A DNA stretch of 64,000 nt, taken from positions 729,702 to 793,701 of the forward strand of contig JAUYID010000009.1 in assembly GCA_030704665.1 (NCBI GenBank), in the 5' to 3' direction. The position numbers and the translations under genes are program-made. Positions 1 through 64,000 of the stretch are shown piece by piece. Position 1 is the stretch's first letter; every line of letters begins with the position of its first letter. The notes under the pieces are model-generated. The model ran no database searches, had not been told where the DNA came from, and saw nothing but the letters and a program-made list of their open reading frames with translations. The stretch comes from a bacterium. GTDB lineage: Bacteria; Patescibacteriota; Microgenomatia; Woykebacterales; RBG-16-39-9b.

Positions 1-21
1 AGATACATATATTATTAATTT

Positions 22-633
22 GTGAACCGAAAGCTTCTGTTCTTCTTGCCTATACTTCTTTTTCTTGTCGGGGTGGACGTTTGGGGCGGGGTAAATTTTA
101 TCAGTCGTAAAGCTTCCTCTACCACCGAAAGTGCAAAAAACAAGATCGCTTCAGCTGAGAGCACAAAAAGCAAAACCACTTCTTGGGCAACCTACAAAAA
201 CACTGTCGTCGGCTTTGAATTCAGTTATCTAAGTTCTTACAAAAAACCCAGAGTCCCAACTAACACTCCTCCATACGAAGCTGTAGCAACGGGCAAAGAG
301 GACAATGTTTCGGCTCTTCTCATTGGTGACGATGCAGAAAAAGGCTATGTGCTAAGTATTTTGCTCAGAGAAAAAAACTACTCATTAAATGATTATTTTA
401 CTGCTAGTCTCGCTCTAGTTGAGGAAAAAGGAAAAAGCTCCTTTAAAAAAACCAGTGTTACTATCGACGGGGTAGCCGGTTTAAAAGTAAGTTTGGTAGG
501 GAAAACAACAAACGTAATTTTTATGACAAAATCGCATTTTATCGAGCTACACAATCACACTCCCTTGCCAGAAGAATCTAACGAATCCGAATTTACTTCA
601 ATGATTAATAGCTTTAAATTCACTATAAAATAA
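22..633 (+). CDS. hypothetical secreted/membrane-anchored protein (N-terminal hydrophobic signal)
   Basis: ORF track, 203 aa. GTG start. N-terminus FFLPILLFLVGVDVWG is hydrophobic. No recognisable catalytic motif. Confidence 0.4.
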   Translation: MNRKLLFFLPILLFLVGVDVWGGVNFISRKASSTTESAKNKIASAESTKSKTTSWATYKNTVVGFEFSYLSSYKKPRVPTNTPPYEAVATGKEDNVSALLIGDDAEKGYVLSILLREKNYSLNDYFTASLALVEEKGKSSFKKTSVTIDGVAGLKVSLVGKTTNVIFMTKSHFIELHNHTPLPEESNESEFTSMINSFKFTIK

Positions 634-693
634 TGGTTTCAATCACCAGACCTGCATTGGGCCATAAAATGGTCATAGGACGGAAATAGCAAA

Positions 694-1923
694 ATGATTT
701 CAATAATTATCCCCGCCTACAATGAAGAAGACCGCATTGGTAACTCCCTTGAAAAACTAGCTGCTTTTTTGGAAAAAAGAAATGGTGATTTTGAAGTCAT
801 ACTAGTTGACGATGCTAGTACTGATAGAACCAGCGAAATTGCGCAGTCTTTTGCCAACAAAATCCCCAACTTTAAGGTTCTGAAGCTTGAGAAAAGTCCT
901 TTTGCGGGTAAAGGCTACGCAGTCAACAAAGGAATTTTAGCTTCTCAAGGAGAAATTGCAGTCTTTACGGATTCTGATTTTTCTACCCCAATTGAAGAAG
1001 TCGACAAACTCCTGAAAAAAATTAGTGATGAAGGCTTCGACATCGCCATTGGTTCTCGTGCCCTTGATCGCTCAACCGTACTGCAACATCAAGGCTTTCT
1101 GCGCGAACTCATGGGACGAAGTTTTAATATTCTGGTCCGTATTTTTACAGTCCGGGGAATAGTTGATACACAATGCGGCTTTAAAGCTTTCAAGATGAGC
1201 TCTTGTCGCGAAATTTTCGAGCAGGAAAAGATCTTTGATTTTGGCTTTGACGTAGAACTCCTCTTTGAAGCCCAGAAAACAAACCTAAAGATAGCTGAAG
1301 TGCCTGTCCTCTGGTTCAATGACAAAAGAAGCACGGTCAATCCGATCATTGACTCAACCAAAATGTTTCTGGATCTGATCAAAATCCGGATGTATCACGG
1401 TCGTCTCGATGGTTCTTTGGCTGATAAAATTTACTATTTAATCTATCACCACCGAACTTTTTGGCGCTTCTCCATCGTCGGAGTCAGCAACACGATCGTT
1501 GACTACGGACTCTTTTTTGTTTTAACCAAAAAACTGAGCCTAGATGCTTTGGTTGCGAACCCGATCAATGTCGAGGTGGCCATTCTCTGGAGTTTTTTCT
1601 GGAACAACCTTTGGACTTTTTCGGAGAGAAAGTCTCGTCAACCACTCTGGTCGCGTTTTCTGATTTTTCAACTTATTCAACTCGGTGGGCTTGCTCTGTC
1701 ACAAAACAGTTTACTGATTTTGCACAAATACTTCGGTTTGGGAGACTTACTTGCCAAAGCACTGACAATCCCCGTAGTCCTTGTCTTTAACTATGTTCTG
1801 AATAGTCGTTGGGCTTTTAGTGAGGAAAAGCGCAATCTTTTGAGCTGGTTTGCTTATTCTACTTTGATCGTCTTTCTCTTCTTTATCTATTTCTATTTGA
1901 ATCAGGGGAAGTTCGTACTTTGA
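694..1923 (+). CDS. family 2 glycosyltransferase (Dpm1/polyprenol-phosphate sugar transferase-like) fused to a C-terminal GtrA-like membrane domain
   Basis: N-terminus IIIPAYNEEDRIGNSL...ILVDDASTDRT...DSDFSTP is the GT-A/GT2 signature. The C-terminal approx 120 aa are multi-TM and GtrA-like. Confidence 0.8.
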   Translation: MISIIIPAYNEEDRIGNSLEKLAAFLEKRNGDFEVILVDDASTDRTSEIAQSFANKIPNFKVLKLEKSPFAGKGYAVNKGILASQGEIAVFTDSDFSTPIEEVDKLLKKISDEGFDIAIGSRALDRSTVLQHQGFLRELMGRSFNILVRIFTVRGIVDTQCGFKAFKMSSCREIFEQEKIFDFGFDVELLFEAQKTNLKIAEVPVLWFNDKRSTVNPIIDSTKMFLDLIKIRMYHGRLDGSLADKIYYLIYHHRTFWRFSIVGVSNTIVDYGLFFVLTKKLSLDALVANPINVEVAILWSFFWNNLWTFSERKSRQPLWSRFLIFQLIQLGGLALSQNSLLILHKYFGLGDLLAKALTIPVVLVFNYVLNSRWAFSEEKRNLLSWFAYSTLIVFLFFIYFYLNQGKFVL

Positions 1924-3002
1924 AAAGCTTTTTTTCTTTTCTCCTGATTTCTATTTTCAGTATCCTTTTTAGTCTTAGTCTCTTTGCTTACGACTTGAAA
2001 TTAGTTTTCCTCAATCCAGAGACGATCAAGGAATCCTTGGTCAAAAACAATGCCTATGAAAGTGTCGTGACCAGCTTTTTGCCAACTGTAGTTTTACAAG
2101 CCCTGAAAAATAACGGTGCTGATTCTGAAAACGCAGGTACTTTAGCCCAAAAAGTCTCGATAAAATTGGTTGATCCAAAATCTCTACAGCAAGACACAGA
2201 AACAATTTTGGATCATTTACTTCCTTACCTTGATGGAAAAACTCAAACCCTAGCCTTTAGTCTTGATCTGACCAAATACAAAAAGACCTTGGAAAACAAC
2301 TTTGAAACTGCTTTTTTGGACTATTTTTCTTCTTTACCGCTTTGCGACCCGGGAGGGGAAAAACAAGAGTCAGAAGGTCTTCCTTCCTGTCGAGCTGAGG
2401 GCACGACCTTGGCTCAGCTTTACCAACAAATACCGGCTCAAGAAATAAGAGAAAGTTTGCTTGACCGCTTCCCGGCTGAAGTAAAAATTGACAACAACAA
2501 GGCTACTCTTGTTCCAAGTGAGACTACAAAGGGAGAAGCAGGCCATGTATCTCCAAATCCCTCACAGGATTTGAAATCTATAAAACTAAATTCAATTCGC
2601 GACGGGCTTGGAAAAGCAAATTTATTTATCTTGCTGGGGTTTTCCCTAAGTCTGCTTTCTCTTTGTTTGGTCGCCTTGCTTTGGTTGAAAAACTACCGTT
2701 CTAGCCTGCGCTGGATCAGTCGGGGTCTCTTTACTACTGCTTTTGTTCCCCTACTGATCTCTCTGGCAATTTTTTTGTTTTTGAGTAAAAATTTCCTCCT
2801 TTCAACAATTGATCGTTTCTTTGGCTTACCAGCAGGCATAGATATCGGCCCTCTGGTTGGGGTCGTTCTTTACCTCCTAAAAAGTTTTTCTTTCCTTCTC
2901 TTGCTAGAAGCGATTGTGATGATAGTAATATCAATTGGGATAACTCTCTTTTTAAAATTTTACCGCCCTAGCGGCAAATCTCTTCTTAGGAAAACCCCTT
3001 GA
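1920..3002 (+). CDS. hypothetical membrane protein
   Basis: 360 aa. Signal/TM at the N-terminus and several C-terminal TM helices. Start is translationally coupled to the stop of the upstream GT2 gene. Confidence 0.4.
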   Translation: MKSFFSFLLISIFSILFSLSLFAYDLKLVFLNPETIKESLVKNNAYESVVTSFLPTVVLQALKNNGADSENAGTLAQKVSIKLVDPKSLQQDTETILDHLLPYLDGKTQTLAFSLDLTKYKKTLENNFETAFLDYFSSLPLCDPGGEKQESEGLPSCRAEGTTLAQLYQQIPAQEIRESLLDRFPAEVKIDNNKATLVPSETTKGEAGHVSPNPSQDLKSIKLNSIRDGLGKANLFILLGFSLSLLSLCLVALLWLKNYRSSLRWISRGLFTTAFVPLLISLAIFLFLSKNFLLSTIDRFFGLPAGIDIGPLVGVVLYLLKSFSFLLLLEAIVMIVISIGITLFLKFYRPSGKSLLRKTP

Positions 3003-3089
3003 CTAGTGGATAAAAAAGGTCCGATAATAACTTTACTAACGTCTTTTGTTTAGCACAATTCAAGACGTTTTTTTCAAAATAGCTGCCTC

Positions 3090-3500
3090 TTGATTGGGGG
3101 TGAAAAAAACTTGGAAGCACGTATTCTTAGAGCTGGTTTGGGAGCAGCGGTCTTTGGACTTCTGGTCAGTGGCGCTCTCGGAACTTCCGGTGGTTGGTCA
3201 CCAGTTCTTTCTCTGACCAACAATGTCCTCGGAGTTTGGATCATCGCCATAGTCCTGAGTATCTTCTTTGCCTATATCTTCACTTACTGGTTTGACGCTT
3301 TTTTGCCAGGAAGTGCGGTAGTAAGGGGAGCCATCTTTGGAGCTTTAATTTGGGTTCTTCTCCTGGTCCTTGGAGGAGTCTCGAACTTTTTCAAAGAGGC
3401 TGTTTATCCAGACCCAGCCGGAGCTAGTCTTTTCCTTAGTCTAGTTCTTCACTTGGCTTGGGGCTCGGTTTTATCTCTTCTTTACCAAAGTAAAGGTTAG
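3090..3500 (+). CDS. small hypothetical membrane protein
   Basis: 136 aa. TTG start in the track. Multiple hydrophobic helices. Confidence 0.35.
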   Translation: MIGGEKNLEARILRAGLGAAVFGLLVSGALGTSGGWSPVLSLTNNVLGVWIIAIVLSIFFAYIFTYWFDAFLPGSAVVRGAIFGALIWVLLLVLGGVSNFFKEAVYPDPAGASLFLSLVLHLAWGSVLSLLYQSKG

Positions 3501-4372
3501 GGTAGAACTGAAAGTGGGTTGATGTTTTGTCCGGACTGCGAAACCTCAAAGTGAAGATGTGGTCCTGTTGCCCAACCGCTAACACCAACCCAACCAATGA
3601 CAGTCTTGGCTTTGACTATTTGCCCAACTACAACGTTGGTGGAGCTCAGGTGAGCATACAGTGATTCAAAACCGTTGTGTTTGATGATCACATGATTGCC
3701 AAAACCACCATTGAAGTGATTCACTGAGCTCACCACCCCCTCCATAAAGGGGTGAATCGGTGTTCCATAACTAGCCGCAATATCTATCCCTGAGTGGGAA
3801 GAGGAAAAATAGGTGGTGATATAGCCTCTTGCGGGCCAGTGAAGAGATCTCGAAAGACCTTCTGGCAGACTCACTACGCCAGAAGAAAAGGAGGTGTTCG
3901 TGGGCGGCTTTATATTAGAAGCCTTTATTTCCGCTTCTGTCTCCACTTTGCTAACCAGAGTAGACGTTTGTGTTTCGACCACTTGAGGCGGGTAACTAGT
4001 CGAAGCCGCGTTGGTGTTGGGTGCAAAAAACAAAGTCGCCGGCGAAAGTAGGGAAATTGACAGTAAAACTACCCCAAGTGCCGAAAGCAAGGAAGGTACA
4101 AAGAACATTCTCGGAGAAAAATAGCTTGAAGTTTTGCTTGGAAAGTAAGGTCTCAATTTTTTGCTGGTAAGCAAATTTAGTTTAAAGTATTTGACCAATT
4201 CTGAGATTAGGTAGGGGAACAATTTCTTATCAATACCGAAAAACTTACTCTTTCGAGCTTGGTGAAAATCATGGAAGTAAACTACTTCCCTTGGTTTTAT
4301 TTCTTGGACTTGCGGACCTCTGGGGGCTTTTCCCCACAGAAATCCATTGTCCAAATAGTGTATTGAACTCAT
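3497..4372 (-). CDS. M23/LytM family metallopeptidase; the true start is probably internal, at MFFVPSLL near 4108
   Basis: Canonical-order M23 motifs GIDIAASYGTPIHP...HNGFESLYAHL...GWVGVSGWATGPHLHFEV. The signal-peptide-like segment begins at aa approx 88 of the longest ORF. Confidence 0.75.
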   Translation of the reverse strand: MSSIHYLDNGFLWGKAPRGPQVQEIKPREVVYFHDFHQARKSKFFGIDKKLFPYLISELVKYFKLNLLTSKKLRPYFPSKTSSYFSPRMFFVPSLLSALGVVLLSISLLSPATLFFAPNTNAASTSYPPQVVETQTSTLVSKVETEAEIKASNIKPPTNTSFSSGVVSLPEGLSRSLHWPARGYITTYFSSSHSGIDIAASYGTPIHPFMEGVVSSVNHFNGGFGNHVIIKHNGFESLYAHLSSTNVVVGQIVKAKTVIGWVGVSGWATGPHLHFEVSQSGQNINPLSVLP

Positions 4373-4479
4373 TGAGATTTTGCTTCGGGGGATTTCAGGT
4401 CAACAATCTATCACTTTTGAGTCTTTTTGTCAAAAATTTTTGAGAAATTCTAGATAAATTCACTTAAGCGTATATAATA

Positions 4480-5565
4480 TTGAGTATGGAAGAGTACAAA
4501 CAAAAAATAAAGCAGCTCACTAAACGGCTAGACAGTCTAATTTCGGGAGCGGTTTTGGCTGAAAAAAGAAAAGAAATTCTCTCTTTGGAAGCAAACACTC
4601 TCAAAAGTGATTTCTGGTCGGATACTCTCTCTGCCCAAGAAACGATGCGGCAACTGTCTGATTTAAAAACTGAGGTTGCTGACTTCGAAGATTTGAAAGA
4701 GACACTGACAACCTTGTCAGAACTAGCAGATTTGGAAACTTCAAATCAGGAAGAAACAATCGATTTCGAATCTGAAATTGAAAAGGTAGGAAAAAAACTA
4801 GACAAAATCGAAAGTCTTTCCTTTTTGTCTGGTCCCTATGACAAAGCAGACGCTCTTCTTTCAATCCATTCCGGTCAAGGCGGTACTGAGGCGATGGATT
4901 GGGCCGCTATGCTGCTGCGGATGTATCTGCGCTTTGCTGAAAGAAAGAGCTGGTCAAGCCATCTTATCGAAGAAACCAAAGGTGAGGAAGCCGGAATAAA
5001 ATCGGCAACGATTGAAATAAAAGGCAAACAAGCTTACGGTCTTTTGAAAAATGAAGCTGGAACTCACCGTTTAGTTCGGCAATCCCCTTTTAATGCTGAC
5101 GCCCTTCGCCAAACCTCTTTTACCCTTGTCGAAGTTTTACCTGTCATTGAACAAGCAGAAAAAACTTTACTTAATCCAGAGGAAATTGAAATGGAGGCTT
5201 TTCGCTCTTCTGGTCCGGGCGGGCAAAATGTTCAAAAGGTAAACACCGCCGTCAGACTACGTCACAAACCAACTGGTCTTGTCATCACAGCTCAATCGGA
5301 AAGAAGTCAGCTCCAAAACAAGGAAAATGCTCTTAAGCTCCTCACTGCCAAACTTTACGCTCTTGAAGAAGAAAAACGGGCCAAAGAGGAAAGACAGCTC
5401 AAAGGTCAGTTCAAAGTCGCAGGCTGGGGCAATCAAATTCGTTCTTATGTCCTTCACCCCTACAAACAAGTGAAAGATTTGCGTACTGGACTCGTCTCAA
5501 CTGACCCAAACCAAGTCCTGGACGGTCATTTGGAGCCGTTTATTGAGGCTGAATTGAGGCTCTAA
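4480..5565 (+). CDS. prfB: peptide chain release factor 2
   Basis: GGQ motif (SGPGGQNVQKVNTAVRL) and the RF2-specific SPF tripeptide (RQSPFNAD). The ORF is continuous, with no programmed +1 frameshift. Confidence 0.9.
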   Translation: MSMEEYKQKIKQLTKRLDSLISGAVLAEKRKEILSLEANTLKSDFWSDTLSAQETMRQLSDLKTEVADFEDLKETLTTLSELADLETSNQEETIDFESEIEKVGKKLDKIESLSFLSGPYDKADALLSIHSGQGGTEAMDWAAMLLRMYLRFAERKSWSSHLIEETKGEEAGIKSATIEIKGKQAYGLLKNEAGTHRLVRQSPFNADALRQTSFTLVEVLPVIEQAEKTLLNPEEIEMEAFRSSGPGGQNVQKVNTAVRLRHKPTGLVITAQSERSQLQNKENALKLLTAKLYALEEEKRAKEERQLKGQFKVAGWGNQIRSYVLHPYKQVKDLRTGLVSTDPNQVLDGHLEPFIEAELRL

Positions 5566-5633
5566 CTCGAGAGAGCAGCCGCCAGTAAAGTTGCTTTTTG
5601 TGGCTAAATTTGCTATGGTGAAATCTCCAACTG

Positions 5634-6332
5634 ATGATTGTCTTCGATGAAGTCTCCAAGCAATATAATCTAACCAATGCCCTCTCGGATATAAATTTGG
5701 AAATTGAGGACGGAGAGTTCGTTTTTTTGATTGGTCCTTCCGGAGCAGGAAAATCTACTCTGCTCAAACTTTTGATTCGCGAAGAACTTCCTACTCAAGG
5801 ACAAATATTCGTTGGCGAATCCGAAATAACCTCCCTACCATCGAACCGCGTTCCTCATCTTCGTCGGGTCGTGGGAACAATTTTTCAAGATTTTAAACTT
5901 CTACCCCAAAGAACTGTTTTTGAAAATGTCGCCTTTCCTTTGGAAATAATCGGTCTTGCCGACGAAGAGGTCTCTCGTACTAGTCATGAGGCTCTTAAAC
6001 TAGTCAATTTGGCTAGCAAAGCCGAGCACTTTCCTTGGCAACTTTCCGGTGGTGAACAACAACGCACTGCTATTGCCCGCTCAATGGTCCAGAGACCTGA
6101 AGTACTTCTTGCTGATGAACCAACCGGCAACCTTGATCCTCAAAGTGCCTGGGAAGTGATGCAACTCCTCGCCAAGCTCAACAAACTAGGAACTACTATT
6201 GTCATGGCTACTCACAATCTTGATATTACGAGCAGTCTCCCGCACCGGATGCTTGAAATCCGTGAAGGCAAAATCGCCCGCGACACCAAACCGAAAAAGG
6301 AATCGAAAGAAACCAAGGAGGAGAAAAAATGA
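5634..6332 (+). CDS. ftsE: cell division ATP-binding protein FtsE
   Basis: Walker [13 protein letters not shown] signature LSGGEQQR and Walker [12 protein letters not shown]. Lies immediately upstream of ftsX. Confidence 0.9.
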
Positions 6333-7210
6333 AAACTTTACAACGACTCTTTTCAACTACTTTTAAGAGAATAACGCGCAACCCCTACAATGCTGCGGGA
6401 GCCATAGCCGTCATGTTTCTCACTTTTTTGGTGGGCGGAAGCTTTGTCTTGATTAGCTTTGGCTCCAACAAAATTTTAAGTTACTATGAATCTAGACCTC
6501 AAGTAATTGCTTTTTTGAAAGATGACACTACTGATACCCAAGTTGAAGAAATTAAGGAAAGTTTAAACTCCACCGGAAAGGTATCTTCGGTAAATTACGT
6601 TTCCAAAGAAGCAGCGCTAGAAATTTATAAAAGCAGAAACAAATCTCAGCCAGAACTGACCGAATTTGTTACTGCTGATATTTTACCCTCTTCTTTGGAG
6701 ATCTCCACCAAAAACATTGAGGATCAAGATGAAGTCGCCAAAGCAGTTGCCGCCGAGCCTCAAGTTGAAGAAGTAGCTTTTCTGAAAGAATTGATCGACA
6801 ATCTTACTAAATGGACAAAAGCGATCCGTTTGGTCGGTATGAGCTCGATTGTTTTCTTGATGCTAACTTCTATTTTTGTCACTCTAGTGGTCATCGGACT
6901 GAATATTTCTCTCCACAAAGAAGAAATTGAGATCATGAAACTGGTCGGAGCAACTGAACGTTACATACGCACTCCTTTCCTCTTTGAAGGAGCTCTTTAT
7001 GGTTTGGTATCAGCTCTTTTATCTACTTTGGCGACCATTGGAGCAATGGTTTGGCTGAGTCCCTTTGTTTCGCGCTATCTGGGAGAGTTTTCTCTTGTTC
7101 CTGTTCCTTGGACCAACTACGCCTATCTCTTGGCAGCTGAGGCAGGGGTAGGAATCTTTGTTGGAACTCTTGGCTCCTACATTGCGACGAGAAAATACTT
7201 AAAAGTTTAG
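6329..7210 (+). CDS. ftsX: cell division permease FtsX
   Basis: 293 aa. Topology is TM1, then a large extracytoplasmic loop, then three C-terminal TM helices. Overlaps the ftsE stop (ATGA). Confidence 0.85.
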   Translation: MKTLQRLFSTTFKRITRNPYNAAGAIAVMFLTFLVGGSFVLISFGSNKILSYYESRPQVIAFLKDDTTDTQVEEIKESLNSTGKVSSVNYVSKEAALEIYKSRNKSQPELTEFVTADILPSSLEISTKNIEDQDEVAKAVAAEPQVEEVAFLKELIDNLTKWTKAIRLVGMSSIVFLMLTSIFVTLVVIGLNISLHKEEIEIMKLVGATERYIRTPFLFEGALYGLVSALLSTLATIGAMVWLSPFVSRYLGEFSLVPVPWTNYAYLLAAEAGVGIFVGTLGSYIATRKYLKV

Positions 7211-7216
7211 ATCCTT

Positions 7217-8356
7217 ATGAAAAAAAGATTGTTCTTTCTGACAATCATCTCCCTTTTTATTCTCGGCCCCTGGATACAGGTACCCCTTTCTGCGGCCAGT
7301 CTTCCTCAAAACTCGGGTGGTTTGCTCGAGGACCTAAACAGTAATTTAAAAAGACAGGAACAGCTCAAGAAAAATATTAGTAACGCTCAAAATCAGGAAC
7401 GCAGTCTAGCCAACCAAATTTCTTATGCTAACAACCAAATTGAGCTAACCAACCTTCAAATCGAGGAAACTAACGATCGCCTCGATCTCTTGGCGGACAA
7501 AATTAAGAAGACCAAAAAGAAGCTGGCAAACGCGGTCAAAGACTACAACCACATGAACGATGTGGCTGACAGCCGAATCAGAAAGATTTACAAGGAAGGC
7601 TTCTCCGGACCACTTGATAATCTTCTAACTAGCGACAACGTCAACTATTTTCTCATCCGACAAAAGTATGCCGACGCCGTTCATCAATCAGACGTTAACT
7701 TGATGAACAACCTCAAAAAAGTACGTGACGGCATCAGTCAAGACAAAAAAGATCTGGACAAGCAAAAGTCTGACACCGAAAAGCTGAAAACCCAACTTGT
7801 TTCCCAGGAAAATTCTTTGTCGGATCAAAAATCCCAAAAGTCTTATCTGCTGAGAGTCACGAAAAACAACGAAATCACCTACCAAAGTCTGCTCGCTCAA
7901 GCCAAGGCTGAACAAGCTCAAATTCTGGTCGCTTTGGGTGGTGGCGGAGTCATCATTGGGGACGTCACCCGCGGTCAGATCATCGCCTTTCAAGGCAACT
8001 CAGGGTGTTCTAGTGGGTCCCACCTACACTTCGAATACCGTATTAATGGAAGAGCAGTTGATCCACTGCCTTATCTAAGAAGCGGTCAATTAGGTCAACC
8101 AGAAAGAGGTTACCAGATTAACCAATACTTTGGACAAAATGCAAACTGGGCCATCTATGGACCTGGAGGGCATCCAGCTATTGATATTAGCTCCGGATCT
8201 AATTCTCCAGTTTATGCGGCCAAAGCCGGCCAAGCTAGACTGATAGTTGATAGAAACAGTTACGGCTGCCCAGGAGCCTGGTGGCACCCACCGGCACGTG
8301 GGATTGTCATTGACCACTCAGACGGAAGCAAAACCCTATATTGGCACATTCGTTAG
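7217..8356 (+). CDS. EnvC-like coiled-coil murein hydrolase activator / M23 peptidase with a permuted LytM domain
   Basis: Signal peptide, then an approx 200-aa coiled coil rich in Q/K/L heptads. C-terminal LytM motifs are present but in swapped order: [24 protein letters not shown] precedes HPAIDI...[10 protein letters not shown]...LYWHI. Confidence 0.7.
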
Positions 8357-8394
8357 AAAAACTTAGCTAACTTCAAAAAAACGGCACTTATCCC

Positions 8395-8423
8395 TTGACA
8401 ACAAGTAAATAGTATGCTATAGT
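8395..8423 (+). promoter_or_regulatory. sigma70-like promoter for the transposase (TTGACA, 17-nt spacer, TATAGT)
   Basis: TTGACA at 8395-8400, spacer 8401-8417, TATAGT at 8418-8423. GAGG follows, then ATG at 8431. Confidence 0.5.
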
Positions 8424-9330
8424 GAGGCTAATGAACACTAAGTTTAGCCTCAGACAATTTAAGAGAAAATATGGTACGCACGAACAATGCTTGGAAGCTA
8501 TTAAGAAGCTACGTTTCGCAGATGAAATGGATTGTCCAAAATGCAAAAGGCTTTCAGTTTTCTACAAAGTTTCAGACCGAACCGCTTATGCCTGTAAGTT
8601 CTGTGGCTACCAAATTTACCCATTAGCAGGAACTATTTTTGAGAAAACTACTACGCCACTTGATATGTGGTTCTTTGCAATGTACTTAATGGTACAAACC
8701 CGTTCTGGTTGTTCTGCTAAACAACTGGAAAGAATGCTCGAAGTTACTTACAAGACTGCTTGGAGAATGTTTAAGCAGATTAGAGCCTTAATGGCTGACA
8801 ATTCAGGTGAGCCGTTAGACGGAATTATTGAAATTGACGAAACCTTTGTGGGTGGTAAAGCAAAGAACAGGGCAAGAAAGTGGATACAGGGCGTTGAGGG
8901 CGAGGAAAAAGAGGTTGTTATGGGTATGGTGCAAAGAGAGGGTAAAATCTATCTCAAGCACGTTCCAAATACTGGCAAGTACACTTTGCTTCGCCAAATC
9001 AAAGACCACGTTAGCCCTAAAGCTACCATTTACACTGACCAGTACGGCTCGTACAAACAACTTAACCGCTTGGGCTACAACCACTCTTGGGTAAACCACA
9101 AAAAGACTTTCGTTTATGGTGACGTTTACACTCAAAATATCGAGAACTTTTGGTCTCACCTAAAGCGTGGAATTACTGGCGTGTACCGAGTGGTAAGCAA
9201 GAAGTACCTGCAAAGCTACGTTGATGAGTTTGGTTTCCGTTATTCTAACAGAAATGTAGGCGGCGGAATGTTTGATCTACTTTTGGCACAGGTTGCAGAG
9301 GTTAAGGTTTTGAAGATTTCTGAGGAGTAG
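8422..9330 (+). CDS. IS1595-family (ISXO2-like) DDE transposase; the likely true start is ATG 8431
   Basis: N-terminal zinc ribbon (CPKCKR...CKFCGY) followed by the MWFFAMYLM...QLERML helix and GIIEIDETFVGGK, typical of the IS1595/ISXO2-like transposase family. Confidence 0.8.
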   Translation: MRLMNTKFSLRQFKRKYGTHEQCLEAIKKLRFADEMDCPKCKRLSVFYKVSDRTAYACKFCGYQIYPLAGTIFEKTTTPLDMWFFAMYLMVQTRSGCSAKQLERMLEVTYKTAWRMFKQIRALMADNSGEPLDGIIEIDETFVGGKAKNRARKWIQGVEGEEKEVVMGMVQREGKIYLKHVPNTGKYTLLRQIKDHVSPKATIYTDQYGSYKQLNRLGYNHSWVNHKKTFVYGDVYTQNIENFWSHLKRGITGVYRVVSKKYLQSYVDEFGFRYSNRNVGGGMFDLLLAQVAEVKVLKISEE

Positions 9331-9448
9331 AGGCTTTTTTCAGAACTTTAAGGAAGTCTTTTTTTGCGTCTTCCCGACCACCTTGCTTAAGCCACTCTTT
9401 GAGTTTTATATCCTGGGAAAGAGGTTTTTTCTTCACAACACAATTATA

Positions 9449-10021
9449 TCACTTAGGTGTCTGAATAGCAGAGGATGTGGCGGTGTTAATAAGGTAATTT
9501 CCCTTTGAATAAAAATTATTGAAATTTATACCGAAAAATATCAACCCAATAATTAAGAGTGTTAGCACTATATAAATAACTATTGAGCCCGCATTTTTAC
9601 CAGTTCTAAGAACAACGTGTAGAAGTAGAACAAAAAATGTAAGTAAACCAGCGGAAATTAAGGTTAAAGAAACAGCCGCTGAAAAAACAGTAACCTGCTT
9701 AAATAAAGAGAACTCTATAGATATAAAAGTGAAAAGGGCAACGAACAAACCCAACGTCTCTATAAGTTGTGTTCTATTCTCATCGAGTTTATCTTCCACT
9801 TTCTTTACTCTATCTTCCTGGCTGTTAAACTCCTTTAATATATCATTTTGTTTATCACTAAGAGTTTTTACTTCATTCTGAAGGGTTTTGGAAAATTCAT
9901 TTAGTGCTTCAATTTGGGGATAAGTTTCTACAATTTCTGGACTACCCGTAGTTGGGATTTTACTGCTTTCAGGCTTTGTTGTTTCTGGTATCGGTTCTGA
10001 TGGTTTTGGCATTTTAATCAA
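9449..10021 (-). CDS. hypothetical protein: N-terminal P/E/T-rich plus coiled-coil region, C-terminal 3-4 TM helices
   Basis: 190 aa. Contains coiled-coil heptads in the region QIEALNEFSKTLQNEVKTLSDKQNDILKEF, followed by hydrophobic helices. Sits in a strongly AT-rich region. Confidence 0.5.
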   Translation of the reverse strand: MIKMPKPSEPIPETTKPESSKIPTTGSPEIVETYPQIEALNEFSKTLQNEVKTLSDKQNDILKEFNSQEDRVKKVEDKLDENRTQLIETLGLFVALFTFISIEFSLFKQVTVFSAAVSLTLISAGLLTFFVLLLHVVLRTGKNAGSIVIYIVLTLLIIGLIFFGINFNNFYSKGNYLINTATSSAIQTPK

Positions 10022-10769
10022 AAATACTTGAATACATGTCTTTTTTATCTAATTTATTATCAGCTTCTTGTATAAACGTCTTAATTTTTTCGGAATCCCA
10101 ATTCATATCTTTGTCCTGCCGAGTATTTATATCTTTCATCAACATTATTACTTTTCCCTTATTACCCACATTTTTTATTCCATCGCCGATAGTAACAACT
10201 TGATTGCAATCAATATTATTCAATGTTAAATTGAATGTTAGATTGAAGAGGAAAGTTCTTAAATTCTCTGTAAGCCTTTCTTTAAAAACAGTTTCTGAGA
10301 TATCCTTGGTAGGGTTTTGGGAAAGAAAGAATATCTCCTTTATATACCCAACCCTTTTCATTTTGTTCTGGGAAGGACTATGATGAAATATAATGTCAGA
10401 GAGTTTCCCGACTAAATCTTGAATTTTATCTAATGGAAGTGAAAAGGAAGATATTTCCGTTTGATTAATCCACTGAATGTTTATTTTGTCAAAACTCAAA
10501 TTGCACGCAACTGAATTATCTTTGGATCTAAGTAAAAGCCTTGGTATTTCACGAGGGGCAGTGCTTGGAATTGGTAAAATAATGTTATTTCCATCAGAAA
10601 ATACATCAACCCCATCCCTTATCTCTTCTAACAGGATATTTAAATCAGAAATATAAAAATCTTTTGGGAAAAGAGCTACCTCGTATTTATTTATAACTAA
10701 ATTTCGTTCAGCCATAAGTGGAACGAATTTTATCAAACTTTTAATGAATTTACTAGTCCTTGTTCTCAT
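10014..10769 (-). CDS. hypothetical cytoplasmic protein (no recognisable domain), translationally coupled to the downstream TM protein
   Basis: 251 aa. Overlaps the next gene by 8 nt. AT-rich, with N/K/I-rich composition atypical of the window. Confidence 0.5.
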   Translation of the reverse strand: MRTRTSKFIKSLIKFVPLMAERNLVINKYEVALFPKDFYISDLNILLEEIRDGVDVFSDGNNIILPIPSTAPREIPRLLLRSKDNSVACNLSFDKINIQWINQTEISSFSLPLDKIQDLVGKLSDIIFHHSPSQNKMKRVGYIKEIFFLSQNPTKDISETVFKERLTENLRTFLFNLTFNLTLNNIDCNQVVTIGDGIKNVGNKGKVIMLMKDINTRQDKDMNWDSEKIKTFIQEADNKLDKKDMYSSIFD

Positions 10770-10828
10770 GGTATAGGTGCCAAAAAAACCCCTTGACTTA
10801 GCGCTAAATTTTCATTAATTTATCTTTC

Positions 10829-11995
10829 GTGTCCAAAAAACTGCTCAGTTTTTTCTTTTCAACAATTTTGGTTTTTGCTTTCTCGAAGCAAGCCTTGGCT
10901 AGTTCCTTGCCTGCTCCTACCGTTCCAGACACAGTAAAAGCGACTGAAAATTTTACAGTAAGTTTCAGCCTTAGTCTTGATCCAAATTACAACTACTATG
11001 CAAAGGTAAGACTTGGTACCGAGACAAGCAATCTTAAATATGGGCAAACTTACAACTCAGCATCAGATCAATGGTTAACTGATTCAGATGCTTGGACTTC
11101 TTTTCCAGTTTTTACAACAAACTCTGCTGGTACTTTGTCCGCTAGTTTAACAGCCAAAACTTCAAGTAACGTTGTCCTAGGATCAAATTTAATTCGGATA
11201 GCCGTGAGAAGAACTGACACAAAAACTACTCTTCAGAGCGAAACGGCTAATATCAATGTCGAGGCGGCACCTCCAAACCAAGATTCCGACTCGGATGGTA
11301 ATACTGGCTCAACCGACCCAACTCCAAAGCTTAACTTAAAGCTAGCCTTGTCAGAATTTATGCCCAATCCGGAAACAGGGGAGAAAGAATGGGTCGAAAT
11401 TCGCAATTTGGCCAGCTCTAGCGCTGATCTTTACGGTTGGAAAATTGACGATGGTCCCGCCGGTTCTTCGCCACTGACGCTTGAGGAAAACTCAACTATC
11501 GCCGGCTTTGGCTATAAAGTTTTTTATTTACCTTCGAAGCTAAACAATTCCGGGGACAGCCTTCGTCTCCTCAAACCTGACGGCTCAGAAGCTGACGTGG
11601 TAAATTTCGGGGAAACAACCAAGGGGGTTTCTTTTGCCAAAGGCTCTTCCGGTATCTGGCAACAAACCCTGACCCCGACTCCGGCAGCAGCGAACATTAT
11701 CAACACCGGGGAAGTCCTTGGCTCTACGGATACCAGTAAGTCTTCTCTGACGGAAAATCCCAAAAGCGACAACTATTCACTTGATGTTCTTACCCCTCTG
11801 GAAGCAACTGCCTCAAGCCACTCCGGAAAGCAAGCTAGTCCGGTCAAAAATCTTTTTGCTTCTGAATCCCCAAAGGGTTTCTTTTGGATCTTGGTCGTGA
11901 TTGGAGGTTTTTTGCTAGTAACTTCTTTAACTATTTTTGGGATCAAATCAGGATTTTTCCGAAAAATCTTTTCTAAAAACGCGAAGAGCAGTTGA
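10829..11995 (+). CDS. secreted lamin-tail-domain (LTD) protein with C-terminal TM anchor
   Basis: Signal peptide. LTD signature LSEFMPNPETGEKEWVEIRNLASSSADLYGWKIDDG...GDSLRLLKPDGSEADVV. C-terminal hydrophobic helix plus a basic tail. Confidence 0.65.
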   Translation: MSKKLLSFFFSTILVFAFSKQALASSLPAPTVPDTVKATENFTVSFSLSLDPNYNYYAKVRLGTETSNLKYGQTYNSASDQWLTDSDAWTSFPVFTTNSAGTLSASLTAKTSSNVVLGSNLIRIAVRRTDTKTTLQSETANINVEAAPPNQDSDSDGNTGSTDPTPKLNLKLALSEFMPNPETGEKEWVEIRNLASSSADLYGWKIDDGPAGSSPLTLEENSTIAGFGYKVFYLPSKLNNSGDSLRLLKPDGSEADVVNFGETTKGVSFAKGSSGIWQQTLTPTPAAANIINTGEVLGSTDTSKSSLTENPKSDNYSLDVLTPLEATASSHSGKQASPVKNLFASESPKGFFWILVVIGGFLLVTSLTIFGIKSGFFRKIFSKNAKSS

Positions 11996-12036
11996 GGGGG
12001 TGTGAAAACCCAGCAACTGCTCGTGCGATCTACTCT

Positions 12037-12954
12037 CTACTTATCTCCCGGTATGTAGCAGGTACCAACACTCCCGTCCTCATAGACCAAGCAGACCTTG
12101 ATGAGGCGGGCGGCGTTGACAAAGTCGAGAAACTCTTCCGCGCTCGCCGGCAACTCGATTGGTGCCTCACCAACCGGGCAGACCACCCAATCGTCATTTT
12201 CATGGGGGACTCCCGCTCGAGCTTGATAAGTGCCTCCGGAGTCTTCCCCACAGAGAGAATCTGTGCTTGAGTATGAGACCTCTACGCCATCAGCCAAAAG
12301 TATTGTGGCGCTGAGACTGAAGTTGATGTCCCGGTCCGAGTCGTTGAAAACCCAACCCCGGATCACGAAAACGGGGACATTGGTAACCTCATCCCTCCAG
12401 AACTGGTTGTTGTAGGGCTTGTCCACCCGTTCGAAGCTGACTTTTCCTGCGAGCAAAGTGGCAAAGCCACCCCCTACCTCAATAGTTGCTGCCTCCTCTG
12501 CTTGTTGATCAGCCTCGGCTTGAGCCGTAGCAGCAGCATTTTTCTCTTGCTGCTCGGCTGTAGCGGTGAAGTGGATGTCACTGGCATCGACACTCCAAAT
12601 CCCTTGAGATTTGATCAGGTCAAAGATACCATCTTCTTCGACCTCTGAGGTTCCCTCTTTACGAACGGCGATCAGGTGAACCCGGTAGAGGTAATCGTCG
12701 CCAACACTGTCGTACCAACTCAGGCACTTGATCTCAAGCAGGCCGTCGACACCTTTGAGCGCTTTTTCAGCTACCTGAAGTTGCTCGTCCGTCAGCTTGA
12801 CCTCATCGTCGGCACAGATCGACAGCTTCTCCAAACCTGTACCAGCGATTCTCTGGGGAACCGACGGCTGCTCGACAAGGCGCTTACTCCCCCCACCACA
12901 AGCAGCTGCAATCAAGACCACTGAAGTGGCCAAGAAAATGAACCCTCTCATGAT
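12037..12954 (-). CDS. lipoprotein of unknown function; the start is probably MRGFIFL (12954), not the longest ORF
   Basis: Lipobox LIAAAC-GGG. Acidic A/E/Q-rich middle segment. Confidence 0.55.
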   Translation of the reverse strand: MMRGFIFLATSVVLIAAACGGGSKRLVEQPSVPQRIAGTGLEKLSICADDEVKLTDEQLQVAEKALKGVDGLLEIKCLSWYDSVGDDYLYRVHLIAVRKEGTSEVEEDGIFDLIKSQGIWSVDASDIHFTATAEQQEKNAAATAQAEADQQAEEAATIEVGGGFATLLAGKVSFERVDKPYNNQFWRDEVTNVPVFVIRGWVFNDSDRDINFSLSATILLADGVEVSYSSTDSLCGEDSGGTYQARAGVPHENDDWVVCPVGEAPIELPASAEEFLDFVNAARLIKVCLVYEDGSVGTCYIPGDK

Positions 12955-13089
12955 CCTCTCTCCCTTCCTTAAGTCGTTTTTGTGACTATTAATTATACGC
13001 CCAAAAGGCAATTTTTTCCTTATTTGGCCCCTTGAAAAGGGCTTTCAATTAGGCTAGTTTTAAGGCAAAGCCCATCAACTCAAGCTAAA

Positions 13090-13640
13090 GCCGATTTTTC
13101 TTCTGGGAGGGGGAGATGCTTTTCAAAGTTAATCTAAAGGCAGTTCCAGCCCGACGCCTGCGGCAGATTCTCAAAAACGTCGGTTTGGAAGTAAGCACGA
13201 ATGACATCTGCTTTAACGATCATCGGGTTGGTGGTTTCAACTATGCTAGCGGCAACCTACTCGGATTCACTCTGGAAGAAGCCACGGGCGAAGTCCTGAA
13301 GGCTTGGCTGTCCCGGAACGAACAGTCTTCAAGGTCTAGAAGAATCTTAAGAGTTCTTGGCCTCACCTCGTTCTTGGGCAAATGGAACCAAGACTTAAAG
13401 TACACCGACTCCCATCCTTTCGGGGAAGGGATCTTTATTGGTCCGCTCCCCAAAGAAGACAGCTCAGCTTACCCGGGCGGCGCAGGAACAGTGAAAACTG
13501 TCTCTTTGCGAGAGCGTTTGAGTGCTTCGAAGCACCTTACTCCCCGCCAAAGCCGGCGTCGAGTCAGCCCGCGCAAGTAGTTCCCAACTCTGCTACAGAC
13601 CTGGACCGCTCTTAAATTCGGAGCTAAGGGCGGTCCAGCC
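13090..13640. other. GC-rich non-coding-looking segment (candidate structured RNA or decayed foreign fragment); identity unresolved
   Basis: Local GC is well above its flanks. Overlapping nonsense ORFs on both strands and multiple frames. Strong hairpin GGACCGC...GCGGUCC at approx 13597-13630. No T-arm, tmRNA tag or RNase P P4 could be matched. Confidence 0.2.
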
Positions 13641-13686
13641 AAACCAATTTCTTAAAGACCCTTTTTTGTTGTAAACTCTTTTAGTC

Positions 13687-14085
13687 ATGGAATACTTAAC
13701 TCAAAGCCCAGAGGAAACCAGGCAACTTGGAAAAACCTTGGCGAGCTCTTTAAAATCGAAAGTAATTGTTCTCTTTGGTGAGCTTGGAGCCGGTAAGACT
13801 CACTTTGTTCAAGGTTTAGCACAAGGACTAGGAATAGAAAAAAGAGTCCTCTCGCCAACTTTCATTTTTATCCGACCTTACACGGAAAACAACTTTTATC
13901 ATGTCGATCTTTATCGCCTGGAAAAGGAAAGTGAAATTTCTGCCCTGGGCTTGGAGGAAATTTTGGAAGAAAAGGGTGCCACGATAGTCATCGAGTGGCC
14001 GGAAAAGATTATTAGTAAGTTAAAAGACCCGGTCAAAATCTATTTTGAAAAAGCTTCAGAAAACGAAAGAAAGATCAAGGTTTAG
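13687..14085 (+). CDS. tsaE: tRNA threonylcarbamoyladenosine biosynthesis protein TsaE
   Basis: P-loop FGELGAGKTHFVQG, a conserved SPTF-like segment (LSPTFIFIRPY), approx 130 aa, typical of TsaE/YjeE. Confidence 0.8.
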   Translation: MEYLTQSPEETRQLGKTLASSLKSKVIVLFGELGAGKTHFVQGLAQGLGIEKRVLSPTFIFIRPYTENNFYHVDLYRLEKESEISALGLEEILEEKGATIVIEWPEKIISKLKDPVKIYFEKASENERKIKV

Positions 14086-14140
14086 AAGTTTGAATAGCTA
14101 AAATTAATTTTAAGATTAACTGCTATACTAGTAGGAAACT

Positions 14141-14824
14141 ATGCAAGATTTCAAAATAATTTCCCTTGGCGGCTCCCTGATCTATCCGAAGGATGGTATT
14201 GATGTTTCTTTTCTAAAAAAATTTAAAGCTTTGATACTGCAGTTCATCGAAAAAGGAAACCGCTTTATTATTGTTTGTGGAGGTGGCGCCATCTGCCGTC
14301 ATTATCAACAGGCAGCCACCGAGATTGGCCTTCTTGATCACGAAGACATTGACTGGCTCGGAATTCATTCCACCCACCTCAACGCCCAGCTGATCCGGAC
14401 TATTTTTCGTGACCACGCTCACTTGAAACTTGTTACTCATTACAACGAAGATGAGCCAATCACTGAGCCGATCGCTGTCGGGGCAGGGTGGAAACCAGGC
14501 CATTCAACTGATTACGACGCGATCATGCTTGCCAAAAAATATGGTGCAAAGACGGTAATTAATCTCTCCAACGTAGATCAAGTTTATGACAAAGACCCGA
14601 AAGCTTTTCCCGATGCCAAACCAATTGGAGAAATAAGTTGGCAAGATTTTCGCAAAATCGTTGGCTCAGAATGGAAACCAGGTCTCAACGCTCCTTTTGA
14701 CCCCATCGCTTCACAGCAAGCTCACGAAGCCGGGATCAAGGTTTTAATAATGAATGGTCACAATCTTGAGAATTTCAAAGCTGCACTCGAAGGCAAAGAC
14801 TTCGTCGGGACTGAGATAAGCTAG
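14141..14824 (+). CDS. pyrH: amino-acid-kinase family protein, probable archaeal-type UMP kinase
   Basis: 227 aa. Motifs SLGGSLI...VCGGG...PGHSTDYDA...NVDQVYDKDP fit the short archaeal PyrH layout. Confidence 0.55.
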   Translation: MQDFKIISLGGSLIYPKDGIDVSFLKKFKALILQFIEKGNRFIIVCGGGAICRHYQQAATEIGLLDHEDIDWLGIHSTHLNAQLIRTIFRDHAHLKLVTHYNEDEPITEPIAVGAGWKPGHSTDYDAIMLAKKYGAKTVINLSNVDQVYDKDPKAFPDAKPIGEISWQDFRKIVGSEWKPGLNAPFDPIASQQAHEAGIKVLIMNGHNLENFKAALEGKDFVGTEIS

Positions 14825-14930
14825 TCAAAGAAACCAAGCAAAATTATTATATTTCAAGGAAAATTTCTTTAGTAAGTGTGGTGAGGTTGATGAGGAGAAG
14901 AAGAATCTACTCATCAACCTCTTGTCTTCT

Positions 14931-15120
14931 AGAAACGTCGTTGGTGGACTCAGACGGGTGGTTTACGGAAGGCAAACCACCTAGCACCTTGCTCTACGCA
15001 CCTTTTATCCTCCATCGCCTTGCGGAGTTGGAGAACCTTCTGCGCTCGAGTGTTCACCGAAACCGAAGACCGAACCCACGGAAAAGAAAAACGCATAATC
15101 TCACTCCTTGCGTTTCTATT
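14931..15120. ncRNA. candidate structured small RNA (~190 nt), strand and identity unresolved
   Basis: GC-rich with no credible ORF. 8-bp closing helix UAGAAACG/CGUUUCUA (14931-14938 with 15113-15120) and an internal 8-bp hairpin GGUGGUUU-ACGGAAGGC-AAACCACC. Sits upstream of the pdaD promoter, so it is not that gene's 5' UTR. Confidence 0.3.
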
Positions 15121-15191
15121 AGATAGTATCTATTTTACTACTACATAGCAAATTTTCCACGTTAACGGGAATGTACTATAATTAAGAAAGT

Positions 15192-15686
15192 ATGAAAATA
15201 ATAATAAGTTCGGGAAACGGTACAGGAGAAACGACTTTAGCAGCTTTCGACAACGCTTTGAAAGAAGCAGGAATATATAACTATAATCTGATAAGACTTT
15301 CCTCAATCATTCCTCCCGACTCAGAACTTGTTGAGAAAAAATTTGAGTCGCCAGAAAACGAGTATGGGAACAAGCTTTACGTAGTTCTAGCTGAGGAAAG
15401 AACCGATCAACTAGGCCGAAGCATCGCTGCAGGTATTGCTTGGTACCAGTGGGACGACAAGCGAGGAGTTTTTGCTGAACACCATGATATTGTTGAAACT
15501 CTTGAGGCCGATGAAGCTGAAAGAAATGTTTCAAAAAAACTTGAAGCGACTATCAAAGATTTGTGTGAGTTCAGAGAAATCAAATTTGAAAGAGAAAAGA
15601 TACATATGAAGATCTCTTCCCAAGAGGTCAATCAAAAATCTGCCTGCTCTTTGGTTGCCGCTGTTTATAGTTCTGAGCCCTGGTAA
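15192..15686 (+). CDS. pdaD: pyruvoyl-dependent arginine decarboxylase
   Basis: SSGNGTGETTLAAFDNALKEAGIYNYNLIRLSSIIPP matches the PdaD proenzyme family. 164 aa. Confidence 0.8.
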   Translation: MKIIISSGNGTGETTLAAFDNALKEAGIYNYNLIRLSSIIPPDSELVEKKFESPENEYGNKLYVVLAEERTDQLGRSIAAGIAWYQWDDKRGVFAEHHDIVETLEADEAERNVSKKLEATIKDLCEFREIKFEREKIHMKISSQEVNQKSACSLVAAVYSSEPW

Positions 15687-15793
15687 CCCTATAATACTAT
15701 AGGTTGCTTTATTCTTAACTTTCTGCTACAATCCCTTTAGAAATTGCACACGGTCTGTAAGACCACAACTCAATACCCTAAGGAGGGGATCGC

Positions 15794-16975
15794 ATGAGAA
15801 AGAATGAATGGCCTCTTTTGGTGCTGATTCTGGCCGTGGGAGTGAGTTTTTGGAACCTTACTCTCCCCTCGCCTCTTCAGCCCTACATCGCCTTTTCTCT
15901 GGGTATCAGCCTGGGAGCGGCGGCGCAACTGGTGACGATTTCGGCCGGCGCCATGATCGGAATCCTGCTAGTTTACGGTCTTTTCGGTTCGAGGGTTAGT
16001 CCAAAGTACGTTATTTGGTTTGGTCTGGCTAGCTTAACTTTTGGATCTTGGCTTGCCACAACGACTGACACCTATGGCGCGCTCTTGGCTATTCGCATTC
16101 TTAACGGGTTCGCAGATGGACTGATCTACCCAGCGGCCTGGGTCGCTATCGCCAACTACCTACCACGCAACCGTTGGGCTTTTGGAAACCAATGGATTCT
16201 AATCGGGACAGCCCTTTCAGCTATCTTTGGTCTTCCACTAGCAAACACCTGGGCCGGAGGCGGTGATTGGCAGAGCGCCTTCAAGTGGTTTACTTTAGCG
16301 GGCGCAACAATGCTGCTTCTCAGTCTAACCCTTGCTTTTGCTAAAGAGTACCCACACAAGGAAGTGGAAACGGGAGGATTCCAAACTATCTGGAACAACA
16401 GCTACCTTCGAGGACTTCTTCTCGCCAACATCTTTGTTGCTGCGAGTTGGTTTGGGGTAGTAACCTTCGTAGGAGGTTTCCTTGTCCGCACTTACCAGCC
16501 AACTTCATCCGAAGTCAGCTGGTTTTTCGTCTGCGCTGGAATAGCCTTCACCATAGGTACTTTCATCTTCTCAGAAAACCGAGAAACCCAGAAGAAAATC
16601 GCGATCACCACTGGAGTGTTGGTCATTCCTCTAGCTTTCGTCTTCTTCTGGCTAACCAACGGCTTCTGGACGACAGTTGCTATCGCGTCGGTATACGCAT
16701 TCGTGCGCTCTCCTGGCCTTTTAGCCATGGAAACAATGTTACTTCACGAAACAGAGCGCGCGGCAGCTAGAGTACCCGCCATTGCAGCAGTGGATATGGT
16801 AAGTGCTCTTGGAACCCTAATAGGTGCGGCGCTCGGTGGCATCATTCTTTCGGAAGGAACCTACGCAGGAATAGGGGTGATCTTTTCTGCTTCGGCAGCA
16901 CTTTCACTCTTTTTCCTGGTGAGAACTAACCAAACGAGCTCCAACTACGTGCTGATCAAACCTGTTCACGCATAG
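15794..16975 (+). CDS. MFS transporter
   Basis: 393 aa with approx 12 TM helices. GC-rich relative to the window. Confidence 0.7.
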   Translation: MRKNEWPLLVLILAVGVSFWNLTLPSPLQPYIAFSLGISLGAAAQLVTISAGAMIGILLVYGLFGSRVSPKYVIWFGLASLTFGSWLATTTDTYGALLAIRILNGFADGLIYPAAWVAIANYLPRNRWAFGNQWILIGTALSAIFGLPLANTWAGGGDWQSAFKWFTLAGATMLLLSLTLAFAKEYPHKEVETGGFQTIWNNSYLRGLLLANIFVAASWFGVVTFVGGFLVRTYQPTSSEVSWFFVCAGIAFTIGTFIFSENRETQKKIAITTGVLVIPLAFVFFWLTNGFWTTVAIASVYAFVRSPGLLAMETMLLHETERAAARVPAIAAVDMVSALGTLIGAALGGIILSEGTYAGIGVIFSASAALSLFFLVRTNQTSSNYVLIKPVHA

Positions 16976-16983
16976 GAGAAGCC

Positions 16984-17571
16984 GTGATAAATACCAAACT
17001 TAACGGTCGTCGTCAACACTTAGTTGACTCGATCAAGAACTCACCTGTGACGAAGGTAGTTGCCGGGGCACTAACCGTTAGCCCAGTATTTGCTCTCATG
17101 ATTTGGGATGAAGTGGCCCTCGCAACCCCTATCATTCTGCTAGTAAACCACCTTGGGATAGTTTGGGGTTATGTAGCTTTCTGCACGATCTGGGCTGTCC
17201 TTGGTCTCCTGGCCTTCACGATTTGGCCACAGGTCAAACCAATGGCTGAGTCGTTTATCAACTGGTTGTTACCCAAGAAGGTATCGTTCAAGAGGAAGTC
17301 CAACTCAGGTAACAGGCCTTCGACCAGCAGCCTAAGAAACCGCGTAGTTTTTTGGTTCGCCAAAATCTCTAGATTCCTTGGAGTCCTGGCGGCCGCGATT
17401 CTGCTCGGTCCTGTACTAGGCTGGGCTGTAGTCAAGGTTTTGGGTTTCAGTAACCGTTTTACCTACGGATACATTGTGGTTGGCGCCTGGTTGTTCGGGG
17501 CAATCTGGGTTCCATTCTATGGTGTAGGTGGAATAAGCCTGAGTAGGTTTGTCGAAAGAGTGTTGGGCTAG
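16984..17571 (+). CDS. hypothetical membrane protein
   Basis: 195 aa with 4-5 TM helices. Lies within the GC-rich island. Confidence 0.4.
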   Translation: MINTKLNGRRQHLVDSIKNSPVTKVVAGALTVSPVFALMIWDEVALATPIILLVNHLGIVWGYVAFCTIWAVLGLLAFTIWPQVKPMAESFINWLLPKKVSFKRKSNSGNRPSTSSLRNRVVFWFAKISRFLGVLAAAILLGPVLGWAVVKVLGFSNRFTYGYIVVGAWLFGAIWVPFYGVGGISLSRFVERVLG

Positions 17572-17592
17572 CAAGCCTTAGAAGGAGGTCGT

Positions 17593-18144
17593 GTGGTTGC
17601 AGACACCGGAAAGCGAGAGGGTGCTAAGCACCTTCAGGTTGTGGAAGGGTCAGACCTTGAGGAAGCATGGCAGGTGTATGAAAGCAGCTTCGCGGAAATC
17701 AGGGAAGACCACCCCTGCCGTCAGAGTCTCACCCGGCGTGAATTCAAAGAGTTCATGCGCAATACTGAAATCGTGAAGCTGTTGGTCTACGAGAACGGAG
17801 AACTCGTGGCCGGCAGCCTCTTCACCAAGAACCTCGGTCTCGTACCTTGGATCAGCGAAGCGTACTACAACAAACACTTCCCTGAATACCTAGGTAGGCG
17901 CATGTACGCTCAGAGCTTCTTCGTTCGCCCAGACAAGCGTGGGAGAGGAATTCTCCAAACCCTCGCTAATGAGATCAAGCGTCACATGAAGCAGGAAGGA
18001 ATCGTGGTAACATTCTGCGACTTCGGCGGCCGCAATGAAATCACGTTCACTCTTCTCCTGAAAACGGTTCACGCAAAGTCCTTGCCATCTCGCCTGGTGG
18101 AGATACAGACCTACGACGCAATCATCATCAACGGCGACGATTAA
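17593..18144 (+). CDS. hypothetical protein, possibly GNAT-like acyltransferase fold
   Basis: 183 aa. RGRGILQTL resembles GNAT motif A. This is a weak call. Confidence 0.3.
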   Translation: MVADTGKREGAKHLQVVEGSDLEEAWQVYESSFAEIREDHPCRQSLTRREFKEFMRNTEIVKLLVYENGELVAGSLFTKNLGLVPWISEAYYNKHFPEYLGRRMYAQSFFVRPDKRGRGILQTLANEIKRHMKQEGIVVTFCDFGGRNEITFTLLLKTVHAKSLPSRLVEIQTYDAIIINGDD

Positions 18145-18244
18145 GGGGTAGGAAGATGAGAGATCCTCCGGGGAGTGTACAGCTTTGCCTTGCACTCCCC
18201 ACCCCGCAATTGAAAACACCCCAATAAGCTGTTAAATTTAACAT

Positions 18245-20500
18245 ATGCCCATAGGATCATTTGTCTCGGTACTCACAATTCTTATCTCATTAACCCTTAG
18301 TCTTTTGATTCTAATAAAGAATCCAAAAAGTCCTGTAAACTTATCCTTTGGAGCTTTCACATTATGTATCGTTACTTGGGTTCTAACAAATTTTCTTGCT
18401 GATCAGTCAAGTACCCCAGAAACAGCTTTATTTTGGGCAAGAGCAACAGTCTTAGGACCAGTAGTTCTGTCTCCTATTCTTCTGTTTTTCTCAGACGTAT
18501 ACCCAAAACCTCCGACAGTAATAAAACCTCTAGTTTGGGTTATTGCTACTATACCAACACTAATTCTTTTGCCTTTCATTCCAACCGCATTAAATATCTC
18601 CAAGGTAACATTTACAAACGCCGGCCAACAAACCGAAGTAGGACCTGTTTATTCTGCGATTGTTTTATTTATAGCAATATACGCATTAATTAGTTTAGCT
18701 AAACTTTATACAAAATATCGACGTTCTTATGGTTTACAAAAAATTCAACTTGCTTATCTATTGGGTGGGTTGTTTGCCACTCTCCTCTTTGCTTTAGTTA
18801 TGAGTGGAGTTCTACCTCTGTTTGGATTCTCTCAATTAATAAGTATCGCCCCTGCATCAACCTTAATACTAACTACTGCTGTAACCTACTCAATCATTCG
18901 TCATAGACTCCTGGATATCGAAATTATCATCCGTCGCTCACTTGTTTACTCATCTTTACTCTTTGTACTTGCCATAATTTATTCATCCCTTGTCTTTGTT
19001 TTGAATAGGTTATTTTTGCCGGAAGGTACGAGCTCTTTCCCGAGAATCACTGACTTACTAGCCATCATAGTTGTAGCTTTTACAGGTGACCCACTCAAAA
19101 GGTTTATTGAAAAAACCACTGACAAAATCTTTTTCAAGGCTAGGTACAATGCCGAAGAAACAATTTCCAATCTTGCAGAGGACATAAGCTCAATCATTGA
19201 CCTGGGCGAACTTCTTTTGGCTATCAAGAACAACCTAGCAGGATCAGTCAAAATGAGCAAATTTGCAGTTTATCTTCGCACTGATGGTCATTTTGAGAAG
19301 ATAGAGGTAGCTGATGGTTTCGACAACACTCTTGATACGATTGCTGAGCAAAAATATTTTCTGTCCGAAATACTTGAAAAATTTCCGCGTCTCTTAGTCA
19401 TGGAAGAAATCAAAAGTATGATCCAGGAACGGCGTGGTGTTTTTGATGAAAAGACCTTGGCCGCTTTCGAAGCTCTGGAAAAAAGTGGGGTGGCTGTGAT
19501 CGTTCCTCTGATCTCAAAGGACAAAATCACTGGTGCAGTTTTCCTTGGTGAAAAACTTTCCGGGGATCTCTACTCAAACGAAGATCTTAAGCTTCTGGAA
19601 ATTTTGGGTCGCCAAGCAGCCATCGCCATTGAGAACGCGAAACTTTATGATGAGCAGAAAAAGTTTGCCAGTAAACTCCAGATTGAAGTCAGCAAAGCCA
19701 CTGAAGATCTGCGAGCCGCCAACGACCGTCTCAAAGAACTCGATAAAGCCAAGGACGAATTCGTTTCGGTCGTTTCCCATGAACTTCGTACTCCAATGAC
19801 CGCAATAAAAAGTTACGTTTGGCTAGTTTTGAACGGTCGAGCCGGACCACTGAATACTCAAATGCAAAACTACCTTTTCAAGGTTTATGACAGCTCTGAG
19901 AGGCTCATCGGTATGATTAACGATGTCCTTGACGTCTCCCACATTGAGACTGGTCGGCTGAACATCGAGCTTGAACCAGTTTCTCTGATCAAAGTTGCCC
20001 AAGATGTGACTGATACCCTCGCCGAGCAAGCACGAGAACTAAAAATTGAAACAGTCATTGATAAAGATAGTACCGTACCCCTTGTCTCAGCTGACATTCA
20101 AAAACTTAACGAAATTTTTACCAACCTTATCGGCAATGCCCTGAAGTTTACTCGAGCCGGAGGAAAGATCACAGTTTCTTTCCAAAAAAACGCTGGTAAT
20201 ATTGAAACCTCAGTTGCCGATACCGGTATTGGAATTAGAAAAGATGATTTGCCCAAACTTTTTAGCAAGTTTGGCCGTTTGCAAAAAAGCTACGCCACTA
20301 TGGCAACCTCAGGTGGAAGTGGACTCGGGCTTTATATCACCAAAAACTATATTGAACTCATGCACGGAAAAATCTGGGCCAATAGTGTTGAGGGCAAAGG
20401 AACCACCTTCACTTTTTCTCTTCCAATCTCTAAATCTCAGAAACCGGTCGAACATGACCCAAGTACCCTAATGCTCCAGGGAATGCTCAAAAAACGCTAA
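18245..20500 (+). CDS. sensor histidine kinase with N-terminal multi-TM sensor module and GAF-like domain (no adjacent response regulator)
   Basis: HisKA region FVSVVSHELRTPMTAIKSY. HATPase_c motifs NLIGNALKFT and GGSGLGLYITK. Confidence 0.8.
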   Translation: MPIGSFVSVLTILISLTLSLLILIKNPKSPVNLSFGAFTLCIVTWVLTNFLADQSSTPETALFWARATVLGPVVLSPILLFFSDVYPKPPTVIKPLVWVIATIPTLILLPFIPTALNISKVTFTNAGQQTEVGPVYSAIVLFIAIYALISLAKLYTKYRRSYGLQKIQLAYLLGGLFATLLFALVMSGVLPLFGFSQLISIAPASTLILTTAVTYSIIRHRLLDIEIIIRRSLVYSSLLFVLAIIYSSLVFVLNRLFLPEGTSSFPRITDLLAIIVVAFTGDPLKRFIEKTTDKIFFKARYNAEETISNLAEDISSIIDLGELLLAIKNNLAGSVKMSKFAVYLRTDGHFEKIEVADGFDNTLDTIAEQKYFLSEILEKFPRLLVMEEIKSMIQERRGVFDEKTLAAFEALEKSGVAVIVPLISKDKITGAVFLGEKLSGDLYSNEDLKLLEILGRQAAIAIENAKLYDEQKKFASKLQIEVSKATEDLRAANDRLKELDKAKDEFVSVVSHELRTPMTAIKSYVWLVLNGRAGPLNTQMQNYLFKVYDSSERLIGMINDVLDVSHIETGRLNIELEPVSLIKVAQDVTDTLAEQARELKIETVIDKDSTVPLVSADIQKLNEIFTNLIGNALKFTRAGGKITVSFQKNAGNIETSVADTGIGIRKDDLPKLFSKFGRLQKSYATMATSGGSGLGLYITKNYIELMHGKIWANSVEGKGTTFTFSLPISKSQKPVEHDPSTLMLQGMLKKR

Positions 20501-20501
20501 A

Positions 20502-20771
20502 ATGAAGCTCTATCTGGATACGACTGTCAGCAAACAAGCAACTGTAACCCTCTTCAATGGAGACAAGAAGATTGATGAAAGAACCGCTACCTCGCCACTA
20601 CCCGCAATTGACTTCTTGGTAAAAAAACACAAACTCAATCTTTCTACCTTGGAATTTGAAATGAATGAAGGACCGGGCTCTTTCACCGGTCTTCGGGTCG
20701 GAGCTGCAGTAGTCAACACCATCAATTGGTTTAAGGGTAAAAAGAAACTTTTTTCTCCAAAATACGAGTGA
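20502..20771 (+). CDS. tsaB: truncated TsaB/YeaZ-like protein (N-terminal half only)
   Basis: 89 aa. EGPGSFTGLRVGAAVVNT is the TsaB/TsaD actin-like fold motif. A canonical TsaB is approx 230 aa. Confidence 0.55.
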   Translation: MKLYLDTTVSKQATVTLFNGDKKIDERTATSPLPAIDFLVKKHKLNLSTLEFEMNEGPGSFTGLRVGAAVVNTINWFKGKKKLFSPKYE

Positions 20772-21599
20772 TTAGCGGGCTATGGTGACCAGAAGAAGGG
20801 CTACTCCAACCACCAAACGGTAAACTACAAAGACACGAAAACTATTTTTTTGAACAAAGCTGAGAAGAAATTTTATCGCGATCCAGCCAGAAACAGCCGA
20901 GGCAAGGCTTCCAACCAAAAAAATATCAAAGTGATCTCCAAAGCCACCCTCTTTGATGATGTCTTTGAATTTAAAGAGCGAGGCTCCAACAATAATTGGG
21001 GTGGAAAGCAAAAAGGAAAATCTAGTTGCTGCCTCCCTGTCCAAGCCAGCTAGCAAACCGGCGGTGATAGTAATCCCACTGCGTGAAACCCCGGGAATCA
21101 GAGCAAGCACTTGGGCAAACCCCACTGCCAAAGAATCTCGCAGAGTAACCTTCTCAACCTTCCTCTTTCCTATTCGAGAATCAGCCCAATAAAGCACCAG
21201 AGCAAAGATTATCACTACTGAGGTAATCAGCACCATGTCTTTCCTGAAACTGTTTTCGACAATATTTTCAAGAAAGACTCCGGCAATAGCCGCTGGAATC
21301 GAGCCAAGCGCCAGTAGCAAAAAGAGTCTGCTTTCCGTTTCTTGCCAAATCTTTTTTGTCCCCCCAGGCAAATTTCTTAGAAAAGATAAAAACAACCTTA
21401 CCCAATCCCGCCAAAAAAAGCCGATCACCGCTAGACTAGTCCCAATATGCAAAGCTAAATCAAACGGTAGGGAAGCCACCACCCCTTGCCAACCAAAAAA
21501 CCAAGGTACCACAATCAAGTGCGCCGTAGAAGAAATAGGAAGAAACTCGGTCATACCCTGGATGAAGCCCAAAATGACAGCTTGGAAGATTTCAACCAT
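20772..21599 (-). CDS. uppP: undecaprenyl-diphosphatase
   Basis: GFIQGMTEFLPISSTAHL and PGVSRSGITI motifs. 8 TM helices. Confidence 0.85.
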   Translation of the reverse strand: MVEIFQAVILGFIQGMTEFLPISSTAHLIVVPWFFGWQGVVASLPFDLALHIGTSLAVIGFFWRDWVRLFLSFLRNLPGGTKKIWQETESRLFLLLALGSIPAAIAGVFLENIVENSFRKDMVLITSVVIIFALVLYWADSRIGKRKVEKVTLRDSLAVGFAQVLALIPGVSRSGITITAGLLAGLDREAATRFSFLLSTPIIVGASLFKFKDIIKEGGFGDHFDIFLVGSLASAVSGWIAIKFLLSFVQKNSFRVFVVYRLVVGVALLLVTIAR

Positions 21600-22239
21600 A
21601 ATTCTCTCCTACCAAAATCAGATTTCCAGTTTCAGCAAAGGCGGGACCGGATTTTTTGTTGACAACTCTAAAATAGCGAGCGAAAGCTTGCTCAAAACTC
21701 TTTATTTCCTTTTTGGAATCATAAATCCTATTCATGACGAGTCTTCCTCCACTTTTCAACAGTTTCCCCAACTTTTCCATAAAGTCTTTATCAAAAACAA
21801 AGCTCGGTACTTTGTCGCCGACGAAAAGATCCAAAATAATCAGATCGTAACTATTTTTGGCTGTTTTAACAAAGCTTCTTGCGTCTCCCACAAAGACGTT
21901 TACTTTTGCTTTCTCAAGATAAAAGAATCTTTTTCCCAAATCAATCATGAGAGGATCTATTTCCACCCCATCAATGATTGTTTCCGGATATTTTTTGCGT
22001 AGTGATAGTGCAACAGTCCCGGCTGACATCCCCAAAAGCAAAACTCTGTTTCCAGTTTTGAGTGGTACTGAGTGGGCAAGCGCGTTCCAATAGAACTCAC
22101 TTTCACCGTTGTCCTTGACGCTGCGCGATTGAACAAAACCAGAAGCGGACAGTTTCCGAACCCCCAGAATCTCAAAAACTTTGATTTCGCCGTTGAAGGG
22201 GGACTCGCCTTCAAAGAGTATCTTTGCCCAAAAATTCAC
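21592..22239 (-). CDS. spermidine-synthase-like (PABS family) methyltransferase-fold protein
   Basis: LLLGMSAGTVA...IDGVEIDPLMIDLGKRFF...IILDLF matches the spermidine synthase short form. pdaD lies nearby. Confidence 0.55.
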   Translation of the reverse strand: MNFWAKILFEGESPFNGEIKVFEILGVRKLSASGFVQSRSVKDNGESEFYWNALAHSVPLKTGNRVLLLGMSAGTVALSLRKKYPETIIDGVEIDPLMIDLGKRFFYLEKAKVNVFVGDARSFVKTAKNSYDLIILDLFVGDKVPSFVFDKDFMEKLGKLLKSGGRLVMNRIYDSKKEIKSFEQAFARYFRVVNKKSGPAFAETGNLILVGENYG

Positions 22240-23440
22240 GCAACACCTCAGGAACTTTGACCGAACCGTCTTTTTGCTGATAATTTTCTAAAATAGCGAT
22301 TGGTGTTCGACTCATCGCGATTGCCGTTCCGTTGAGGGTATGAACAAACTCAGTTTTCTTCCCATCTTTAGTCCGATACTTAATCCCCAACCTCCGTGCT
22401 TGGTAATCAGTAGTATTCGAGGTTGACGTTAGTTCACGATAAGTCTCATCAAGCGGAGAGTAATATTCAAAATCATATTTTAAAACTGCTGGAGCACTCA
22501 TCTCACCACTGGCAATATTCACAATTCGGTAGGGAATCTTCAACGCCTGATAAATCTCCTCCTCAACTGCAATAATCTCCTTAAACTCTTTTTCTGAGTC
22601 AGCTGGTTTGGCAAATTTGAAGATTTCCACTTTATCAAACTGATGAACCCGGTAAATCCCTTTCGCGTACTTACCATAGGTTCCTGATTCTTTCCGAAAA
22701 GAGCTACTGAAACCAGCATAATTTAGAGGTAGGTCTTCCTCATTTAGAATTTGCTCAGCATGCATACCGGCGAGAGGAATTTCTGCTGTCGCAATTAAGT
22801 ACAAGTCCTCATTTTCCACCTTATAGAGGTCAGGTTCTTCCCGCTTTGGTAAATAGCCGGTGCCCTGAATAAACTTTTGGAGAGCCAGCTCCGGAGTAAT
22901 TACTGGATGAAAACCTTTTTTTACCAAAAACTGCATGACCCAATTCACTAGGGCGAGCTCTAAAAGGGCACCGCCGTCTTTTAAATAGTAGAATCCACGC
23001 CCCCCAATCTTTGTTCCAGCCTCAAAATCGATAATTCCCAGCTTCTCTGCTATTTGCACGTGATCGATAATCTTGAAATCTCTTTTCTCGATCTCTCCCC
23101 AACGCTTTATCTCAACGTTAGATTCCTCTGTAGCACCATCTGGAACCGACTTGTCCAAAAGATTTGGGACTTGGTCAAGTAAGTCTCTAAACTCCTCTTT
23201 CACCGCTGCCAATGCTGCCTCTTGTTTGGTTAAGTGAACCTTGATTTTCTTACCCTTCTCAATATCCTTATCTTTTGCAAACTGGTTTTTTTGACTACGC
23301 AGATTATCTACTTCAACTATCAAATCGCTACGTGCTTTGTCAACTCTCAAAAGACGGTCGAGATCAAACTCATAGCGCCGTTTTTTTAGAGTTTCTCTAA
23401 TAAGATTTTGGTTGTCCCGAACGAATTTAATATCGAGCAT
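22211..23440 (-). CDS. serS: seryl-tRNA synthetase
   Basis: N-terminal coiled coil (MLDIKFVRDN...) and class II core motifs FRKE...GL.RVHQF...GEMSAPA. Confidence 0.9.
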   Translation of the reverse strand: MLDIKFVRDNQNLIRETLKKRRYEFDLDRLLRVDKARSDLIVEVDNLRSQKNQFAKDKDIEKGKKIKVHLTKQEAALAAVKEEFRDLLDQVPNLLDKSVPDGATEESNVEIKRWGEIEKRDFKIIDHVQIAEKLGIIDFEAGTKIGGRGFYYLKDGGALLELALVNWVMQFLVKKGFHPVITPELALQKFIQGTGYLPKREEPDLYKVENEDLYLIATAEIPLAGMHAEQILNEEDLPLNYAGFSSSFRKESGTYGKYAKGIYRVHQFDKVEIFKFAKPADSEKEFKEIIAVEEEIYQALKIPYRIVNIASGEMSAPAVLKYDFEYYSPLDETYRELTSTSNTTDYQARRLGIKYRTKDGKKTEFVHTLNGTAIAMSRTPIAILENYQQKDGSVKVPEVLREFLGKDTL

Positions 23441-23457
23441 TGTTTAGGGTACAGGGT

Positions 23458-23826
23458 TTAGGGTTTAGCTCCTTTTAAGTTCGAAATCATTTTATTCAGC
23501 ATTTTTCTAGTTTCTTCTAATAGATTGGTGGCTTTAGAATAATCCAATTTTTTGGTTTGTTCAAGTTTTTCTGCGATTATTAGTTGGGTTTCTACTTCAG
23601 ACGAAGATGCAAACGCAACTCTGAGGAATTGTATATACTCTGCTTTGTGACCTCTTTGATAGCCTTCCGCGATATTTGAAGGAATAGCCACTGCCGCTCT
23701 TCGTAACTGACTTACCAATCCGTAGGTTTCCTCTTTCGGGAATTTGGCTGTGAGTTTATAGATTTCCTCAACAAGTTCAATTGAACGTTGCCAAACCGTA
23801 AGTTCTTTGTAAGAAGTTAAAGTCAT
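23458..23826 (-). CDS. four-helix-bundle protein (23S rRNA intervening-sequence protein family)
   Basis: LTVWQRSIELVEEIYKLTAKFPKEETYGLVSQLRRAAVAIPSNIAEG is the hallmark of this family. Confidence 0.75.
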   Translation of the reverse strand: MTLTSYKELTVWQRSIELVEEIYKLTAKFPKEETYGLVSQLRRAAVAIPSNIAEGYQRGHKAEYIQFLRVAFASSSEVETQLIIAEKLEQTKKLDYSKATNLLEETRKMLNKMISNLKGAKP

Positions 23827-23859
23827 CTTTTCTACACCCTAAACGCTAATCCCTACTCC

Positions 23860-24057
23860 CTATAATTCAAGTATTTCTTTGGCTTCGGCAATGTATTCTT
23901 CTGGGACAATGACGGTACGACTCAGCTCAACACCAAAAACCCCGGTCGATGAGGTTTCACTTCCAACTCGAGCCGGAATACCGGCATTTTTCAGCCTTTC
24001 AACTAGCATCAGGGCCACTTTATTGTCGAAGGCGGTTGTCACCACTCGCTCACTCAT
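23860..24057 (-). CDS. small hypothetical protein
   Basis: 65 aa. Overlaps the lysK stop by 8 nt. Confidence 0.3.
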   Translation of the reverse strand: MSERVVTTAFDNKVALMLVERLKNAGIPARVGSETSSTGVFGVELSRTVIVPEEYIAEAKEILEL

Positions 24058-25591
24058 ACTGTTTTTTTAAGGCTTTTCTAGCTTTAGATTTATCAGAAAT
24101 TATTAAGGCTGAAACTTTTGGTCCGTGATCATCTCCAATTAAAGCTTGATACGTACTTGTGAAAGCTTCTTTTGGCTGTAAATCATTTTCCTTTGCTATC
24201 TGAAAGATGCGTTTCTGCAGTTCCTCCTCAGTCCAGTCTTTATCTAAGTCTCTATCAAGATCTTTAAAGTATTTTTTCACTCGCTCACTAAAAGTGAGTT
24301 TTTCTTGCTCTTTAACCTCAATTACCCTCTGCTCTTTTTTTGCAAACCTTTCGAGCCAGATTTTGGCGTAACGCGCTCTTCTATCCAAGTCTTCTTTGTC
24401 CTCTTTTGTTAAACCTGAACCCTTAGCTTTTTCTGCTTCAGCTTCTATGTTTATATTTGGTTGGCGCAGCCAATTGGCCAAAGTAATAAACCGTGGAATG
24501 AAAACCTTGACCGGTTTCCCAATATGGCCGGCTTCAAAAGTCCGTCCCAAGTCAGACTCTGGATCTGCAAAATAAGCTTCCCGGGCTCGATCGTACTCGT
24601 CAAACAAATTGGGAATAGTATCCGAATGAGTGGGATCAAAATCAATCGCCACTCGAGGGTGATAGCGGGCGTTTAAAAATCTGAGTACGCTAGCAGGTAA
24701 CACTTCCGCAACAGCAGCTGCGGAAGCTCCTAAACCTTTGGAAGAACTCATTTTTTTACCCCCAAAAAGAAAGTGCTCGTAGGCAAGATCTTCCGGCGGT
24801 TCAATTTTGAAAATCTCCCGAGCAATATGATTGCCGATATCACGCGAGCCGCCTTTGGAGGTGTGGTCTTTGCCTGAGCCCTCGAAGCCAACCTGATTAA
24901 CCAACCATTTACTCGGCCACTCCACTTTCCAAGGCATTTTGCCTTTACCGCCAAAGGGACTCACTTTCCCCTCATACCCACAGCCTACCGCCCACTCAAC
25001 CATGTCTTTTTCACAAACGTAACTGACTTGCTTCCCGTCCCAAAAGTAAACTCTCGTCGTGCCGATCCTGCCGCAATTTTCGCACACCGGCTGAAAAGGA
25101 AACCAATCTTTTTTCTTTTCAGAACCAGAAACCCGCTGGTAAATTTCCTGAATTTCAGGGGCCTTATCAAGAACAATTTTTATTGCTTGATCGAGCCTTC
25201 CCGAGGCGTACATATCCTTGTAAGACCAAACGATTTCTGGTTCGGCACCAAGAGAATTGAAAACTTTCAAAAAGTCTTTGGCGTAGTAGTCTGCGTAACT
25301 GGTGTAACCTCTTTGCGGAGAAGGGACGTCTTTGAGAGGAAAACCCATGTATTTTTCATATTTTTCTTTATCCAAGTAAATCGGAAGACCGTCCATTGGA
25401 TCAAAGTCATCAAAGTGATAAGTATAGCGAGCCTTTTTGCCTAGTTTTAGTAGGGATTTGTAAACAAAATCGTGGATGAGAACTCCCCGCAAAGAACCAA
25501 CGTGAACTTTCCCAGAGGGGGTTTTTGCATCGTTAACCAGAATCGGTTCTTTTCTTTTTGTTTCTTTGGCAACAATGTCAGCCCAAAACAT
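24050..25591 (-). CDS. lysK: class I lysyl-tRNA synthetase
   Basis: TPSGKVHVGSLRG (HIGH-type) and KMSSSKG (KMSKS). 513 aa. Confidence 0.7.
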   Translation of the reverse strand: MFWADIVAKETKRKEPILVNDAKTPSGKVHVGSLRGVLIHDFVYKSLLKLGKKARYTYHFDDFDPMDGLPIYLDKEKYEKYMGFPLKDVPSPQRGYTSYADYYAKDFLKVFNSLGAEPEIVWSYKDMYASGRLDQAIKIVLDKAPEIQEIYQRVSGSEKKKDWFPFQPVCENCGRIGTTRVYFWDGKQVSYVCEKDMVEWAVGCGYEGKVSPFGGKGKMPWKVEWPSKWLVNQVGFEGSGKDHTSKGGSRDIGNHIAREIFKIEPPEDLAYEHFLFGGKKMSSSKGLGASAAAVAEVLPASVLRFLNARYHPRVAIDFDPTHSDTIPNLFDEYDRAREAYFADPESDLGRTFEAGHIGKPVKVFIPRFITLANWLRQPNINIEAEAEKAKGSGLTKEDKEDLDRRARYAKIWLERFAKKEQRVIEVKEQEKLTFSERVKKYFKDLDRDLDKDWTEEELQKRIFQIAKENDLQPKEAFTSTYQALIGDDHGPKVSALIISDKSKARKALKKQYE

Positions 25592-25722
25592 GAACCTAGT
25601 ATATATGAAGTTGAGCTTGGTTGCAAAGGAAGAAAGTGGGGGTAGGGACTCACGTCGGTAGACAGGGTCGAACAGACCGTCTAGCCAACATGAGTCCCCT
25701 TTGTGGTGAGTGTCATGGTCGA

Positions 25723-26265
25723 TCAGGCTCCAGCTGCCAACTCCGTCAGGTGAAGATGAGCTCGAACGAAATCGAAACCCTCCTGAGCAGAGCGGACATA
25801 GGTAACCTTGCCTTGAGCTGCCGTCTCTTCTCGGATCAAATCCACCGCCCTACCTCCAATGTCGAAGACTACTGTCGGCTTGTCCTTATCAGTAGCCTTC
25901 AAAGCCTCGGCGTAAGTCTTGCTTTCTCCAGGCAAGACCAGTACCACCTTTGACTCTTCGATCTGGTTGGTATTACGATGGTCGCGATCCTTCGTAGAAG
26001 GAACGATGGTTGGGCCCAGCTGCAAGAACGATGGTTCTAGCATTTCCCGGGTAATGCCGACGGGAAGTTCGATCAGAACCTGAACGTTTCGATTCGACGA
26101 AGAAAGCAGCCCCTCACACAATGCATGGACAACCTCTCCCTTGGTTGGACCCAAGCGAAGCAGCCAAGGCATGGGTGCAAGGTAAACACCCAACTGTCGG
26201 ATGATCGACCGCTGTCTCGAATGAAGCACCAAACTCTCACCACCCGCAATGAAAAGCGCGTCCAT
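25723..26265 (-). CDS. hypothetical protein in a GC-rich patch
   Basis: 180 aa. Local GC is above window average. The overlapping + strand ORF at 25621-25953 is probably spurious. Confidence 0.35.
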   Translation of the reverse strand: MDALFIAGGESLVLHSRQRSIIRQLGVYLAPMPWLLRLGPTKGEVVHALCEGLLSSSNRNVQVLIELPVGITREMLEPSFLQLGPTIVPSTKDRDHRNTNQIEESKVVLVLPGESKTYAEALKATDKDKPTVVFDIGGRAVDLIREETAAQGKVTYVRSAQEGFDFVRAHLHLTELAAGA

Positions 26266-26360
26266 TGGTTTTCTCCTCTCTCTGACGCGGCTGCGGGTTT
26301 ATGGATAGGTATTCTAACATATTTAGCTTTAATTTCAACTTACAAGGAAGCAAACAGGGA

Positions 26361-26912
26361 TTAGGCGGTGTGGATTGAGGCAGAAGCGTGGGTTTGGGGA
26401 GAGTTTTCCATAAGGTGAAGAAACTCAAGCATGTTTTTTACACTTTTAGCCAAAAAAACTTTGCTTCCTGTCTTGGGAAGCATTCGTACAATAGCAGAAA
26501 CTGGACCTGATTTATCAAGGACAGCTACTGGTTTTTTATAATCCAAAATTGCATTGATAATTTCAGAAACAGTGGCATCGGCCCCACCAATGACGGCGAG
26601 CGCGTCACAAAGTTTGATTTGGATGAGATTTCGGCTTGGATAATCTACCCCGGTCTGAACAACGATGTCAGCTCCCTGGGCCAATTCTTCCCCAACTCTC
26701 TTCATTTCTATTAAATCTGGTAGATAAAATATCGATTTGCCATGACTCGGAACCGAGTTAAAACCTTCCAATACAAAACGGGCCACTCCTGTACCAGAAC
26801 CAAGAACCACGTCGAAGCCTGACTCGGCAAGGAGTTTCCCTAGCAAACGGGATTCTTTGGCGAAAAGATTTGCTTTGTGATTTTCCCAGCTACCACAAAC
26901 AAGCACTTTCAT
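26361..26912 (-). CDS. LOG/TIGR00725-like Rossmann-fold nucleotide-binding protein
   Basis: VLVCGSW...VIGGADATVSEIINA resembles LOG-family GGxGT..E motifs. Confidence 0.5.
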   Translation of the reverse strand: MKVLVCGSWENHKANLFAKESRLLGKLLAESGFDVVLGSGTGVARFVLEGFNSVPSHGKSIFYLPDLIEMKRVGEELAQGADIVVQTGVDYPSRNLIQIKLCDALAVIGGADATVSEIINAILDYKKPVAVLDKSGPVSAIVRMLPKTGSKVFLAKSVKNMLEFLHLMENSPQTHASASIHTA

Positions 26913-26920
26913 AAGTGAAG

Positions 26921-27418
26921 CTAGTTTATCGCTTTGATGCGGTAATGTAAAGTAGCATACGGCGTAGTGACATCGACTTCGTCACCGACCTTGAGGCCAA
27001 TCAGAGCTTTACCAACTGGAGATTCATGGGAAATCCGACCGCTCTCTGGCTCAGCTTCCATCGTTCCAACGATGTGATAAGTATCTCGATCACCGTCTAT
27101 CTCAACTGTCACACTTGAACCAATCTGGACCATCCCAAGATGGGTTTCTTCGATGACTTCACTTCTCTTGAGAATAGATTCAATTTCGAGAATTCTTCCT
27201 TCAGTAAAAGACTGTTCATCACGAGCAGTGTCATACTCTGAGTTTTCGCTGATATCCCCATATTCCCTTGCCTTGGCGATTCTTTCGGTAACTTCTTTTC
27301 TTTTGACATTTTTCAAATGATCAAGCTCTTCTTTGAGCTTGGCTAAGCCTTCGCCGGTGAGATAAACTTTTTCAGCTAAGTCTTTGTTAATTATTTCCTC
27401 TGAAGTAGAATTTTTCAT
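26921..27418 (-). CDS. greA: transcription elongation factor GreA
   Basis: N-terminal coiled coil with the conserved acidic tip (YGDISENSEYD), plus a C-terminal FKBP-like domain. Confidence 0.85.
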   Translation of the reverse strand: MKNSTSEEIINKDLAEKVYLTGEGLAKLKEELDHLKNVKRKEVTERIAKAREYGDISENSEYDTARDEQSFTEGRILEIESILKRSEVIEETHLGMVQIGSSVTVEIDGDRDTYHIVGTMEAEPESGRISHESPVGKALIGLKVGDEVDVTTPYATLHYRIKAIN

Positions 27419-27609
27419 AATTTTAATTTTGCTTTTCCTTTCTTAGAAAACGCAAAAGTCCCCAATCTCGGGGACTTCATTTTCGTACCCTAACAAAGTA
27501 GGGATTTCAATACTCAAACCCGAGTACAGGATCCAAGTATCACGCTAGAAAATATCATAAATATATTACCCTTGTCAAGCAGTCTAGTAAGCAGCTGAGT
27601 AGCTCCTCT

Positions 27610-27639
27610 TTGACGTCTACGAAGCTAATAATGTATAAT
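27610..27639 (+). promoter_or_regulatory. sigma70-like promoter upstream of tRNA-Glu (TTGACG, 18-nt spacer, TATAAT)
   Basis: TTGACG at 27610-27615 and TATAAT at 27634-27639. The tRNA starts at 27664. Confidence 0.45.
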
Positions 27640-27663
27640 CCGACCACGAAACATTTATCTAAA

Positions 27664-27740
27664 GGCCCCGTCGTCTAGCGGTTCAGGACACCTGGTTCTC
27701 ATCCAGGAGATCATCGGTTCAAATCCGATCGGGGTCACCA
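27664..27740 (+). tRNA. tRNA-Glu (anticodon CUC), CCA encoded
   Basis: Acceptor stem GGCCCCG/CGGGGUC. Anticodon stem CCUGG/CCAGG with loop UUCUCAU. T-arm GGUUCAAAUCC. 3' CCA present. Confidence 0.85.
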
Positions 27741-27938
27741 GTACGGATATCCTTTCCCGATAGTCATCTCTATATTTGTTTGTGCAGGCTTGTAGGAAAC
27801 CTATCTTAACACTCCTTCCAATTCGGGCTGTAATTTTTCGTTAACCAGCTACAAAATAAATCCACTCCGACTCTAAATAAAGTTTACAATTCAACTAAAT
27901 TGAACTAAAATGCAGCTGTCTGTTGAGAAGGGAAAAAT

Positions 27939-29297
27939 GTGATTGTTATTAAATTCGGCGGAACCTCGGTTTCGACCAAAGACAGAATCTCGAATATTTG
28001 CGAAATAGTGAGTAAAAGAGTCACCAAAAAACCAGTAGTGGTTGTATCGGCTTTATCTGGCGTTACCGACTTACTTATTTTGGCTACGAAACCACCTGAA
28101 CAGTCGGAAAGTCTTTTTCAAAGAATCAGAGAAATTCACGTTGATCTAGTAAAGAATATCTGGAAAGAAGATGCAGCTGCAAGTAAAATAATTTCTTATG
28201 TAGACTCTACTCTTGAAGAAGCAAAAAAAGTTTCAAGTAAGGGCAATCTAGATAAATCTTCTACTGATAAACTCTCTTCCTTCGGAGAAATTATGTCTTC
28301 CTACATAGTTAACGAAGCATTAAAAAGTAGTGGAATTAAATCACAACAGGTGTTAGCAACTGAGTTGATTGTTACTGACAACAATTTTGGCGAAGCTGAA
28401 TTCCTTCCTGGAGAAACCAGGAAGGCAGTAAACAAAAACCTAAAACCTTTAATTGAGAAAGGATTAATTCCAGTGGTCACTGGATTCATTGGCTCAACAC
28501 AGGATGGGAAAACTACTACCTTGGGAAGAGGGGGTTCTGACTACTCAGCCTCAATAATTGGCTACTGTTTAAACGCTGATGAATTAGAGATTTGGACTGA
28601 TGTTGACGGGATTCTAACTGCTGATCCTAAATTAGTAAAAACAGCAAAGCTTCTAGATAGAATTTCTTATAAGGAGGCTTCAGAGCTAGCTACTTTTGGC
28701 GCTAGGGTTCTGCACCCAAGATCGATTAGACCGGCAGTAAAAGCAGGAATTCCTGTTCGAATATTAAATAGTTTTAATCTTCAATCAAAGGGTACCTCTA
28801 TTTTAGAGAAACACCAGTCTAAAAACCATATTACCGCAATTTCCTCAAAGACAAAGGTAACTCTGGTGAATATTTATTCTACAGAAATGCTTTTAAGTAA
28901 AGGTTTTTTAGCAAGAATCTTTGAAGTTTTTACCCGTCATAATATTTCAGTGGATTTAGTAAGTGTTTCTGAGGTTAGCGTATCCGTTACTTTAGATAAT
29001 AAAGATAGTATGGCCTCAGTTGTAGAAGAACTTTCGGAATTTGCCTCTGTTAATACCTCGGAGGGCTTTGGTATGGTTTCTTTAATCGGAGAGGGAGTTG
29101 TTGCTTCTTCAAAAAACATTAGCCGTATTTTTGACATCTTAGATAAAGAAGGAATTTTAGTTAAAATGGTCTCACTTGGTTCTACTGATATAAACGTCAG
29201 TCTAATTATCAGACGAGAACAGATAGAAAAAGCAGTTGTAGTTCTCCACGACCAAATATTATTAAACAATTCTAACTACATAGGAGTTAAAAAATGA
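27939..29297 (+). CDS. lysC: aspartate kinase
   Basis: VIKFGGTSV N-terminus, amino-acid kinase core and two C-terminal ACT-like repeats. Confidence 0.85.
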   Translation: MIVIKFGGTSVSTKDRISNICEIVSKRVTKKPVVVVSALSGVTDLLILATKPPEQSESLFQRIREIHVDLVKNIWKEDAAASKIISYVDSTLEEAKKVSSKGNLDKSSTDKLSSFGEIMSSYIVNEALKSSGIKSQQVLATELIVTDNNFGEAEFLPGETRKAVNKNLKPLIEKGLIPVVTGFIGSTQDGKTTTLGRGGSDYSASIIGYCLNADELEIWTDVDGILTADPKLVKTAKLLDRISYKEASELATFGARVLHPRSIRPAVKAGIPVRILNSFNLQSKGTSILEKHQSKNHITAISSKTKVTLVNIYSTEMLLSKGFLARIFEVFTRHNISVDLVSVSEVSVSVTLDNKDSMASVVEELSEFASVNTSEGFGMVSLIGEGVVASSKNISRIFDILDKEGILVKMVSLGSTDINVSLIIRREQIEKAVVVLHDQILLNNSNYIGVKK

Positions 29298-30034
29298 AAA
29301 TTGCTTTAATTGGTTACGGAAACATGGGTAAAGAAATCGAAAAGGTTCTCTCTGAAACTAAGAATCACGAGATTGTTTCCGTTAGTTACAGGAAAACAAC
29401 CGATGGTTTAGATAAAGAAGGCATTAAAAAGGCTGACGTAGCTTTAGACTTTACTTCCCCAGAGATAGTATTGAACAATACAAGAGAAGTAGCGTCTTTA
29501 GGTAAGAATTTGGTTATTGGAACTACTGGTTGGTATGATAATCTCGAAGAAGTTAAAAGTCTAGTAAAAGAAAATAACATCGGTTTGATTTATGGTCAGA
29601 ACTTTTCCATTGGGGCTAATATATTCTTCAAAATTGTCGCTTTTGGCAGTAGCCTATTAAGCAGATTTGGGGACTATGATGTTTTCGGTTATGAAATCCA
29701 TCACAAAGGCAAAAAAGATAGCCCCAGTGGTACTGCAAGGAAACTTTCTAGTTTAATTATGAAAAACTTTCCTAGTAAAAAGACTCTCCAAGAAAACAAA
29801 CTCGATAGGCAAATAAAAGATGAGGAGTTGCATTTTGCTTCGGTTCGAGGTGGTCACAACACGGGTCTTCATGAAGTAGTGTTTGATAGCCAGGCGGACG
29901 AAATTGGTCTCACCCACAGGACTCACGGAAGACGCGGTTTTGCAGAGGGGGCTATAATGGCAGCTGAGTTTATTGACGGTAAAAAAGGACTTTATACAGT
30001 TGATGATTTATTTGATCAGGAGAATTTAAAATGA
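29294..30034 (+). CDS. dapB: 4-hydroxy-tetrahydrodipicolinate reductase
   Basis: KIALIGYGNMGKEI Rossmann N-terminus and EIHHKGKKDSPSGTA. 246 aa. Confidence 0.85.
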   Translation: MKIALIGYGNMGKEIEKVLSETKNHEIVSVSYRKTTDGLDKEGIKKADVALDFTSPEIVLNNTREVASLGKNLVIGTTGWYDNLEEVKSLVKENNIGLIYGQNFSIGANIFFKIVAFGSSLLSRFGDYDVFGYEIHHKGKKDSPSGTARKLSSLIMKNFPSKKTLQENKLDRQIKDEELHFASVRGGHNTGLHEVVFDSQADEIGLTHRTHGRRGFAEGAIMAAEFIDGKKGLYTVDDLFDQENLK

Positions 30035-30918
30035 GTAAGAAATTTATTGGGGCAATAACAGCGCTAGTAACACCTTTCCAGGAAAACGGCAATGTCGATG
30101 TCGAGGCATTAAAAGGCCTTGTTAAATTCCAAATTGATAGTGGTATTTATGGAATTGTTCCTTGTGGTTCAACAGGAGAAGCGGCCACTTTAAACCTTGA
30201 AGAGTATGAATTAGTTGTAAAAACAGTCGTGGATGAAACTAAGGGAAGAGTTCCTGTCATTGCCGGAGCAGGAAGTAACGATACTCAAAAAGCAATAGAA
30301 TTTTCAAAAATAGCAAAGAAAGTTGGAGCAGATGCACTACTTCATGTCAGCCCCTACTACAATAAACCTACTCCAGACGGACTAGTGGCTCATTTCAAAG
30401 CAATTGCTGATGCGGTTGACTTACCGATTATTATTTACAACGTACCTGGTAGAACTGGACTTAATATCAAAGCGGAAACAACTTTAAGAATTGCTAAAGA
30501 AGTACCAGCAGTTGTAGGAATAAAAGAGGCCTCAGGTGACTTAAATCAGATGATGGAAATTATTAAAGGAGTACCAGAAAGTTTTTCAGTTCTCTCTGGA
30601 GATGATTCTTTAACTTTGCCTTTAATGATTCTAGGTGGTAAGGGATGTATTTCTGTAGTTTCCAATGAAGTTCCTAAAGAGTTTTCTGAGATGGTTAGCG
30701 CTGCGTTGGAAGGTAATTGGAAAAAAGCAAAAGAACTTCACTTTGAACTGTTAGATCTTATGAATGTCAACTTCATTGAAACTAATCCAATACCCGTTAA
30801 AACCTCACTTGCTCTTATGGGGAAAATTAAAGAGGTGTTTCGTTTGCCGTTAGTAAAAATAACTGACAAAAACAGAGAAATTCTCTCCCAAGTATTAAAA
30901 AAGCAAAATCTAATATGA
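30031..30918 (+). CDS. dapA: 4-hydroxy-tetrahydrodipicolinate synthase
   Basis: GAITALVTPF...GSTGEAATL...IIYNVPGRTG. Confidence 0.85.
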   Translation: MSKKFIGAITALVTPFQENGNVDVEALKGLVKFQIDSGIYGIVPCGSTGEAATLNLEEYELVVKTVVDETKGRVPVIAGAGSNDTQKAIEFSKIAKKVGADALLHVSPYYNKPTPDGLVAHFKAIADAVDLPIIIYNVPGRTGLNIKAETTLRIAKEVPAVVGIKEASGDLNQMMEIIKGVPESFSVLSGDDSLTLPLMILGGKGCISVVSNEVPKEFSEMVSAALEGNWKKAKELHFELLDLMNVNFIETNPIPVKTSLALMGKIKEVFRLPLVKITDKNREILSQVLKKQNLI

Positions 30919-31961
30919 GTAAAATAAAAGTTGGAATTTTAGGTGCAACGGGTAATGTTGGGCAAAGATTTGTCCAACTTTTATCTGACCATCCCTGGTT
31001 TGAAATAGCCAATCTTTGCGCTTCAGAGAAAAGCGCAGGTAAACCTTATAAAGAGGTAGTTAATTGGAAAGTCTCTGCTAGTATTCCCAAGAAGGCAGAA
31101 AATTTAGTAGTTGGTCTTTGTGAACCCAAAATAGATGCCAAAATAGTTTTTTCTGGTCTTGATTCATCAGTAGCTGGCGAAATAGAAGAAAGATTCGCCA
31201 AAGCTGGTTATGTCGTAATAAGTAATTCTAAAAACCACCGTATGGATCCAGATGTTCCCCTACTTATTCCAGAAGTAAATCCTGATCATTTAGCTTTGGT
31301 TGAGCAGCAAAAGAAAAGGTTTGGCAGTGGAGGTTTTATAGTAACCAACCCAAACTGCACTACAGTTGGACTTACTATGGTTCTAAAACCATTACATGAC
31401 GCTTTCGTAATAAAGCAGGCAGTAGTTACAACTATGCAAGCTCTGTCTGGTGCAGGTTATCCAGGAGTTCCTTCCTTGGACACTATTGATAATGTGGTTC
31501 CTTACATAGGCGACGAAGAAGATAAAGTAGAAACCGAACCTTTAAAACTTCTTGGAAAATTTTCGGAAAGTAAGGTTATTGACGCATCAATCAAAATAGA
31601 CGCTCATTGTAATAGAGTTTCGGTAAGAGACGGACATCTAGAAACAATAACACTAGGTTTTGAAAAGAAACCTTCAATTGAAGAGGTTATAAAAGTTTTA
31701 GAGAAATTCACCGCTCTTCCTCAAGAGCTAAAGTTACCATCGGCTCCAAAACAACCTATCGTTTACCGAAGTGAAAATGATAGACCTCAACCTTCTTTGG
31801 ATAGAGATATCAATAATGGTATGTCAGTTACTGTGGGGAGGGTAAGAGAATCAAAAACAATGCATATTAAACTGACCTTATTGGTTCACAACACCATTAG
31901 AGGTGCTGCCGGTGCCGCTATATTGAATGCGGAGCTTTTAAAAGCAAAAGGTCTCATCTAA
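30915..31961 (+). CDS. asd: aspartate-semialdehyde dehydrogenase
   Basis: GATGNVGQRF N-terminus and active-site NPNCTT. Confidence 0.85.
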   Translation: MSKIKVGILGATGNVGQRFVQLLSDHPWFEIANLCASEKSAGKPYKEVVNWKVSASIPKKAENLVVGLCEPKIDAKIVFSGLDSSVAGEIEERFAKAGYVVISNSKNHRMDPDVPLLIPEVNPDHLALVEQQKKRFGSGGFIVTNPNCTTVGLTMVLKPLHDAFVIKQAVVTTMQALSGAGYPGVPSLDTIDNVVPYIGDEEDKVETEPLKLLGKFSESKVIDASIKIDAHCNRVSVRDGHLETITLGFEKKPSIEEVIKVLEKFTALPQELKLPSAPKQPIVYRSENDRPQPSLDRDINNGMSVTVGRVRESKTMHIKLTLLVHNTIRGAAGAAILNAELLKAKGLI

Positions 31962-32187
31962 CACTTCCCTTTCTTTAATCAAACTTAATAAGCAGCATTA
32001 CCCAACGGATAAGACTCGAAAACAACCTCCCATTCCTTGAGAACCCCAACAAACTGGTCCATAGTTTGGTACGAAATAACGAACTTGCTGTTCACCAAAA
32101 CTTGACAGTACTAACTAAATAGTTTAATTTCAATATAATAAGGAGCTGCTCAATCTTCTTTAATTTTTAGATTGGCAAAAATCTTTC

Positions 32188-32871
32188 ATGCCCGAAGAAA
32201 ATCAAACCAATCCAACCACCCCGGCTGTACCAAACCCAACTCCAGCTGAACCAACGACTCAACCAAGCCCACCAGTAGTCGGGATAGATCCAGCACCGCC
32301 TACGACAACCGATCCTCTGACAACACCTGAAGTACCTGCTCCTCCGCCCCCTCCAGAACCGGCACCAAGCGCCGCTCCGACAGCGATACCAGAACCAACT
32401 CCGAGCGTAACACCGCAACCTATACCAACACCGGAACCGCCAGCACCAGTTGTGACTCCGCAGCGGCCCGCGCCAGCAGACAATCTGGCCCCAGCACCGA
32501 CTCCAAGCCCTATGCCAGCAACACCAATGGGATCAACACCAACACCTGCCCTCGATACTGCGGTCGGACCGTCTTGGATGAGACCTGAAGCAGCAAACTC
32601 AAGTCCCAACCCACCTACTCCCGCTGCAGTCTCTGCACCAGGACCAGCACCAGCTGCTCCGGCGCCCACACCAAGCGATGTGGTTCTTCCCTGGCAACAC
32701 AAAGAAGATGCCTCCGCACCAGAAGCGGACAAACCCAACTCAGTCCAAGCCAGTACCGTCCAAAAATCCGGCGGTTTTCCAATTGTAATTTTTTTGGTGG
32801 TTGTCCTTCTGATCTTAGTCGCAATTGGGGTTTTCCTTTACACCCAAAAAGCCTTACCTTTCCAGAGCTAA
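32188..32871 (+). CDS. Pro/Thr/Ala-rich low-complexity protein with C-terminal TM anchor
   Basis: 227 aa. PTPAEPT-type repeats and a C-terminal FPIVIFLVVVLLILVAIGVFLY helix. Confidence 0.5.
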   Translation: MPEENQTNPTTPAVPNPTPAEPTTQPSPPVVGIDPAPPTTTDPLTTPEVPAPPPPPEPAPSAAPTAIPEPTPSVTPQPIPTPEPPAPVVTPQRPAPADNLAPAPTPSPMPATPMGSTPTPALDTAVGPSWMRPEAANSSPNPPTPAAVSAPGPAPAAPAPTPSDVVLPWQHKEDASAPEADKPNSVQASTVQKSGGFPIVIFLVVVLLILVAIGVFLYTQKALPFQS

Positions 32872-32944
32872 GAGTTTTTTAAACACCGATCACAAGCCAC
32901 AGCTGTTTGACTGGCACGTCTATTCACGCTAAACTCAAAATAGA

Positions 32945-34066
32945 ATGGCTGCTTCTGCCCAAAAACCTGCTGGCAATCAAGATCACCCCTTCGCTTCCAA
33001 AAGCGAGCTCGAGGGCAATTTCCTTGCGGAAAACAAGGTTCTTCTAGACAAAGTCGAGTCTTCCAAAATCCCGGCAACTCTAAAGCTAGACCTAGCTGAC
33101 AGGCTAAAACGGCTCAACCGCTCCATGCAGTTTGGTAGCTATCAAGCTGACTATGAATCAACCTCAAAATACATAAACTGGCTGCTTGCCTTACCTTGGG
33201 AAAACCGAAGTGAAGACAAGTTGGATTTAACTTTAGCGAAGCAAACTCTCGACAAAAGCCACTACGGGCTTGAAAAAATCAAGGAACGAATCATTGAGTA
33301 TTTAGCAGTTTTAAAACTACAAAGCGAAGCGGAAAACTCCGGGGTCATCAAAATTTCCCGCTCCCCGGTTCTCTGCTTTGTCGGTTTGCCAGGAACTGGG
33401 AAGACCTCCTTTGCCTTAGCGATCGCGCAAGCTTTGGGCCGAGAATTTGTTCGTATCCCGATGGGAGGAATGAGCAACGCCCTTGTTTTAAGGGGACAAC
33501 CACGGGGTTATCCTGAGGCAGAGCCGGGGATGGTCGTCAAGAGCCTTCGTCGCGCCGGAACCAAAAATCCCGTTGTCCTTCTCGATGAAATTGATTCAAC
33601 CGCCGAGGGAGCTGCTTCTGATATCATGGGTGTTCTTCTCGAGCTTCTCGATCCAGAGCAAAACTCTGCTTTTACTGATTACTATATCGACTTCCCTTTT
33701 GATCTCTCTGAGGTCCTTTTTCTTTGCTCGGCCAACAAATTGGGTAATATTACAAGCGCGGTCATGGACCGCATGGAAGTAATTTTAATGCCCCGCTACA
33801 CTGATGATGACAAAATTCATATTGCCCGCGACTATCTTTTCCCACGGGAACTCAGTGTTGTTGGTTTGAAACCGGAAACAGTCAGCTTTGATGAAGCGGT
33901 CTGGCCTCTGGTAATCAAACCCTTTGGCTATGAAATTGATGTTCGCAATATGGAAAGGACCATCAACGGAATTTTGAGAAAAGTAGCGCGAAAATATGTT
34001 GATGGCAGTCTCCAACAGGTCACAATTAATTCCTCAAACCTCAAAGATTTTCTTCCTGAGTGGTAA
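32945..34066 (+). CDS. Lon-like AAA+ ATPase lacking the C-terminal protease domain
   Basis: Lon A-domain motifs LCFVGLPGTGKTS...VVLLDEIDS...LLELLDPEQNSAFTDYYID...MDRMEVI. The ORF ends at 373 aa with no S-K dyad domain. Confidence 0.7.
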   Translation: MAASAQKPAGNQDHPFASKSELEGNFLAENKVLLDKVESSKIPATLKLDLADRLKRLNRSMQFGSYQADYESTSKYINWLLALPWENRSEDKLDLTLAKQTLDKSHYGLEKIKERIIEYLAVLKLQSEAENSGVIKISRSPVLCFVGLPGTGKTSFALAIAQALGREFVRIPMGGMSNALVLRGQPRGYPEAEPGMVVKSLRRAGTKNPVVLLDEIDSTAEGAASDIMGVLLELLDPEQNSAFTDYYIDFPFDLSEVLFLCSANKLGNITSAVMDRMEVILMPRYTDDDKIHIARDYLFPRELSVVGLKPETVSFDEAVWPLVIKPFGYEIDVRNMERTINGILRKVARKYVDGSLQQVTINSSNLKDFLPEW

Positions 34067-34086
34067 AGCCCTCTAGTAAAAAAGGA

Positions 34087-34106
34087 AGAGCCGCCTGCAG
34101 GCGGCT
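34087..34106 (-). terminator. palindromic terminator hairpin (probably bidirectional)
   Basis: GAGCCGCCUGCAGGCGGCUC is a perfect 8-bp stem. On the minus strand it is followed by UUCCUUUUUU, downstream of the 34140 gene stop. Confidence 0.55.
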
Positions 34107-34139
34107 CTGAACCTTCTAAAAACAAAGTAAGTTTAAGTT

Positions 34140-34724
34140 TTACGGACTTACTGTGTTTGTTCCACCACTATTGGCAACACCAACTGAAGTGGTCGCTCCA
34201 CCAGTCTCAACTGTACCACTACCTGTGTTCTTGTTCGCCTTGTTCTTGCCAGTTTTGGCTTTGACTTTGGCTTTGTTTTTCACCTTGAGATTGTTGCTCT
34301 GCCCTACCGTGTTAGTTTTTGTACTGCTGGCAGTTGTGGTGTTGACGGAACCTGCTCCAGTAGTCTCATTTGTGGCCGCATTGTTTACGTCACACTCGCA
34401 CGTGCAACCGTTGCTAGCTGTATTTGAACTTCCGGAATTGACGATCGAAACAGTTGCGCTGGCATCCCCAGTCGTCACCGAACCATCACCAGTGTTCTGG
34501 CTGGCGCTATTACCACCAGTGTTAGCGTTAACACTAATATCGTTGTTGATATCGACAACGTTGCTCTGCCCAATGACAGAAGAACAAACGCTTGTAGCGA
34601 TTGCAGTGTTGACTGATCCAGCACCGGTGTTTGAGTTGCTAGCGGTGTTGTCAGCCAAGGCGGGCACTACTGCTAGAGCAACTCCGGCTAAACCCAAGCC
34701 AGGAATTGTGAAAAGTCTTTTCAT
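34140..34724 (-). CDS. secreted N/T/G/S-rich repeat protein
   Basis: Signal peptide MKRLFTIPGLGLAGVALAVVPALADNTASNSNTG, with loose similarity to the SipW-cognate signal of the 40535 gene. Repeated N-T-G-x-G-S-V motifs. Confidence 0.5.
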   Translation of the reverse strand: MKRLFTIPGLGLAGVALAVVPALADNTASNSNTGAGSVNTAIATSVCSSVIGQSNVVDINNDISVNANTGGNSASQNTGDGSVTTGDASATVSIVNSGSSNTASNGCTCECDVNNAATNETTGAGSVNTTTASSTKTNTVGQSNNLKVKNKAKVKAKTGKNKANKNTGSGTVETGGATTSVGVANSGGTNTVSP

Positions 34725-34983
34725 TTATTTCTCACCTCCTTTCATCTTCTTAAACTGTAAATTGACAACAAAAAACCAACCCCCAAAAAACGGAAGTTGG
34801 TCGCATCTTTTTTTGCTTTTTGGCTGAGACAGTTTTCATGGCAGTATCCAAAAGCTTTCAGTACAAGCACTTTTGCTCTGAGCCTCCGTTGGCGGTCGGC
34901 TCACGTTTTCATTTTATTTGAAGGCAGAAAAAAGAGGCAGAAAGAACGGGTTTTATTTTAGAGAGAGGCCACTGTAGTGTCAA
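34725..34983 (-). promoter_or_regulatory. promoter (TTGACA-17-TAAAAT) plus a ~220-nt conserved 5' leader with attenuator hairpin (copy A)
   Basis: -35 at 34978-34983 and -10 at 34955-34960 (minus strand). Leader blocks AGCCGACCGCCAA, UGCCAUGA and ACCAAC-loop-GUUGGU+U6, plus 19 nt spanning RBS to start, are shared with 41075-41326. Confidence 0.45.
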
Positions 34984-35007
34984 GACAAATCAATTAGTTA
35001 TAGGGCA

Positions 35008-35868
35008 CTAAAGTGCCCTGCGAGCTTCGCTCTTAGGATTTGGGGGGGTTTGCTTTTCTTCAAATTCCTCTTTGCATTCTTTTGAACAGAAATAATAGGT
35101 CTTGATAGAAGTAACTAGTTGTGGGGTGGTCGCTGTCTTTTCCACTCTGGTGCCACAGTTTGGATCGTGCTCGAGTATTTCGATTTCTTTGAAACGTCCG
35201 TCTTCGAGCCAAAGGATGCGGTCAGCAATTTCTTTGAGCCTTTCGTCATGGCTAACCACCACGACGGTTTTGCCCATATTTTTGGCCACACGAGACAGAA
35301 GCCTCATCACCTCTTTTCCTTTTTTAGAATCAAGGTTGGCGGTTGGTTCGTCAGCAAGGATGAGCTTGGGATCGTTGGTCAGGGCTCGAGCGATAGAAAC
35401 TCTCTGCTGCTCGCCTCCAGAAAGTTTTCTGGGACGAAAGTTTCTTCTCTGAGTCAGGTCAAAAGTTTCCAAAAGACCGTTTACTTTTTGTCTAGCTAGT
35501 CTCTTTGGAACACGGGCCAGGAGCAAAGGCACAAGAACATTTTCAAAAACAGTCAGGTTTTCTAGCAAATTAAAGGATTGAAAAATAAAACCGATTTTAG
35601 CTTGACGGATTTTTGTTAGTGTCCGATCGTCAGCATCAGCAACTTCTTCTCCATCAATTTTGACTGATCCTTGGCTAGGTCTCAGCATCGCTCCAGCAAT
35701 AGTAATAAAAGTAGTTTTACCTGATCCGGAGGGGCCCATGATCAGAACAACTTCACCTGCCCAAGCTTCAAAATTGATGTCATCTACTGCTCGAACTTGG
35801 ATCGTGCCGAAGCCAAAAATTTTGGTTACATTTTTCAGTTCTAAAGTTGGTTTTTCTGGCAACCTCAT
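35008..35868 (-). CDS. ABC transporter ATP-binding protein (MacB/LolD-like) with C-terminal YHS metal-binding domain
   Basis: Walker [18 protein letters not shown] and ILADEPT. The C-terminal DPNCGTRVE...TYYFCSKECKEEF is YHS-type. Confidence 0.8.
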   Translation of the reverse strand: MRLPEKPTLELKNVTKIFGFGTIQVRAVDDINFEAWAGEVVLIMGPSGSGKTTFITIAGAMLRPSQGSVKIDGEEVADADDRTLTKIRQAKIGFIFQSFNLLENLTVFENVLVPLLLARVPKRLARQKVNGLLETFDLTQRRNFRPRKLSGGEQQRVSIARALTNDPKLILADEPTANLDSKKGKEVMRLLSRVAKNMGKTVVVVSHDERLKEIADRILWLEDGRFKEIEILEHDPNCGTRVEKTATTPQLVTSIKTYYFCSKECKEEFEEKQTPPNPKSEARRAL

Positions 35869-36968
35869 GATCGAAACACCTCAGCTGGGTCAATATGAAT
35901 TATCCGCCGTACTGGTATGTAAGAAGCAAAAATACTCATTGTATTGGCCAAAACAAAAACATTGACCAAATCTACCCCTCTCGTAGTCGTGACAAAAACA
36001 GGAACGAAGTTCGGAATAATCCAAAGTAGCAAGAAAGTTAGACCAACCCCGACGAAATAACCAATTATTCCTGAAACGAAGGACTGCTGAAAGATAATCT
36101 GATAAATTTGCAGGTTTGACCCACCAATTGCCTTCAAAACGCCAAATTCCCGCGCTTTTTCGATAGTAGCTGTGTAAATAGTTAGCCCAATCACGGCGGT
36201 TCCCACTAAAACACTGATCAGAACTAAGACTGCAATGATTGGAACAAAAACTTCGTCAATTAGGCGTCGGTTTTTATCGACGAATTCTTCCCTATCCAAA
36301 GCATCCACACCACCAATTTGGTTGATCTCGTCCCTTACTTCGTCGAGTTTGCCAGAGTCAGTCTTTACCAAGTAAAAGTTGGTAAAGCCTTCTGTGCCAA
36401 AAAGTTTAATCGCTTCTTTTTGGTCGATAAAGGAGAATTGAAAAAGAAACATGTTGGCCCCGTCAGCAATTCCCACTACTTTGAGGCTCGTCCCAAAGAT
36501 TTCGACGAATTCTCCTATTTCCAATTTTTTGTTTTTGGCTAGCACTTTATCTACCACTATTTCTCCTTCGTCCGGTACTTTCTTCCCTGAGAGCATTTTC
36601 TTTGGTCCAGAAATTGGCTTTTCTGGATCAAAACCAACGATATAGGTGTTGACGTCTTTATTTTTCAGGGAAAAACTGACTGGCTTACCCACAAATTTAT
36701 TTACTTGGGACACTCCGGGAAGTGTCTTTATTTTTAGCCCAACTGAGTCTGGAATGAGTGAAGCACTACTGGTGATATCAGCCGAGCCTGATTGAGTAAC
36801 CCAAAGGTCAGTATCAATACCCCGGATATACTCGGTTGCCTTAACACGCCACCCTTGATAAAGGGAGAGAATGATCAAAATAAGCATGACAGAAAAAGCG
36901 ACACCACCTACAGAGATTGCGAAACGGGTTTTTTCTGCAAAAAGATTTCTTAGGGCAATTGAAACCAT
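35865..36968 (-). CDS. ABC transporter permease, FtsX/MacB family
   Basis: 367 aa. TM1, then a large extracytoplasmic domain, then 3 TM helices. Overlaps the ATPase gene start. Confidence 0.75.
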   Translation of the reverse strand: MVSIALRNLFAEKTRFAISVGGVAFSVMLILIILSLYQGWRVKATEYIRGIDTDLWVTQSGSADITSSASLIPDSVGLKIKTLPGVSQVNKFVGKPVSFSLKNKDVNTYIVGFDPEKPISGPKKMLSGKKVPDEGEIVVDKVLAKNKKLEIGEFVEIFGTSLKVVGIADGANMFLFQFSFIDQKEAIKLFGTEGFTNFYLVKTDSGKLDEVRDEINQIGGVDALDREEFVDKNRRLIDEVFVPIIAVLVLISVLVGTAVIGLTIYTATIEKAREFGVLKAIGGSNLQIYQIIFQQSFVSGIIGYFVGVGLTFLLLWIIPNFVPVFVTTTRGVDLVNVFVLANTMSIFASYIPVRRIIHIDPAEVFRS

Positions 36969-37034
36969 AGTTTGAAAGGTCAGTACAAAACTTCTTTTAT
37001 TTTGAACTAAAGGAAAGGTTTCTTCAAGTAGAGA

Positions 37035-39245
37035 CTAGCTAGGGGTGCCTAAACTTAGGTTGCCTTCGTGATCAAGTTTTTTCCACTCTACCGGAGCACC
37101 CTTTAGCAAGGCCCAAAGCGCCTTAAAAAGAGAGATATAAAGAATCGGCTGATAATAAAGTCTTTGCAAGGGCATGAGAATCAAAACCCAGGCAGACTCT
37201 CTCTCAAAAGCAAAGGCAACAATACCAAGAATCAACCTCGTCAAAAGATAGAGACTGAGGTAAATAAGAACGAGCTTGGCGGAAATGAAAAAGAAAGCAA
37301 AGATAGCAAAAAGATCCATCAAGGGCGATAAAAGCATGATCGGGATCTGGACAAAAATTGTAAAGGGCAGAACGAGCCAACCCAAAAAGCCATGGCGGCG
37401 TCTAAAAATTAGGTTGCTGTGAGCCGAAAAGGTCTGAAAGACCCCAAAGGTCCAACGAAACCTTTGGCGGATGAGATCTGAGATTTTGGTCGGCGCCTCG
37501 GTATAGGAAACTGCTTCTTTGTCATAAACTACTCTGAAACCGGCCCTTAAAAGCCGTATCGTCAACTCTGCATCTTCTGTCAGGGTCCTGCCTGAATAAC
37601 CCCCGATTTTTTTCACTACACTACTTCTCCACGCTCCTAGAGCCCCTGGAACCACCAAAATCGAGTTCAGCGCGCTGTAGCCGTTTCGTTCTAGGTTCAG
37701 GTTCATGGTGTACTCAATTGCCTGCAACTTACCGAGGATAGTTTCTCGGTTGCCGACTTTTACATTGCCTGCCACAGCGCCAACTTTGGGATCAGCAAAA
37801 AATTTTACTAAGCTCCCAAGGGCATTTTTGTCGAGATGAGTATCAGCATCAAGAGCGACAAAAACACTTGATCGAACAAACCTCAAGCCATAGTTTAAAG
37901 CAGAAAATTTTCCTCCGTTTTCTTTGGCAAGAACCTTAACTCGGCTGTCTTTCTCAAACTTTTTGGCCAGCCTATTGGTATTGTCCGTGGATCCATCATC
38001 AATGATGAAAAGCTTGAATTTTTTGTAGTTCGAGGCTAGAACCGAATGGATTGTAGCAGCAATCGCTTTCTCTTCGTTGTAAGCCGGTACCAAGACGCTA
38101 ATTGAAGGTCGAAAATTTCCCTTTGCCAAAGTCTTTTTGAAACGAAGCGAGCGGTATGATTCTAAGTTCGCCAAAATGATCAGGAACAAACTGTAAGTCA
38201 GAGTAAAACCGAGGCCAATCAAAAAGACCGGGTCCAGAAGTCTCGGAGACGCCTTGAAGAATTTATACCCTACAACCAAAAGATTACTCGAAACCGACTC
38301 TCTCAATGAGACCCGCGGCATGGTAGCTTTTCCGGACAAAGCAGCCAAAGTTTGAAAACTATAGCCTTGGGATTTGTAATACTTGATGATCTCAGGAAGA
38401 GCAAGAACGGTGTTGCGCCGATCACCTCCGGCATCGTGCAAAAGCAAAACTACTGGGCCTTCAGTACTGGTAGTACTGTTTTGGACGATTTTCTTGATGT
38501 TCCTCTCCTGCCAGTCATTAGAGTCAAGAGTCGGGGTTGATACCAAGTAACCTTTGTCCAAGGCAAAAGTGGTAAGGATCAAACTATCCATCGAAATTTC
38601 GTTCTCTTGACCCCAATATGGGTTGCGAAACAATTTGGGACTAATACCTGTCGCCTGCTCGATCAAATTTTGATTGAAATCAATCTCAAAATTAACTCTA
38701 TTCAAGCGCTCCATAGGGTTTTGACCAATAGCAACGTGAGAGAAAGTGTGATTTCCCAACTCAAATCCGTTTTCAACAATTTTTTTAACCAATTCCGGAT
38801 ATTTCAAAACCTGACTCCCAACAACAAAAAATGTTGCGGAAACATTTTCTTTCTTGAGTATTTCAAGAATTTTTGGAGTGTAGTTCGGGTCTGGACCATC
38901 GTCAAATGACAAAACTACTGTTTTTTCTTTGTTCGATTTTTCCCTGTTGATTGAGTAGGTATTTTTTTCTTGGTCCGCGTTTATTTGAATAATTGTCCCA
39001 GAACCGTGGACCGAAATTTCCCCCGGTGTTTTTTTACTAATTTTGTCTATCACATCTCGGTTTGTTTCCCCTTGGATTTTCGTTAGTTTATTTCTAGCTC
39101 CTCCAAAAAACTCCCAGAGTACCAAACCGGCCACAAGAGCAAGAGCAAAACCCAAGACCAAAAAAGCCAAGCAAAAAGTCTTCCAGCGTCGACCGGACTC
39201 GTCAAGAAAGACAAATTTTTGATTTGACAATACACTTTTTGCCAT
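37035..39245 (-). CDS. bifunctional polysaccharide deacetylase (NodB/CE4) and family-2 processive glycosyltransferase (PgaC/IcaA-like)
   Basis: CE4 motifs VVLSFDDGPDP...GNHTFSHV. GT2 region LVPAYNEE...IIDDGSTDNT and Q(R)xRW (QRFRWTFG). Multiple TM helices at both ends. Confidence 0.8.
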   Translation of the reverse strand: MAKSVLSNQKFVFLDESGRRWKTFCLAFLVLGFALALVAGLVLWEFFGGARNKLTKIQGETNRDVIDKISKKTPGEISVHGSGTIIQINADQEKNTYSINREKSNKEKTVVLSFDDGPDPNYTPKILEILKKENVSATFFVVGSQVLKYPELVKKIVENGFELGNHTFSHVAIGQNPMERLNRVNFEIDFNQNLIEQATGISPKLFRNPYWGQENEISMDSLILTTFALDKGYLVSTPTLDSNDWQERNIKKIVQNSTTSTEGPVVLLLHDAGGDRRNTVLALPEIIKYYKSQGYSFQTLAALSGKATMPRVSLRESVSSNLLVVGYKFFKASPRLLDPVFLIGLGFTLTYSLFLIILANLESYRSLRFKKTLAKGNFRPSISVLVPAYNEEKAIAATIHSVLASNYKKFKLFIIDDGSTDNTNRLAKKFEKDSRVKVLAKENGGKFSALNYGLRFVRSSVFVALDADTHLDKNALGSLVKFFADPKVGAVAGNVKVGNRETILGKLQAIEYTMNLNLERNGYSALNSILVVPGALGAWRSSVVKKIGGYSGRTLTEDAELTIRLLRAGFRVVYDKEAVSYTEAPTKISDLIRQRFRWTFGVFQTFSAHSNLIFRRRHGFLGWLVLPFTIFVQIPIMLLSPLMDLFAIFAFFFISAKLVLIYLSLYLLTRLILGIVAFAFERESAWVLILMPLQRLYYQPILYISLFKALWALLKGAPVEWKKLDHEGNLSLGTPS

Positions 39246-39361
39246 AAAAACAACTATTTAACTGGTAACTAGGCAGAAATGATCTCTTCTCCGTAGGAGG
39301 CAAAGTCATTATAAACCTAATTAAACTGAAATTCTACTGGAAAAATAGTTTGATTTTCAGC

Positions 39362-40507
39362 TCAGAACACCTCACAATTTTGGTTGTTTTCTCCGTTCAA
39401 GCAGGTGTCTGTTTGTGCTCCACCATCGTTTTTATCTGAACCATTCCCTGCATCAAGAAAATCCTCCCCAGAACCTCCGGAAAGCCCGTCGCTACCTGGT
39501 CCACCAAACAATTTATCGTTGCCACTGCTGCCATTTAGACTATCGGAGCCTTCGGCACCAAACAATTCATCCGCACCAGAGCCCGCTTGCAGCGAATCAC
39601 TGTCCTGACCACCAAGGAGAATGTCCTGACCGGGCCCACCTTTCAACTTATCACCGCCGTCTCCACCAACAAGGCAATCGTTACCACCTTTACCCTCAAT
39701 AAGATCTCCCCCACCAAAACCAAAAATCAAGTCGTTGCCGGCAGTTCCGATCAGCCTATCGGAGGCCTCAGTTCCCAAAATAGGCTCTCCGGAAAACTCA
39801 ATATCACTACATTCTAAAGGAGCACTCGAAATTTCACCAGTTGAAAGTCGATTACTCTCTAAAATTACACTACTTTTGAAGAGACTAAAGGCAGGAACAG
39901 CAAAGAGCAAAAAAATAAGTACAAGAGCCGGCGCAGTTAAAACTCTGGTATTTAGTTTCTCCTTTTTCTTTTTTTTCATTCTCTTCATTTCCTCGGCAAT
40001 AACCAAAAATTCATGGAGAATAACAAAACTAGCTGGAATGATTACAAGAATAAATAGCCCGGGGAAGCTGCCAAGAAAGGCAGCCAACACTCCCAAAAGG
40101 GGAGCTGAAAAAACGACTTTTCCAAAAATATTTCTGTCTCGGATCAGTGTCGAATCTGGGCCTTGATTAGCATCTCCCTTGGTTTGATAATAAGTGATTC
40201 CATCTTTCTCAACTATCTTGTTAATTCTGTGAGTAATTAAACTCTGCGTTCCTGCCGACTGAAAGCTGACGACTTCCCCTGTTTCATAGTTTTTGTTTTT
40301 ATCACTGAAAATACTTTTTTCTGGAAAAACAACCAAAAGTGAATTTATCGGAAGGTTTGGACTCATACTTCCTGTTTTTACCACCAACAATCGAACCCAG
40401 TTTAAAGCAGAGAGGGTAAGTACCAGGGTGATGGTAAAAATAAAAACTATGAAAACTGAGTTAAAGGCTTTTACAATCATAAACTCTTTACCCGGCTGGT
40501 TCCGCAA
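39362..40507 (-). CDS. SipW-type (ER/archaeal-type) signal peptidase I fused to C-terminal RTX repeats
   Basis: Three S26 boxes: nucleophile VKTGSMSPNLPINSLLVV, His box LITHRI, and TKGDANQGPD. Three TM helices. About 10 GGxGxDxLx nonapeptides (GTAGNDLIFGFGGGDLIEGKGGNDCLVGGDGGDKL...). Confidence 0.7.
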   Translation of the reverse strand: MRNQPGKEFMIVKAFNSVFIVFIFTITLVLTLSALNWVRLLVVKTGSMSPNLPINSLLVVFPEKSIFSDKNKNYETGEVVSFQSAGTQSLITHRINKIVEKDGITYYQTKGDANQGPDSTLIRDRNIFGKVVFSAPLLGVLAAFLGSFPGLFILVIIPASFVILHEFLVIAEEMKRMKKKKKEKLNTRVLTAPALVLIFLLFAVPAFSLFKSSVILESNRLSTGEISSAPLECSDIEFSGEPILGTEASDRLIGTAGNDLIFGFGGGDLIEGKGGNDCLVGGDGGDKLKGGPGQDILLGGQDSDSLQAGSGADELFGAEGSDSLNGSSGNDKLFGGPGSDGLSGGSGEDFLDAGNGSDKNDGGAQTDTCLNGENNQNCEVF

Positions 40508-40534
40508 CCGCGGAACCAGCCTAAAATCTAGACA

Positions 40535-41074
40535 TTAAGGTACGACTTGGGTTCCAGTAAAGACTACATCATACTGAATACTCTTGTTGGAGGCACTGTT
40601 TGTCGCTGAACCACTGAGGGTTTGTTTGATGTTGCATCCGACTTCTGCGTCAGGAGCAATAGTTACAATAGTTGTCCCAGGAAAAGGGGCGTCCAAAGTC
40701 CCACTCACTACCCCGCTACCACAATCTAGTGCAACTGTTACCAGACTTGGATCAAGGGCACCCGAGTCGATAGAGGTTGCGGCAGTGATATCAAGACTAA
40801 TCGCACTGTCACTGTTGTTTTTCAGACAAAATGGTAATACCTCTTCCTGCCCAGGGGCCAAATCGTCTGAATCAATCCCCGGAGTTGAGCTTGCAAAACT
40901 ACCACACGCTGAACCAGTCCATTCCGCTATTTGCAGATCGGCATCACCAGTACTTAAGGTGTTGTTGGATAGAGTCGCAGTGTCAGTAAAAACAGCTAAA
41001 GTGATTCCCACAACCGCAGCTAGGGTTGCGGCAATGGTGAGAAAACCAAAAGCTACTCTTTTGTTTATTGCCAT
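40535..41074 (-). CDS. TasA/camelysin-like protein with SipW-cognate signal peptide
   Basis: N-terminus MAINKRVAFGFLTIAATLAAVVGITLAVFTDTATLSNNTLSTG matches the SipW-cognate signal class (A-x-F-T/N-D motif). 179 aa. Confidence 0.6.
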   Translation of the reverse strand: MAINKRVAFGFLTIAATLAAVVGITLAVFTDTATLSNNTLSTGDADLQIAEWTGSACGSFASSTPGIDSDDLAPGQEEVLPFCLKNNSDSAISLDITAATSIDSGALDPSLVTVALDCGSGVVSGTLDAPFPGTTIVTIAPDAEVGCNIKQTLSGSATNSASNKSIQYDVVFTGTQVVP

Positions 41075-41326
41075 TTATTTCTCACCTCCTCTCCCCTTCA
41101 ACCAATTTCTTTTTGAAAATTGGCATAAAAAAACCAACTGTCCTGTTTCGGCTCGTTGGTTACTATTTTTTTGTAAGCAGATATTTTGGACAGTCATGGC
41201 AGCAAACTTTTGGCAGGATTTTTAATATAGGCCTCTCCTTGGCGGTCGGCTGTACAGTTTTTACTTAACGATCAGGAAATTTTGAATGCGAAGTGAGTAT
41301 AAACTATCGCAAAGTGGAGGTGTCAA
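41075..41326 (-). promoter_or_regulatory. promoter (TTGACA-17-TTTATA) plus conserved 5' leader with attenuator hairpin (copy B)
   Basis: -35 at 41321-41326 and -10 at 41298-41303 (minus strand). GGCGGTCGGCT lies exactly 177 nt from the start codon in both copies. Confidence 0.45.
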
Positions 41327-41382
41327 CTAGGTCTATTTGTATCTTTTTGCTTGGATGAGTGCTGAGAGGATTTTGGTTTAAA

Positions 41383-42465
41383 CTAGGTGCACGTCTTACC
41401 GTGGGCAGCTGTTACAAAACCTTGGTCAGTGGAGTTTATGTAGCCATCAAGGTTCAAGTCATATCTCTTTCTGTAATAATTCCCGGAGGAGCTTTTAGTT
41501 CCCTTGTAGTCTGCTCCAATGTATTTAGCCAAAAGTAACTGATCAGCAGAGGTTACTTTTTTGTCACTATTGAAGTCTATTGGCCAAGCGCTTGATCCAC
41601 AGGCTGCTGTCGGACTGGTCCCCATATGTGACTCCGCCGCATCTCCAAAGCTATCTCCATCACTATCTTTTTTGAGAGTCCTGGCTTCTTTAGTTACTGA
41701 TGTATTGTTATTACTTGTATCGTCCACACCTACTCTAATTTGATACTTCGAACTATCCCGTAAATTCGACCACGTTTGAGTTGTCTCTAATGAAAGGGGC
41801 GAACAGATCCCCGAACTTCCTCCTCCGGTTGGACCATTAGGAGGATTGTAGTCCTCATAATACTTTGGATCAACAAGGTCAGAAGAAGAGGTACAAACAT
41901 AATAACCAGAAATCCCAACGTTATCTGTCGCCGACCATTTCCAAGTAATCGAGTTGGTAGTGATATTTGTGGCGTTTACCGTCAGAACAGGTGGGGTAGT
42001 ATCCTTTGAAAGAACCGTAAAAGCCTGGGTTGAAGCTGTGGTACATCCCCCAGTTACACAAGAAACGGTCCAATAGTAGGTGGTGCCAACTGTCAATTGG
42101 CTTGGTGGGGTTCCGTAGCTTGCACTACTCCAACCACCAAAGTTTGTCGAGTTGACTCCGCTGCTACCATACACATCCTTGTACCAAGATCCTGAGTAAA
42201 AATTCCCATTATAGGCCCGGAGATAAACTCGATATTTTGTGGTGTAGCAGTAACAGTTCCAACTAAAGGTTGGCGTAGTACTGTAGGTACTGTAGGCTGG
42301 AGTTAAGCTTGAAGGTTTTCCAGTTGCGGCCTGAGGAGTAAGTGAGCGCACACCATAAACTGCAAAAACAGTAATCGGTATTGAAATGAGAATAATGAGA
42401 GAGGCAAGAATTCCTAGGTTTATGCTTTTGAGAGTAAATTTGTGATCTTCTTGTTCATCGTTCAT
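41383..42465 (-). CDS. secreted protein with fibronectin-III-like region and C-terminal dockerin-like repeats
   Basis: N-terminal TM/signal. Dockerin-type D-x-N-x-D-G motifs (DLNLDGYINSTD; DFNSDKKVTSADQLLL). Confidence 0.55.
   Translation of the reverse strand: MNDEQEDHKFTLKSINLGILASLIILISIPITVFAVYGVRSLTPQAATGKPSSLTPAYSTYSTTPTFSWNCYCYTTKYRVYLRAYNGNFYSGSWYKDVYGSSGVNSTNFGGWSSASYGTPPSQLTVGTTYYWTVSCVTGGCTTASTQAFTVLSKDTTPPVLTVNATNITTNSITWKWSATDNVGISGYYVCTSSSDLVDPKYYEDYNPPNGPTGGGSSGICSPLSLETTQTWSNLRDSSKYQIRVGVDDTSNNNTSVTKEARTLKKDSDGDSFGDAAESHMGTSPTAACGSSAWPIDFNSDKKVTSADQLLLAKYIGADYKGTKSSSGNYYRKRYDLNLDGYINSTDQGFVTAAHGKTCT
42242..42374. repeat. 133-bp exact direct repeat, copy 1 (inside the 41383 gene)
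   Basis: Identical to 43257-43389. Flanking sequence continues at lower identity. Confidence 0.8.
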
Positions 42466-42472
42466 TTTAAAT

Positions 42473-43498
42473 TCACTGGCATCTCTGTCCTACATACTTC
42501 GCAAGAGCTTCCGAATCTTTCGAGTTCAAAACATTATCACCTGGGTAAAATTCATATCTTCTTATATTCGCTGGTGGGCTAGCTATTGCCTTGTATAACA
42601 AAAACTGGTCTGCTGAGGAAACAACTTTGTCCCCATTCAAGTCTGGTGGCCAAGCAGAAGCTCCACCACATTTTAAGTTAGGATTGGTACCCATCCAGAT
42701 TTCAACCCCGTTTAACCACCCATCACCATCACTGTCTATATCATCTGTCCTAATACCTCCTGACCTGCCACCCACATTTCCTGCTGCATCATAAGCTCTG
42801 ATATTGTAGTAATAAAGTGTATTCGGAGTAAGGTTGTTGTAGGTATATGACGTTATACCTGACCCCAAAGGAATAATCCCTGTGGAAGTCTCAGTAGTAA
42901 CTCCTAAAGAGATGTCTTGGCGAACAACTCCAACATTATCATAAGTACTCCAGTAAAAAGTAAGTGAAGTTGGCTTGGTCAGGGTTGTACCCATAGAAAC
43001 TTCAGGTGGCGAGGTGTCTTTCGTAAGGACGGTGAATGCCTGAGTTGCTGAAGTCTTACACCCACCAGTCACACAACTAACCGCCCAATAATAAGTTTTT
43101 CCAGCGGTGAGAGAAGCTGGGGCCGATTTGTAATTGTTGTTGATCCAGCCGCCAAAGATAGTAGAATTTTTTCCGCTCGTCCCAAAAACTTCTTTGTACC
43201 AAGACCCAGCATAGAAATTGCCATCTCCTTCACGAAGATAAACTCTATATTTGGTCGTGTAGCAGTAACAGTTCCAACTAAAGGTTGGCGTAGTACTGTA
43301 GGTACTGTAGGCTGGAGTTAAGCTTGAAGGTTTTCCAGTTGCGGCCTGAGGAGTAAGTGAGCGCACACCATAAACTGCAAAAACAGTAACGGGAATGGCG
43401 GCAAAGATAACCAAAACACCAACCAAAGCCAGCTTCGTTGATCGAGTCTGGTGCTCAAATCTTTCCAACAAACGGTTGATTGTTTTGGCAGGATTCAT
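42473..43498 (-). CDS. paralog of the 41383 gene (FN3-like plus dockerin-like)
   Basis: N-terminal approx 150 aa are near-identical to the neighbour (VFAVYGVRSLTPQAATGKPSSLTPAYSTYSTTPTFSWNCYCYTTKY). DLNGDKVVSSADQFLL dockerin motif. Confidence 0.55.
   Translation of the reverse strand: MNPAKTINRLLERFEHQTRSTKLALVGVLVIFAAIPVTVFAVYGVRSLTPQAATGKPSSLTPAYSTYSTTPTFSWNCYCYTTKYRVYLREGDGNFYAGSWYKEVFGTSGKNSTIFGGWINNNYKSAPASLTAGKTYYWAVSCVTGGCKTSATQAFTVLTKDTSPPEVSMGTTLTKPTSLTFYWSTYDNVGVVRQDISLGVTTETSTGIIPLGSGITSYTYNNLTPNTLYYYNIRAYDAAGNVGGRSGGIRTDDIDSDGDGWLNGVEIWMGTNPNLKCGGASAWPPDLNGDKVVSSADQFLLYKAIASPPANIRRYEFYPGDNVLNSKDSEALAKYVGQRCQ
43257..43389. repeat. 133-bp exact direct repeat, copy 2 (inside the 42473 gene)
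   Basis: Identical to 42242-42374. Confidence 0.8.
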
Positions 43499-43547
43499 CT
43501 TTTTAATTATGGCTAACAGTTGTTCTGCTTGTCAAGTTTTCATTTAT

Positions 43548-44315
43548 CTAGCTACCAAAACCAATAACTTCAATGATTTTGGGGTGCAGTTTTGGGCCCG
43601 CGGCGACAAACTCAGTTGAATCAATAGTCCAGATTTTCCCGGCCAGATCAGTAACGAGACCACCAGCCTCGATCACTGCCAGGGAAGTGGCGGCATAGTC
43701 CCATTTTGAGGCTCCAGTGGAAATAAAAGCTTCAGTCTCGCCAATGGCAACCAGAGCTCCTTGGACGACTTGACTGCCGAAAATTCGAGCGGTGCGGGTT
43801 TTGGTGATGAAACGCGAAAAAATTTCGGCTGTTTTTTTCCTGACTTCCTCGCCCGGACCATAGCCAAACGAGAGTAGACTGTACTCAAGTTCGTCTTTTT
43901 CCGACACATGTATTCTTTTTCCGTTCAAAAAAGTTCCTTTTCCTTTTTCGGCAGTAATCATTTTGTCCCAAGCTGGTAAATTTATAACCGCAAGCAGAGG
44001 CTCTTTGTTTTTGTAGAGAGCAATCGAGGTGGCAAACATTGGGATGTGTGAATGGTAGTTGGTCGTCCCGTCGATTGGGTCCACTATCCAAAGATATTCA
44101 GAATCTCCAACCCCAATCTGGCCTTCTTCTTCCCCGAGAATTTTGTGGTTCGGATAGTCGGCCAGAATAATCTCGCGAATCATCCCTTCGGCGTTTTTGT
44201 CCGCAACGGTCACGAGCGTGTGGTCGGCTTTTCTTTCTTCTTTGAGAACTTGGTCATAATAACCAAGAATGATTTTTTCTGCTTCTTTCGCTGCTTTAAT
44301 GGCGGTTTGTAGCAT
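43548..44315 (-). CDS. inositol monophosphatase family protein (IMPase/FBPase-like)
   Basis: WIVDPIDGTTNY and GxxKWDxAA motifs. Confidence 0.8.
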   Translation of the reverse strand: MLQTAIKAAKEAEKIILGYYDQVLKEERKADHTLVTVADKNAEGMIREIILADYPNHKILGEEEGQIGVGDSEYLWIVDPIDGTTNYHSHIPMFATSIALYKNKEPLLAVINLPAWDKMITAEKGKGTFLNGKRIHVSEKDELEYSLLSFGYGPGEEVRKKTAEIFSRFITKTRTARIFGSQVVQGALVAIGETEAFISTGASKWDYAATSLAVIEAGGLVTDLAGKIWTIDSTEFVAAGPKLHPKIIEVIGFGS

Positions 44316-46074
44316 GTAAAACCCTTTCTTGAAGATTCAGCATTTCTTCTTCTATCCTTTTTGCTAAAGAGTCGACTTGGTTTTTTGTTTGACTCAAATC
44401 TCCCGCCACTTTTTGTTGGTGCTGTATATAATATTTGATCTTTGGCTCAGTTCCGGAAGGCCTAGCAGTGACCTTTGTTTTTTCATCTTCAGAGAGAATA
44501 AAGGTAATTTGGTCTCCAGTAGCTCCACAAACATAGTTTTCCGCCCTTCTTTGTTCTGCGGGTAAACGGTCAATGGTTTTCAAAACCTTTAGTCCAGCGA
44601 TCTCAAGTGGGGGTTTTGTTCGCAAGGAAAGCATAATTTTGGCTCTATTTTCAAAACCAACCCGACCCTGCATCTCAACCATATTTAGGATGTTTTTGTA
44701 GTAGCTGTATTTTTGATAAATTTCATCTAAGTAATTAACTAGAGTTTTTCCCTGATCTTTAAGAAAACTAGTAAGTTCAGCTAAAGTAAGAGCGGCAATT
44801 GCTGCATCTTTGTCGCGCACAAAACTAGAGCGCAGATAACCAAGGCTTTCTTCGGCGGCGAAAACAAAATCATTCTTATCTTCAAGTTTTCCAATCACTT
44901 CACCGATAAATTTGAAGCCAACGAGTAGATCATCAATGACTTTCACTCCGTAGCCTGCAGCGATATCGGAAATAAGGTTGGTGGTTTCGTAAGTTTCCAC
45001 GACTAACGAGTCTCTCGAGAGTTTATTTTGCAGTTTTAGCTGTTCCAAAACAAAGGACGCCAGGACTACCCCTACTTGATCACCATTGAGAAATTGGACT
45101 TTGTTTGAGTCGTGGGTAACCTTTGAGGCCACCCCAATTCGATCGGCATCAGGGTCGGAATTAACAACGAGATCGGCAGCGATCTTCTCTCCCAGCGCTA
45201 CCGCTAGACTCATCACTTGTGGGTATTCTGGGTCAACTAAACCGTTCGGAGCAGTTGGGAATTTTTCATCGGGGCTGGCTTGTTCAGGTACTACTACAAC
45301 TTCGAAACCTTCTGCTTTCAAAACAGGTAAGACGTTATTTACGCCTGCTCCATGCATTGGGCTAAAAACGATTTTAGCACTACGAGTTTTGGTGAGTGAA
45401 AGTCCCCGAATCGCTGTCAAATACGGTTCGTCTACTTCATTTCCTACCATTTGGATCAGACCTTTTTCGAGCGCTGAAGAAAAATCTGTCGTTTTGATGC
45501 TATCGACTTTTTTGACCTGTTCCATAAATTTTAAATCTAACGGAGGGACTACCTGACCGCCATCACTCCAGTAGAATTTAAAGCCATTATCGGCTCTAGG
45601 GTTGTGGGAAGCAGTGATCTGAACTCCAGCGGCAGTTTTCAAAAAACGAACCGCAAAAGAAACCTCTGGGGTGGAGCGGAGAGAATTGAAAAGATAAGCT
45701 TTAATTCCGTTAGCTGCAAAAACACTACAACAAAGTTGGGCAAAAGGTAGCGACATTTTCCGGGCTTCATAACCAACTATAACTCCTTTTGCTTTTAGCT
45801 CCTCACCAAAATCTTTGATAAAGTTCGCCAATCCTTGGGCCGCTTCTCCAATAGTTTGAAGGTTAATTCGATTTGGTCCAGAACCCACTTTGCCCCGTAT
45901 CCCGCCTGTACCAATTTGGATATGAGTGTAAAAGGCGTCTTCAAGTTCTTCAAAGTCTTTGTTGGAAATTAATTTGTTTATTTCCTCCCGAAAGTCCGAA
46001 TACTGGGGTTCGTTTAACCATTTTTCTAGGTTGTTGAATGCCTCAGGAGAAAGTCTGTTTTTTAGTTCATCCAT
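44296..46074 (-). CDS. phosphoglucomutase/phosphomannomutase (alpha-D-phosphohexomutase)
   Basis: Active-site GVQITASHNP and metal loop NSDPDADR. 592 aa. Confidence 0.8.
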   Translation of the reverse strand: MDELKNRLSPEAFNNLEKWLNEPQYSDFREEINKLISNKDFEELEDAFYTHIQIGTGGIRGKVGSGPNRINLQTIGEAAQGLANFIKDFGEELKAKGVIVGYEARKMSLPFAQLCCSVFAANGIKAYLFNSLRSTPEVSFAVRFLKTAAGVQITASHNPRADNGFKFYWSDGGQVVPPLDLKFMEQVKKVDSIKTTDFSSALEKGLIQMVGNEVDEPYLTAIRGLSLTKTRSAKIVFSPMHGAGVNNVLPVLKAEGFEVVVVPEQASPDEKFPTAPNGLVDPEYPQVMSLAVALGEKIAADLVVNSDPDADRIGVASKVTHDSNKVQFLNGDQVGVVLASFVLEQLKLQNKLSRDSLVVETYETTNLISDIAAGYGVKVIDDLLVGFKFIGEVIGKLEDKNDFVFAAEESLGYLRSSFVRDKDAAIAALTLAELTSFLKDQGKTLVNYLDEIYQKYSYYKNILNMVEMQGRVGFENRAKIMLSLRTKPPLEIAGLKVLKTIDRLPAEQRRAENYVCGATGDQITFILSEDEKTKVTARPSGTEPKIKYYIQHQQKVAGDLSQTKNQVDSLAKRIEEEMLNLQERVLHATNRH

Positions 46075-46148
46075 GGTTAAATTGAGTATATACCGCTAAA
46101 GCGTCATGTAATTGAAATTATAGCAGATCGTCTGTTCGAAAGAGGGGT

Positions 46149-46409
46149 TTATTCTTCGCGTTCAACCGAAATCGTGCATTCAGTCACCAAAGCCGCGAGT
46201 GCTCCCATCGCGGCGAGGGGGGCGGCAAGAACCGCACCAACTACCCCAACGGTAAGCGGAAATTCAGCGATAGTCTTGCCATTTTTATCTGTAATAGTGA
46301 CCCGACGGACGTTACCCTCTTTGATCAGTTCTTTGACTTTGCGGACAACATCTTCACCTTTAACTCTAAACTCTTCTCGTCTCGCCGAAGTCTGGTCTTT
46401 TTTAGCCAC
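46149..46409 (-). CDS. small hypothetical protein
   Basis: 86 aa. Basic N-terminus and an A/G-rich hydrophobic C-terminus. Confidence 0.35.
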   Translation of the reverse strand: MAKKDQTSARREEFRVKGEDVVRKVKELIKEGNVRRVTITDKNGKTIAEFPLTVGVVGAVLAAPLAAMGALAALVTECTISVEREE

Positions 46410-46422
46410 TTTGATTTACCTC

Positions 46423-46956
46423 CTATTTAACTTTACTGAAACTAACCTTCTTGTCAACGACCAAGCTTTTTACTAGTTCAAAACCTCCGAAAAAAGCTCC
46501 AGTATAGAAAAGGTCTCCCAAAACAGTATTTCGGAAGAAAGGAATCCCCATCAGGTAGCTTTGGAACAAACCTTCCAAAGTTTTCGGATAAAGACTTTCA
46601 GTGTAGAGAACCCCAAAGTTGGTAATCAGAAAGAAAAGAACTGAGGAAAGCAAAGAAGCCCCCAAAACGTTGACCGCACTTTTGTGATTGCGTAGCCAAA
46701 AGCCAATAGCCCCAATCAGTAGAAAGCTCCCGTAAATAACCAGCCGAGAGTCAAAACCGTCAAAGCCAATGAAGATGTCCGAAACAATCATTGCCGAGAG
46801 CGGCAAAACCAAAGCTAAACGCCTATCTAGATAGACCCCGCCAAAAAGAGCCATCGCACCAATCGGAGCAAAGTTCGCTGGGTGAGGAAGTATCCGCAGG
46901 GAGGCAGCGAGCACGATAATTAGGACTGGTAGAATCAATGAGTTAATGTTTTTCAT
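46423..46956 (-). CDS. membrane protein, possibly ECF-transporter S-component-like
   Basis: 177 aa, 5-6 TM helices. LPHPANFAPIGAMALFGG motif. This is a weak assignment. Confidence 0.35.
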   Translation of the reverse strand: MKNINSLILPVLIIVLAASLRILPHPANFAPIGAMALFGGVYLDRRLALVLPLSAMIVSDIFIGFDGFDSRLVIYGSFLLIGAIGFWLRNHKSAVNVLGASLLSSVLFFLITNFGVLYTESLYPKTLEGLFQSYLMGIPFFRNTVLGDLFYTGAFFGGFELVKSLVVDKKVSFSKVK

Positions 46957-47074
46957 AAACTATGAAAACTACTTTAACTTATTTCTTTTTTTAAGTCTAG
47001 ATCCAAATATCCCCGATTCTAAGTAGGAGCAACTCTCTGGAACAGGTGTTTCAGAGAGTTGACAGAAACGAAGG

Positions 47075-47872
47075 TTAATAGCCCAGCTCCCAGGTCACTC
47101 TGTCTTGAGACTGAAGTCTCATATTTGAGACCCCAACGCCGGCGGATCGCCCGTTTACAGAGTACTTCAACCAAGGACCAGAGTTTGAGTCTCCACCTAC
47201 ACTGCTGATCCCTCCAATGAATTGACCCAACGGTTCTGGGAAATTAATCGCTTGCAGTGCAACAGCATTCTTCTGACCAACAAATACCAGAAAATCCCAA
47301 ACTGTTGAGCCTTCTGGAATCCGCTCGGAAACAACCATACCGGCCGCAGGAACTTCCAAGGTGACTACCATCCCAGCCTCCACAGTCGCTGTCGGTTGCT
47401 CTGACGTTGAGGTTGGAGCAACTTCAGACGGTGTTGGTGACGGATCTGGGTTCACCACCTCAGTCGGAGGCGGTATCGCTGTTGCTGGCTCAGTCGTTGG
47501 AGCACCAATCTCTTCCATAGCCGGTGAGGCTGCTGGTTGCGTCGACACAGGAGTTTCCACAGCTGGATCTGTCTGAACTATAGACGACCGTTCAGAGCTT
47601 CCAACTACCTCAACTTCAGAGTTTGGTCTTTGACTGCCTGCTACAACAGTCTCTCCTGAGGAGACAGGTGTAGTCTGAGGCGCGGTTGTAGGTCGAGCAG
47701 TGGAAGTTGGACTCGAACTTACCCTCGTCTTACCAGGTGTCCGAGCTGTACTTTCTGGAGTCTGTCCAACTTGATCTCGATTACCCATCCCACAAGCTTC
47801 AAGAACAATTGCCGCTAATGCAGCTGAAACCAAGCCAAGCATTCGCCTCCGGCTTATAGGTCTTTGCATCAC
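47075..47872 (-). CDS. Tat-signal lipoprotein with C-terminal DUF4430-like domain
   Basis: SRRRMLGLVSAALAAIVLEAC is a twin-arginine motif plus lipobox. P/T/S-rich linker. C-terminal TVWDFL...YSVNG...RLQSQDRVTWEL resembles DUF4430. Confidence 0.6.
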   Translation of the reverse strand: MMQRPISRRRMLGLVSAALAAIVLEACGMGNRDQVGQTPESTARTPGKTRVSSSPTSTARPTTAPQTTPVSSGETVVAGSQRPNSEVEVVGSSERSSIVQTDPAVETPVSTQPAASPAMEEIGAPTTEPATAIPPPTEVVNPDPSPTPSEVAPTSTSEQPTATVEAGMVVTLEVPAAGMVVSERIPEGSTVWDFLVFVGQKNAVALQAINFPEPLGQFIGGISSVGGDSNSGPWLKYSVNGRSAGVGVSNMRLQSQDRVTWELGY

Positions 47873-47896
47873 TCTCTCCTCTCTGTTGATTCCCTC

Positions 47897-49084
47897 TTAC
47901 TTCCTGAACATCTTCTCTGAAAGAAGCGAAAACACTGCACCAAAACTAACCCCTACGAACCCAAAGATAAACCAGACTGAAGTATCAAAACCAGTGTTTG
48001 GCAAAGTATCGGCAGCCAAAACTTCACCATCCTTATCGCTACCAGTTACCTTTGGGTCCTCATTATTGTCACTTCCTGGATCGTTATTCTCATTTCCAGG
48101 CTCGTTTTCATCTGGTTGGGTTGGTTGGTTTGGCTCTTCTTGATTCGGCTCTTCGAAAGTGCCTTCGAAAACCATGACTGGAAAACTTTTCTGAGCCAAG
48201 GCAGTTAGAGAGTTGGAGGAGGTAAAAGTATCAATTCCAAAACCACCATCGATGCCTCCATTTTGCCCTTGTTTGGAAACAAGAAAGTTAAGACCATTGC
48301 TAACCACTATATCATCACCAAGCACAGCTTGGATCACCCAGGCAGTTGAAGCAGCATCAGTACCAAAACCGGTTTGGTACTCCCAACCACCATCAGCTTG
48401 TTGCAGACTAGTTAAATAGTTAACGGCATTTGTAATTGCACTGTCCAAGCCAGAATTTGTAAAACCTGCATCTTGAGCTGCTTTTAAAGCCAAAACAGCC
48501 GCTGCAGTATCATTTGAATCAGAGCTTCCTGAAGTCGAATAGCTCCAACCAAAATCTGAATTTTGATGGGCAAGGATAAAATTAACACTGTCAGAAATGA
48601 TCTGTTGATTGGCACTTAGTCCGGCAGAAATCAAAGCCAAAACTCCGAAAATATCATCGTTTACCCCTGCGATTGAACCAATTTGGTTTGCACTGGCAAA
48701 ACTCTGAACTTTGGCAACATAGTTGACACCACCAAAGGTAAAGGGGTTCTGCCCGGCCGCAGTTACGGCAAGTAAGTCTCTCTCCCAAGCAGTAGTGGCG
48801 GCAGCGTCTGGCTGATTATTTTTCAGGAAATCGACAACCGAGTTTCCTGAATTTTCAATAGTATTGGGATCAATTCCGGCCGCTTCTAGTCCCATGATCG
48901 TCCAGGAAGTCTCTCCCCCAAAGCCGGTAATCTGTCCGGAGCTGTCTTGTTGCGATTGTAAATAACTTACCAACGAAGTGATGTTGCCGCTAACATCGGG
49001 TGTTGCAGCCAAAGCAACGCTTGGCAGTAAACTGAGGGCAGCTAGGCAACTAACAAGGGCAGTCGAAAGTTTGGTTTTGGTCAT
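47897..49084 (-). CDS. alpha/alpha-toroid (prenyltransferase/squalene-cyclase-like repeat) surface protein with LPXTG sortase anchor
   Basis: Signal peptide. Repeated GxxxSWT/GW-type toroid repeats. C-terminal LPNTG, hydrophobic helix and basic tail (KMFRK). Confidence 0.65.
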   Translation of the reverse strand: MTKTKLSTALVSCLAALSLLPSVALAATPDVSGNITSLVSYLQSQQDSSGQITGFGGETSWTIMGLEAAGIDPNTIENSGNSVVDFLKNNQPDAAATTAWERDLLAVTAAGQNPFTFGGVNYVAKVQSFASANQIGSIAGVNDDIFGVLALISAGLSANQQIISDSVNFILAHQNSDFGWSYSTSGSSDSNDTAAAVLALKAAQDAGFTNSGLDSAITNAVNYLTSLQQADGGWEYQTGFGTDAASTAWVIQAVLGDDIVVSNGLNFLVSKQGQNGGIDGGFGIDTFTSSNSLTALAQKSFPVMVFEGTFEEPNQEEPNQPTQPDENEPGNENNDPGSDNNEDPKVTGSDKDGEVLAADTLPNTGFDTSVWFIFGFVGVSFGAVFSLLSEKMFRK

Positions 49085-49093
49085 TCTAGCCTC

Positions 49094-49663
49094 CTAAACT
49101 TTTTTCCAAGTAATAATATCGTTCTCATTCACAGTAACAACTGAAGCACCTTTGCTTGGCGCTTCACCGTTTACTTTGTAGGTCCAATCGCCCTCAACCC
49201 CATGCAGCTGCGTGATAAAGGCTCCCCAACTACCGTAGTTTGTGTATTTCAAAGAAAAGTTAAATTTTGTATGAGCTTCGTCCAAAACTTCAAAAACCGT
49301 CATCCCCTCGATCCAGTCAACTTGGTAGTCATAAGAATCTTCTCCAGTGTCTATTTTTAAAGAAACTGTTTTTACTTCGGGAATTTGGCTTTTGGTTGGG
49401 TTTGAAGATTTTTTGTCGGCTACCACCGCTGGTGCAGTCTTTTGGATAGTTGCTGCTTTAGTCTGACCTGAAGCTTTCTCCAGACCGTCATCTGGTTGAG
49501 TTGTATTTTCTTGGCTGCTTTTTTTATTGCTCTCTTCAACTACAGTTTTGTTTGATTCTAGATTCGAAGTTGATTTGGTACTCTGGATTTCGCCGAGGAC
49601 AATAGTCGAACCAACCAAAATTATTAAAGCTGTTGTGATAAATAAAGAAACTTTGTTTTTCAT
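49094..49663 (-). CDS. secreted DUF4430-domain protein; the start is probably ATG 49663, not 49702
   Basis: RBS AAGGAGG 7 nt upstream of MKNKVSLFITT. C-terminal WIEGMTVFEVLDEA...GDWTYKVNGE...ITWKKV is DUF4430-like. Confidence 0.6.
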   Translation of the reverse strand: MKNKVSLFITTALIILVGSTIVLGEIQSTKSTSNLESNKTVVEESNKKSSQENTTQPDDGLEKASGQTKAATIQKTAPAVVADKKSSNPTKSQIPEVKTVSLKIDTGEDSYDYQVDWIEGMTVFEVLDEAHTKFNFSLKYTNYGSWGAFITQLHGVEGDWTYKVNGEAPSKGASVVTVNENDIITWKKV

Positions 49664-49690
49664 CAAAAAACCTCCTTCGAGAAAGGAGGT

Positions 49691-49723
49691 CCTAAAAAAC
49701 AAAAAACTTCTCGAGCTGAGAAG
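49691..49723 (-). terminator. intrinsic terminator forming the expression platform of the upstream riboswitch
   Basis: Minus strand CUUCUCAGCUCGAGAAG followed by UUUUUUGUUUUUU, lying between the aptamer and the RBS. Confidence 0.5.
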
Positions 49724-49734
49724 TTTGTTCTTGT

Positions 49735-49868
49735 CCTTTGCTCGAAGTAATTCAAAGGCTGGGTTCTGGGTCTACAGTAGCGGCACTCCCCCGGAATTAC
49801 ACCGGGCTTCACCAATTCCTGCTTCGCTGAAAAACTTCAGCGAGGCGAGGGTCCTTTGAGTTTTTAAT
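49735..49868 (-). promoter_or_regulatory. cobalamin (B12) riboswitch-like aptamer
   Basis: Minus-strand GGUGUAAUUCC (cf. GGUGNNAAUCC) and GCCGCUACUGUAG (cf. B12-box GCCACUG). GC-rich with no ORF. Positioned as the 5' leader of the DUF4430 operon. Confidence 0.55.
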
Positions 49869-50013
49869 TGTTAAGTGTTTATTACTTTAAAACGTGGCAA
49901 TTTTTCTGTCAAGACTGCAACTTTTTCTACTTACTGCTTACCTGTGAATTTCTTGAGGAGAAAAAAGGCAACTGCGAAAAAAGAGATAATTGCTGCGCCA
50001 ATACCTACAAAAA

Positions 50014-50559
50014 TCATGACATCATTTTCCTTTTTAGATACTCTGAAAAGTAATTCTTATATCTTTCTCGGATTTCTTCTTTGTACCAATCATCGCCAGT
50101 GATCACCCGTCGACAGTTCAAACTACCACAGTCACAGTACATCTCAAAGTGCGAAGATTCGCTCATTGCATAGTCAAAAGTGATTTCTTCTCCAGGATAA
50201 ATACTTCTCATCGCTACAAGTCTCAGCTTTCCAGAAAAACCTGAATTGGGGTCACAAGAATGATTGATAAAGTCGACATCTTCTAGTTCGTTTTTGTTGG
50301 TAGCCACAAAAAATTGGTCTTCCCCGGTTTGCAGCATGTAATCATAGCCCAAATCAAAAAATTTATTGGCCTCTTTGGTGGGGAGGAACTTGCCTGGTCC
50401 TTGGCGGTAGTCAACGAGCAGCTCGCCTTTTTTGATAAATTCCGAAGCAAAAAGCCCTTGTCCGATTTTACTTTGTGCCAGAACAATCTTTGGGGAAAGG
50501 AATGACTTTTTCATTTGGGCAGCTACAAAAATTATCCTGCTTTGCTTTCTGAAAGTCAA
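50014..50559 (-). CDS. SET-domain protein (putative protein-lysine methyltransferase) with Cys-rich post-SET
   Basis: NHSCDPNSGF and FDYAMSE SET motifs. CDCGSLNCR post-SET. Confidence 0.65.
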   Translation of the reverse strand: MTFRKQSRIIFVAAQMKKSFLSPKIVLAQSKIGQGLFASEFIKKGELLVDYRQGPGKFLPTKEANKFFDLGYDYMLQTGEDQFFVATNKNELEDVDFINHSCDPNSGFSGKLRLVAMRSIYPGEEITFDYAMSESSHFEMYCDCGSLNCRRVITGDDWYKEEIRERYKNYFSEYLKRKMMS

Positions 50560-50561
50560 AC

Positions 50562-51524
50562 TTAGTAATAAATTGTTTGGGTGAGATGGTAGGGCTTATC
50601 CAGTTTGGTTTTGTCTTGGGAAGCAATCCAGAGGACATTTTGCAAGTCAAGTTGGTTGAGTTTAATTCCTCTCTTTTCTAACCTCTCGGCAAGAAGTTGG
50701 CAAGCCCAAAGCATACTGGCCCGAATTTCAATTTCTTCTTCACTTCCCTGGTCTAGCTCAACTCGGTTGTCCACTTTTTCAGCCAAATCACGCCTGTATT
50801 TGAGCAAACCCAAAGTGCGCAAAATCGCTGGAACTTTGTAGTCAGCAAAGCCGTGCATCTCTTCAATCCCGACAATCGGCTCAACTAGGTGGTGCAAGTC
50901 AGCCAAAACTACTTGCGTTTTTTTGTAAAAGTAAACTTCTTTGCCTTTATACGTTGGGACATCATCAAAACCCTGAAGCTCGCTTGCTAGCCCTGCAACA
51001 AGAGTTAGGGCGTCCTTTTTGTGCTCCTCAAAGAAATTGCCAAACTTGCCCTGATACTTTTCAACCAACCTCTCCCCAAGCGCTTTCATGAGATCGTAGC
51101 GCTGTCTCAAAAGTGGAGTTTCCGGTTCCCCTCGATAGATTTCCTGGGTTTTTTCGAGACTAAGATCAGCAAGAAAATTTCCGTCACTAATGTCGTTGCC
51201 TTCTTCGAGCGCTCTCTCAAAAGCAGCAATATTGCCCCACCAACCGTCAAGCTTTTGTCCCTTGTACTCAAGCGTCCATTTACTCGGGTGACCCCAATAG
51301 CAAAAAGCTTGGTTGCCCAGAACAATCAAAAAACCAATTTCTTTTTCTTTGGGTCGGTCGGATTTGTAGCCTAGTGGATAAGCGCGGCTCCAATGAACAG
51401 TTTTTGTGGGAACAAAGTTTTTGGCATAGGAATCAATAGCTTCTTCGTCAATGGTAACTAATTGAGCCTGATCAACTACATTTTTAACCGAGTCGAGGAT
51501 TTTTTCTTTGGTTAACATGTGCAA
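50562..51524 (-). CDS. hypothetical protein, possibly queuosine-salvage (DUF2419/Qng1-like) family
   Basis: 320 aa. Assignment is from overall recollection of the family, not a decisive motif. Confidence 0.4.
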   Translation of the reverse strand: MHMLTKEKILDSVKNVVDQAQLVTIDEEAIDSYAKNFVPTKTVHWSRAYPLGYKSDRPKEKEIGFLIVLGNQAFCYWGHPSKWTLEYKGQKLDGWWGNIAAFERALEEGNDISDGNFLADLSLEKTQEIYRGEPETPLLRQRYDLMKALGERLVEKYQGKFGNFFEEHKKDALTLVAGLASELQGFDDVPTYKGKEVYFYKKTQVVLADLHHLVEPIVGIEEMHGFADYKVPAILRTLGLLKYRRDLAEKVDNRVELDQGSEEEIEIRASMLWACQLLAERLEKRGIKLNQLDLQNVLWIASQDKTKLDKPYHLTQTIYY

Positions 51525-52113
51525 AAGATACTAGCATATTTTTGTAATAAGAAAAAAGTTGCATTAATTCCGTCTTCGCTTTCATCTGATCAACTATCGA
51601 CTTAAATTTTTTCTCATTCAACTTTCCTGACTCTAAAATTTCCAAAATATCTTTCTCATCCTTTTTTCCCATTCGCTGACCGCGCCGGTGTATCAAGTAG
51701 TAAAGAAAAATATTTTCTAAAGAGGTCACTGGTAAACTAATACCTAAGTAACGTTCGTAAGTGATATTAGAGAAAAATTCTTCTGAGAACGGGACCTCAA
51801 ATCTGACTCCTTCACGTACCGTAACCAACTCGGTAGTAATATCAAATTCTCCGTCCTCGATTTCAATACAGTGATTATCGTAGCGGCCGTGATAAATGTT
51901 TTTCGGTCGTCTCAGGCTGACTTTTGTTTTTAGTTGTTTTTCTAGAAAAAGATAGAGCTCTTTGATGTTGGGGTGGAAAACTCTAAAGTCGATATCTTGA
52001 TGGTTACCTTGAAAGCCTAGTAGGTAAAGTCCAATTCCCGCATGTATGTAGTATTTATATTTTTCAGTTTCTAAAACATTTTTTATTTCTCTCAAGGTTC
52101 CTAAATTTATCAA
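51484..52113 (-). CDS. putative nucleotidyltransferase-fold protein
   Basis: HAGIGLYLLGFQGNHQDIDF fits hG[GS]x9-13DhD. Overlaps the downstream gene by 41 nt. Confidence 0.3.
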   Translation of the reverse strand: MINLGTLREIKNVLETEKYKYYIHAGIGLYLLGFQGNHQDIDFRVFHPNIKELYLFLEKQLKTKVSLRRPKNIYHGRYDNHCIEIEDGEFDITTELVTVREGVRFEVPFSEEFFSNITYERYLGISLPVTSLENIFLYYLIHRRGQRMGKKDEKDILEILESGKLNEKKFKSIVDQMKAKTELMQLFSYYKNMLVSFAHVNQRKNPRLG

Positions 52114-52248
52114 CTTTGGAAAGAGCTAATAATCTAAATTTAAGTTTTGAGAAAAATATTGTCAATTCTAGGAAATAGCGTTAGAATAATATAGTATCTA
52201 ATCCTACGCGGTCTTCCAACTCACTCCTTACACCGTCTGATTAACCAA

Positions 52249-54855
52249 CTAGCACTCGCTATGTCCACAATTTAAGCACTTTGCGCAGCCTTCTTCGTGG
52301 ACGAAGCTGGCGACACCACATTTCGGACAGAGATCCATTCTTCGGACATTTTTCATTGAGACCGCCTGTGCACTTGTTGCCGTAAAGGCAGCCGGAGCCT
52401 CGACTTTTTCAACCGAAGCATCAGGTGTAACATGACCATTGCCGTTACCGTTGGTAACTCCACTGCTACTGTGCCCGTTTCCGTTTGTCACCCCATTGCC
52501 GTTGTGGCCGTTGCTCGCTACCACTGCGTGACCGTTGCCGTTGGTAGCACCATTGGCAGTCACTGCTCCATTGGTAGTACTAGCAATTTCATCAGTGATT
52601 TGTGGATATGTACTCTCTTTGCCGAGGTATTCCGAAACAACTTTTGAAACCGCGTCCGCTAGAGAAAAGACTCGTCCTGAGCCAAAACCGCGCTGGGAAG
52701 AACCTCCAATACCGGCAAGTTGGTTGACGACCTGCTGAGCGACTTCTTTGGGTGAGTAACCAGTTGGAATGCGTAGGGCGAGAGAAATCAGCCGACCAAT
52801 GGCTTCGGCATCCGCGGTGATGTCGCTGCCAGCCTTGCCGACATTGACAAAAACTTCGAAAGGGTTACCCTCGGGATCAAGGTTGATGGTGACAAAGGCA
52901 TGTCCTACCGGAGTAGCAATACGGCGGGTTACTCCGGTTAGATAATCTGGGCGTTTGCGCAGGTGAACCGGAACTTGAGCACTCGGGGTTTCCTCTTTTT
53001 CTTTCTTTTCACTGTCCATGTGGGAAAGGACTCCTTCGCGAGAGCCATCGCGCATGTAGGTCACACCTTTACAGCCGGCATCGTAAGCTTGCATGTAAAG
53101 TCTTTTGACTTCTTCGACGCTGTGTTCGTTTGGTGCATTGACGGTTTTTGAAATTGAGCTGTCAGTGTAGTCTTGGACTAGAGCTTGGACGGTCACGTGT
53201 TCTTCCGGAGTCAGGTCATTAGCGCTGACAAACCATTCGGGTGCTTTTTCCGCTTCAGGATTGGCATTTTTCCACTCCTCGTAGAGAGGGTGGTAAATGG
53301 TATGCTCACCAGTACGGTCACGACGCACCATGGCGAAATCGTAAACCGGCTCAATCCCTGAGGAAACTCCACTAACTAGAGAGGTCGTTCCGGTTGGAGC
53401 TTGAGTGAGAAGGACAGCATTGCGAATACCGTTCTTCGCAATGAGATCGCGCACTCGGCTCGGAAGTTTTTTGATGAACCAACCCTGCAAGTATTTTTCG
53501 CGCTCAAAGTTCGAAAAGACTCCTTTTTCTTTAGCTAGCAAGGCACTTTCCTCATAAGCTGTATCCCGAATCGTTTTGTAGATTTTTTCGATCACTGGTT
53601 GGGCTTCGGTAGAGCCATAGCGAAGTTTCATTTTTATCAAGGCATCTCCCAAACCCATGGTTCCGAGCCCAGTGCGACGAATCCCCATCTGCTGCTCTCG
53701 ATTTTCCGGAAAATAGTAGCCGGTGACATCAACGACGTTGTCCATCATCCGAATGGCGATGTGAACTTTTTCTTCCAAATCTTCGAAATCGAATTCGCTG
53801 TTTTCTTTGACAAAGGCAGAGAGGTTCATCGCACCCAGATTGCAGACTGCCCAGGCTCCCAACGGCTGCTCACCGCAAGGGTTGGTGGCGATCAGTTTTT
53901 CGAAGTACCAAGTGTTGCTTCTTTTGTTCGATCTTTCAATGAAATGTAACCCTGGCTCAGCAGAGGCCCAGGCAGCTTCACAGATTTTGTTCCAAACCTC
54001 AGAGGCTTTGACAGTTTTGTAGACAACAACTTTTTTGCCCTCCGCCTTCCATTTGCTGATGTCCCCATCCCAGAGCTTGTCGTAGTCTGGATCAGTAATA
54101 TCTGGGAAGTAGAGATCCCAGTCTTTGTCATTTTTTACAGCTTCCATGAAAGCATCGGAAACACAAACTGAGAGGTTAGCACCGTTAATTCTGGTTAAAT
54201 CTTTTTTGACGGTGATGAACTCTTCAACATCCGGGTGCCAATCATCGATCATCAGCATCAAAGCGCCTCTTCGAGACCCACCTTGCTGGATGACATCATG
54301 AGTCGCCGTCGAGTAAAGCTCAGCCCAATTCACCGGTCCGGAGCTAGTGCCATTCACTTTTTTGACACGCGCCCCACGAGGCCGAAGCGAGGACAAGTTG
54401 ATGCCTACACCTCCGCTGCGGGACATGATGTCGACCATAAGTTTGAGATTGTCGATGATACCATTGCGGGAATCGTGCGGTGAGGGAATGACGAAACAGT
54501 TGTAGAAAGTCACTTCGTAGGGAGTCCCAGCTCCAGAAAGAACCCGACCGCCGGGAACGTATTTAAAACCTTTGAGGGCGGAATAAAATTTCTTGGTCCA
54601 TTCTTTTTGTTGTTCGGCGGTCTTTTCAACTTGGGCTAGCCCGGCAGCCACTCTCTTCCACATCTCCTCTGGATGTTTTTCGACAGAGTTGCCGGCAGCA
54701 TCTTTCAAAGAGTAGCGATCGGTGAAAACTTTGGCTCTAACTCCGGCGAGCTGGGTTTGCTCGCTATCCTCGATCAAAGATTCTAGTTTCTTTTGTAGTT
54801 TCTCTGAGAAGACAAATCCCTGCTGTCTGGATTTAGATTTAGCTTTCACAGCCAT
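52249..54855 (-). CDS. nrdJ: adenosylcobalamin-dependent ribonucleotide reductase (class II) with Asn/Gly-rich insert and C-terminal zinc ribbon
   Basis: Active-site ATNPCGEQPLGAWAVCNLGAMNLS. C-terminal NG(H/A/V)-repeat tract then CPKCG...CAKCLNCG. 868 aa. Confidence 0.85.
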   Translation of the reverse strand: MAVKAKSKSRQQGFVFSEKLQKKLESLIEDSEQTQLAGVRAKVFTDRYSLKDAAGNSVEKHPEEMWKRVAAGLAQVEKTAEQQKEWTKKFYSALKGFKYVPGGRVLSGAGTPYEVTFYNCFVIPSPHDSRNGIIDNLKLMVDIMSRSGGVGINLSSLRPRGARVKKVNGTSSGPVNWAELYSTATHDVIQQGGSRRGALMLMIDDWHPDVEEFITVKKDLTRINGANLSVCVSDAFMEAVKNDKDWDLYFPDITDPDYDKLWDGDISKWKAEGKKVVVYKTVKASEVWNKICEAAWASAEPGLHFIERSNKRSNTWYFEKLIATNPCGEQPLGAWAVCNLGAMNLSAFVKENSEFDFEDLEEKVHIAIRMMDNVVDVTGYYFPENREQQMGIRRTGLGTMGLGDALIKMKLRYGSTEAQPVIEKIYKTIRDTAYEESALLAKEKGVFSNFEREKYLQGWFIKKLPSRVRDLIAKNGIRNAVLLTQAPTGTTSLVSGVSSGIEPVYDFAMVRRDRTGEHTIYHPLYEEWKNANPEAEKAPEWFVSANDLTPEEHVTVQALVQDYTDSSISKTVNAPNEHSVEEVKRLYMQAYDAGCKGVTYMRDGSREGVLSHMDSEKKEKEETPSAQVPVHLRKRPDYLTGVTRRIATPVGHAFVTINLDPEGNPFEVFVNVGKAGSDITADAEAIGRLISLALRIPTGYSPKEVAQQVVNQLAGIGGSSQRGFGSGRVFSLADAVSKVVSEYLGKESTYPQITDEIASTTNGAVTANGATNGNGHAVVASNGHNGNGVTNGNGHSSSGVTNGNGNGHVTPDASVEKVEAPAAFTATSAQAVSMKNVRRMDLCPKCGVASFVHEEGCAKCLNCGHSEC

Positions 54856-54873
54856 TTGGCAGTACCTCCTTGA

Positions 54874-55422
54874 TTAATTAACGTGACTAATTTTAGTCTT
54901 GTCTTTTAATGTCGTCTTCTGGGGGCGAAAACCCTCAGATTCACTCTTGCTTGCGGGTTTCCCGCTTCGCAACAAATTGCGAACTTCTTTTTCAAAAGCC
55001 TCAAGATCTCCAAAAGAGCGGTAAACACTAGCAAAACGGATGTAGGCGACTTTATCCAAAACTTTGAGTTTGTTCATGACGATCTCACCGATTTCTACTG
55101 AAGGAATCTCGATTGAATCTTTACTTCTTAGTTCTGACTCAATTTCCGAAACGACTTTTTCGATCCGATCCATCCCAATCGGTCGCTTCTCCGTGGCTTT
55201 GAGAAAACCATTAACCAGTTTCTTGCGGTCAAACTGCTCGCGTCTTCCATCTTTTTTGATGACAATCAAGTTCACCATTTCAATCCGCTCGTAAGTGGTA
55301 AAACGTTTACCACACTTGAGACACTCACGGCGACGGCGGATTGATTCGAGATCTTCTGTCTCGCGGCTATCGAGAACAGAAGTGTCAAAAAATGAACAAT
55401 ATGGACATTTCATAGTTTTCAA
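54874..55422 (-). CDS. nrdR: transcriptional repressor NrdR
   Basis: MKCPYCSF...CLKCGKRFTTYE zinc ribbon plus ATP-cone. 18 nt upstream of nrdJ. Confidence 0.85.
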   Translation of the reverse strand: MKTMKCPYCSFFDTSVLDSRETEDLESIRRRRECLKCGKRFTTYERIEMVNLIVIKKDGRREQFDRKKLVNGFLKATEKRPIGMDRIEKVVSEIESELRSKDSIEIPSVEIGEIVMNKLKVLDKVAYIRFASVYRSFGDLEAFEKEVRNLLRSGKPASKSESEGFRPQKTTLKDKTKISHVN

Positions 55423-55769
55423 AAACTACAGCATGCTTTGGCGTGCTATAAGTTTAATTTTACAGAACGCAAAGCGATCTATAAAGACTTTCTAAGTTTC
55501 CTCGCCGAAGCGATCACAACTGCTGTTTAAAACTTTTAAAGTAACTGTCCTTTACTTGCTGGTGCGCGACTGTGAGGAACTAAAGACTCTTCATCGGATC
55601 AAATCGGTAATCCAGTCGCTAAATATTTGTCTTTTCTATCAAGTGCGAGAGGTTAGTGGTAAAAGGGGTTTTCACGAATGGAAAGCCTCAGGCACAAGAT
55701 ATTGAGTACATTTACCATGCTAGCACCTATATGTAGGGTTGTCAATATGAGGTGGCGCTTGCTAAAAAG

Positions 55770-57008
55770 CTACCAATGATGCTGTTGTTTTTGGGCTTGG
55801 GTAACTTTTCTGACCGCCAAAGAAAGAGCACCTTCCCGCAGAGTAGATTTTAACTCAGCTGCTAGTTCGAAGACCTCGGAAAAAGCTTGAGCCATTTTTT
55901 CTTCCAGTTTTTCGAAGACTTCTTCCTTGGTCCAGACTTCACCAAAGAGATTCTGATACCATTCAAAAAAACTAACCGTCACTCCGCCGGCGTTGGCCAA
56001 AATATCTGGGATGACTTGAATTCCCTCTTTGTGCAAAATTGTATCTGCTTCTGAAGTAGTTGGGCTGTTGGCCATTTCGAGAATGACTTTAGCTTGAATC
56101 TTGGCAGCATTGTCCTTGGTGATTTGATTCTCAAGTGCAGCCGGGATAAGGACATCAACTGAGAGTTCCAGCAGCTCTTCGTTGCTGATTTTCTGACCTT
56201 CAAAATTTTTCTCGACCAATTCACCGGAGTTCTTTTTTGACTCAACAACTTTGTCTATATCTAAACCTGTCTCTGAATAAACTCCGCCTTTTGAATCAGA
56301 TACGGCAACTATCTTGAAGCCGGAGTCGAAAAGCTCTTTGGCAATTTCAGCTCCAACATTACCAAAGCCTTGAACCGCCACAGTCAATTCTCCTGGAAGT
56401 TTGAGTTTAGCTAAAGCTTGCTTAAGGACAAAGTAACCTCCTTTTCCTGTGGCTTCGACTCTCCCTTCGGAACCGCCGATTTCAACTGGCTTCCCGGTAA
56501 CCACGGCCGGAACATTTTTACCCACCACCCGTGCGTATTCAGCCGCCATCCAGGCCATAATTTTCGGGTTGGTATTGACATCAGGAGCTGGCACGTCGAT
56601 TTCAGGACCGATATCGTTGGCAATTACCCGAGTAAAAGCACGAGTTAATCTTTCTAGCTCTTGTTCCGATAATTTTTTTGGATCAACAATGATTCCACCC
56701 TTCCCTCCACCAAAAGGAACGTCCACGACCGCGGTCTTCAAACTCATTTCTAAAGCCAAAGTCTTAATTTCATCGAGAGTAACCCCTGGATGAAAACGGA
56801 TTCCACCTTTGTAAGGGCCACGGGCGTTGTTGTGTTGAACTCGAAAACCTTGGAAAATTTTCAAAGTTCCCTCATCCAAACGGACGGGGATTGAAACTTC
56901 AATAATTTTGTCAGGGTTTTTGAGGATTTCAATTTCATCCGGATCGAGGTTTGCAAGCTCGGCGGATTTTTCAAGTTTGCTGAGAAGATCTTCAAACTGA
57001 CTGGGCAT
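55770..57008 (-). CDS. gdhA: NAD(P)-dependent glutamate dehydrogenase
   Basis: KGGIRFHPGVTLDEIKTLALEMSLK and PFGGGKGGI motifs. 412 aa. Confidence 0.8.
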   Translation of the reverse strand: MPSQFEDLLSKLEKSAELANLDPDEIEILKNPDKIIEVSIPVRLDEGTLKIFQGFRVQHNNARGPYKGGIRFHPGVTLDEIKTLALEMSLKTAVVDVPFGGGKGGIIVDPKKLSEQELERLTRAFTRVIANDIGPEIDVPAPDVNTNPKIMAWMAAEYARVVGKNVPAVVTGKPVEIGGSEGRVEATGKGGYFVLKQALAKLKLPGELTVAVQGFGNVGAEIAKELFDSGFKIVAVSDSKGGVYSETGLDIDKVVESKKNSGELVEKNFEGQKISNEELLELSVDVLIPAALENQITKDNAAKIQAKVILEMANSPTTSEADTILHKEGIQVIPDILANAGGVTVSFFEWYQNLFGEVWTKEEVFEKLEEKMAQAFSEVFELAAELKSTLREGALSLAVRKVTQAQKQQHHW

Positions 57009-57014
57009 GTTTTT

Positions 57015-57956
57015 TTAACCTTTTGGTTTTCTTTCTCCCAAAAACTCCTCGGCGTCCAGAGCGGCCATACAGCCAGCTCCGGCGGCGGTCACCGCCTGTT
57101 GATAGCGCCAATCGTGGACATCTCCAGCTGCAAAGATTCCCGGAACCGAAGTCTTCGATTTGTCTTTTATAGCAATGTAGCCCTTTTCATCCAGCTCAAC
57201 TTTACCTTTGAGAAAATCGGTGTTGGGTTTGTGTCCGATGGCAATGAAAAGTCCTCCAAGACTGATTTCTTTTTCCTCACCGGCAGTGTTCTTTGTCCTG
57301 ACCCCAGTAATTGTGTTTTCTCCAAGAACTTCAGTGACTTGAGTGTTAAAAATAATTTCGATTTTTGGGTTTTCCCGAACCTTTTCTTGTAGCGCCTGAA
57401 ACGCACGTAGCTTCTCACTGCGGTGAATGATTATCACTTTGGGGCAGAATTTGGTCAGATAGACTGCCTCACGTAGGGCCGCATCCCCACCACCAACCAC
57501 CGCCACTTCTTTACCCCGGAAAAAAGGCGCGTCACAAACGGCACAAGCACTCACTCCTTTGGCCCGCAGCCTTTGCTCACTCTCCAAACCTAGCCATTTG
57601 GCCGAAGCCCCAGTCGCTAGGATAACTGCCCGAGCCGAAAACTCCTCTTGGCTGGTTTTTAGTTTGAAAGGCTGGTTGTCAGTTTCAATCCCGGCAACAT
57701 CTTCGTTGATAAACCTTGCCCCCAGCCTTTCAGCTTGCTTTCTCATACGCTCAACAAGCTCAGGTCCTTGCACGGCTTCCGGAAAACCAGGGAAGTCTTC
57801 GACGTCAGTAGTCCAAATCAGCTGCCCGCCTGCCTCAACCCCAGCGATAACAAAAACCGATAGATTGGCCCGCGCCGCATAAATTGCCGCCGTCAAACCA
57901 GCCGGACCAGAACCAACCACAATAATGTCATAAACGTCTTTTTCGTTAACTTCCAT
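57015..57956 (-). CDS. trxB: thioredoxin reductase
   Basis: GSGPAG FAD motif, redox CAVCD, and a second Rossmann GGGDAA. Confidence 0.85.
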   Translation of the reverse strand: MEVNEKDVYDIIVVGSGPAGLTAAIYAARANLSVFVIAGVEAGGQLIWTTDVEDFPGFPEAVQGPELVERMRKQAERLGARFINEDVAGIETDNQPFKLKTSQEEFSARAVILATGASAKWLGLESEQRLRAKGVSACAVCDAPFFRGKEVAVVGGGDAALREAVYLTKFCPKVIIIHRSEKLRAFQALQEKVRENPKIEIIFNTQVTEVLGENTITGVRTKNTAGEEKEISLGGLFIAIGHKPNTDFLKGKVELDEKGYIAIKDKSKTSVPGIFAAGDVHDWRYQQAVTAAGAGCMAALDAEEFLGERKPKG

Positions 57957-57990
57957 ATACTTTTAGTTTAGCAAAGTTGGGAAGAGTTAC

Positions 57991-58428
57991 TTATGGTTTC
58001 CAACCCCTACCAGGCTGATTTCGGACTTCTTCAGTCTCATTACTACGGTTGTAATCGTCGTCTAAACGATAAGTAGTACCTGATTCGGGAAGTGAAACCT
58101 CAACCAACTCGGAGTCTTCCAGAGCTTCCATTCGATGCCGTTGAAGGGGTTTGACTGTGTAACCCTTACCAATCTCCATGTCTATAGGAACTAGCTCGCC
58201 TTGATTGTTATCCAGCCAGTAACGGACTTTTCCACTTAGCAAAATTTGAGTCTCTTCTTTTTTGTCGTGGTATTGAAGGGAAAATCTCTTACCTTTGTTT
58301 AAATGAAGAAATTTACCTACGTAACCAGGCTCTTTCGCCCAATGTACTTCCCAACCCCAAGGTTTTTCTAGCTTTTCTGCATGTGGTTCTATTGAAAACT
58401 GACTAGCATCAAATTGATTTTTTTCCAT
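57991..58428 (-). CDS. cupin-domain protein (mannose-6-phosphate-isomerase-like cupin_2)
   Basis: KPWGWE...LHLNKGKRFSLQYH. Confidence 0.5.
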   Translation of the reverse strand: MEKNQFDASQFSIEPHAEKLEKPWGWEVHWAKEPGYVGKFLHLNKGKRFSLQYHDKKEETQILLSGKVRYWLDNNQGELVPIDMEIGKGYTVKPLQRHRMEALEDSELVEVSLPESGTTYRLDDDYNRSNETEEVRNQPGRGWKP

Positions 58429-58959
58429 TTAGAAAAATTTTTCTGCTTCGACCCATTCGGGCTCTGGTAAATTCTTGTAGTTGGGATTCGGCACTGCCTC
58501 AAGCTTACCATCTTTCTCGATAATATAGTAAGCCATACCTCTCTTTTCTTGAATTGGTCGGTAATCATTCTGCGAGTGAGAAGCGTCTTCCGGAGCATCG
58601 TCAGAGGAGATTAAATAAGTTTTACCTGTGTTTACAAAGGCATGTCCCCAACCAGCTGGAATTTCTACTTTGTTGCCTGATTTGACTTTTACCAGGCGCA
58701 CTTCACCCACCTCTCCAGACTGGTCTCGATGCTGCAAAACCCCCACCCCCTCACCAAAAAGGAAGGTGTAGTTTTCTTTCTCGTTGTGTAAATGATAGTG
58801 GCCGTAAGTTTTGACGTACTCCTCTCCGTATTTACCCGCTTCCCAAATAGTGATGTTTGGCCTGCCCCGCAATATGTAATAAGCTGCCTCAGGCCCATCT
58901 GAATCTGGGTTTAGCAAAACTTCTTTTATTTTTTCTTTTGTGCGTGTCTCTAAAACCAT
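58429..58959 (-). CDS. cupin-type glucose-6-phosphate isomerase (archaeal cPGI-like)
   Basis: TYGHYHLHNEKENY and IPAGWGHAFVNTG match the cPGI metal-binding motifs. Confidence 0.6.
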   Translation of the reverse strand: MVLETRTKEKIKEVLLNPDSDGPEAAYYILRGRPNITIWEAGKYGEEYVKTYGHYHLHNEKENYTFLFGEGVGVLQHRDQSGEVGEVRLVKVKSGNKVEIPAGWGHAFVNTGKTYLISSDDAPEDASHSQNDYRPIQEKRGMAYYIIEKDGKLEAVPNPNYKNLPEPEWVEAEKFF

Positions 58960-58966
58960 TTGATTT

Positions 58967-59593
58967 CTAACAACCTGCTAGCGGTTCTGGGGCTGCTGAT
59001 CCGTTTCGATAAAGTTTAATGTAATCAGTGATTTTTTGTTTATTAAAACTATCAAGTTTTAGTACTCTTCCCCAGCTAACTAAAGCAAGCATCGAATCGT
59101 TTTTTGCGCGAGGAGAAACCATTAGTTTAGTTTTTCCCATTTCTTGAACCAAATTTTTTATCTCATTTTTGACTGTCGAGTCATCTTTATTTTTGTAAGT
59201 AATCCAAACCGTACCATGCTCCAAACTGTGTATCACTCTCTCATCAACAATTTCATTGTCATAAACACCACATGGTTGCCAGTCCGAATAGTGCGGTCCG
59301 TTGCTCGGGGGGTTGGAATTGTAGGCTGCGTGCGGTGTTCCTGAGGCTATATGAGTACGATCACACTGATCTCCACTACAAGTCACCTCCCCAAGGGATT
59401 TGACACTAGCCTTGTTTTGATTCCTTGAATAGACAAACAAGACAACAAATCCGACTATCAACAAAACCACCGCAACTAGAGCGAGCGCTTTCACAAAGAG
59501 GTCGGCACGCCCAGACTTTCCCTTTGCTTTCTCAAGCTCTTTTCTGATTTCATCACGACGCTGCTTTTTAGTTAGTTGTTTTTCTTCTGTCAT
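58967..59593 (-). CDS. DUF3105-like membrane-anchored protein
   Basis: N-terminal TM. HSLEHGTVWITY motif. Confidence 0.45.
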   Translation of the reverse strand: MTEEKQLTKKQRRDEIRKELEKAKGKSGRADLFVKALALVAVVLLIVGFVVLFVYSRNQNKASVKSLGEVTCSGDQCDRTHIASGTPHAAYNSNPPSNGPHYSDWQPCGVYDNEIVDERVIHSLEHGTVWITYKNKDDSTVKNEIKNLVQEMGKTKLMVSPRAKNDSMLALVSWGRVLKLDSFNKQKITDYIKLYRNGSAAPEPLAGC

Positions 59594-59624
59594 AGTTTTT
59601 TTGCTGCCAAAATGCTTATCGATC

Positions 59625-59876
59625 TTACCGTATTCCCAAAACAGAAATCAATCTTTCTTTGTCAAAACCCAAAATTGTTTCCCGCCCGCCTTCTTCTTTA
59701 TCAATCACCGTGAAGGGTACTCCCACTTGCCCTGACATCTTGATTACTTCTTCGGCTGCTTGATGGTCTTCATCAACCAAGATATTTTCATACTTAATAC
59801 CTTTGGAATCGAGAAACTCTTTTTCCATCTTACAATATGGGCAGGTGGTGGTTGTATAAATTTTGATCTTATCCAT
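59625..59876 (-). CDS. glutaredoxin-like protein (NrdH/Grx, CPYC)
   Basis: IKIYTTTTCPYCKMEK. 83 aa. Confidence 0.7.
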   Translation of the reverse strand: MDKIKIYTTTTCPYCKMEKEFLDSKGIKYENILVDEDHQAAEEVIKMSGQVGVPFTVIDKEEGGRETILGFDKERLISVLGIR

Positions 59877-59888
59877 TTTTACCTCTTT

Positions 59889-60164
59889 CTAGGTAAGATT
59901 ATCTATTATTCTGGCCAGTTTAATGTCCTTTTCCGTCACCCCACCTTCCTCATGAGTTGCAAGACTGATTTTTACTTTGGAGTAACGAATATCAATATCA
60001 GGATGATGCTGCGCTTTCTCTGCTTCGGTGGAGACTTTATTTACAAAAGTAATTGCCTCCAAAAACGACGGGAACAAAAATTTCTTTTCTATTTCCCCTT
60101 CGGAAACTTCCCAACCGGGGAAAGTAGCTAGTTGTTTTTCTGCTTCCGTCTTTTCAATTAGCAT
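59889..60164 (-). CDS. pterin-4a-carbinolamine dehydratase
   Basis: EAEKAQHHPDIDIRYSKVKISLATHE is the PCD/DCoH signature. Confidence 0.75.
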   Translation of the reverse strand: MLIEKTEAEKQLATFPGWEVSEGEIEKKFLFPSFLEAITFVNKVSTEAEKAQHHPDIDIRYSKVKISLATHEEGGVTEKDIKLARIIDNLT

Positions 60165-60176
60165 AGAGTGATTATA

Positions 60177-61175
60177 CTAAAAACTCTCAGCTTTGAAATC
60201 CGGATTGTCGGCCAGTGTTTTTTCCATTTGCTCTTTGGTCAGCAGTCCAGCTTGTGGACCGACTTGGCCGACGACTGAAGCACCGTTGATAGATCCCCAG
60301 GCAAGACCTTCTTTCAGAGAGTGGCCATTGAAAATAGCTGCTTCACAGGCGGTTGCAAAACCATCACCCGCACCGGTTGCCTCAATTCTTTCACCGGGGA
60401 ATTCTCCAATCCGATAGAAATCTTTTCTGTCATAAGCATACGAGCCCTCTCGACCATCAGTAATAACGACATTTTTTACATCCAAGTCGGCGATAATTTT
60501 CTTGAGTAAATCTTTAATGTCGATTTTTGTACTTTCCGCAATGTCGAGAACTCTTTTTGCTTCTTCGAGATTGACAAAAAAAACCTCAGTTAGCTTGAGT
60601 AACTCAGAATCCTTTTTCACGCCCACTTCCATTTGATAAGTCCCTGGATTGTAGCCGAGTTTCGCGCCAGTTTCTTTCAAGTAGTCAACCAAATCCTTGA
60701 TCAGGGTACTTTCAGCAAAACTTTTGGAAAGAGAAGTGAGATAAACCCATTTGGCTGGCTCGAGTTCAGGTAGACGGTAGTTCCAGTGCTGATGGTAAAC
60801 AAAAATTGTTCTCTCCCCTTCAAAATTCACGACCGCCGAGTAGTTTGACTCCATGCTTTTGTTAACGACGATGTAACTGCCATCCACACCTTCTTTTTCA
60901 ATGACATTTTTGATTCGTTCACCGGCATCATCTTCGCCAACATTGACATAAATTGCAGAGTTCATCCCCAATCGGGCCGAGCCAACCGCGTTGTTGGCCG
61001 CGTTACCAGCGACCAAATGGGCGATTGAGTCCACCGCGATTTTGTCTCCATAGCTGACGCAGAGAACACAGTCCTCTTTATTGATGTTGCACTGAACATG
61101 GGCATCATGAATTTTGATGAAGGTGTCGATTGTGGCATCTCCTACCGAAATGAGGTCGTACATTTCTTTACTCAT
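60177..61175 (-). CDS. PfkB-family carbohydrate kinase
   Basis: C-terminal ATGAGDGFATA and an N-terminal GG dipeptide region. Confidence 0.75.
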   Translation of the reverse strand: MSKEMYDLISVGDATIDTFIKIHDAHVQCNINKEDCVLCVSYGDKIAVDSIAHLVAGNAANNAVGSARLGMNSAIYVNVGEDDAGERIKNVIEKEGVDGSYIVVNKSMESNYSAVVNFEGERTIFVYHQHWNYRLPELEPAKWVYLTSLSKSFAESTLIKDLVDYLKETGAKLGYNPGTYQMEVGVKKDSELLKLTEVFFVNLEEAKRVLDIAESTKIDIKDLLKKIIADLDVKNVVITDGREGSYAYDRKDFYRIGEFPGERIEATGAGDGFATACEAAIFNGHSLKEGLAWGSINGASVVGQVGPQAGLLTKEQMEKTLADNPDFKAESF

Positions 61176-61660
61176 CCTTTTTTGTGTTTTCCTCTTCCGA
61201 GCAAACTGAGGTCGAGTAGACCCTGCTCTTCAACAAAGAAAGTCAAAATATCCAAAAGAAAAAGTCCCATACCAATCACTAGGTAGAGCAAGATGACAGT
61301 GAGGAGTCCGGTATCAACGCTCTGAAAGCCAGCAAAAACCAAACCAAGGCTAACTACCGCAGCCCCCATCAAAAGAAAACCCACTAAAGAAGCAATTGAG
61401 CTGATCTCACGTAAGACCACTGAGCGGTAATTAAAAAGGGCGACAGTGTCGATAAAAATCAGCAGTAGGTAGAAACCGGTCAAGAAACGGAACGCGGCCA
61501 AAGCCACTGACTCCCCGGGGTAAAAGATTGCTACATTGGAAAAACGCAAAGAGGAAAAGTAAGTTCCGTCAAAGATAGTCAGCAAGGCTACTGCTGCACT
61601 TGCAGTCAGAAAAACGATCAAGTAAACCCATTTTAGCAGTCGGACAGATTGAGGTTCCAT
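61172..61660 (-). CDS. hypothetical membrane protein
   Basis: 162 aa with 4 TM helices. Confidence 0.35.
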   Translation of the reverse strand: MEPQSVRLLKWVYLIVFLTASAAVALLTIFDGTYFSSLRFSNVAIFYPGESVALAAFRFLTGFYLLLIFIDTVALFNYRSVVLREISSIASLVGFLLMGAAVVSLGLVFAGFQSVDTGLLTVILLYLVIGMGLFLLDILTFFVEEQGLLDLSLLGRGKHKKG

Positions 61661-61707
61661 AACTTAAGCTAATTGTAACCGATCGAAAGAGCTTTTTCTA
61701 GGCTTCT

Positions 61708-62577
61708 CTAAAGCTTCCCTTCGCTACCACAAATATCGATCCAAGTCTCAGCGACCTTTTGCACCGCTTCAACCACCCCTGGGAAAACTTTGTACATCGC
61801 GACATCTTTGTGTTCGGCAAGAGCTTTTTCGAGCCCTTCTCGATAGGCCACTCGAATGTCAGTATTGACGTTCACTTTGACGATATCACCTTCTTTGATC
61901 GCTTCTTTGACCTGCTCGGCGGGAACTCCACTAGCACCATGCATGGAGAGAAAGGCCGGCACTGTCTGAGAAACTTTCTTGATTAACTCAATGTCGAGCG
62001 GTGGTTGCGGTCCGGGGAAGGTACCGTGGGTGTTGCCAAAGAACGAGGCGAAAATATCAACGCCGGTTTCTTCGACGAATTTTTTGGCCCGCTGCGGATC
62101 AGTATAGCCTGATTTTATTGCCTCTTCAGTAATAGTTTCTGTGTGCTGCTCACTGCCTTCACCAACAATCTTGTCAATTTCCCCTTCGACGAGGGCCCCA
62201 ATATTGTGGGCCTCAGGAACCACTTTTTTGGCAACCGTGACGTTTTCTTCGTAAGGAAGTTTCGAGCCGTCAAAATGAATCAAATCATAAGCTCCCTCAA
62301 ATCCCGGTCTGGTGTCTTCGTAAGTATAAGCGTGGTCGAGGTTAACGATGATTGCCAAACCGTACTTTTTCGCAAAGTTACGGCTAATACTAGCCACGTT
62401 TTCAGCTTCCATCCACCTCGTCTCGCCAGTTGAAGATTCGATGATAACTGGCGATTTTTTATTAATTGCGGCCGCAACAATTCCCTTGAAGGTCTCGAAA
62501 GTTCCGACGTTCAGAGCGGGAATCGCGAAATTTTCTCTTTTTGCTTTTTCGAGCCATTCTCTTGCGTTCATTTTCAA
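61708..62577 (-). CDS. fba: class II fructose-bisphosphate aldolase
   Basis: LDHAYTYED and HGASGVP motifs. 289 aa. Confidence 0.85.
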   Translation of the reverse strand: MKMNAREWLEKAKRENFAIPALNVGTFETFKGIVAAAINKKSPVIIESSTGETRWMEAENVASISRNFAKKYGLAIIVNLDHAYTYEDTRPGFEGAYDLIHFDGSKLPYEENVTVAKKVVPEAHNIGALVEGEIDKIVGEGSEQHTETITEEAIKSGYTDPQRAKKFVEETGVDIFASFFGNTHGTFPGPQPPLDIELIKKVSQTVPAFLSMHGASGVPAEQVKEAIKEGDIVKVNVNTDIRVAYREGLEKALAEHKDVAMYKVFPGVVEAVQKVAETWIDICGSEGKL

Positions 62578-63548
62578 CCTTTCTTTTGTATAACAGTTTT
62601 TGCTGCTGCTTTTATTTTAGCTACACTCATTCCGTATTTCTCGAGCAATTGGGTGGGCTCGCCTGATTCACCGAAGGTATCTGGCATTCCCACTCGCTCA
62701 ATTGGTACTGGAAAACTTTCCGATAACGCTTCGGCGACCGCTCCACCGAGGCCACCGGTGATCTGGTGCTCCTCAACGGTAACGACAGCACCCGTCTCCT
62801 TGGCTGCTTTAGCTAGACCAAGTTTGTCGATCGGCTTGATGGTGTGGTTATTAATCACCCGCGCGGAAATTTTCTCGGCAGCGAGTTGATCGGCGGCGAG
62901 CAAAGCTTGATAGAGTAACGGTCCCGCGGCAACAATCGAAACATCATCCCCGTCCCGCAAAGTTAAGATTTCACCAACCTTGAATGGTGTCTCTTCGGTG
63001 GTAATAACCGGAGTTTTTTCCCGACCGAAGCGGAAATAAAAAGGCCCCTTGTGTGCAGCCGAAGCAAGGGTGGTCTTGCGCGCTTCGTGAACGTCGCAGG
63101 GAACCTCAACTACTATGTTAGGTAGTACCCGCACGATAGCAATGTCCTCAAGTGCTTGGTGGGTCGCACCATCGGGACCAACCGAAATGCCAGTGTGGGC
63201 CCCGGCTACCTTGACATTGGCCTGCGTGTAACAAACGCTGACTCTGAGCTGATCCCAACTGCGGCCAGGAGAAAAAACTGCGTAACTGGAAACGTAAGGA
63301 ATTTTTCCTGACAGAGCTAGACCGGCAGCAATGCCCATCATATTTTGCTCGGCCACCCCGACTTCGATGAAGCGCTCTGGATATTTTTTGCCAAACTCTT
63401 CCACCCGAGTTGATTCCGCCAAGTCCGCTGTTAAGACGACAACGTTTGGATTTTTCTCACCAAGCTCCATCAAGCCTTGTCCATAACCATCGCGGGTAGC
63501 AGCTTGCTCAACTTCCGGAGCAAAAAGTTTTGGATTTAGATTATTCAT
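62574..63548 (-). CDS. transketolase, C-terminal (pyrimidine-binding) subunit of a split enzyme
   Basis: 324 aa. GIAEQNMMGIAAGLA...GPDGATHQALEDIA. Confidence 0.8.
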   Translation of the reverse strand: MNNLNPKLFAPEVEQAATRDGYGQGLMELGEKNPNVVVLTADLAESTRVEEFGKKYPERFIEVGVAEQNMMGIAAGLALSGKIPYVSSYAVFSPGRSWDQLRVSVCYTQANVKVAGAHTGISVGPDGATHQALEDIAIVRVLPNIVVEVPCDVHEARKTTLASAAHKGPFYFRFGREKTPVITTEETPFKVGEILTLRDGDDVSIVAAGPLLYQALLAADQLAAEKISARVINNHTIKPIDKLGLAKAAKETGAVVTVEEHQITGGLGGAVAEALSESFPVPIERVGMPDTFGESGEPTQLLEKYGMSVAKIKAAAKTVIQKKG

Positions 63549-63946
63549 TAAATATCAAATAGTTTTCTATGCTCGTAGAGTTTCCAAATAACGAAGACCC
63601 CCCAGACGAGCTGGATCAAGTTCGTTCCTTCTCTTTTGCCTAAGGCATTAAAAATTCCTAGGATAGCAATGACCAAGGTGATGACCCAGGCGGCCTTGTT
63701 TTTCTGCAAAAGCCCCTGTCCCAAAAAGACAATTCCACAACCAACCACGGCGAGAAAGAGCCCAAGGAAAAGTCCCCCCACTACCCCAAGGATAGCGTGA
63801 AAAAAACCGCTAATAAAACCAACCCCCAAACCAAAGAGCAGGCCAGTGATGGTCAGCAAAACTCCAAGAGCGGTATAGACCCAACCAATGACCGTAATCG
63901 AGGTCGGTAAAGATTTATTAACTTTGAAAAAATTATTCATGTTCAC
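63548..63946 (-). CDS. small hypothetical membrane protein
   Basis: 132 aa with 4 TM helices. Confidence 0.35.
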   Translation of the reverse strand: MNMNNFFKVNKSLPTSITVIGWVYTALGVLLTITGLLFGLGVGFISGFFHAILGVVGGLFLGLFLAVVGCGIVFLGQGLLQKNKAAWVITLVIAILGIFNALGKREGTNLIQLVWGVFVIWKLYEHRKLFDI

Positions 63947-64000
63947 TTTTTATTTTCCCTCTCAATGTGCGTAAGTCTTTTAAGGCCTCCCTAGCTTCGT

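Follow-up and report, generated by a model that had tools for sequence, protein, structure and literature searches.

The question raised by this locus is why a signal peptidase should carry an RTX beta-roll. In the window (the complete stretch of 64,000 nucleotides that was analysed), the minus strand at positions 39362-40480 encodes a single protein in which a signal peptidase of the ER/archaeal type continues into an RTX domain. The first-pass annotation had interpreted the roll as an accessory of the enzyme, which docks the peptidase to the envelope or makes processing calcium-dependent, with the third membrane segment (TM3) serving as just another anchor. Our analysis favours a different answer, namely that the protein is a peptidase fused to a substrate. 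We assign this explanation a probability of about 0.55, which is a compromise between two parts. The core claim, that TM3 and the strand behind it form a cognate-signal element and that the protein carries its RTX domain as a fused passenger or substrate, and not as an accessory of the peptidase, is in our opinion clearly probable, while the odds for the full chain of events, including cleavage and docking on a fibre, are slightly below even.

The open reading frame reported originally (39362-40507, minus strand, 381 aa) does exist, but its TTG start codon lies within a 12-bp hairpin and the likely start is the ATG at 40480, which gives a protein of 372 aa, identical to the NCBI protein P0001 (labelled 'signal peptidase I'). 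Promoter and terminator scans of 38900-41500 yielded signals at background level. A trivial source of the fusion would be the joining of a sipW gene and a secreted RTX gene (starting at M165 or M168) by a frameshift or assembly error at a run of eight adenines, and the junction does combine this homopolymer with two in-frame ATG codons preceded by GAGG. However, the same unbroken ORF is present in an independent assembly, the homologues P0002, P0003 and P0007 are continuous, with junctions containing neither Met nor an A-run, and dozens of clusters (50% identity) show the fusion. Both the assembly artefact and the frameshift at the A8 run were rejected on these grounds, and we consider the probability of such an origin negligible. 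The search of related genomes suggested in the first pass thus did recover the same architecture, in full-length homologues of 51%, 40% and 32% identity. An internal translation start at M165/M168 was also rejected as a conserved feature, since the homologues have no Met at that place.

The N-terminal part of the protein (aa 1-164; 39989..40480, minus strand) was identified with TIGR02228, AF2 and Foldseek as an ER/archaeal-type (SipW-class) signal peptidase I domain. It consists of TM1 (aa 2-25), a catalytic domain with S38, H84, D103 and D109, and TM2 (from approximately aa 139). All three signature boxes recognised in the first pass are present, which in the 372-aa numbering correspond to GSMSP (aa 37-41), THRI (aa 83-86) and KGDANQGPD (aa 101-109). 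They comprise a Ser nucleophile, a His (not Lys) general base and the Asp residues of the GDAN...D box, and the four catalytic residues are unchanged in alignments A1 and A5 and in 67 homologues (A6). Comparison with peptidase models gave a divided result: the archaeal-type model TIGR02228 scored 72.7 bits against a cutoff of 51.85 (75.6 with the isolated domain), whereas Pfam Peptidase_S26 remained below threshold (17.4 vs 22.9), as did the bacterial P-type model TIGR02227 (18 vs 47). The equivalog model for Bacillus SipW (NF046067) failed with 84.6 bits against a cutoff of 190, and the enzyme is therefore not an orthologue of this protein; it resembles SipW in class and context only. AF2 modelled the domain with a pLDDT of about 90 or more, and the best structural matches detected with Foldseek were human SEC11C and SEC11A (7p2q/7p2p; 22% identity, TM 0.61 on the target).

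Analysis of the C-terminal part (aa 221-372; 39365..39820, minus strand) by PF00353, repeat register, AF2 and Foldseek revealed a Cys-capped RTX beta-roll. The assignment as genuine RTX stands (72.3 bits with PF00353, cutoff 23), but the number of nonapeptides, originally estimated at about ten, is 14 (aa 236-361). The repeats follow an exact 9-residue register, with Asp at position 6 in 14/14 and U8 in 12/14, and are bordered by an N-cap (PLEC..IEF.GEPI.GT) and a C-cap (DTCLNGENNQNCE). Four Cys residues are present (224, 269, 360 and 369), and the roll ends in the Cys-capped motif DTC..NCE. The structure prediction, proposed in the first pass as a check of the location of the roll, agreed with an extracytoplasmic position: a beta-roll with strands every 9 residues was obtained (pLDDT 94-98 for aa 221-360; >95 for the roll), which the topology places outside. 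Foldseek matched it to the RTX domains of CyaA (6sus) and of lipases (2z8x). The GGxGxDxUx roll is thus common to the passenger and to Gram-negative RTX proteins secreted by type I systems (CyaA, serralysins, lipases). Unlike in these proteins, the roll of the window protein follows, and would be exported by, a Sec-type internal signal instead of a C-terminal T1SS signal, and it is capped by conserved Cys pairs. With a HlyB/HlyD-type exporter as the criterion, the only ABC system found in the neighbourhood of the locus is of the MacB/FtsX type. Calcium-triggered folding outside the cell is established for RTX domains generally, and probably holds for this roll.

AF2 predicted three long hydrophobic helices (aa 2-25, 139-171 and 178-201), in agreement with the number given in the first-pass annotation. 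The third, however, is probably not a plain anchor: by its position in the alignments, it corresponds to a SipW-cognate signal peptide located within the chain, and it is followed by a TasA-type strand. The element begins with a Lys/Arg-rich cytoplasmic loop, read from the sequence as MKRMKKKKKEKLN (aa 165-177; 39950..39988, minus strand), which is the counterpart of the n-region of an internal signal peptide and contains the A8 run in its DNA; K/R-rich loops also precede TM3 in the homologues. Based on positional homology and the AF2 model, TM3 (TRVLTAPALVLIFLLFAVPAFS, aa 178-199; 39884..39949, minus strand) can be read as the h- and c-regions of this signal peptide. The helix was modelled at 178-201 with moderate confidence (pLDDT 60-69). 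The h-region is short, and its length of about 14 residues is typical of signal peptides; in the c-region, Pro occupies -4 and the residues at -1/-3 are small. The predicted cleavage site is S199|L200 by register with TasA (A-F-S|) or, alternatively, A197|F198. The putative strand motif at the N-terminus of the passenger (LFKSSVILESNRLSTGE, aa 200-216; 39833..39883, minus strand), which is of the TasA type and was recognised by similarity to the upstream protein and from alignments A1 and A5, is a candidate donor or complementing strand. The order of the elements is therefore a K-rich loop, an h-region, small residues at -1/-3 and then SLFKSSVILESNRLSTGE.

The strand of the window protein is degenerate, with Asp replaced by Ser (FKS in place of F[ST]D), and AF2 assigned a pLDDT below 50 to aa 204-216. 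TIGR04088 did not match aa 165-226, where the only, weak match was to the signal region of NF042931 (E 0.007-0.08). An HMM built from standalone TasA-like N-termini gave an E-value of ~4 with the internal segment, and one built from canonical internal elements gave no match. Since three motif models miss this segment, the claim for this particular protein is based on where the segment aligns and on its similarity to the neighbouring protein. Both A1 and A5 place AFSLFKSSVILESNRLSTGE of the window protein on the homologue motifs without gaps, with N210 invariant and the aromatic residue at F201 conserved. Furthermore, when 47,964 window positions were compared with the upstream strand AVFTDTATLSNNTLSTGD, the internal strand gave the highest score apart from that strand itself (38, next 25). 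At the aligned position of P0003, the full-length homologue of 40% identity, there is GTAAYFSDTANSTNNIFTTAE, which scored 24.7 bits with TIGR04088 (cutoff 19), and the HMM built solely from standalone TasA-like N-termini found both P0003 (E 1e-4) and P0007 (E 0.03). A canonical internal element is present in 45 of 150 related clusters. Comparison of 42 internal signals revealed A, S or G at -1 in 33 and T, S, G, A or V at -3 in 36; the consensus reads T-x-A|[FY]FSD, and a helix-breaker is located at -4/-5. The internal strands also resemble the TasA-like strands of their own loci more than those of other loci (8.4 vs 6.1 identical residues of 18, permutation p ~1e-4; the window ranks 1 of 11), in a comparison that is not phylogenetically independent because the hand-registered 18-mers come from related loci.

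The features of TM3 also bear on whether the passenger leaves the enzyme. If TM3 were a permanent anchor, the strand and the roll would stay on the peptidase, and the strand would either capture a basal TasA-like subunit, thereby anchoring the fibre to the membrane at the site of assembly, or lie as a pseudo-substrate in the groove of the peptidase. The topology, which puts the strand beside the active site, would suit this arrangement, as would the fact that the window clade (P0001, P0002, P0008 and P0252) has no canonical F[ST]D and is missed by all the motif models; TapA of Bacillus subtilis is reported to be membrane-associated (PMC10151520), and monoderm-like CPR cells presumably need some fibre anchor in their membrane. 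On the other hand, the small residues at -1/-3 and the helix-breaker are conserved in the 42 internal signals and present in the window protein, the h-region has the short length of a signal peptide, and the canonical internal signals of the homologues are indistinguishable from cleaved N-terminal ones. We consider such a tether unlikely; the window clade may have lost or changed cleavage or docking.

The interpretation of the RTX domain as a fused substrate was further examined by comparing what follows the strand in the homologues. Extended proteins constitute 86 of the 150 nearest cluster representatives. Among 67 homologues, the passenger is a Lamin-tail domain (LTD) in 31 and RTX in only 3; further passengers are a 170-aa domain, full TasA-like domains, fn3, acidic tails or just ~40 residues. 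In the short-tail variants P0195, P0185, P0192, P0139 and L034 the strand is kept and there is no passenger. The element conserved across the homologues is TM3 plus the strand, and not the passenger. As the passenger is interchangeable, the RTX domain is not integral to peptidase function, and as TM3 and the strand are homologous to a cognate signal and strand, this domain is most likely a fused substrate. The role proposed originally, docking of the peptidase or calcium-dependent processing, could draw on the extracytoplasmic position of a confidently folded roll with intact calcium-binding Asp residues, and on the existence of calcium-dependent assembly within the TasA superfamily (AbpX; preprint 10.64898/2026.01.04.697558). 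Nevertheless, most of the close relatives of the peptidase have LTD, other domains or almost nothing in place of RTX, and we regard this role as very improbable.

The peptidase-signal-passenger layout is widespread in Patescibacteria and rare solely in its RTX form. In agreement with the first-pass view that the architecture is undescribed, a search of the openly accessible literature found no paper on a peptidase::passenger fusion. Among public sequences, fusions of the general type are common.

The adjacent gene at 40535..41074 (minus strand) encodes a TasA-superfamily fibre subunit of 179 aa, as indicated by TIGR04088, PF12389 and structural matches. The protein has a SipW-type signal with predicted cleavage at A27|V28, an N-terminal strand (VFTDTATLSNNTLSTGD) and a beta-sandwich (aa ~33-177) of TasA/AbpA-like fold. 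The SipW-cognate-type N-terminus noted previously was confirmed, since the quoted sequence is exact and TIGR04088 scored 21.5 bits with the N-terminal 60 aa (17.8 with the whole protein; cutoff 19). With PF12389 (TasA/camelysin family), the window protein reached 21.0 bits against a threshold of 22.5, and the 63%-identical orthologue P0240 scored 24.9. A sequence search of the subunit family against the PDB revealed no TasA, but just weak collagen-adhesin (Cna) matches, and a structural search was therefore needed; it placed donor-strand fibre subunits at the top, with AbpA as the best match and TasA and FimA also among them. In the AF2 model, the N-terminus of the subunit is disordered, as is the strand segment of the fusion. 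Two upstream fn3/dockerin paralogues (FAVYGVRSLTPQAATG) found no support as proteins with SipW-type signals and were excluded from the system.

The proximity of the two genes is not specific to the window. A TasA-like gene is located directly upstream of the fused peptidase in 11 of 15 homologous loci, and the pair proposed in the first pass is thus conserved in related genomes. In the window, the stop codon of the subunit gene is separated from the start of the peptidase gene by a perfect 12-bp stem-loop, GGCTGGTTCCGC-ggtt-GCGGAACCAGCC (40494..40521, minus strand), which has no T-tract. In folding against shuffled sequences, its centroid energy was -26.1 kcal/mol (z = -4.1), and none of 200 shuffles folded as well. 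The corresponding junctions of L002 (z -6.2), L001 (z -3.2) and L005 (z -6.5) have significant hairpins, whereas that of L006 does not (z -1.3). We infer that the structure may be a partial terminator or a transcript stabiliser setting a high subunit-to-peptidase ratio.

The pairing with a subunit gene has to be weighed against the view that the fused substrate is unrelated to the fibre. The strand motif could serve solely as a recognition element for its dedicated peptidase, and the RTX protein would then be released as an independent calcium-binding surface protein or adhesin. Passengers are indeed highly diverse (LTD, fn3, acidic tails), and the same RTX module is joined to unrelated N-domains in other CPR proteins, e.g. 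P0033 and P0040. It also occurs in unfused Woykebacteria proteins, composed of an acceptor domain and RTX, with no strand. Nonetheless, the internal strand tracks the cognate subunit strand locus by locus, the strand-only variants deliver no passenger yet keep the strand, the pairing with the TasA-like gene is tight, and the same region is the complementing strand in TasA and TapA (PMC9674648, PMC10151520). A substrate without any connection to the fibre is, in our assessment, quite unlikely.

[quoted passage not shown] As in the window, a dedicated ER-type peptidase is encoded there with a TasA-family major subunit that has an A-x-F-x-D...N signal/strand, and donor-strand exchange underlies the polymerisation of TasA (PMC9674648). 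The TapA protein is SipW-processed and membrane-associated, and its abundance is low, like that of SipW; it donates a TasA-like N-terminal strand, of which residues 44-57 alone are enough for biofilm formation, and the tapA and sipW codons overlap (PMC10151520). The proposed passenger resembles this low-abundance accessory in its kind of signal and in having a TasA-like strand, which in TapA complements TasA. In contrast to B. subtilis, the gene order in the window is subunit, then peptidase::accessory, and the candidate accessory follows the peptidase in one translated chain, so that its signal is internal and acts as a third TM segment. The globular part is an RTX beta-roll, where TapA has an Ig domain, and there is no homology to TapA in sequence. 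The module described in the first pass as tapA-sipW-tasA-like does contain a SipW-class peptidase and a TasA-superfamily subunit, but no TapA-named family was found among the Pfam or NCBIfam matches, and the designation therefore holds by analogy only. The passenger is thus a candidate TapA analogue, in a functional sense: a signal and a TasA-like strand co-encoded with the peptidase.

Other fibre systems share individual features with the locus. Among the archaeal and bacterial fibres of the TasA superfamily, the AbpA/AbpB bundling pili and AbpX are built of donor-strand fibre subunits. AbpB has been proposed to supply the first complementing strand and to carry distal adhesin domains (PMC9245690), while AbpX has a dedicated adjacent TIGR02228 peptidase and assembles in a calcium-dependent manner (preprint 10.64898/2026.01.04.697558). 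No peptidase-accessory fusion has been reported for these systems, and the calcium of AbpX is located at the strand-groove interface, not in an RTX domain. SipA/LepA of Streptococcus pyogenes (PDB 4n31), a structural match of the fusion model, has a signal-peptidase fold, is encoded in a pilus operon and is required for fibre polymerisation; it is, however, a non-catalytic P-type homologue serving a sortase pilus, whereas the window protein is of the ER type and has kept Ser, His and Asp. In chaperone-usher systems, specialised subunits without a donor strand or a usable groove (FimH, PapH) cap one end of the fibre. By this comparison, the RTX passenger, which has only a strand, would close the fibre at its open-groove end and the unfused acceptor-RTX proteins of Woykebacteria at the other end, although FimH and PapH have no homology to the window system, are secreted by another route and are not joined to any processing enzyme.

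Under the peptidase-substrate reading, the protein would act as follows. The N-terminal 164 residues would form a dedicated SipW-class peptidase, with TM1 crossing the membrane from inside to outside, the catalytic domain outside, and TM2 leading back. Past the Lys-rich loop, the chain would re-enter the membrane through the internal signal peptide, which would place the type-I cleavage site, the strand and the roll outside, beside the catalytic site. Cleavage by the peptidase, either in cis or in trans, would most likely occur at ~S199|L200 and release a protein of ~17 kDa with a free N-terminal strand and a beta-roll, but no acceptor beta-sandwich. By analogy with TapA, this protein would be an accessory docking on the fibre: its strand would enter the groove of the TasA-like subunit, the product of the gene directly upstream, and nucleate or cap the fibre, and the rigid roll, folding solely in extracellular calcium, would form an anchor or adhesin at one fibre end. 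The fusion would set the accessory:peptidase ratio at 1:1, and the hairpin behind the subunit gene may favour an excess of the subunit. Upon cis-cleavage, the signal peptide would remain covalently joined to the enzyme.

In both bacteria and archaea, fibres of the TasA/SipW type form a major class of filaments in biofilms and on the cell surface, and their nucleation and anchoring are debated, even in the case of B. subtilis TapA. The natural joining of the peptidase to a strand-bearing accessory is a direct genetic argument that the two act together at the membrane, and a system of two genes (subunit and peptidase::accessory) offers a compact means to reconstitute fibre initiation. As regards annotation, the fusion proteins are currently named just 'signal peptidase I', and topology predictors would misread the third 'TM helix'. 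More tentatively, the fusions may represent a class of dedicated peptidases, abundant in Patescibacteria, each joined to its own first substrate: every enzyme would process its own internal signal and release or present one strand-bearing accessory that nucleates, caps or anchors one TasA-like fibre, and the retained signal helix may gate further turnover. If true, the fusion would amount to a built-in assembly device with a stoichiometry of 'one peptidase, one fibre', and would be the first signal peptidase-substrate fusion described from nature. The structures by which Patescibacteria attach as ultra-small episymbionts are poorly understood, and the variable passengers (RTX, Lamin-tail and others) could form the ends with which their fibres adhere or are anchored.

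On the minus strand, a gene for a TasA-like protein (179 aa, 40535-41074) directly precedes a maximal ORF of 381 aa (39362-40507), in which the first-pass annotation had recognized a SipW-type signal peptidase joined to RTX repeats. The ORF-finder start of the latter (TTG 40507) lies within a GC-rich hairpin (40494-40521, minus strand; perfect 12-bp stem without a T-tract; centroid -26 kcal/mol, z -4.1), placed between the stop codon of the TasA-like gene and the ATG of the peptidase gene. The realistic start is ATG 40480, yielding a protein of 372 aa, whose residue numbering is used here. This form is identical to a public protein (P0001) encoded on a 938-kb contig, whose sole annotation is 'MAG: signal peptidase I [bacterium]'. 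The same ORF was found in an independent read-level assembly, which in practice excludes a frameshift artefact. Significant hairpins were also detected at the subunit/peptidase junction of three of the four homologous loci tested (L002, L001 and L005; the fold of L006 was not significant, z -1.3), and their recurrence suggests that the subunit and the peptidase are expressed at different levels.

The N-terminal half of the fusion passed the archaeal/ER-type signal peptidase I model TIGR02228 (72.7 bits vs 51.85) and failed the bacterial P-type model, while the fusion remained below threshold for Pfam S26 and missed the cutoff of the SipW equivalog model for Bacillus (190; score 84.6). The three peptidase boxes are located at aa 37-41, 83-86 and 101-109, and S38, H84, D103 and D109 are unchanged in all 67 homologues. 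The AF2 model (mean pLDDT 88.6) most closely matched human SEC11C/SEC11A. The C-terminal half matched PF00353 (72.3 bits) and contains 14 nonapeptides (aa 236-361) in an unbroken 9-residue register, each with Asp at position 6. It is predicted to form a beta-roll (pLDDT >95), capped by four conserved Cys residues and matching the RTX domains of CyaA and lipases. These analyses confirmed the original observation of a signal peptidase followed by RTX repeats.

The third helix, previously taken for a plain TM segment, appears from its sequence to be an internal signal peptide. TM2 is followed by MKRMKKKKKEK, a hydrophobic core of ~14 residues, AVPAFS (Pro at -4, small residues at -1/-3) and LFKSSVILESNRLSTGE, which parallels the ...GITLA|VFTDTATLSNNTLSTGD of the upstream protein. 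Full-length homologues of the fusion are P0002 (51%), P0003 (40%; Woykebacteria) and P0007 (32%). The aligned segment of P0003, GTAAYFSDTANSTNNIFTTAE, passed the SipW-cognate signal model TIGR04088 (24.7 bits; cutoff 19), and an HMM trained solely on the N-termini of standalone TasA-like proteins detected both P0003 (E 1e-4) and P0007 (E 0.03). The 18-residue strand aligned without gaps in all fusions (MAFFT), with N210 invariant and an aromatic residue conserved. The internal signals (consensus T-x-A|[FY]FSD, n=42) retain type-I cleavage geometry, with A/S/G at -1 in 33/42 and T/S/G/A/V at -3 in 36/42. Among 47,964 six-frame ORF positions of the window, the internal segment of the fusion was the top non-self match to the upstream strand (score 38; next 25). 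However, the window's own strand copy is degenerate (Ser in place of Asp), and its internal segment was missed by TIGR04088, by the standalone-N-terminus HMM and by an HMM of the internal element. The degenerate motif of this clade slightly favours the main rival explanation, an uncleaved tether or pseudo-substrate, to which we give roughly one chance in five.

Across 11 loci, the internal strands shared 8.4 of 18 residues with the strands of their own neighbours and 6.1 with those from elsewhere (permutation p ~1e-4), which is supporting evidence but does not decide the matter, because registers were set by hand and the loci are related. The peptidase/passenger junction (39960-39990, minus strand) contains an A8 homopolymer, an A-rich stretch encoding KKKKKEK, and two ATG codons in frame (M165, M168) that follow a GAGG. 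Such a site could conceivably permit internal initiation or slippage; the feature is not conserved among homologues.

A search with aa 1-216 against 1.84 billion cluster representatives yielded 12,232 relatives. Among the best 150, 86 extended more than 105 residues past the GDAN box, 45 carried the canonical TM3+strand element according to an HMM, and many others had degenerate versions, as judged by eye; other near relatives of the peptidase domain were mostly plain proteins of 170-200 aa. Pfam identified Lamin-tail passengers in 31 and RTX in 3 of the 67 extended representatives. The segment behind the strand may also be (i) a ~170-aa domain (L018, L038, L042), (ii) a full TasA-like domain (L016 and the actinobacterial L075), (iii) an acidic tail (L008, WWE3) or (iv) only ~40 residues (P0195, P0185, P0192, P0139, L034). 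The architecture is general and its passenger interchangeable, which weakens the earlier proposal that RTX serves the peptidase in Ca sensing or docking; we consider this very improbable. A separate TasA-like gene lies directly upstream, on the same strand, in 11/15 fused loci. SipW-class peptidases of Solirubrobacterales (L075) and Frankiales (L061) are likewise fused to a third TM helix and a strand-like motif, followed by a TasA-like or fn3 passenger, so the fusion is not confined to Patescibacteria. Patescibacteria-like peptidase/TasA modules were also present on several TPA_asm MAG contigs recorded as 'uncultured Gammaproteobacteria' or 'Pseudomonadales', and on one recorded as 'Nanoarchaeia' (L009-L011, L015-L017, L023, L034); these record titles probably mislabel the taxonomy.

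The best-supported reading is that the gene encodes a peptidase-substrate fusion. With the Lys-rich loop in the cytoplasm, AF2 helices and the positive-inside rule predict that everything from the cleavage site through the strand to the beta-roll comes out on the catalytic-domain side of the membrane, in line with the extracytoplasmic beta-roll proposed earlier. In B. subtilis, TasA polymerizes via donor-strand exchange of its mature N-terminus (PMC9674648); TapA, which is likewise processed by SipW, associates with the membrane and occurs in amounts as low as those of SipW, provides a homologous N-terminal strand for filament start, and its residues 44-57 alone sustain biofilm formation (PMC10151520). 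By analogy, the short-tail fusions would be a natural equivalent of minimal TapA. In the proposed mechanism, whose cleavage and docking steps and use of Ca are inferred, the peptidase would cut the internal signal at ~S199|L200 and free a strand-plus-RTX protein without an acceptor domain, which could serve as a TapA-like nucleator, cap or anchor, its RTX roll folding in extracellular Ca as a rigid distal or anchoring part. That the product is cleaved and secreted but independent of the fibre is less likely still than an uncleaved tether, since strand-only variants and strand covariation point to a role of the strand itself.

Some Woykebacteria encode the converse of this strand-only RTX passenger: behind an ordinary signal peptide, an acceptor beta-sandwich of TasA type without the N-terminal strand is joined to the passenger's Cys-capped RTX module (hhalign probability 95%, E 2.8e-8; P0022, P0004-P0006, P0010, P0011, P0014, P0017, P0020, P0044). 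In L006, such a gene (P0022, 6001-7044) directly follows a peptidase fusion with a non-RTX passenger. Together with the strand-only RTX passenger, these proteins indicate that RTX modules may decorate either fibre end.

The suggested likeness to tapA-sipW-tasA holds in that the locus would work alike. In contrast to that operon, the accessory forms one protein with the peptidase, lacks TapA homology and has an RTX roll as its globular part; the subunit gene comes first and peptidase::accessory second, and the peptidase is not a SipW orthologue by the equivalog model. TasA homologues have been noted in Patescibacteria (PMC9245690), and dedicated TIGR02228 peptidases adjoining TasA-superfamily genes are known (10.64898/2026.01.04.697558). 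In the open-access literature we found no description of a fusion between a signal peptidase and a passenger with a cognate signal, which upholds the claimed novelty in part; the RTX form is rare, but the general fusion is common, though apparently unremarked, in sequence databases.

All the neighbouring genes described here are on the minus strand. Two tandem paralogues (41383-42465 and 42473-43498) share near-identical N-terminal regions (a TM segment, then AVYGVRSLTPQAATGKPSSLTPAYSTYSTTPTFSWNCYCYTTKYRVYL) and contain fn3-like as well as dockerin-like/TSP3 Ca-binding segments; a search for SipW-type signals on them was negative. Downstream of the fusion, after 116 bp, lies a gene (37035-39245) for a 736-aa protein in which a polysaccharide deacetylase is joined to a family-2 glycosyltransferase (GT2) of the PgaC/IcaA-like kind. 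A GT2-GH26 fusion adjoins the peptidase module of L002, and both suggest a combined fibre and exopolysaccharide 'matrix' locus. Further downstream are a MacB/FtsX-type ABC permease and ATPase (35008-36968), the latter with a C-terminal YHS/TRASH-like metal-binding domain (YHS, aa 235-273), and a 194-aa secreted 'NTG..S.N'-repeat protein (34140-34724) with an ordinary ALA|DN signal and no match in Pfam or NCBIfam. Its homologues occur beside or near fused-peptidase loci (L001/L014, L042, L038, L011; truncated in L002), and the protein may itself be one more part of the surface module. Taken together, the deacetylase-GT2 fusion, the MacB-type transporter, the NTG-repeat protein and the junction hairpins suggest a surface-matrix locus.

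Follow-up and report, generated by a model that had tools for sequence, protein, structure and literature searches.

In Bacillus, the tapA-sipW-tasA operon is controlled by SinR and AbrB, which act on DNA at the promoter, and in the Firmicutes biofilm and fibre genes are often placed under c-di-GMP riboswitches. Control within the leader RNA has been described for licS and bglP, where a RAT hairpin competes with an overlapping terminator (PMC5393181, PMC3369936), and for the substrates of ANTAR proteins (AmiR/NasR/EutV), which contain two hairpins (P1 and P2) with the critical loop residues A1 and G4 and of which the distal stem overlaps the proximal stem of the terminator, a protein being needed for stabilization (PMC3369936). 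For LoaP, a NusG paralogue acting on the dfn operon, a small leader hairpin combined with an intrinsic terminator, and control of long operons for extracellular products, have been reported (PMC12691694). A literature search on TasA or riboswitches in CPR/Patescibacteria yielded nothing relevant, and no paper was found on the leader element described here. To our knowledge, gene regulation in Patescibacteria/CPR is almost unstudied, with hardly any regulatory RNA characterized in this group.

The window (i.e., the whole stretch of 64,000 nt that was analysed), which comes from an uncultured, Woykebacteria-like bacterium of the CPR, contains two related leaders. Copy B (41075-41326, minus strand) comprises a promoter, an untranslated leader of ~215 nt, a hairpin with U-run and a perfect RBS, followed by a TasA/camelysin-like gene. 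Its paralogue is the leader that precedes the neighbouring N/T/G-rich gene (copy A). Resemblance to the RAT/LicT system (BglG/SacY/LicT, CAT-PRD proteins) is found in the related leaders L070, L072 and L006, where a small, imperfectly paired hairpin whose internal loop is asymmetric likewise overlaps the terminator, although the window copies do not have this overlap. The RAT hairpin, however, is ~29 nt long with two asymmetric internal loops, whereas the element studied here has 19-20 nt and one internal loop; the RAT cargo consists of PTS sugar genes instead of secreted fibre/matrix proteins, and a CAT-PRD protein, the cognate partner of RAT, was not seen among the ~40 window ORFs scanned against Pfam. 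The ANTAR substrates also share a small hairpin overlapping the terminator, but the present element is a single hairpin, closed by a C(C/A)AA tetraloop, and the window ORFs that were scanned contained no ANTAR protein. As in the LoaP leader, the window copies have a hairpin followed by a distant terminator, and copy B heads a 6-kb operon. However, there is no sequence similarity and no KOW/NusG match in the scanned window ORFs, copy A heads one short gene for which processive antitermination would be without obvious use, and LoaP has been reported from Bacillota, Actinomycetota and Spirochaetota and not from CPR. With the Bacillus operon the locus shares a TasA-like fibre protein, SipW and exopolysaccharide genes under one regulatory input, but control in Bacillus is exerted at promoter DNA, whereas what is conserved in the present leaders is part of the transcript and specific to one strand. 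The fibre genes controlled by c-di-GMP-I/II riboswitches are a similar cargo, but no c-di-GMP or other riboswitch model matched here.

The likeliest reading (probability roughly 0.58), based on comparison of the leader sequences and their predicted folds, is that copies A and B are cis-acting, factor-dependent transcription-attenuation leaders of fibre/matrix genes. The leader RNA is probably an undescribed on/off element by which the secreted fibre/matrix genes are co-regulated.

Layout of the two leaders

All features described lie on the minus strand. Those of the two leaders are as follows.

41321-41326, minus strand: -35 hexamer TTGACA of copy B, read directly and invariant in an alignment of six homologous leaders
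41296-41303, minus strand: -10 region TTTATACT of copy B, either TTTATA with 17-nt spacing or TATACT with 19-nt spacing
41231-41251, minus strand: conserved block AGCCGACCGCCAAGGAGAGGC of copy B, predicted hairpin GCC-GA-CC-loop-GG-AGA-GGC
41198-41217, minus strand: two CUGCC motifs (CCUGCC 41217-41212, CUGCC 41202-41198), then AUGA, within the CTGCCATGA..ACTGTC block common with copy A
41188-41194, minus strand: ACUGUCC, predicted to pair with GGACAGU 41143-41137 and to form the 5' side of an antiterminator helix
41127-41161, minus strand: terminator-like hairpin AACCAAC-(16-nt loop)-GUUGGUU of copy B with a U-run of seven, -11.3 kcal/mol (RNAfold)
41102-41123, minus strand: extra hairpin CCAAUUU-UCAAAAAG-AAAUUGG, a predicted fold between terminator and RBS, in copy B only
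41072-41089, minus strand: extended Shine-Dalgarno GGAGGUGA (41089-41082) and ATG (41074-41072) of copy B
34725-34983, minus strand: copy A leader before the N/T/G-rich protein gene, with promoter, CUGCC motifs, block, terminator with U-run, and SD
34983-34955, minus strand: copy A promoter TTGACA-17-TAAAAT (consensus scanner)
34940-34936, 34927-34923 and 34844-34840, minus strand: CUGCC motifs of copy A
34901-34882, minus strand: block AGCCGACCGCCAACGGAGGC of copy A
34802-34774, minus strand: terminator-like hairpin of copy A, same arms, with U-run, -17.9 kcal/mol
34739-34732, minus strand: SD of copy A

As expected of an attenuator leader, a consensus -35 and a plausible -10 lie upstream of copy B and the leader reads in the direction of the gene; transcription would start near 41290. 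The preliminary description gave the promoter as TTGACA-17-TTTATA. Both hexamers are indeed present (41326-41321 and 41303-41298), but TATACT (41301-41296), 19 nt from TTGACA, makes a better -10. TTGACA-N19-TATACT is conserved in the homologous leaders L003, L006, L007 and L067. The -10 assignment is ambiguous. The copy B promoter is absent from the list of the consensus scanner; that of copy A is present there. The copy A and copy B genes are the only ones in the window to have an SD of this strength before the ATG.

That copy B is a second leader with the same blocks as copy A was borne out by the occurrence of GGCGGTCGGCT (plus strand) at 41241-41251 and 34891-34901. On the coding strand the exact word common to both is the 13-mer AGCCGACCGCCAA (41251-41239; 34901-34889), of which the 64 kb contain only two exact copies; with up to two mismatches there are five matches against 0.74 expected, a number reached in none of 100 shuffles. 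The shared block AGCCGACCGCCAA..GAGGC reaches GAGGC in both copies and measures 21 nt in copy B and 20 nt in copy A. Further common blocks are CTGCCATGA..ACTGTC, the terminator arms ACCAAC/GTTGGTTTTTT, TG.CAATTT and the RBS region AGGAGGTGAGAAATAAATG, identical over 19 nt. The distance of 177 nt from block start to the A of the ATG, previously noted as equal in both copies, is correct (41251-41074; 34901-34724). However, the equality is probably coincidental rather than a constrained quantity, since it arises from two differences that cancel each other (from block to terminator, 90 nt in copy B vs 99 nt in copy A; from terminator to ATG, 87 nt vs 78 nt), and since L070 and L072 have corresponding distances of 101 nt and 118 nt, respectively.

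The identity blocks are interrupted by unalignable stretches with indels, and this patchiness suggests selection rather than recent copying. If the copies were alike merely through recent local duplication or gene conversion, and were non-functional remnants, this would fit their location on the same strand, 6.35 kb apart, and their common possession of genome-specific terminator arms and of the identical 19-nt RBS region. Identity, however, is confined to the blocks between the diverged stretches, and the main block is conserved in three genomes with only about 45-68% identical proteins, so that we accord this explanation next to no probability.

A conserved block with a predicted hairpin in related genomes

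The preliminary description held that an element confined to this genome would argue against an attenuator; the block in fact recurs in leaders of three other genomes, i.e., in the Woykebacteria-like leaders L070/L069 (TAGCCGACCGCAAACGGAGGC), L072 and L006. These genomes have diverged: SerS of the window and of the L070 genome are 68% identical, and the cargo proteins are ~45% identical. The predicted structure is a single, imperfect hairpin of ~20 nt with the general form GCC-GA-CCG-CNAA-CGG-A-GGC and the loops CCAA, CAAA or GCCAA, for which folding predicts a base-pair probability of ~0.6 in both window copies. A covariance model (R1) built from winA, L070 and L072, with copy B left out, matched L006 at 9095-9119 with 30.1 bits (E = 1.4e-5) in 185 kb. 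The outer pair of L006 has changed in a compensatory manner from G-C to A-U, a covariation that consists of a single pair and is not significant (reached by 132 of 500 shuffles). Copy B scores only 12.3 bits with the model owing to a 1-nt insertion, and its inner helix is shorter. According to the model search, many leaders of the same family are without the block.

Could the element be a small-molecule riboswitch, in which the hairpin, alone or with the CUGCC region, would bind a metabolite or second messenger and switch the terminator without a protein? The succession of promoter, structured element, terminator and RBS is a standard riboswitch layout, those positions of the hairpin that are left unpaired (GA, A and the CNAA loop) keep their sequence across the genomes, and the frequent c-di-GMP control of biofilm and fibre genes in the Firmicutes, mentioned above, also counts in favour. 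However, Rfam 15 at gathering threshold returned one tRNA only for the whole window and eight related loci, with nothing relevant at E <= 10; the best matches below threshold were lysM-TM7 (14.4 bits, threshold 61.5) and Phe_leader (25.5 bits, threshold 55). Aside from the block, no structured region is common to all leaders, and many leaders of the family lack the block entirely. We know of no aptamer as small as a 6-bp, 20-nt hairpin, except for those working as pairs or pseudoknots, and consider a riboswitch unlikely.

The second recurrent element, CUGCC, is the top enriched 5-mer in the 12 leaders analysed (18 observed vs 2.1 expected, z = 11), all of which are enriched in it on the sense strand; its 18 occurrences compare with 2 in the opposite sense. 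For UGCC, 32 were observed vs 9.1 expected, and 4 of its reverse complement. As a detector of leaders in the window, YUGCC clusters were unspecific, coding regions also scoring. A role of CUGCC as anti-SD was rejected, as two wobble pairs would be required.

These data also bear on the idea that the block acts as DNA, i.e., as an operator with the inverted repeat GCCnnCCG-N4-CGGnGGC to which a dimeric repressor would bind and so obstruct a promoter close by or the elongating RNA polymerase. In favour of this, the block is imperfectly palindromic, its primary sequence and not its pairing alone is conserved, and it is situated 17-115 nt downstream of consensus promoters. Yet this distance varies, from about +17 to about +115, whereas three of the five leaders keep block and terminator in a fixed relation; the sole substitution is compensatory for RNA pairing (G-C to A-U) and would alter both half-sites; and the accompanying CUGCC is strand-specific. 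An operator is, in our opinion, very unlikely.

Several other interpretations and searches were discarded. The pattern AGCCGACCGCCAAN{2,3}GAGGC gave 54 single matches in GTDB representative genomes, a collection that does not include the source genome; all were in genomes of 50-72% GC, the five contexts inspected all look like coding sequence, and we attribute the matches to chance, true relatives being missed by this exact pattern because one base differs. In IMG/VR, GCCGACCGCNAANGGAGGC matched one GC-rich phage family and one other contig only, also by chance. A K-turn does not agree with an internal loop of 2+1 nt rather than 3 nt plus tandem G.A pairs, and a mimic of the tRNA 3' end (GCCGACC-G-CCA) does not agree with L070 and L072, where CCA reads CAA. 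An RfaH ops-like GGCGGT belongs to the template strand; if the block contained an ECF- or sigma-54-type promoter, a conserved -10 at fixed distance would be missing; and a boxA-like GCUCUUCAAA occurs in L070 and L072 only.

Predicted terminators, competing folds and a possible mechanism

The attenuator proposed in the preliminary description gains comparative support from a recurring layout. The transcription start, termination, regulated read-through, and the existence and nature of a factor are inferred. A hairpin with U-run lies between promoter and RBS in both window copies and in most related leaders examined, and the order promoter, terminator, RBS is found upstream of most retrieved TasA-like and N/T/G-rich genes with enough upstream sequence. 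In most leaders examined the terminator is located 24-220 nt before the ATG, with stems that differ between lineages (e.g., ACCAAC/GTTGGT, CCACGC/GCGTGG, CCAGC/GCTGG, ACTAGC/GCTAGT, and AGGCAGCT/AGCTGCCT), and the gap between terminator and RBS is too short for a second promoter. The copy B U-run (41133-41127) includes the last two stem bases, and the terminator falls outside the scanner rules owing to its 16-nt loop.

How the hairpin relates to the terminator differs among the leaders. In L070 and L072 the 3' (A)GGC of the block is part of the terminator stem with a probability of ~1.0 (RNAfold), and in L006 the U-run immediately follows a predicted pairing of CGGAGGU with ACCUCCG; in all three, the 3' half of the hairpin is thus predicted to form the base of the intrinsic terminator, a classic antiterminator/terminator overlap. 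The window copies have the hairpin 70-80 nt upstream of the main terminator, without overlap. For the copy B transcript up to the U-run, the fold with the competing ACUGUCC/GGACAGU helix has an MFE of -25.7 kcal/mol vs -22.6 kcal/mol when formation of the terminator is imposed. Copy A has not kept this helix; its MFE fold contains both hairpin and terminator and no competitor, and no antiterminator common to both window copies was found. MAFFT and RNAalifold applied to whole leaders gave no consensus structure because the leaders are too diverged and indel-rich.

A long 5' UTR without regulation would explain part of these observations: the hairpins and the SD-like GGAGG may stabilize an abundant mRNA (STAB-SD-like), or promoter and terminator together may produce a short RNA constitutively, with a fixed fraction of read-through. 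The SD-like GGAG(G) is present inside the block in all five instances, the only perfect SD-plus-ATG combinations in the window are joined to consensus promoters so that the genes look highly expressed, and the fold of copy A contains no competing structure. Leaders with hairpin and U-run are, moreover, common in these genomes and also precede other genes (window 3000-3090; DUF4352 genes), and such an arrangement may therefore be usual for the lineage and not a specific switch. As a constitutive UTR feature, the finding would be an ordinary one. It is, however, hard to explain without competition why hairpin and terminator share bases in three relatives; the competing helix of copy B is energetically on par with the terminator, and a stabilizer needs no U-run, yet most leaders examined have one. 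On balance, an unregulated UTR seems rather unlikely.

Attenuation coupled to translation would require a leader ORF running from CUGCCAUGA through the terminator, which a trailing ribosome would melt. In each window copy the conserved CUGCCAUGA contains an AUG (41197-41195; 34839-34837), and the ORFs span the terminator: that of copy B has 40 codons and a UAA overlapping the ATG of the gene, and that of copy A has 29. Among the Rfam matches below threshold, the best for copy A is the Phe_leader mentioned above. However, the AUG has no preceding SD, an equivalent ORF is missing from L003, L006, L007, L070 and L072 (which have no AUG or a stop before the terminator), and the conserved nucleotide blocks account for the similarity of the peptides. 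There is, accordingly, little to be expected from this alternative, which we deem highly unlikely.

Under factor-dependent attenuation, a strong promoter would fire and the nascent RNA would carry CUGCC repeats and the conserved 20-nt hairpin; the intrinsic terminator, 45-60 nt before the perfect SD, would halt most transcripts unless a signal permits read-through. The hairpin would be the likeliest recognition element for a trans-acting factor, most probably an RNA-binding protein of the antiterminator type and less probably a small ligand. In L070, L072 and L006 hairpin and terminator would be mutually exclusive, because the 3' half of the one is the stem base of the other, and stabilization of the hairpin would lead to read-through, as for RAT/LicT. 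In the window copies, where the two are 70-80 nt apart, the hairpin may therefore act at a distance, like the LoaP-type leader hairpin, or via other pairings; in copy A its relief of termination is left unexplained by an MFE fold in which both structures coexist. No RNA-binding regulator (CAT/PRD, ANTAR, NusG paralogue, CsrA or Hfq) was found among the ~40 window ORFs scanned against Pfam, and GreA (26921-27418) was the sole elongation factor seen in these ORFs. The motif is nevertheless a concrete 20-nt cis element with clear mutational predictions, natural variants with the hairpin overlapping the terminator or set apart are available, and proteins co-occurring with it across genomes offer a route to the regulator.

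Downstream genes and the putative regulon

The genes downstream of the two leaders are listed below.

40535-41074, minus strand: secreted TasA/camelysin-like protein of 179 aa, encoded by the gene that opens the copy B unit
35008-40507, minus strand: rest of the putative copy B operon, four genes
39362-40507, minus strand: SipW signal peptidase fused to RTX repeats, adjoining the TasA-like gene
37035-39245, minus strand: polysaccharide deacetylase and GT2 fusion
35865-36968, minus strand: FtsX/MacB permease
35008-35868, minus strand: ABC ATPase with YHS tail
34140-34724, minus strand: N/T/G-rich secreted two-repeat protein, 194 aa, cargo of copy A, with its own terminator (34108-34087)

The TasA-like protein matches Peptidase_M73 (PF12389) with E = 3e-4 and 21.0 bits, below the gathering score of 22.5, and the SipW-type signal peptide TIGR04088 with 17.8 bits (cut-off 19); PF12389 is matched by 7 of 14 members of the TasA-like family (best E = 2.9e-6). 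A profile search of the family against PDB sequences gave no match. The closest PDB match of the AF2 model (pLDDT 73.7) is 7ueg, a TasA-superfamily archaeal bundling pilin, and is weak (E = 1e-3, TM 0.39). The AlphaFold2 model of the N/T/G-rich protein (pLDDT 45) is unusable.

The earlier proposal that the TasA-like/SipW operon and the N/T/G-rich gene form a single regulon is strengthened by the same pairing in other lineages. The N/T/G-rich gene of L071 carries a TasA leader of the L001/L065 type, L068 has paralogous leaders on its TasA-like and N/T/G-rich genes, and in L006 and L008 the N/T/G-rich gene follows TasA-SipW. Three further lineages thus have one lineage-specific leader type on both gene families or have the genes physically linked. 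In L070 the operon consists of three N/T/G-rich paralogues. The motif would thereby mark a regulon of secreted fibre and matrix genes, and should the downstream proteins assemble into TasA-like fibres, surface attachment, a central part of the life of these organisms, would be governed by the switch.

More tentatively, and as a possibility that we think more likely wrong than right, hairpin and CUGCC may represent the RNA side of an antitermination system specific to CPR, based on a new regulator or a minimal ligand sensor and with DUF2292 as candidate partner. Such a system would switch on TasA-like fibres, N/T/G-rich proteins, SipW and a PNAG-like polysaccharide synthase, an extracellular programme plausibly tied to host or surface attachment of these ultrasmall bacteria. 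In L070, L072 and L006, a small DUF2292 protein is encoded immediately upstream of the leader that bears the block.

Two leaders of common layout

The region before the TasA-like gene (copy B) was read over 41326-41072 on the minus strand, like the genes here; the leader itself makes up ca. 215 nt of it. The same parts follow in identical order in copy A (34983-34722), the leader of the gene for the N/T/G-rich protein.

Features of the copy B and copy A leaders
41326-41321 (-): copy B promoter, -35 TTGACA
41303-41296 (-): copy B, -10 region TTTATACT, with TTTATA (spacing 17 nt) or, as the better hexamer, TATACT (spacing 19 nt)
41251-41231 (-): copy B, conserved block AGCCGACCGCCAAGGAGAGGC
41217-41198 (-): copy B, two CUGCC motifs
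41161-41127 (-): copy B, hairpin AACCAAC-(16 nt)-GUUGGUU, then seven U
41123-41102 (-): copy B, small additional hairpin
41089-41082 (-): copy B, extended Shine-Dalgarno (SD) sequence GGAGGUGA
41074 (-): ATG of the gene after copy B
copy A (-): promoter TTGACA-17-TAAAAT
34901-34882 (-): copy A, conserved block AGCCGACCGCCAACGGAGGC
copy A (-): three CUGCC motifs
34802-34774 (-): copy A, 12-bp terminator

The preliminary description reported 41075-41326 as a second leader sharing the blocks of copy A, and this is confirmed by the common part order and by the 13-mer AGCCGACCGCCAA, which occurs exactly twice in the 64 kb (five matches with up to two mismatches, against 0.74 expected); a 19-nt ribosome-binding stretch is likewise identical in both copies. 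The copies are identical in these blocks only, the intervening stretches being unalignable and containing indels, and this patchiness speaks against a duplication without function, which is exceedingly improbable. The block was also described as lying 177 nt from the start codon in both copies; this distance is correct, but the equality arises because two 9-nt differences compensate (block to terminator, 90 nt in copy B vs 99 nt in copy A; terminator to ATG, 87 vs 78 nt), and with 101 and 118 nt at the related loci L070 and L072 the spacing is not kept in other genomes, so we treat it as coincidental. The proposed promoter TTGACA-17-TTTATA is present in sequence and spacing, although TATACT is the better hexamer and TTGACA-N19-TATACT is common to copy B and four retrieved loci (L003, L006, L007, and L067). 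The heptamer GTTCTTT, which fits the Bacillus SinR half-site consensus GTTCTYT, occurs once, where transcription of copy A is predicted to start (34941-34947, -), and is absent from copy B; it is probably there by chance.

The block and its terminator in other genomes

The SerS of the window genome is nearest to that of Candidatus Woykebacteria (CPR/Microgenomates; 58-66% identity), and the TasA-like protein has only 13 relatives in a database of 5.8 billion clusters. In the loci of these and of the N/T/G-rich protein relatives, most genes are preceded by a consensus promoter, a leader, a hairpin with U-run and a perfect SD, in this order. The -35 is invariant among the homologous leaders compared, and terminator stem sequences vary between lineages. 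This recurrence of a hairpin and U-run between promoter and SD supports, in outline and from sequence, the attenuator layout put forward earlier.

Exact-pattern scans failed to detect the block in the relatives. It is nevertheless present as TAGCCGACCGCAAACGGAGGC in L070/L069 (OZ246414.1) and as CGCCGACCGCAAACGGAGGC in L072, and a covariance model built from copy A, L070, and L072 matched L006 at 9095-9119 (ACCGACCGCAAACGGAGGU; 30.1 bits, E = 1.4e-5, 185 kb searched). The preliminary description had made its case depend on conservation beyond this genome, and these loci provide it. In L006 the outer G-C pair is replaced by A-U, the sole covariation observed, which is not statistically significant alone. 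SerS of the L070 genome is only 68% identical to that of the window genome, and since the leaders are unalignable outside the block, the conservation of these 20 nt points to selection on their sequence. Control by leader-peptide coupling is highly improbable.

In all three relatives (L006, L070, and L072) the 3′ half of the block is predicted to form the 5′ base of an intrinsic terminator (GGAGGCAGCU...AGCUGCCUUUU in L070 and L072; CGGAGGUAAGC...ACCUCCG, then UUUUU, in L006), and RNAfold places these bases in the terminator with a probability of ~1.0; for the window copies it gives the block hairpin a probability of ~0.6. Such an overlap is the geometry of protein-stabilised antiterminators (PMC5393181, PMC3369936). 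The block may work as antiterminator hairpins of the RAT or LoaP type do, although it fails the defining size and two internal loops of RAT and lacks the two hairpins and the loop residues A1 and G4 of ANTAR. The leaders match no family in Rfam 15, and a direct riboswitch is unlikely. Full-text literature searches retrieved no account, for CPR, of TasA-type genes or of riboswitch or terminator leaders; the element is best filed within the known terminator/antiterminator leader RNAs.

In copies A and B, 70-80 nt separate the block from the strong terminator downstream of it. For copy B folded up to the U-run, the favoured structure contains a 7-bp ACUGUCC/GGACAGU helix incompatible with the terminator (-25.7 kcal/mol vs -22.6 kcal/mol with the terminator enforced), and ACUGUC belongs to the blocks common to both copies. 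The best fold of copy A contains block hairpin and terminator without a competitor (-49.3 kcal/mol), but CGGAGGCUCAG...CUGAAAGCUUUUGG, directly after the block, can form a hairpin (-12.9 kcal/mol) that competes with that of the block (-11.2 kcal/mol) and is the positional homologue of the L070 terminator. We consider the leaders to be factor-dependent attenuators, with putative regulated termination (probability ca. 0.58); that they are instead constitutive, stabilising untranslated regions or short RNAs is rather unlikely. As attenuators, they would be acted upon by a putative factor, and the block hairpin would influence the distal terminator at a distance, for which the LoaP leader hairpin is the nearest precedent (PMC12691694). 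A scan of ~40 window ORFs detected no gene for a CAT/PRD, ANTAR, NusG-paralogue, CsrA, or Hfq protein. The leaders represent a concrete, previously undescribed candidate regulatory RNA in a poorly understood phylum, of an already familiar class and with putative activity.

Directly upstream of the block-bearing leader, all three other genomes carry genes for a DUF4352 protein (~195 aa) and a small DUF2292/YezD-like protein (66-72 aa) with the motif ..DYGS(I/V)EIYIESGRVVQITER.. (L070 5762-6579; L072 2571-3379; L006 8033-8860). By tblastn, the 64-kb window has no homologue. The DUF2292 protein is a candidate partner of the block.

The CUGCC motif

Among 12 leaders (2.2 kb in total), UGCC leads the 4-mers in enrichment (32 observed vs 9.1 expected; reverse complement, four) and CUGCC the 5-mers (18 vs 2.1, z = 11), the latter exceeding even SD words. 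This strand bias argues for a role at the RNA level; a DNA operator is very unlikely. Five leaders (L007, L006, L003, L001, and L065) hold one (U)UGCCC within a hairpin loop, whose stem shows two compensatory changes (UUCUC/GAGAA vs UUUCC/GGAAA). Alone, CUGCC is too unspecific to detect leaders. The leaders evolve through insertion of CUGCC-bearing modules, as seen in the L006 TasA1 leader (4370-4620), where CUCUGCCC is duplicated with ~75 nt and two extra hairpins between the copies, and in L072, which has ~100 nt with three CUGCC motifs more than L070.

Genes behind the leaders

The copy B unit starts with the TasA/camelysin-like protein (179 aa), a label that is reasonable but soft: its Pfam and TIGRFAM scores fall slightly below the cut-offs, PF12389 is matched by 7 of 14 relatives, and its AlphaFold model (pLDDT 73.7) is nearest to the TasA-superfamily bundling pilin 7ueg, albeit weakly (E = 1e-3, TM 0.39), and to FimA-type pilins. 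The unit further encodes a SipW-type signal peptidase-RTX repeat fusion, a polysaccharide-deacetylase/GT2 fusion, a MacB/FtsX permease, and an ABC ATPase. Copy A follows directly and heads the secreted, two-repeat N/T/G-rich protein (194 aa), which matched no protein family model searched.

The putative regulon proposed earlier finds support in outline. In L070 and L072 the first gene behind the block leader is an N/T/G-rich paralogue, followed by two further ones; the L071 N/T/G-rich gene has the leader type of the TasA-like gene in L001 and L065; L068 carries paralogous leaders on both gene types at most 2 kb apart; and in L006 and L008 the N/T/G-rich gene lies directly behind TasA-SipW. The two families are therefore coupled repeatedly and independently of the window. 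A further leader at window 3000-3100 (+; promoter-like TTGACT..GATAAT, hairpin AACGTCTT..AAGACG + T7, CTGCC, ribosome-binding site GGGGGTGA) precedes a 136-aa membrane protein (ORF 3090-3500), so the hairpin-plus-U-run layout is not confined to the two matrix genes.

The N/T/G-rich family (34140-34724, -; relatives P0014-P0053) comprises secreted proteins of ~200 and ~275 aa with two internal repeats (..ANTGGNxAxxNTGxGxVxTGxA..) and a CxC motif between them, without a match to Pfam or NCBIfam models; AF2 predicts an all-beta protein at a pLDDT of only 45. Given the recurrent linkage of this family to TasA/SipW genes, the protein could be a novel component of fibre or matrix. The signal peptidase (39362-40507, -) is extended at its C terminus by ~150 aa of calcium-binding RTX repeats (HemolysinCabind, E = 2.9e-20), an unusual fusion also found in relatives from L003, L004, and L006. 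The deacetylase-GT2 fusion (37035-39245, -; 736 aa) resembles PgaB and PgaC in a single protein, and the ABC ATPase (35008-35868, -) carries a metal-binding YHS/TRASH tail at its C terminus. Two tandem genes immediately upstream of copy B (41383-42465 and 42473-43498, -), without a leader of this type, encode secreted paralogues with fn3 and dockerin/TSP3-like parts; over a stretch of 253 nt the two are 86% identical (repeat family D1). Elsewhere, the window encodes an archaeal-type class I lysyl-tRNA synthetase (24050-25591, -; TIGR00467) and a 373-aa Lon-like AAA+ protein (32945-34066, +) with no detected protease domain.

Follow-up and report, generated by a model that had tools for sequence, protein, structure and literature searches.

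The minus strand of the 64,000-nt stretch of DNA analyzed here (the window) encodes what is probably a riboswitch-repressed operon for the acquisition of corrinoids (vitamin B12), carried by a Patescibacteria/CPR bacterium related to Woykebacteria. CPR/Patescibacteria have tiny genomes, import most of their cofactors and depend on other cells, and the literature searched does not describe a route by which they acquire B12. The original prediction was of a cobalamin riboswitch controlling a three-gene operon that encodes a transcobalamin-like B12 binder split across separate polypeptides, and its three core claims are supported in silico. All three genes are present: gene 1, a membrane-tethered DUF4430 protein; gene 2, a wall-anchored toroid protein; and gene 3, a DUF4430 lipoprotein. 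The operon is longer than proposed, however, extending past position 47075 to a DUF6580 gene downstream of gene 3, which had been missed, and probably also to a DUF4342 gene.

Both of the predicted riboswitch core strings, GGUGUAAUUCC and GCCGCUACUGUAG, are present in the minus-strand leader. Together, the Rfam AdoCbl-II model, the predicted fold, the orthologs, and a custom covariance model place an aptamer of the short (Cbl-II-like) core type at 49752..49859 (minus strand). The Rfam model (RF01689; clan CL00101) matches positions 49752-49830 with 32.5 bits (E=1.1e-5, 701 nt searched), about 4 bits short of its gathering score of 36.5 bits, and no cobalamin riboswitch reaches the gathering threshold anywhere in the window. 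In the predicted fold, a 7-bp P1 helix pairs UCAAAGG (49859-49853) with CCUUUGA (49758-49752), and an extra 33-nt P2-like hairpin (49850-49818) lies between P1 and the riboswitch core; the score falls under the Rfam cutoff because of this inserted hairpin. The hairpin, which close orthologs lack, sits where Cbl-I or hybrid riboswitches have the P2 arm, and it distinguishes this copy from the Cbl-II/AdoCbl-II riboswitches (RF01689; classification in PMC7367189), with which it has in common a conserved core sequence, a short core that lacks the long P6 extension, and placement ahead of genes for B12 transport. About 25 nt upstream of P1 is a promoter-like site, TTGACA-17 nt-TAAAGT (49884..49912, minus strand; 10/12 consensus matches), which is to be read as a consensus match only, the scan of the whole leader region having returned six such sites against 4.0 expected.

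The expression platform has the anatomy that had been predicted, with a terminator hairpin and U-tract ahead of the ribosome-binding site. The terminator scan finds an intrinsic terminator at 49691..49726 (minus strand), with a 9-bp stem (49726-49704) followed by the U-tract. Behind it, the centroid fold and the sequence indicate a second hairpin followed by U6 (49668..49692, minus strand), the 3' arm of which contains the Shine-Dalgarno sequence GGAGG (49675-49671); gene 1 starts 3' of this hairpin, with an ATG at 49663, 8 nt after the Shine-Dalgarno sequence. The second hairpin may serve to sequester the ribosome-binding site or as a second terminator.

The same arrangement recurs across related genomes. 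A cobalamin-clan match occupies the equivalent leader position in all five of the closest orthologous loci, and several loci exceed the gathering score that the window's own copy does not reach (L004, 38.4 bits; L006, 39.7; L013, 55.3; L015, 37.8), with scores of up to 55.3 bits among distant loci. The custom covariance model yields 55 riboswitch matches; of 54 related bacterial loci, 46 have the element directly upstream of the module, always on the coding strand. The covariation score of the alignment is 0.525, while shuffles score 0.152 and slid controls 0.04-0.14; 82.5% of cells are paired versus 59.2% in shuffles, a value equaled by 0 of 500 shuffles; 17 of 21 helix pairs have changed on both sides; and the core GUGCCGC.AC.GU is invariant across nine leaders. 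Of 47 related leaders, 35 have a similar terminator 3' of the aptamer; shuffled controls give roughly 10%. In an independent selection of 80 loci made through DUF6580, the riboswitch lies upstream in 46 of the 59 evaluable loci and was not seen in the other 13. Synteny, covariation, and conserved terminators, all of them comparative sequence evidence, support riboswitch control of the operon.

Gene 1 (49094..49663, minus strand; 189 aa), which keeps the first position in orthologous loci, consists of an N-terminal membrane anchor or signal (residues 3-27), a 91-aa linker rich in S, K, and T, and a C-terminal DUF4430 domain (Pfam PF14478, E=3.9e-11, 43.7 bits; curated cutoff 23.8 bits, which gene 3 also exceeds). 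We searched the PDB with a DUF4430 profile built from 25 domains of these loci, and it matched the human transcobalamin beta-domain (E=3.1e-8; residues 334-405 of full-length transcobalamin at 4.9e-7), haptocorrin (2.8e-3), and intrinsic factor (1.4e-2), with no further match below an E-value of 0.4 outside this family. By this profile comparison, the predicted resemblance of DUF4430 to the transcobalamin beta-domain is real homology.

Gene 2 (47897..49084, minus strand; 395 aa) encodes an alpha6/alpha6 toroid anchored through LPNTG, as had been read from its sequence, and is recognized by Pfam SQHop_cyclase_C (E=4.4e-8), an AF2 model, and Foldseek. A signal peptide is followed by the toroid (about residues 30-310), a 50-aa acidic linker, and a sorting signal of the form LPNTG-FDTSVWFIFGFVGVSFGAVFSLLSEKMF-RK, that is, LPXTG, a hydrophobic helix, and a basic tail. 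Orthologs keep the L, P, and T of this motif almost without exception; NCBIfam TIGR01167 scores slightly below threshold on this protein (13.7 versus a cutoff of 15.9), and a motif search of the window finds no sortase. The likeness to the transcobalamin alpha-domain proves to be a matter of fold and not of sequence family. We applied structure prediction to the toroid and to DUF6580; the toroid model has 12 helices and a pLDDT above 90 for the greater part of the toroid, and Foldseek ranks terpene cyclases (1e-7) above the transcobalamin family (rat transcobalamin 8ixu, E=1.9e-5; 2v3n, 7.4e-5; 2bb6, 2.2e-4; intrinsic factor 3kq4, 4.0e-4). Pfam detects only SQHop_cyclase_C and Prenyltrans in gene 2, and a toroid profile searched against the PDB finds class-II terpene cyclases at E=3.5e-22 and no transcobalamin chain at E-values up to 10. 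By these sequence criteria, the toroid is assigned to the terpene-cyclase/prenyltransferase family instead of the transcobalamin alpha family, and it is related to the latter only at the fold level.

Gene 3 (47075..47869, minus strand; 264 aa), which starts with an ATG at 47869, does look like the Tat-lipoprotein with a DUF4430 domain that had been described: a twin-arginine-like signal (SRRRMLGL) and a lipobox cysteine (LEAC) precede a 159-aa linker rich in T, P, V, and S and a C-terminal DUF4430 domain (PF14478, E=1.2e-8, 35.7 bits). Judging from its distribution and composition, however, it is a genome-specific insertion outside the conserved module: it is absent from five orthologous loci (L002-L006), where the toroid gene is directly followed by DUF6580; it has no relatives among 5.8 billion proteins; and its GC content is 51-55%, compared with about 38-47% in the flanks. 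The gap between gene 3 and the DUF6580 gene is 118 nt long and contains a hairpin, and for this reason co-transcription of the two is not certain in this genome. Gene 5 (46149..46409, minus strand; 86 aa; DUF4342, PF14242, E=7.2e-27), with one hydrophobic helix, begins 13 nt after the DUF6580 gene and may be co-transcribed with the operon; a DUF4342 gene also lies 3' of DUF6580 in four other loci (L005, L070, L071, and L076). Among the loci selected through DUF6580, the commonest order is riboswitch, DUF4430, DUF6580, and the conserved core consists of DUF4430 and DUF6580, with the toroid optional. Relatives also include fusions (toroid with DUF4430 in either order, DUF6580 with DUF4430, and an S-component/DUF6580 with a toroid), and the occurrence of toroid and DUF4430 fused in both orders supports a joint function for them.

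The DUF6580 gene (gene 4; 46423..46956, minus strand; 177 aa; Pfam E=1.9e-55) is the most informative of the operon. It encodes a small six-helix membrane protein with the fold of an ECF S-component and looks like a candidate corrinoid transporter. Clustered at 50% identity, the family comprises over 6,400 representatives; it has abundant members in CPR bacteria and Thermoplasmatota, and the literature searched does not mention it. A single-sequence search for similarity to the S-component CbrT found nothing; a DUF6580 profile searched against the PDB matches CbrT alone (6fnp_A), at a weak E=0.006 and over residues 5-105 (helices 1-3), a segment that Pfam classifies as ECF S-component. The Pfam models for ECF S-components also recognize some DUF6580 homologs, and JGI gives that name to some. 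The best structural match is BtuM, with 17% sequence identity, although the Foldseek E-values against S-components are not significant. The DUF6580 protein of the window contains no cysteine, and none of the columns invariant across 34 homologs is a cysteine. No gene for an ECF ATPase or EcfT occurs in the 64-kb window or, in 68 related loci of about 13 kb each, at a distance of up to 6 kb from the module.

A use for imported B12 is encoded nearby: as originally noted, the window contains an AdoCbl-dependent ribonucleotide reductase, NrdJ (52249..54855, minus strand; TIGR02504 NrdJ_Z, 578.8 bits against a cutoff of 399.95), which lies outside the operon and provides context for it, together with a gene encoding NrdR domains (54874-55422). 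No gene for a PduO-type adenosyltransferase was found in the window; in 33 of the DUF6580-selected loci, one lies in the module or within about 100 nt of it. From the anatomy of the leader and the behavior of known cobalamin riboswitches, we infer that sufficient intracellular cobalamin would bind the aptamer, allow the terminator to form, and stop transcription, with the second hairpin also burying the ribosome-binding site; when cobalamin is scarce, the operon would be expressed. Three stalked extracellular proteins (the tethered DUF4430, the sortase-anchored toroid, and the lipoprotein DUF4430) would then capture corrinoid outside the cell, with the beta-grasp DUF4430 and the toroid probably clamping one B12 molecule as the two transcobalamin domains do. 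The captured ligand would be handed to DUF6580 and carried across the membrane, and the imported corrinoid would be adenosylated inside the cell and used by NrdJ. The analysis directly shows the sequence and structural relationships, the riboswitch, the synteny, and the fusions; ligand binding, hand-off, transport, and the direction of regulation are predictions.

Several other readings of the locus have to be weighed. The shortfall of about 4 bits in the Rfam score would be expected if the riboswitch had been called by chance in a leader that is simply an untranslated region with a terminator, but the inserted hairpin accounts for the shortfall, and synteny and covariation of the element extend over dozens of loci, several of them above the gathering score; the comparative sequence data appear to have effectively refuted this reading already, and the chance that it is correct is vanishingly small. 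The affinities of the toroid raise the question of whether gene 2 encodes an enzyme, a terpene cyclase/mutase or prenyltransferase, which would then sit in the operon for reasons other than B12 binding. Its sequence matches in Pfam and the PDB are class-II terpene cyclases, and NCBI names it a terpene cyclase/mutase family protein. The class-II cyclase motif DxDD, however, reads D189-S-N191-D192 (DxND) in gene 2: in the alignment, drimenyl diphosphate synthase has SDVDDT where gene 2 has SDSNDT, whose family has the consensus SDxNDTA, and the central aspartate, replaced by asparagine in both gene 2 and the consensus, corresponds in our own mapping of the numbering to D303, the position mutated in solved drimenyl diphosphate synthases. 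A secreted, wall-anchored protein under cobalamin riboswitch control, with relatives in which the toroid is fused to DUF4430 or to S-components, is also hard to reconcile with such an enzyme, and we consider it extremely unlikely.

The identity of the ligand and the mode of transport leave more room for alternatives. The module could import heme or another tetrapyrrole instead of B12, as proposed for the homologous alpha-like and beta-like proteins of Lactobacillus sakei and the ECF transporter encoded with them, a case in which docking and physiology led the authors to favor heme (bioRxiv 10.1101/864751). The L. sakei S-component lacks known cobalamin-binding residues (bioRxiv 10.1101/864751), and DUF6580 likewise lacks the cobalt-ligating cysteine of BtuM. 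Against heme, a cobalamin-class riboswitch controls the operon in most CPR loci, a cobalamin adenosyltransferase gene lies at or near the module in many of them, and the genome encodes a B12-dependent ribonucleotide reductase, which makes a heme importer improbable; the B12 transport study of ECF-CbrT also included hemin as a competitor (PMC5997447). A less distant alternative accepts B12 capture by the surface proteins but takes DUF6580 to be an ordinary group-II ECF S-component that uses a shared EcfAA'T module encoded elsewhere, in effect a standard ECF-type importer with extracellular helpers. The S-component fold, the sole sequence match to CbrT, the homologs that Pfam models and some JGI names place among ECF S-components, the dependence of CbrT on its ECF module (PMC5997447), and the CbiO/CbiQ-like genes in Firmicute SLBB operons (PMC1796856) all point this way; the lack of ECF-type ATPase and EcfT genes in the window and around the 68 related loci, and a best structural match to BtuM, which functions without an ECF module, point away from it, and on balance we find it a doubtful but serious reading. 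Our own, more specific proposal is likewise tentative: DUF6580 may be a third, so far unrecognized family of S-component-type B12 transporters after CbrT and BtuM, working without an ECF ATPase module or the BtuM cysteine and receiving its substrate from a dedicated extracellular transcobalamin-beta-like DUF4430 receptor, with or without the toroid. Such a binding-protein-assisted S-component might be the main route of B12 entry in CPR/Patescibacteria and some Thermoplasmatota archaea; to this reading as a whole we give somewhat less than even credence.

Surface scavenging of B12 is not in itself a new idea, and neither is a split alpha/beta pair. Burroughs, Balaji, Iyer and Aravind predicted B12 scavenging in 2007 for bacterial transcobalamin-like SLBB surface proteins of other genomes (PMC1796856), which, like those described here, are secreted or Gram-positive-anchored, carry a transcobalamin-type beta-grasp domain (now DUF4430), and are accompanied by an alpha/alpha toroid and by a second SLBB paralog from the operon. 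Their hosts are B12 auxotrophs, the toroid was described as fused to the SLBB domain (here it is a separate polypeptide), and the operons contain CbiO/CbiQ-like (ECF) genes, where we find DUF6580 and no ECF genes nearby; riboswitch control and CPR hosts are particular to the present loci. The 2007 study defines its transcobalamin-like clade by a beta-hairpin insert that follows the helix (PMC1796856). The L. sakei cluster lsa1836-1840, in which a split alpha/beta pair was modeled in 2019 (bioRxiv 10.1101/864751), also has separate beta-like (Lsa1839) and alpha-like (Lsa1840) proteins beside an S-component transporter, but its S-component belongs to a different family than DUF6580 and it includes a full ECF module, whereas no ECF module was found here and a cobalamin riboswitch is present. 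The mammalian carriers transcobalamin, intrinsic factor, and haptocorrin clamp one cobalamin molecule between an alpha6/alpha6 toroid and a beta-grasp domain to which DUF4430 is homologous, but they are single chains and their alpha-domain is of another sequence family than the toroid of the window, which falls in the terpene-cyclase group.

The part that appears to be new is the pairing, in CPR bacteria, of such capture proteins with DUF6580 as membrane partner and without a neighboring ECF module. The B12 transporter BtuM of Thiobacillus denitrificans (PMC6072759; PDB 8ovv) has an invariant and essential cobalt-ligating cysteine, Cys80, in contrast to the cysteine-free DUF6580 protein, and is found mainly in Proteobacteria (PMC6072759). 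ECF-CbrT of Lactobacillus delbrueckii (PMC5997447; PDB 6FNP) contains an S-component specific for B12 and cobinamide and is the sole hit of the DUF6580 profile in the PDB, but CbrT is inactive without EcfAA'T, its homologs are 25-60% identical (PMC5997447), the similarity of DUF6580 to it is marginal, and DUF6580 is a separate Pfam family. With this locus, the DUF6580 family gains a specific functional hypothesis, and the locus and about 130 related ones outline a coherent, testable pathway from sensor RNA through capture proteins and candidate transporter to adenosyltransferase and B12-dependent ribonucleotide reductase. They are also relevant to the proposed acquisition of transcobalamin by animals from a bacterial source (PMC1796856): the beta-domain here is homologous to that of the animal proteins, whereas the toroid is a separate recruit from the terpene-cyclase family.

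The leader and genes of the operon can be read as one minus-strand transcription unit, running from a promoter-like site (TTGACA-17-TAAAGT, 49912-49884) through gene 5 to about 46149, and this unit probably serves corrinoid acquisition; all coordinates given for it here are on the minus strand. The leader contains a match to the Rfam AdoCbl-II model at 49752-49830 (32.5 bits, E=1.1e-5 for 701 nt searched) that falls under the curated threshold of 36.5 bits. A whole-window Rfam scan at the gathering threshold returned tRNA only and no cobalamin element, and the riboswitch was seen through a permissive scan combined with comparative data. By folding, the aptamer is closed by helix P1 (UCAAAGG/CCUUUGA, 49859-49853 with 49758-49752), and a 33-nt hairpin (49818-49850) is inserted between P1 and the conserved core, lowering the model score and so placing the aptamer below the Rfam threshold. 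This hairpin is absent from the closest orthologous loci (L003, L004, and L006), a shorter insertion occupies the same place in another related locus (L015), and the site corresponds to the P2-arm position of Cbl-I and hybrid cobalamin riboswitches. The remainder is a short Cbl-II-type core without the long P6 extension. Cbl-IIa riboswitches prefer hydroxo- or methyl-cobalamin and Cbl-IIb riboswitches AdoCbl (PMC7367189); the preference of the window riboswitch cannot be read from its sequence. The cobalamin-core strings quoted in the original prediction are present in the leader, as is the terminator hairpin with U-tract that it placed ahead of gene 1 (49726-49704, 3' of the aptamer); the 3' arm of a second hairpin supplies the GGAGG ribosome-binding site, 8 nt upstream of the ATG at 49663. 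By eye, the expression platform offered no assignable L5-L13 kissing-loop partner and no clear antiterminator, so we describe the switching mechanism only as terminator-based.

Syntenic elements, covariation, and terminators in related loci indicate that the predicted cobalamin riboswitch is almost certainly genuine. The nearest relatives of this Patescibacteria (CPR) metagenome-assembled genome are Candidatus Woykebacteria, and a set of 68 loci gathered through relatives of the toroid protein comprised 14 loci of Thermoplasmatota archaea and 54 bacterial loci, almost all of them CPR. All five of the closest loci have a cobalamin-clan element at the same site (two above the Rfam threshold), and elements in more distant loci score up to 55 bits. 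In a MAFFT alignment of nine leaders, P1 and the helix after it were out of register, so that RNAalifold recovered only two helices; this alignment was replaced by a hand-specified structure and Infernal realignment. The covariance model built from the nine leaders matched 55 elements, and an element lies directly 5' of the first module gene (DUF4430, toroid, or DUF6580), on the coding strand, in 46 of the 54 bacterial loci. Two further elements (in L051 and L065) lie where the ORF caller missed the gene, two element-less bacterial loci begin within the operon, and the custom model found no riboswitch in the 14 archaeal loci. In the Infernal alignment 82.5% of cells pair (shuffles, 59.2%), with a covariation score of 0.525, compared with 0.152 in shuffles and 0.04-0.14 in shifted-partner controls, figures flattered by an alignment fitted to the model; the unfitted MAFFT alignment has double changes in four of the five pairs of the main hairpin. 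Of 47 leaders, 35 carry a terminator-like hairpin and U-tract 3' of the aptamer; the rate in shuffled controls is about 10%.

The gene 1 product (189 aa, 49094-49663) has one hydrophobic helix at its N-terminus and a DUF4430 domain at its C-terminus, joined by a 91-residue linker rich in S, K, and T. In the gene 2 product (395 aa, 47897-49084) a signal peptide precedes an alpha/alpha toroid, which an acidic linker of 50 residues connects to an LPNTG-helix-RK sorting signal. The gene 3 product (264 aa, 47075-47869) has an SRRRMLGL sequence, a lipobox-like LEAC holding its sole cysteine, a 159-residue T/P/V/S linker, and a DUF4430 domain. A motif search of the window for sortase found none. The three-gene operon originally predicted is present as far as it goes; what it missed is gene 4 (177 aa, 46423-46956), a DUF6580 protein (E=1.9e-55), followed by gene 5, a small DUF4342 protein (46149-46409). 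The five closest loci have the order DUF4430, toroid, DUF6580, with the last two 7-11 nt apart and no gene 3. Every orthologous locus lacks gene 3, which found no relative but itself among 5.8 billion clustered proteins at the sensitivity of the search and has a GC content (51-55%) somewhat above that of its neighbours. None of the other DUF4430 domains in the loci exceeds about 30% full-length identity to the one in gene 3, the best matches being archaeal DUF6580+DUF4430 fusions. On sequence grounds gene 3 is a genome-specific addition, with transfer and rapid divergence both possible origins. The 118-nt gap between it and DUF6580 contains a 9-bp hairpin (AACUCUCUG...CAGAGAGUU, 47031-47060), which might be an insertion remnant, an RNA-stability element, or a weak terminator, and neither a U-tract nor a promoter-like site was found in the gap; we infer that DUF6580 is probably on the same transcript as genes 1-3. 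A DUF4342 protein with one hydrophobic helix also lies directly 3' of DUF6580 in a handful of loci (L005:7818-8099, L070:4627-4872, L071:4607-4846, and L076:1134-1370), and in the window a promoter-like site (46457-46430) falls within the end of gene 4, ahead of DUF4342.

The resemblance of DUF4430 to the transcobalamin beta-domain, proposed in the original prediction, can be put on firmer ground. Single-sequence PDB searches with gene 1 and DUF6580 gave nothing useful and profiles were required. Built from 25 DUF4430 domains of the loci and run against the whole PDB, a profile matched the transcobalamin family only: the isolated human beta-domain (E=3.1e-8), full-length transcobalamin at residues 334-405 (4.9e-7), haptocorrin (2.8e-3), and intrinsic factor (1.4e-2). 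DUF4430 and the transcobalamin beta-domain are truly homologous, as Burroughs et al., 2007 showed (PMC1796856). The proposal that the toroid is the transcobalamin-like alpha part stands for the fold and fails for the sequence family. Its predicted structure (pLDDT >90 for most of residues 31-310) matches transcobalamin and intrinsic factor in a structure search (E=1.9e-5 to 4e-4), but single-domain class-II terpene cyclases match better (1e-7), and its sequence profile finds terpene cyclases in the PDB at 3.5e-22 and transcobalamin not at all. The transcobalamin alpha-domain thus shares the fold of the toroid and belongs to a different family. The cyclase DxDD acid motif reads D-S-N-D in the toroid (family consensus SDxNDTA), and the protein is a secreted relative of these enzymes that is probably non-catalytic.

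All pairwise fusions occur among the module proteins: toroid+DUF4430 in many Parcubacteria-type loci, DUF4430+toroid in L008, L012, L013, and L029, DUF6580+DUF4430 in the archaeal loci L028, L035, and L046, and S-component/DUF6580+toroid in the proteins P0075, P0086, and P0113. As a guard against circularity, 80 metagenomic loci, some of them near-duplicates, were chosen through DUF6580 alone. A riboswitch precedes the operon in 46 of the 59 with enough upstream sequence; the other 13 have none, Rfam's own models included. Because the commonest order in this set is riboswitch, small DUF4430, DUF6580, and the toroid appears in six loci only, DUF4430 and DUF6580 are the core of the module and the toroid is an accessory. 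In one toroid-set locus (L026), one riboswitch lies directly 5' of DUF6580 and a second 5' of DUF4430-toroid. Separately, in a DUF6580-chosen locus, an AdoCbl-II riboswitch (L129:4815-4892, 46.9 bits) about 1.25 kb beyond the 3' end of DUF6580 precedes an apparent separate toroid gene, so the toroid can be its own riboswitch-controlled unit. A gene for a PduO-type ATP:cob(I)alamin adenosyltransferase (PF01923/TIGR00636) lies in the module or within about 100 nt of it in 33 of the 80 DUF6580-chosen loci and within about 750 nt in 9 of the 68 toroid-set loci (for example, L012:6580-7140, L013:7794-8360, L023:5815-6378(-), and L026:7242-7796), usually directly 3' of DUF6580 and in a few loci 5' of the module or up to about 750 nt off. 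This gene links uptake to AdoCbl formation; a motif search of the window found no PduO gene there.

DUF6580, a large family (6,413 representatives when clustered at 50% identity), is the somewhat favoured candidate for the transporter. H25, D60, Y75, and R142 are invariant in it. Its profile has exactly one PDB match, 6FNP chain A (E=0.006), which is the vitamin B12 transporter ECF-CbrT (PMC5997447); Pfam assigns the part that it matches to the ECF S-components. The predicted structure has six helices (pLDDT 85.5) and is alike in fold to BtuM, a B12 transporter of organisms without an ECF module, in which an invariant cobalt-binding cysteine defines the family (PMC6072759). However, DUF6580 is not a BtuM, since the conserved cysteine is absent from the family and the window protein has no cysteine at all. 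CbrT does not transport without an ECF module (PMC5997447), and neither an ECF-type ATPase nor EcfT turned up in a motif search of the 64-kb window and of the sequence adjoining the module in the 68 loci. The search returned two ABC ATPases in the window, both distant from the operon: a small one adjoining a 293-aa membrane protein, a pair that by size and adjacency we read as FtsE/FtsX-like, and one adjoining a 367-aa permease. That DUF6580 functions without an ECF module is a tentative and rather doubtful proposal; it may instead draw on a shared module encoded elsewhere in the genome.

Homology, fusions, and anchoring suggest a transcobalamin-like sandwich and relay, in which the stalked DUF4430 proteins and the wall-anchored toroid would capture a corrinoid outside the cell and pass it to DUF6580 for import; the riboswitch would repress this uptake pathway, and the imported corrinoid would be adenosylated and used by the AdoCbl-dependent NrdJ, which the window encodes together with NrdR, as expected from the B12-dependent ribonucleotide reductase of the original prediction. 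The ligand could instead be heme, as argued in a study of L. sakei that modelled separate alpha-like and beta-like proteins adjoining an ECF transporter (bioRxiv 10.1101/864751), or the toroid could be an enzyme, like the terpene cyclases its profile matches; we give both low weight. A chance RNA match is disfavoured. Against all three of these readings stand the riboswitch, the linkage to PduO, and the disruption of the catalytic motif, and corrinoid acquisition is the preferred one.

The central idea of transcobalamin-like B12 capture is right, yet was published before, in the L. sakei study and by Burroughs et al., 2007. The latter reported transcobalamin-like SLBB proteins in bacteria, noting their signal peptides and anchors of Gram-positive type, their fusion to toroids, their SLBB paralogs as partners, and their operons containing CbiO/CbiQ; the role they predicted was B12 scavenging (PMC1796856). 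Our searches of the literature on DUF6580, cobalamin riboswitches in Patescibacteria/CPR, and PF14478/SLBB found nothing about such a system. Undescribed in that literature are the systematic cobalamin-riboswitch control of the module in CPR bacteria, the DUF4430-DUF6580 core operon with PduO, and the pairing of the module with DUF6580 as its membrane protein, which is like BtuM in fold and like CbrT in sequence and has no ECF genes close by. In the Thermoplasmatota module (L028, L030, L033, L035, L046, L050, L055, L056, L058, L061, L063, L064, L066, and L067), DUF6580 is often fused to DUF4430, and several DUF4430 paralogs occur, on both strands; Burroughs et al. cautioned that the ligand of the archaeal forms might be another metabolite (PMC1796856).

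Many related loci carry a second cobalamin riboswitch, located between PduO and a gene for a 350-590 aa protein (L012:7213-8856(+), L023:6930-8444(-), L077:5144-6670, L090:1931-3355, L096:1990-3591, L098:5225-6631, L133:1272-3032, and others). Seventeen of 19 such proteins fall in one BLASTP cluster, recognisable only by a C-terminal zinc ribbon, with conserved SPxG and GCxGG motifs; profile searches of Pfam, NCBIfam, and the PDB found no relative, and the window encodes no member. This family is perhaps a B12-independent substitute enzyme, B12-regulated in CPR. Just upstream of the operon in the window, also on the minus strand, are genes for a SET-domain protein (50014-50559) and for queuosine salvage (50562-51524), a nucleotidyltransferase-like ORF (51484-52113), and then NrdJ and NrdR; the gene for queuosine salvage indicates a further dependence on scavenging.
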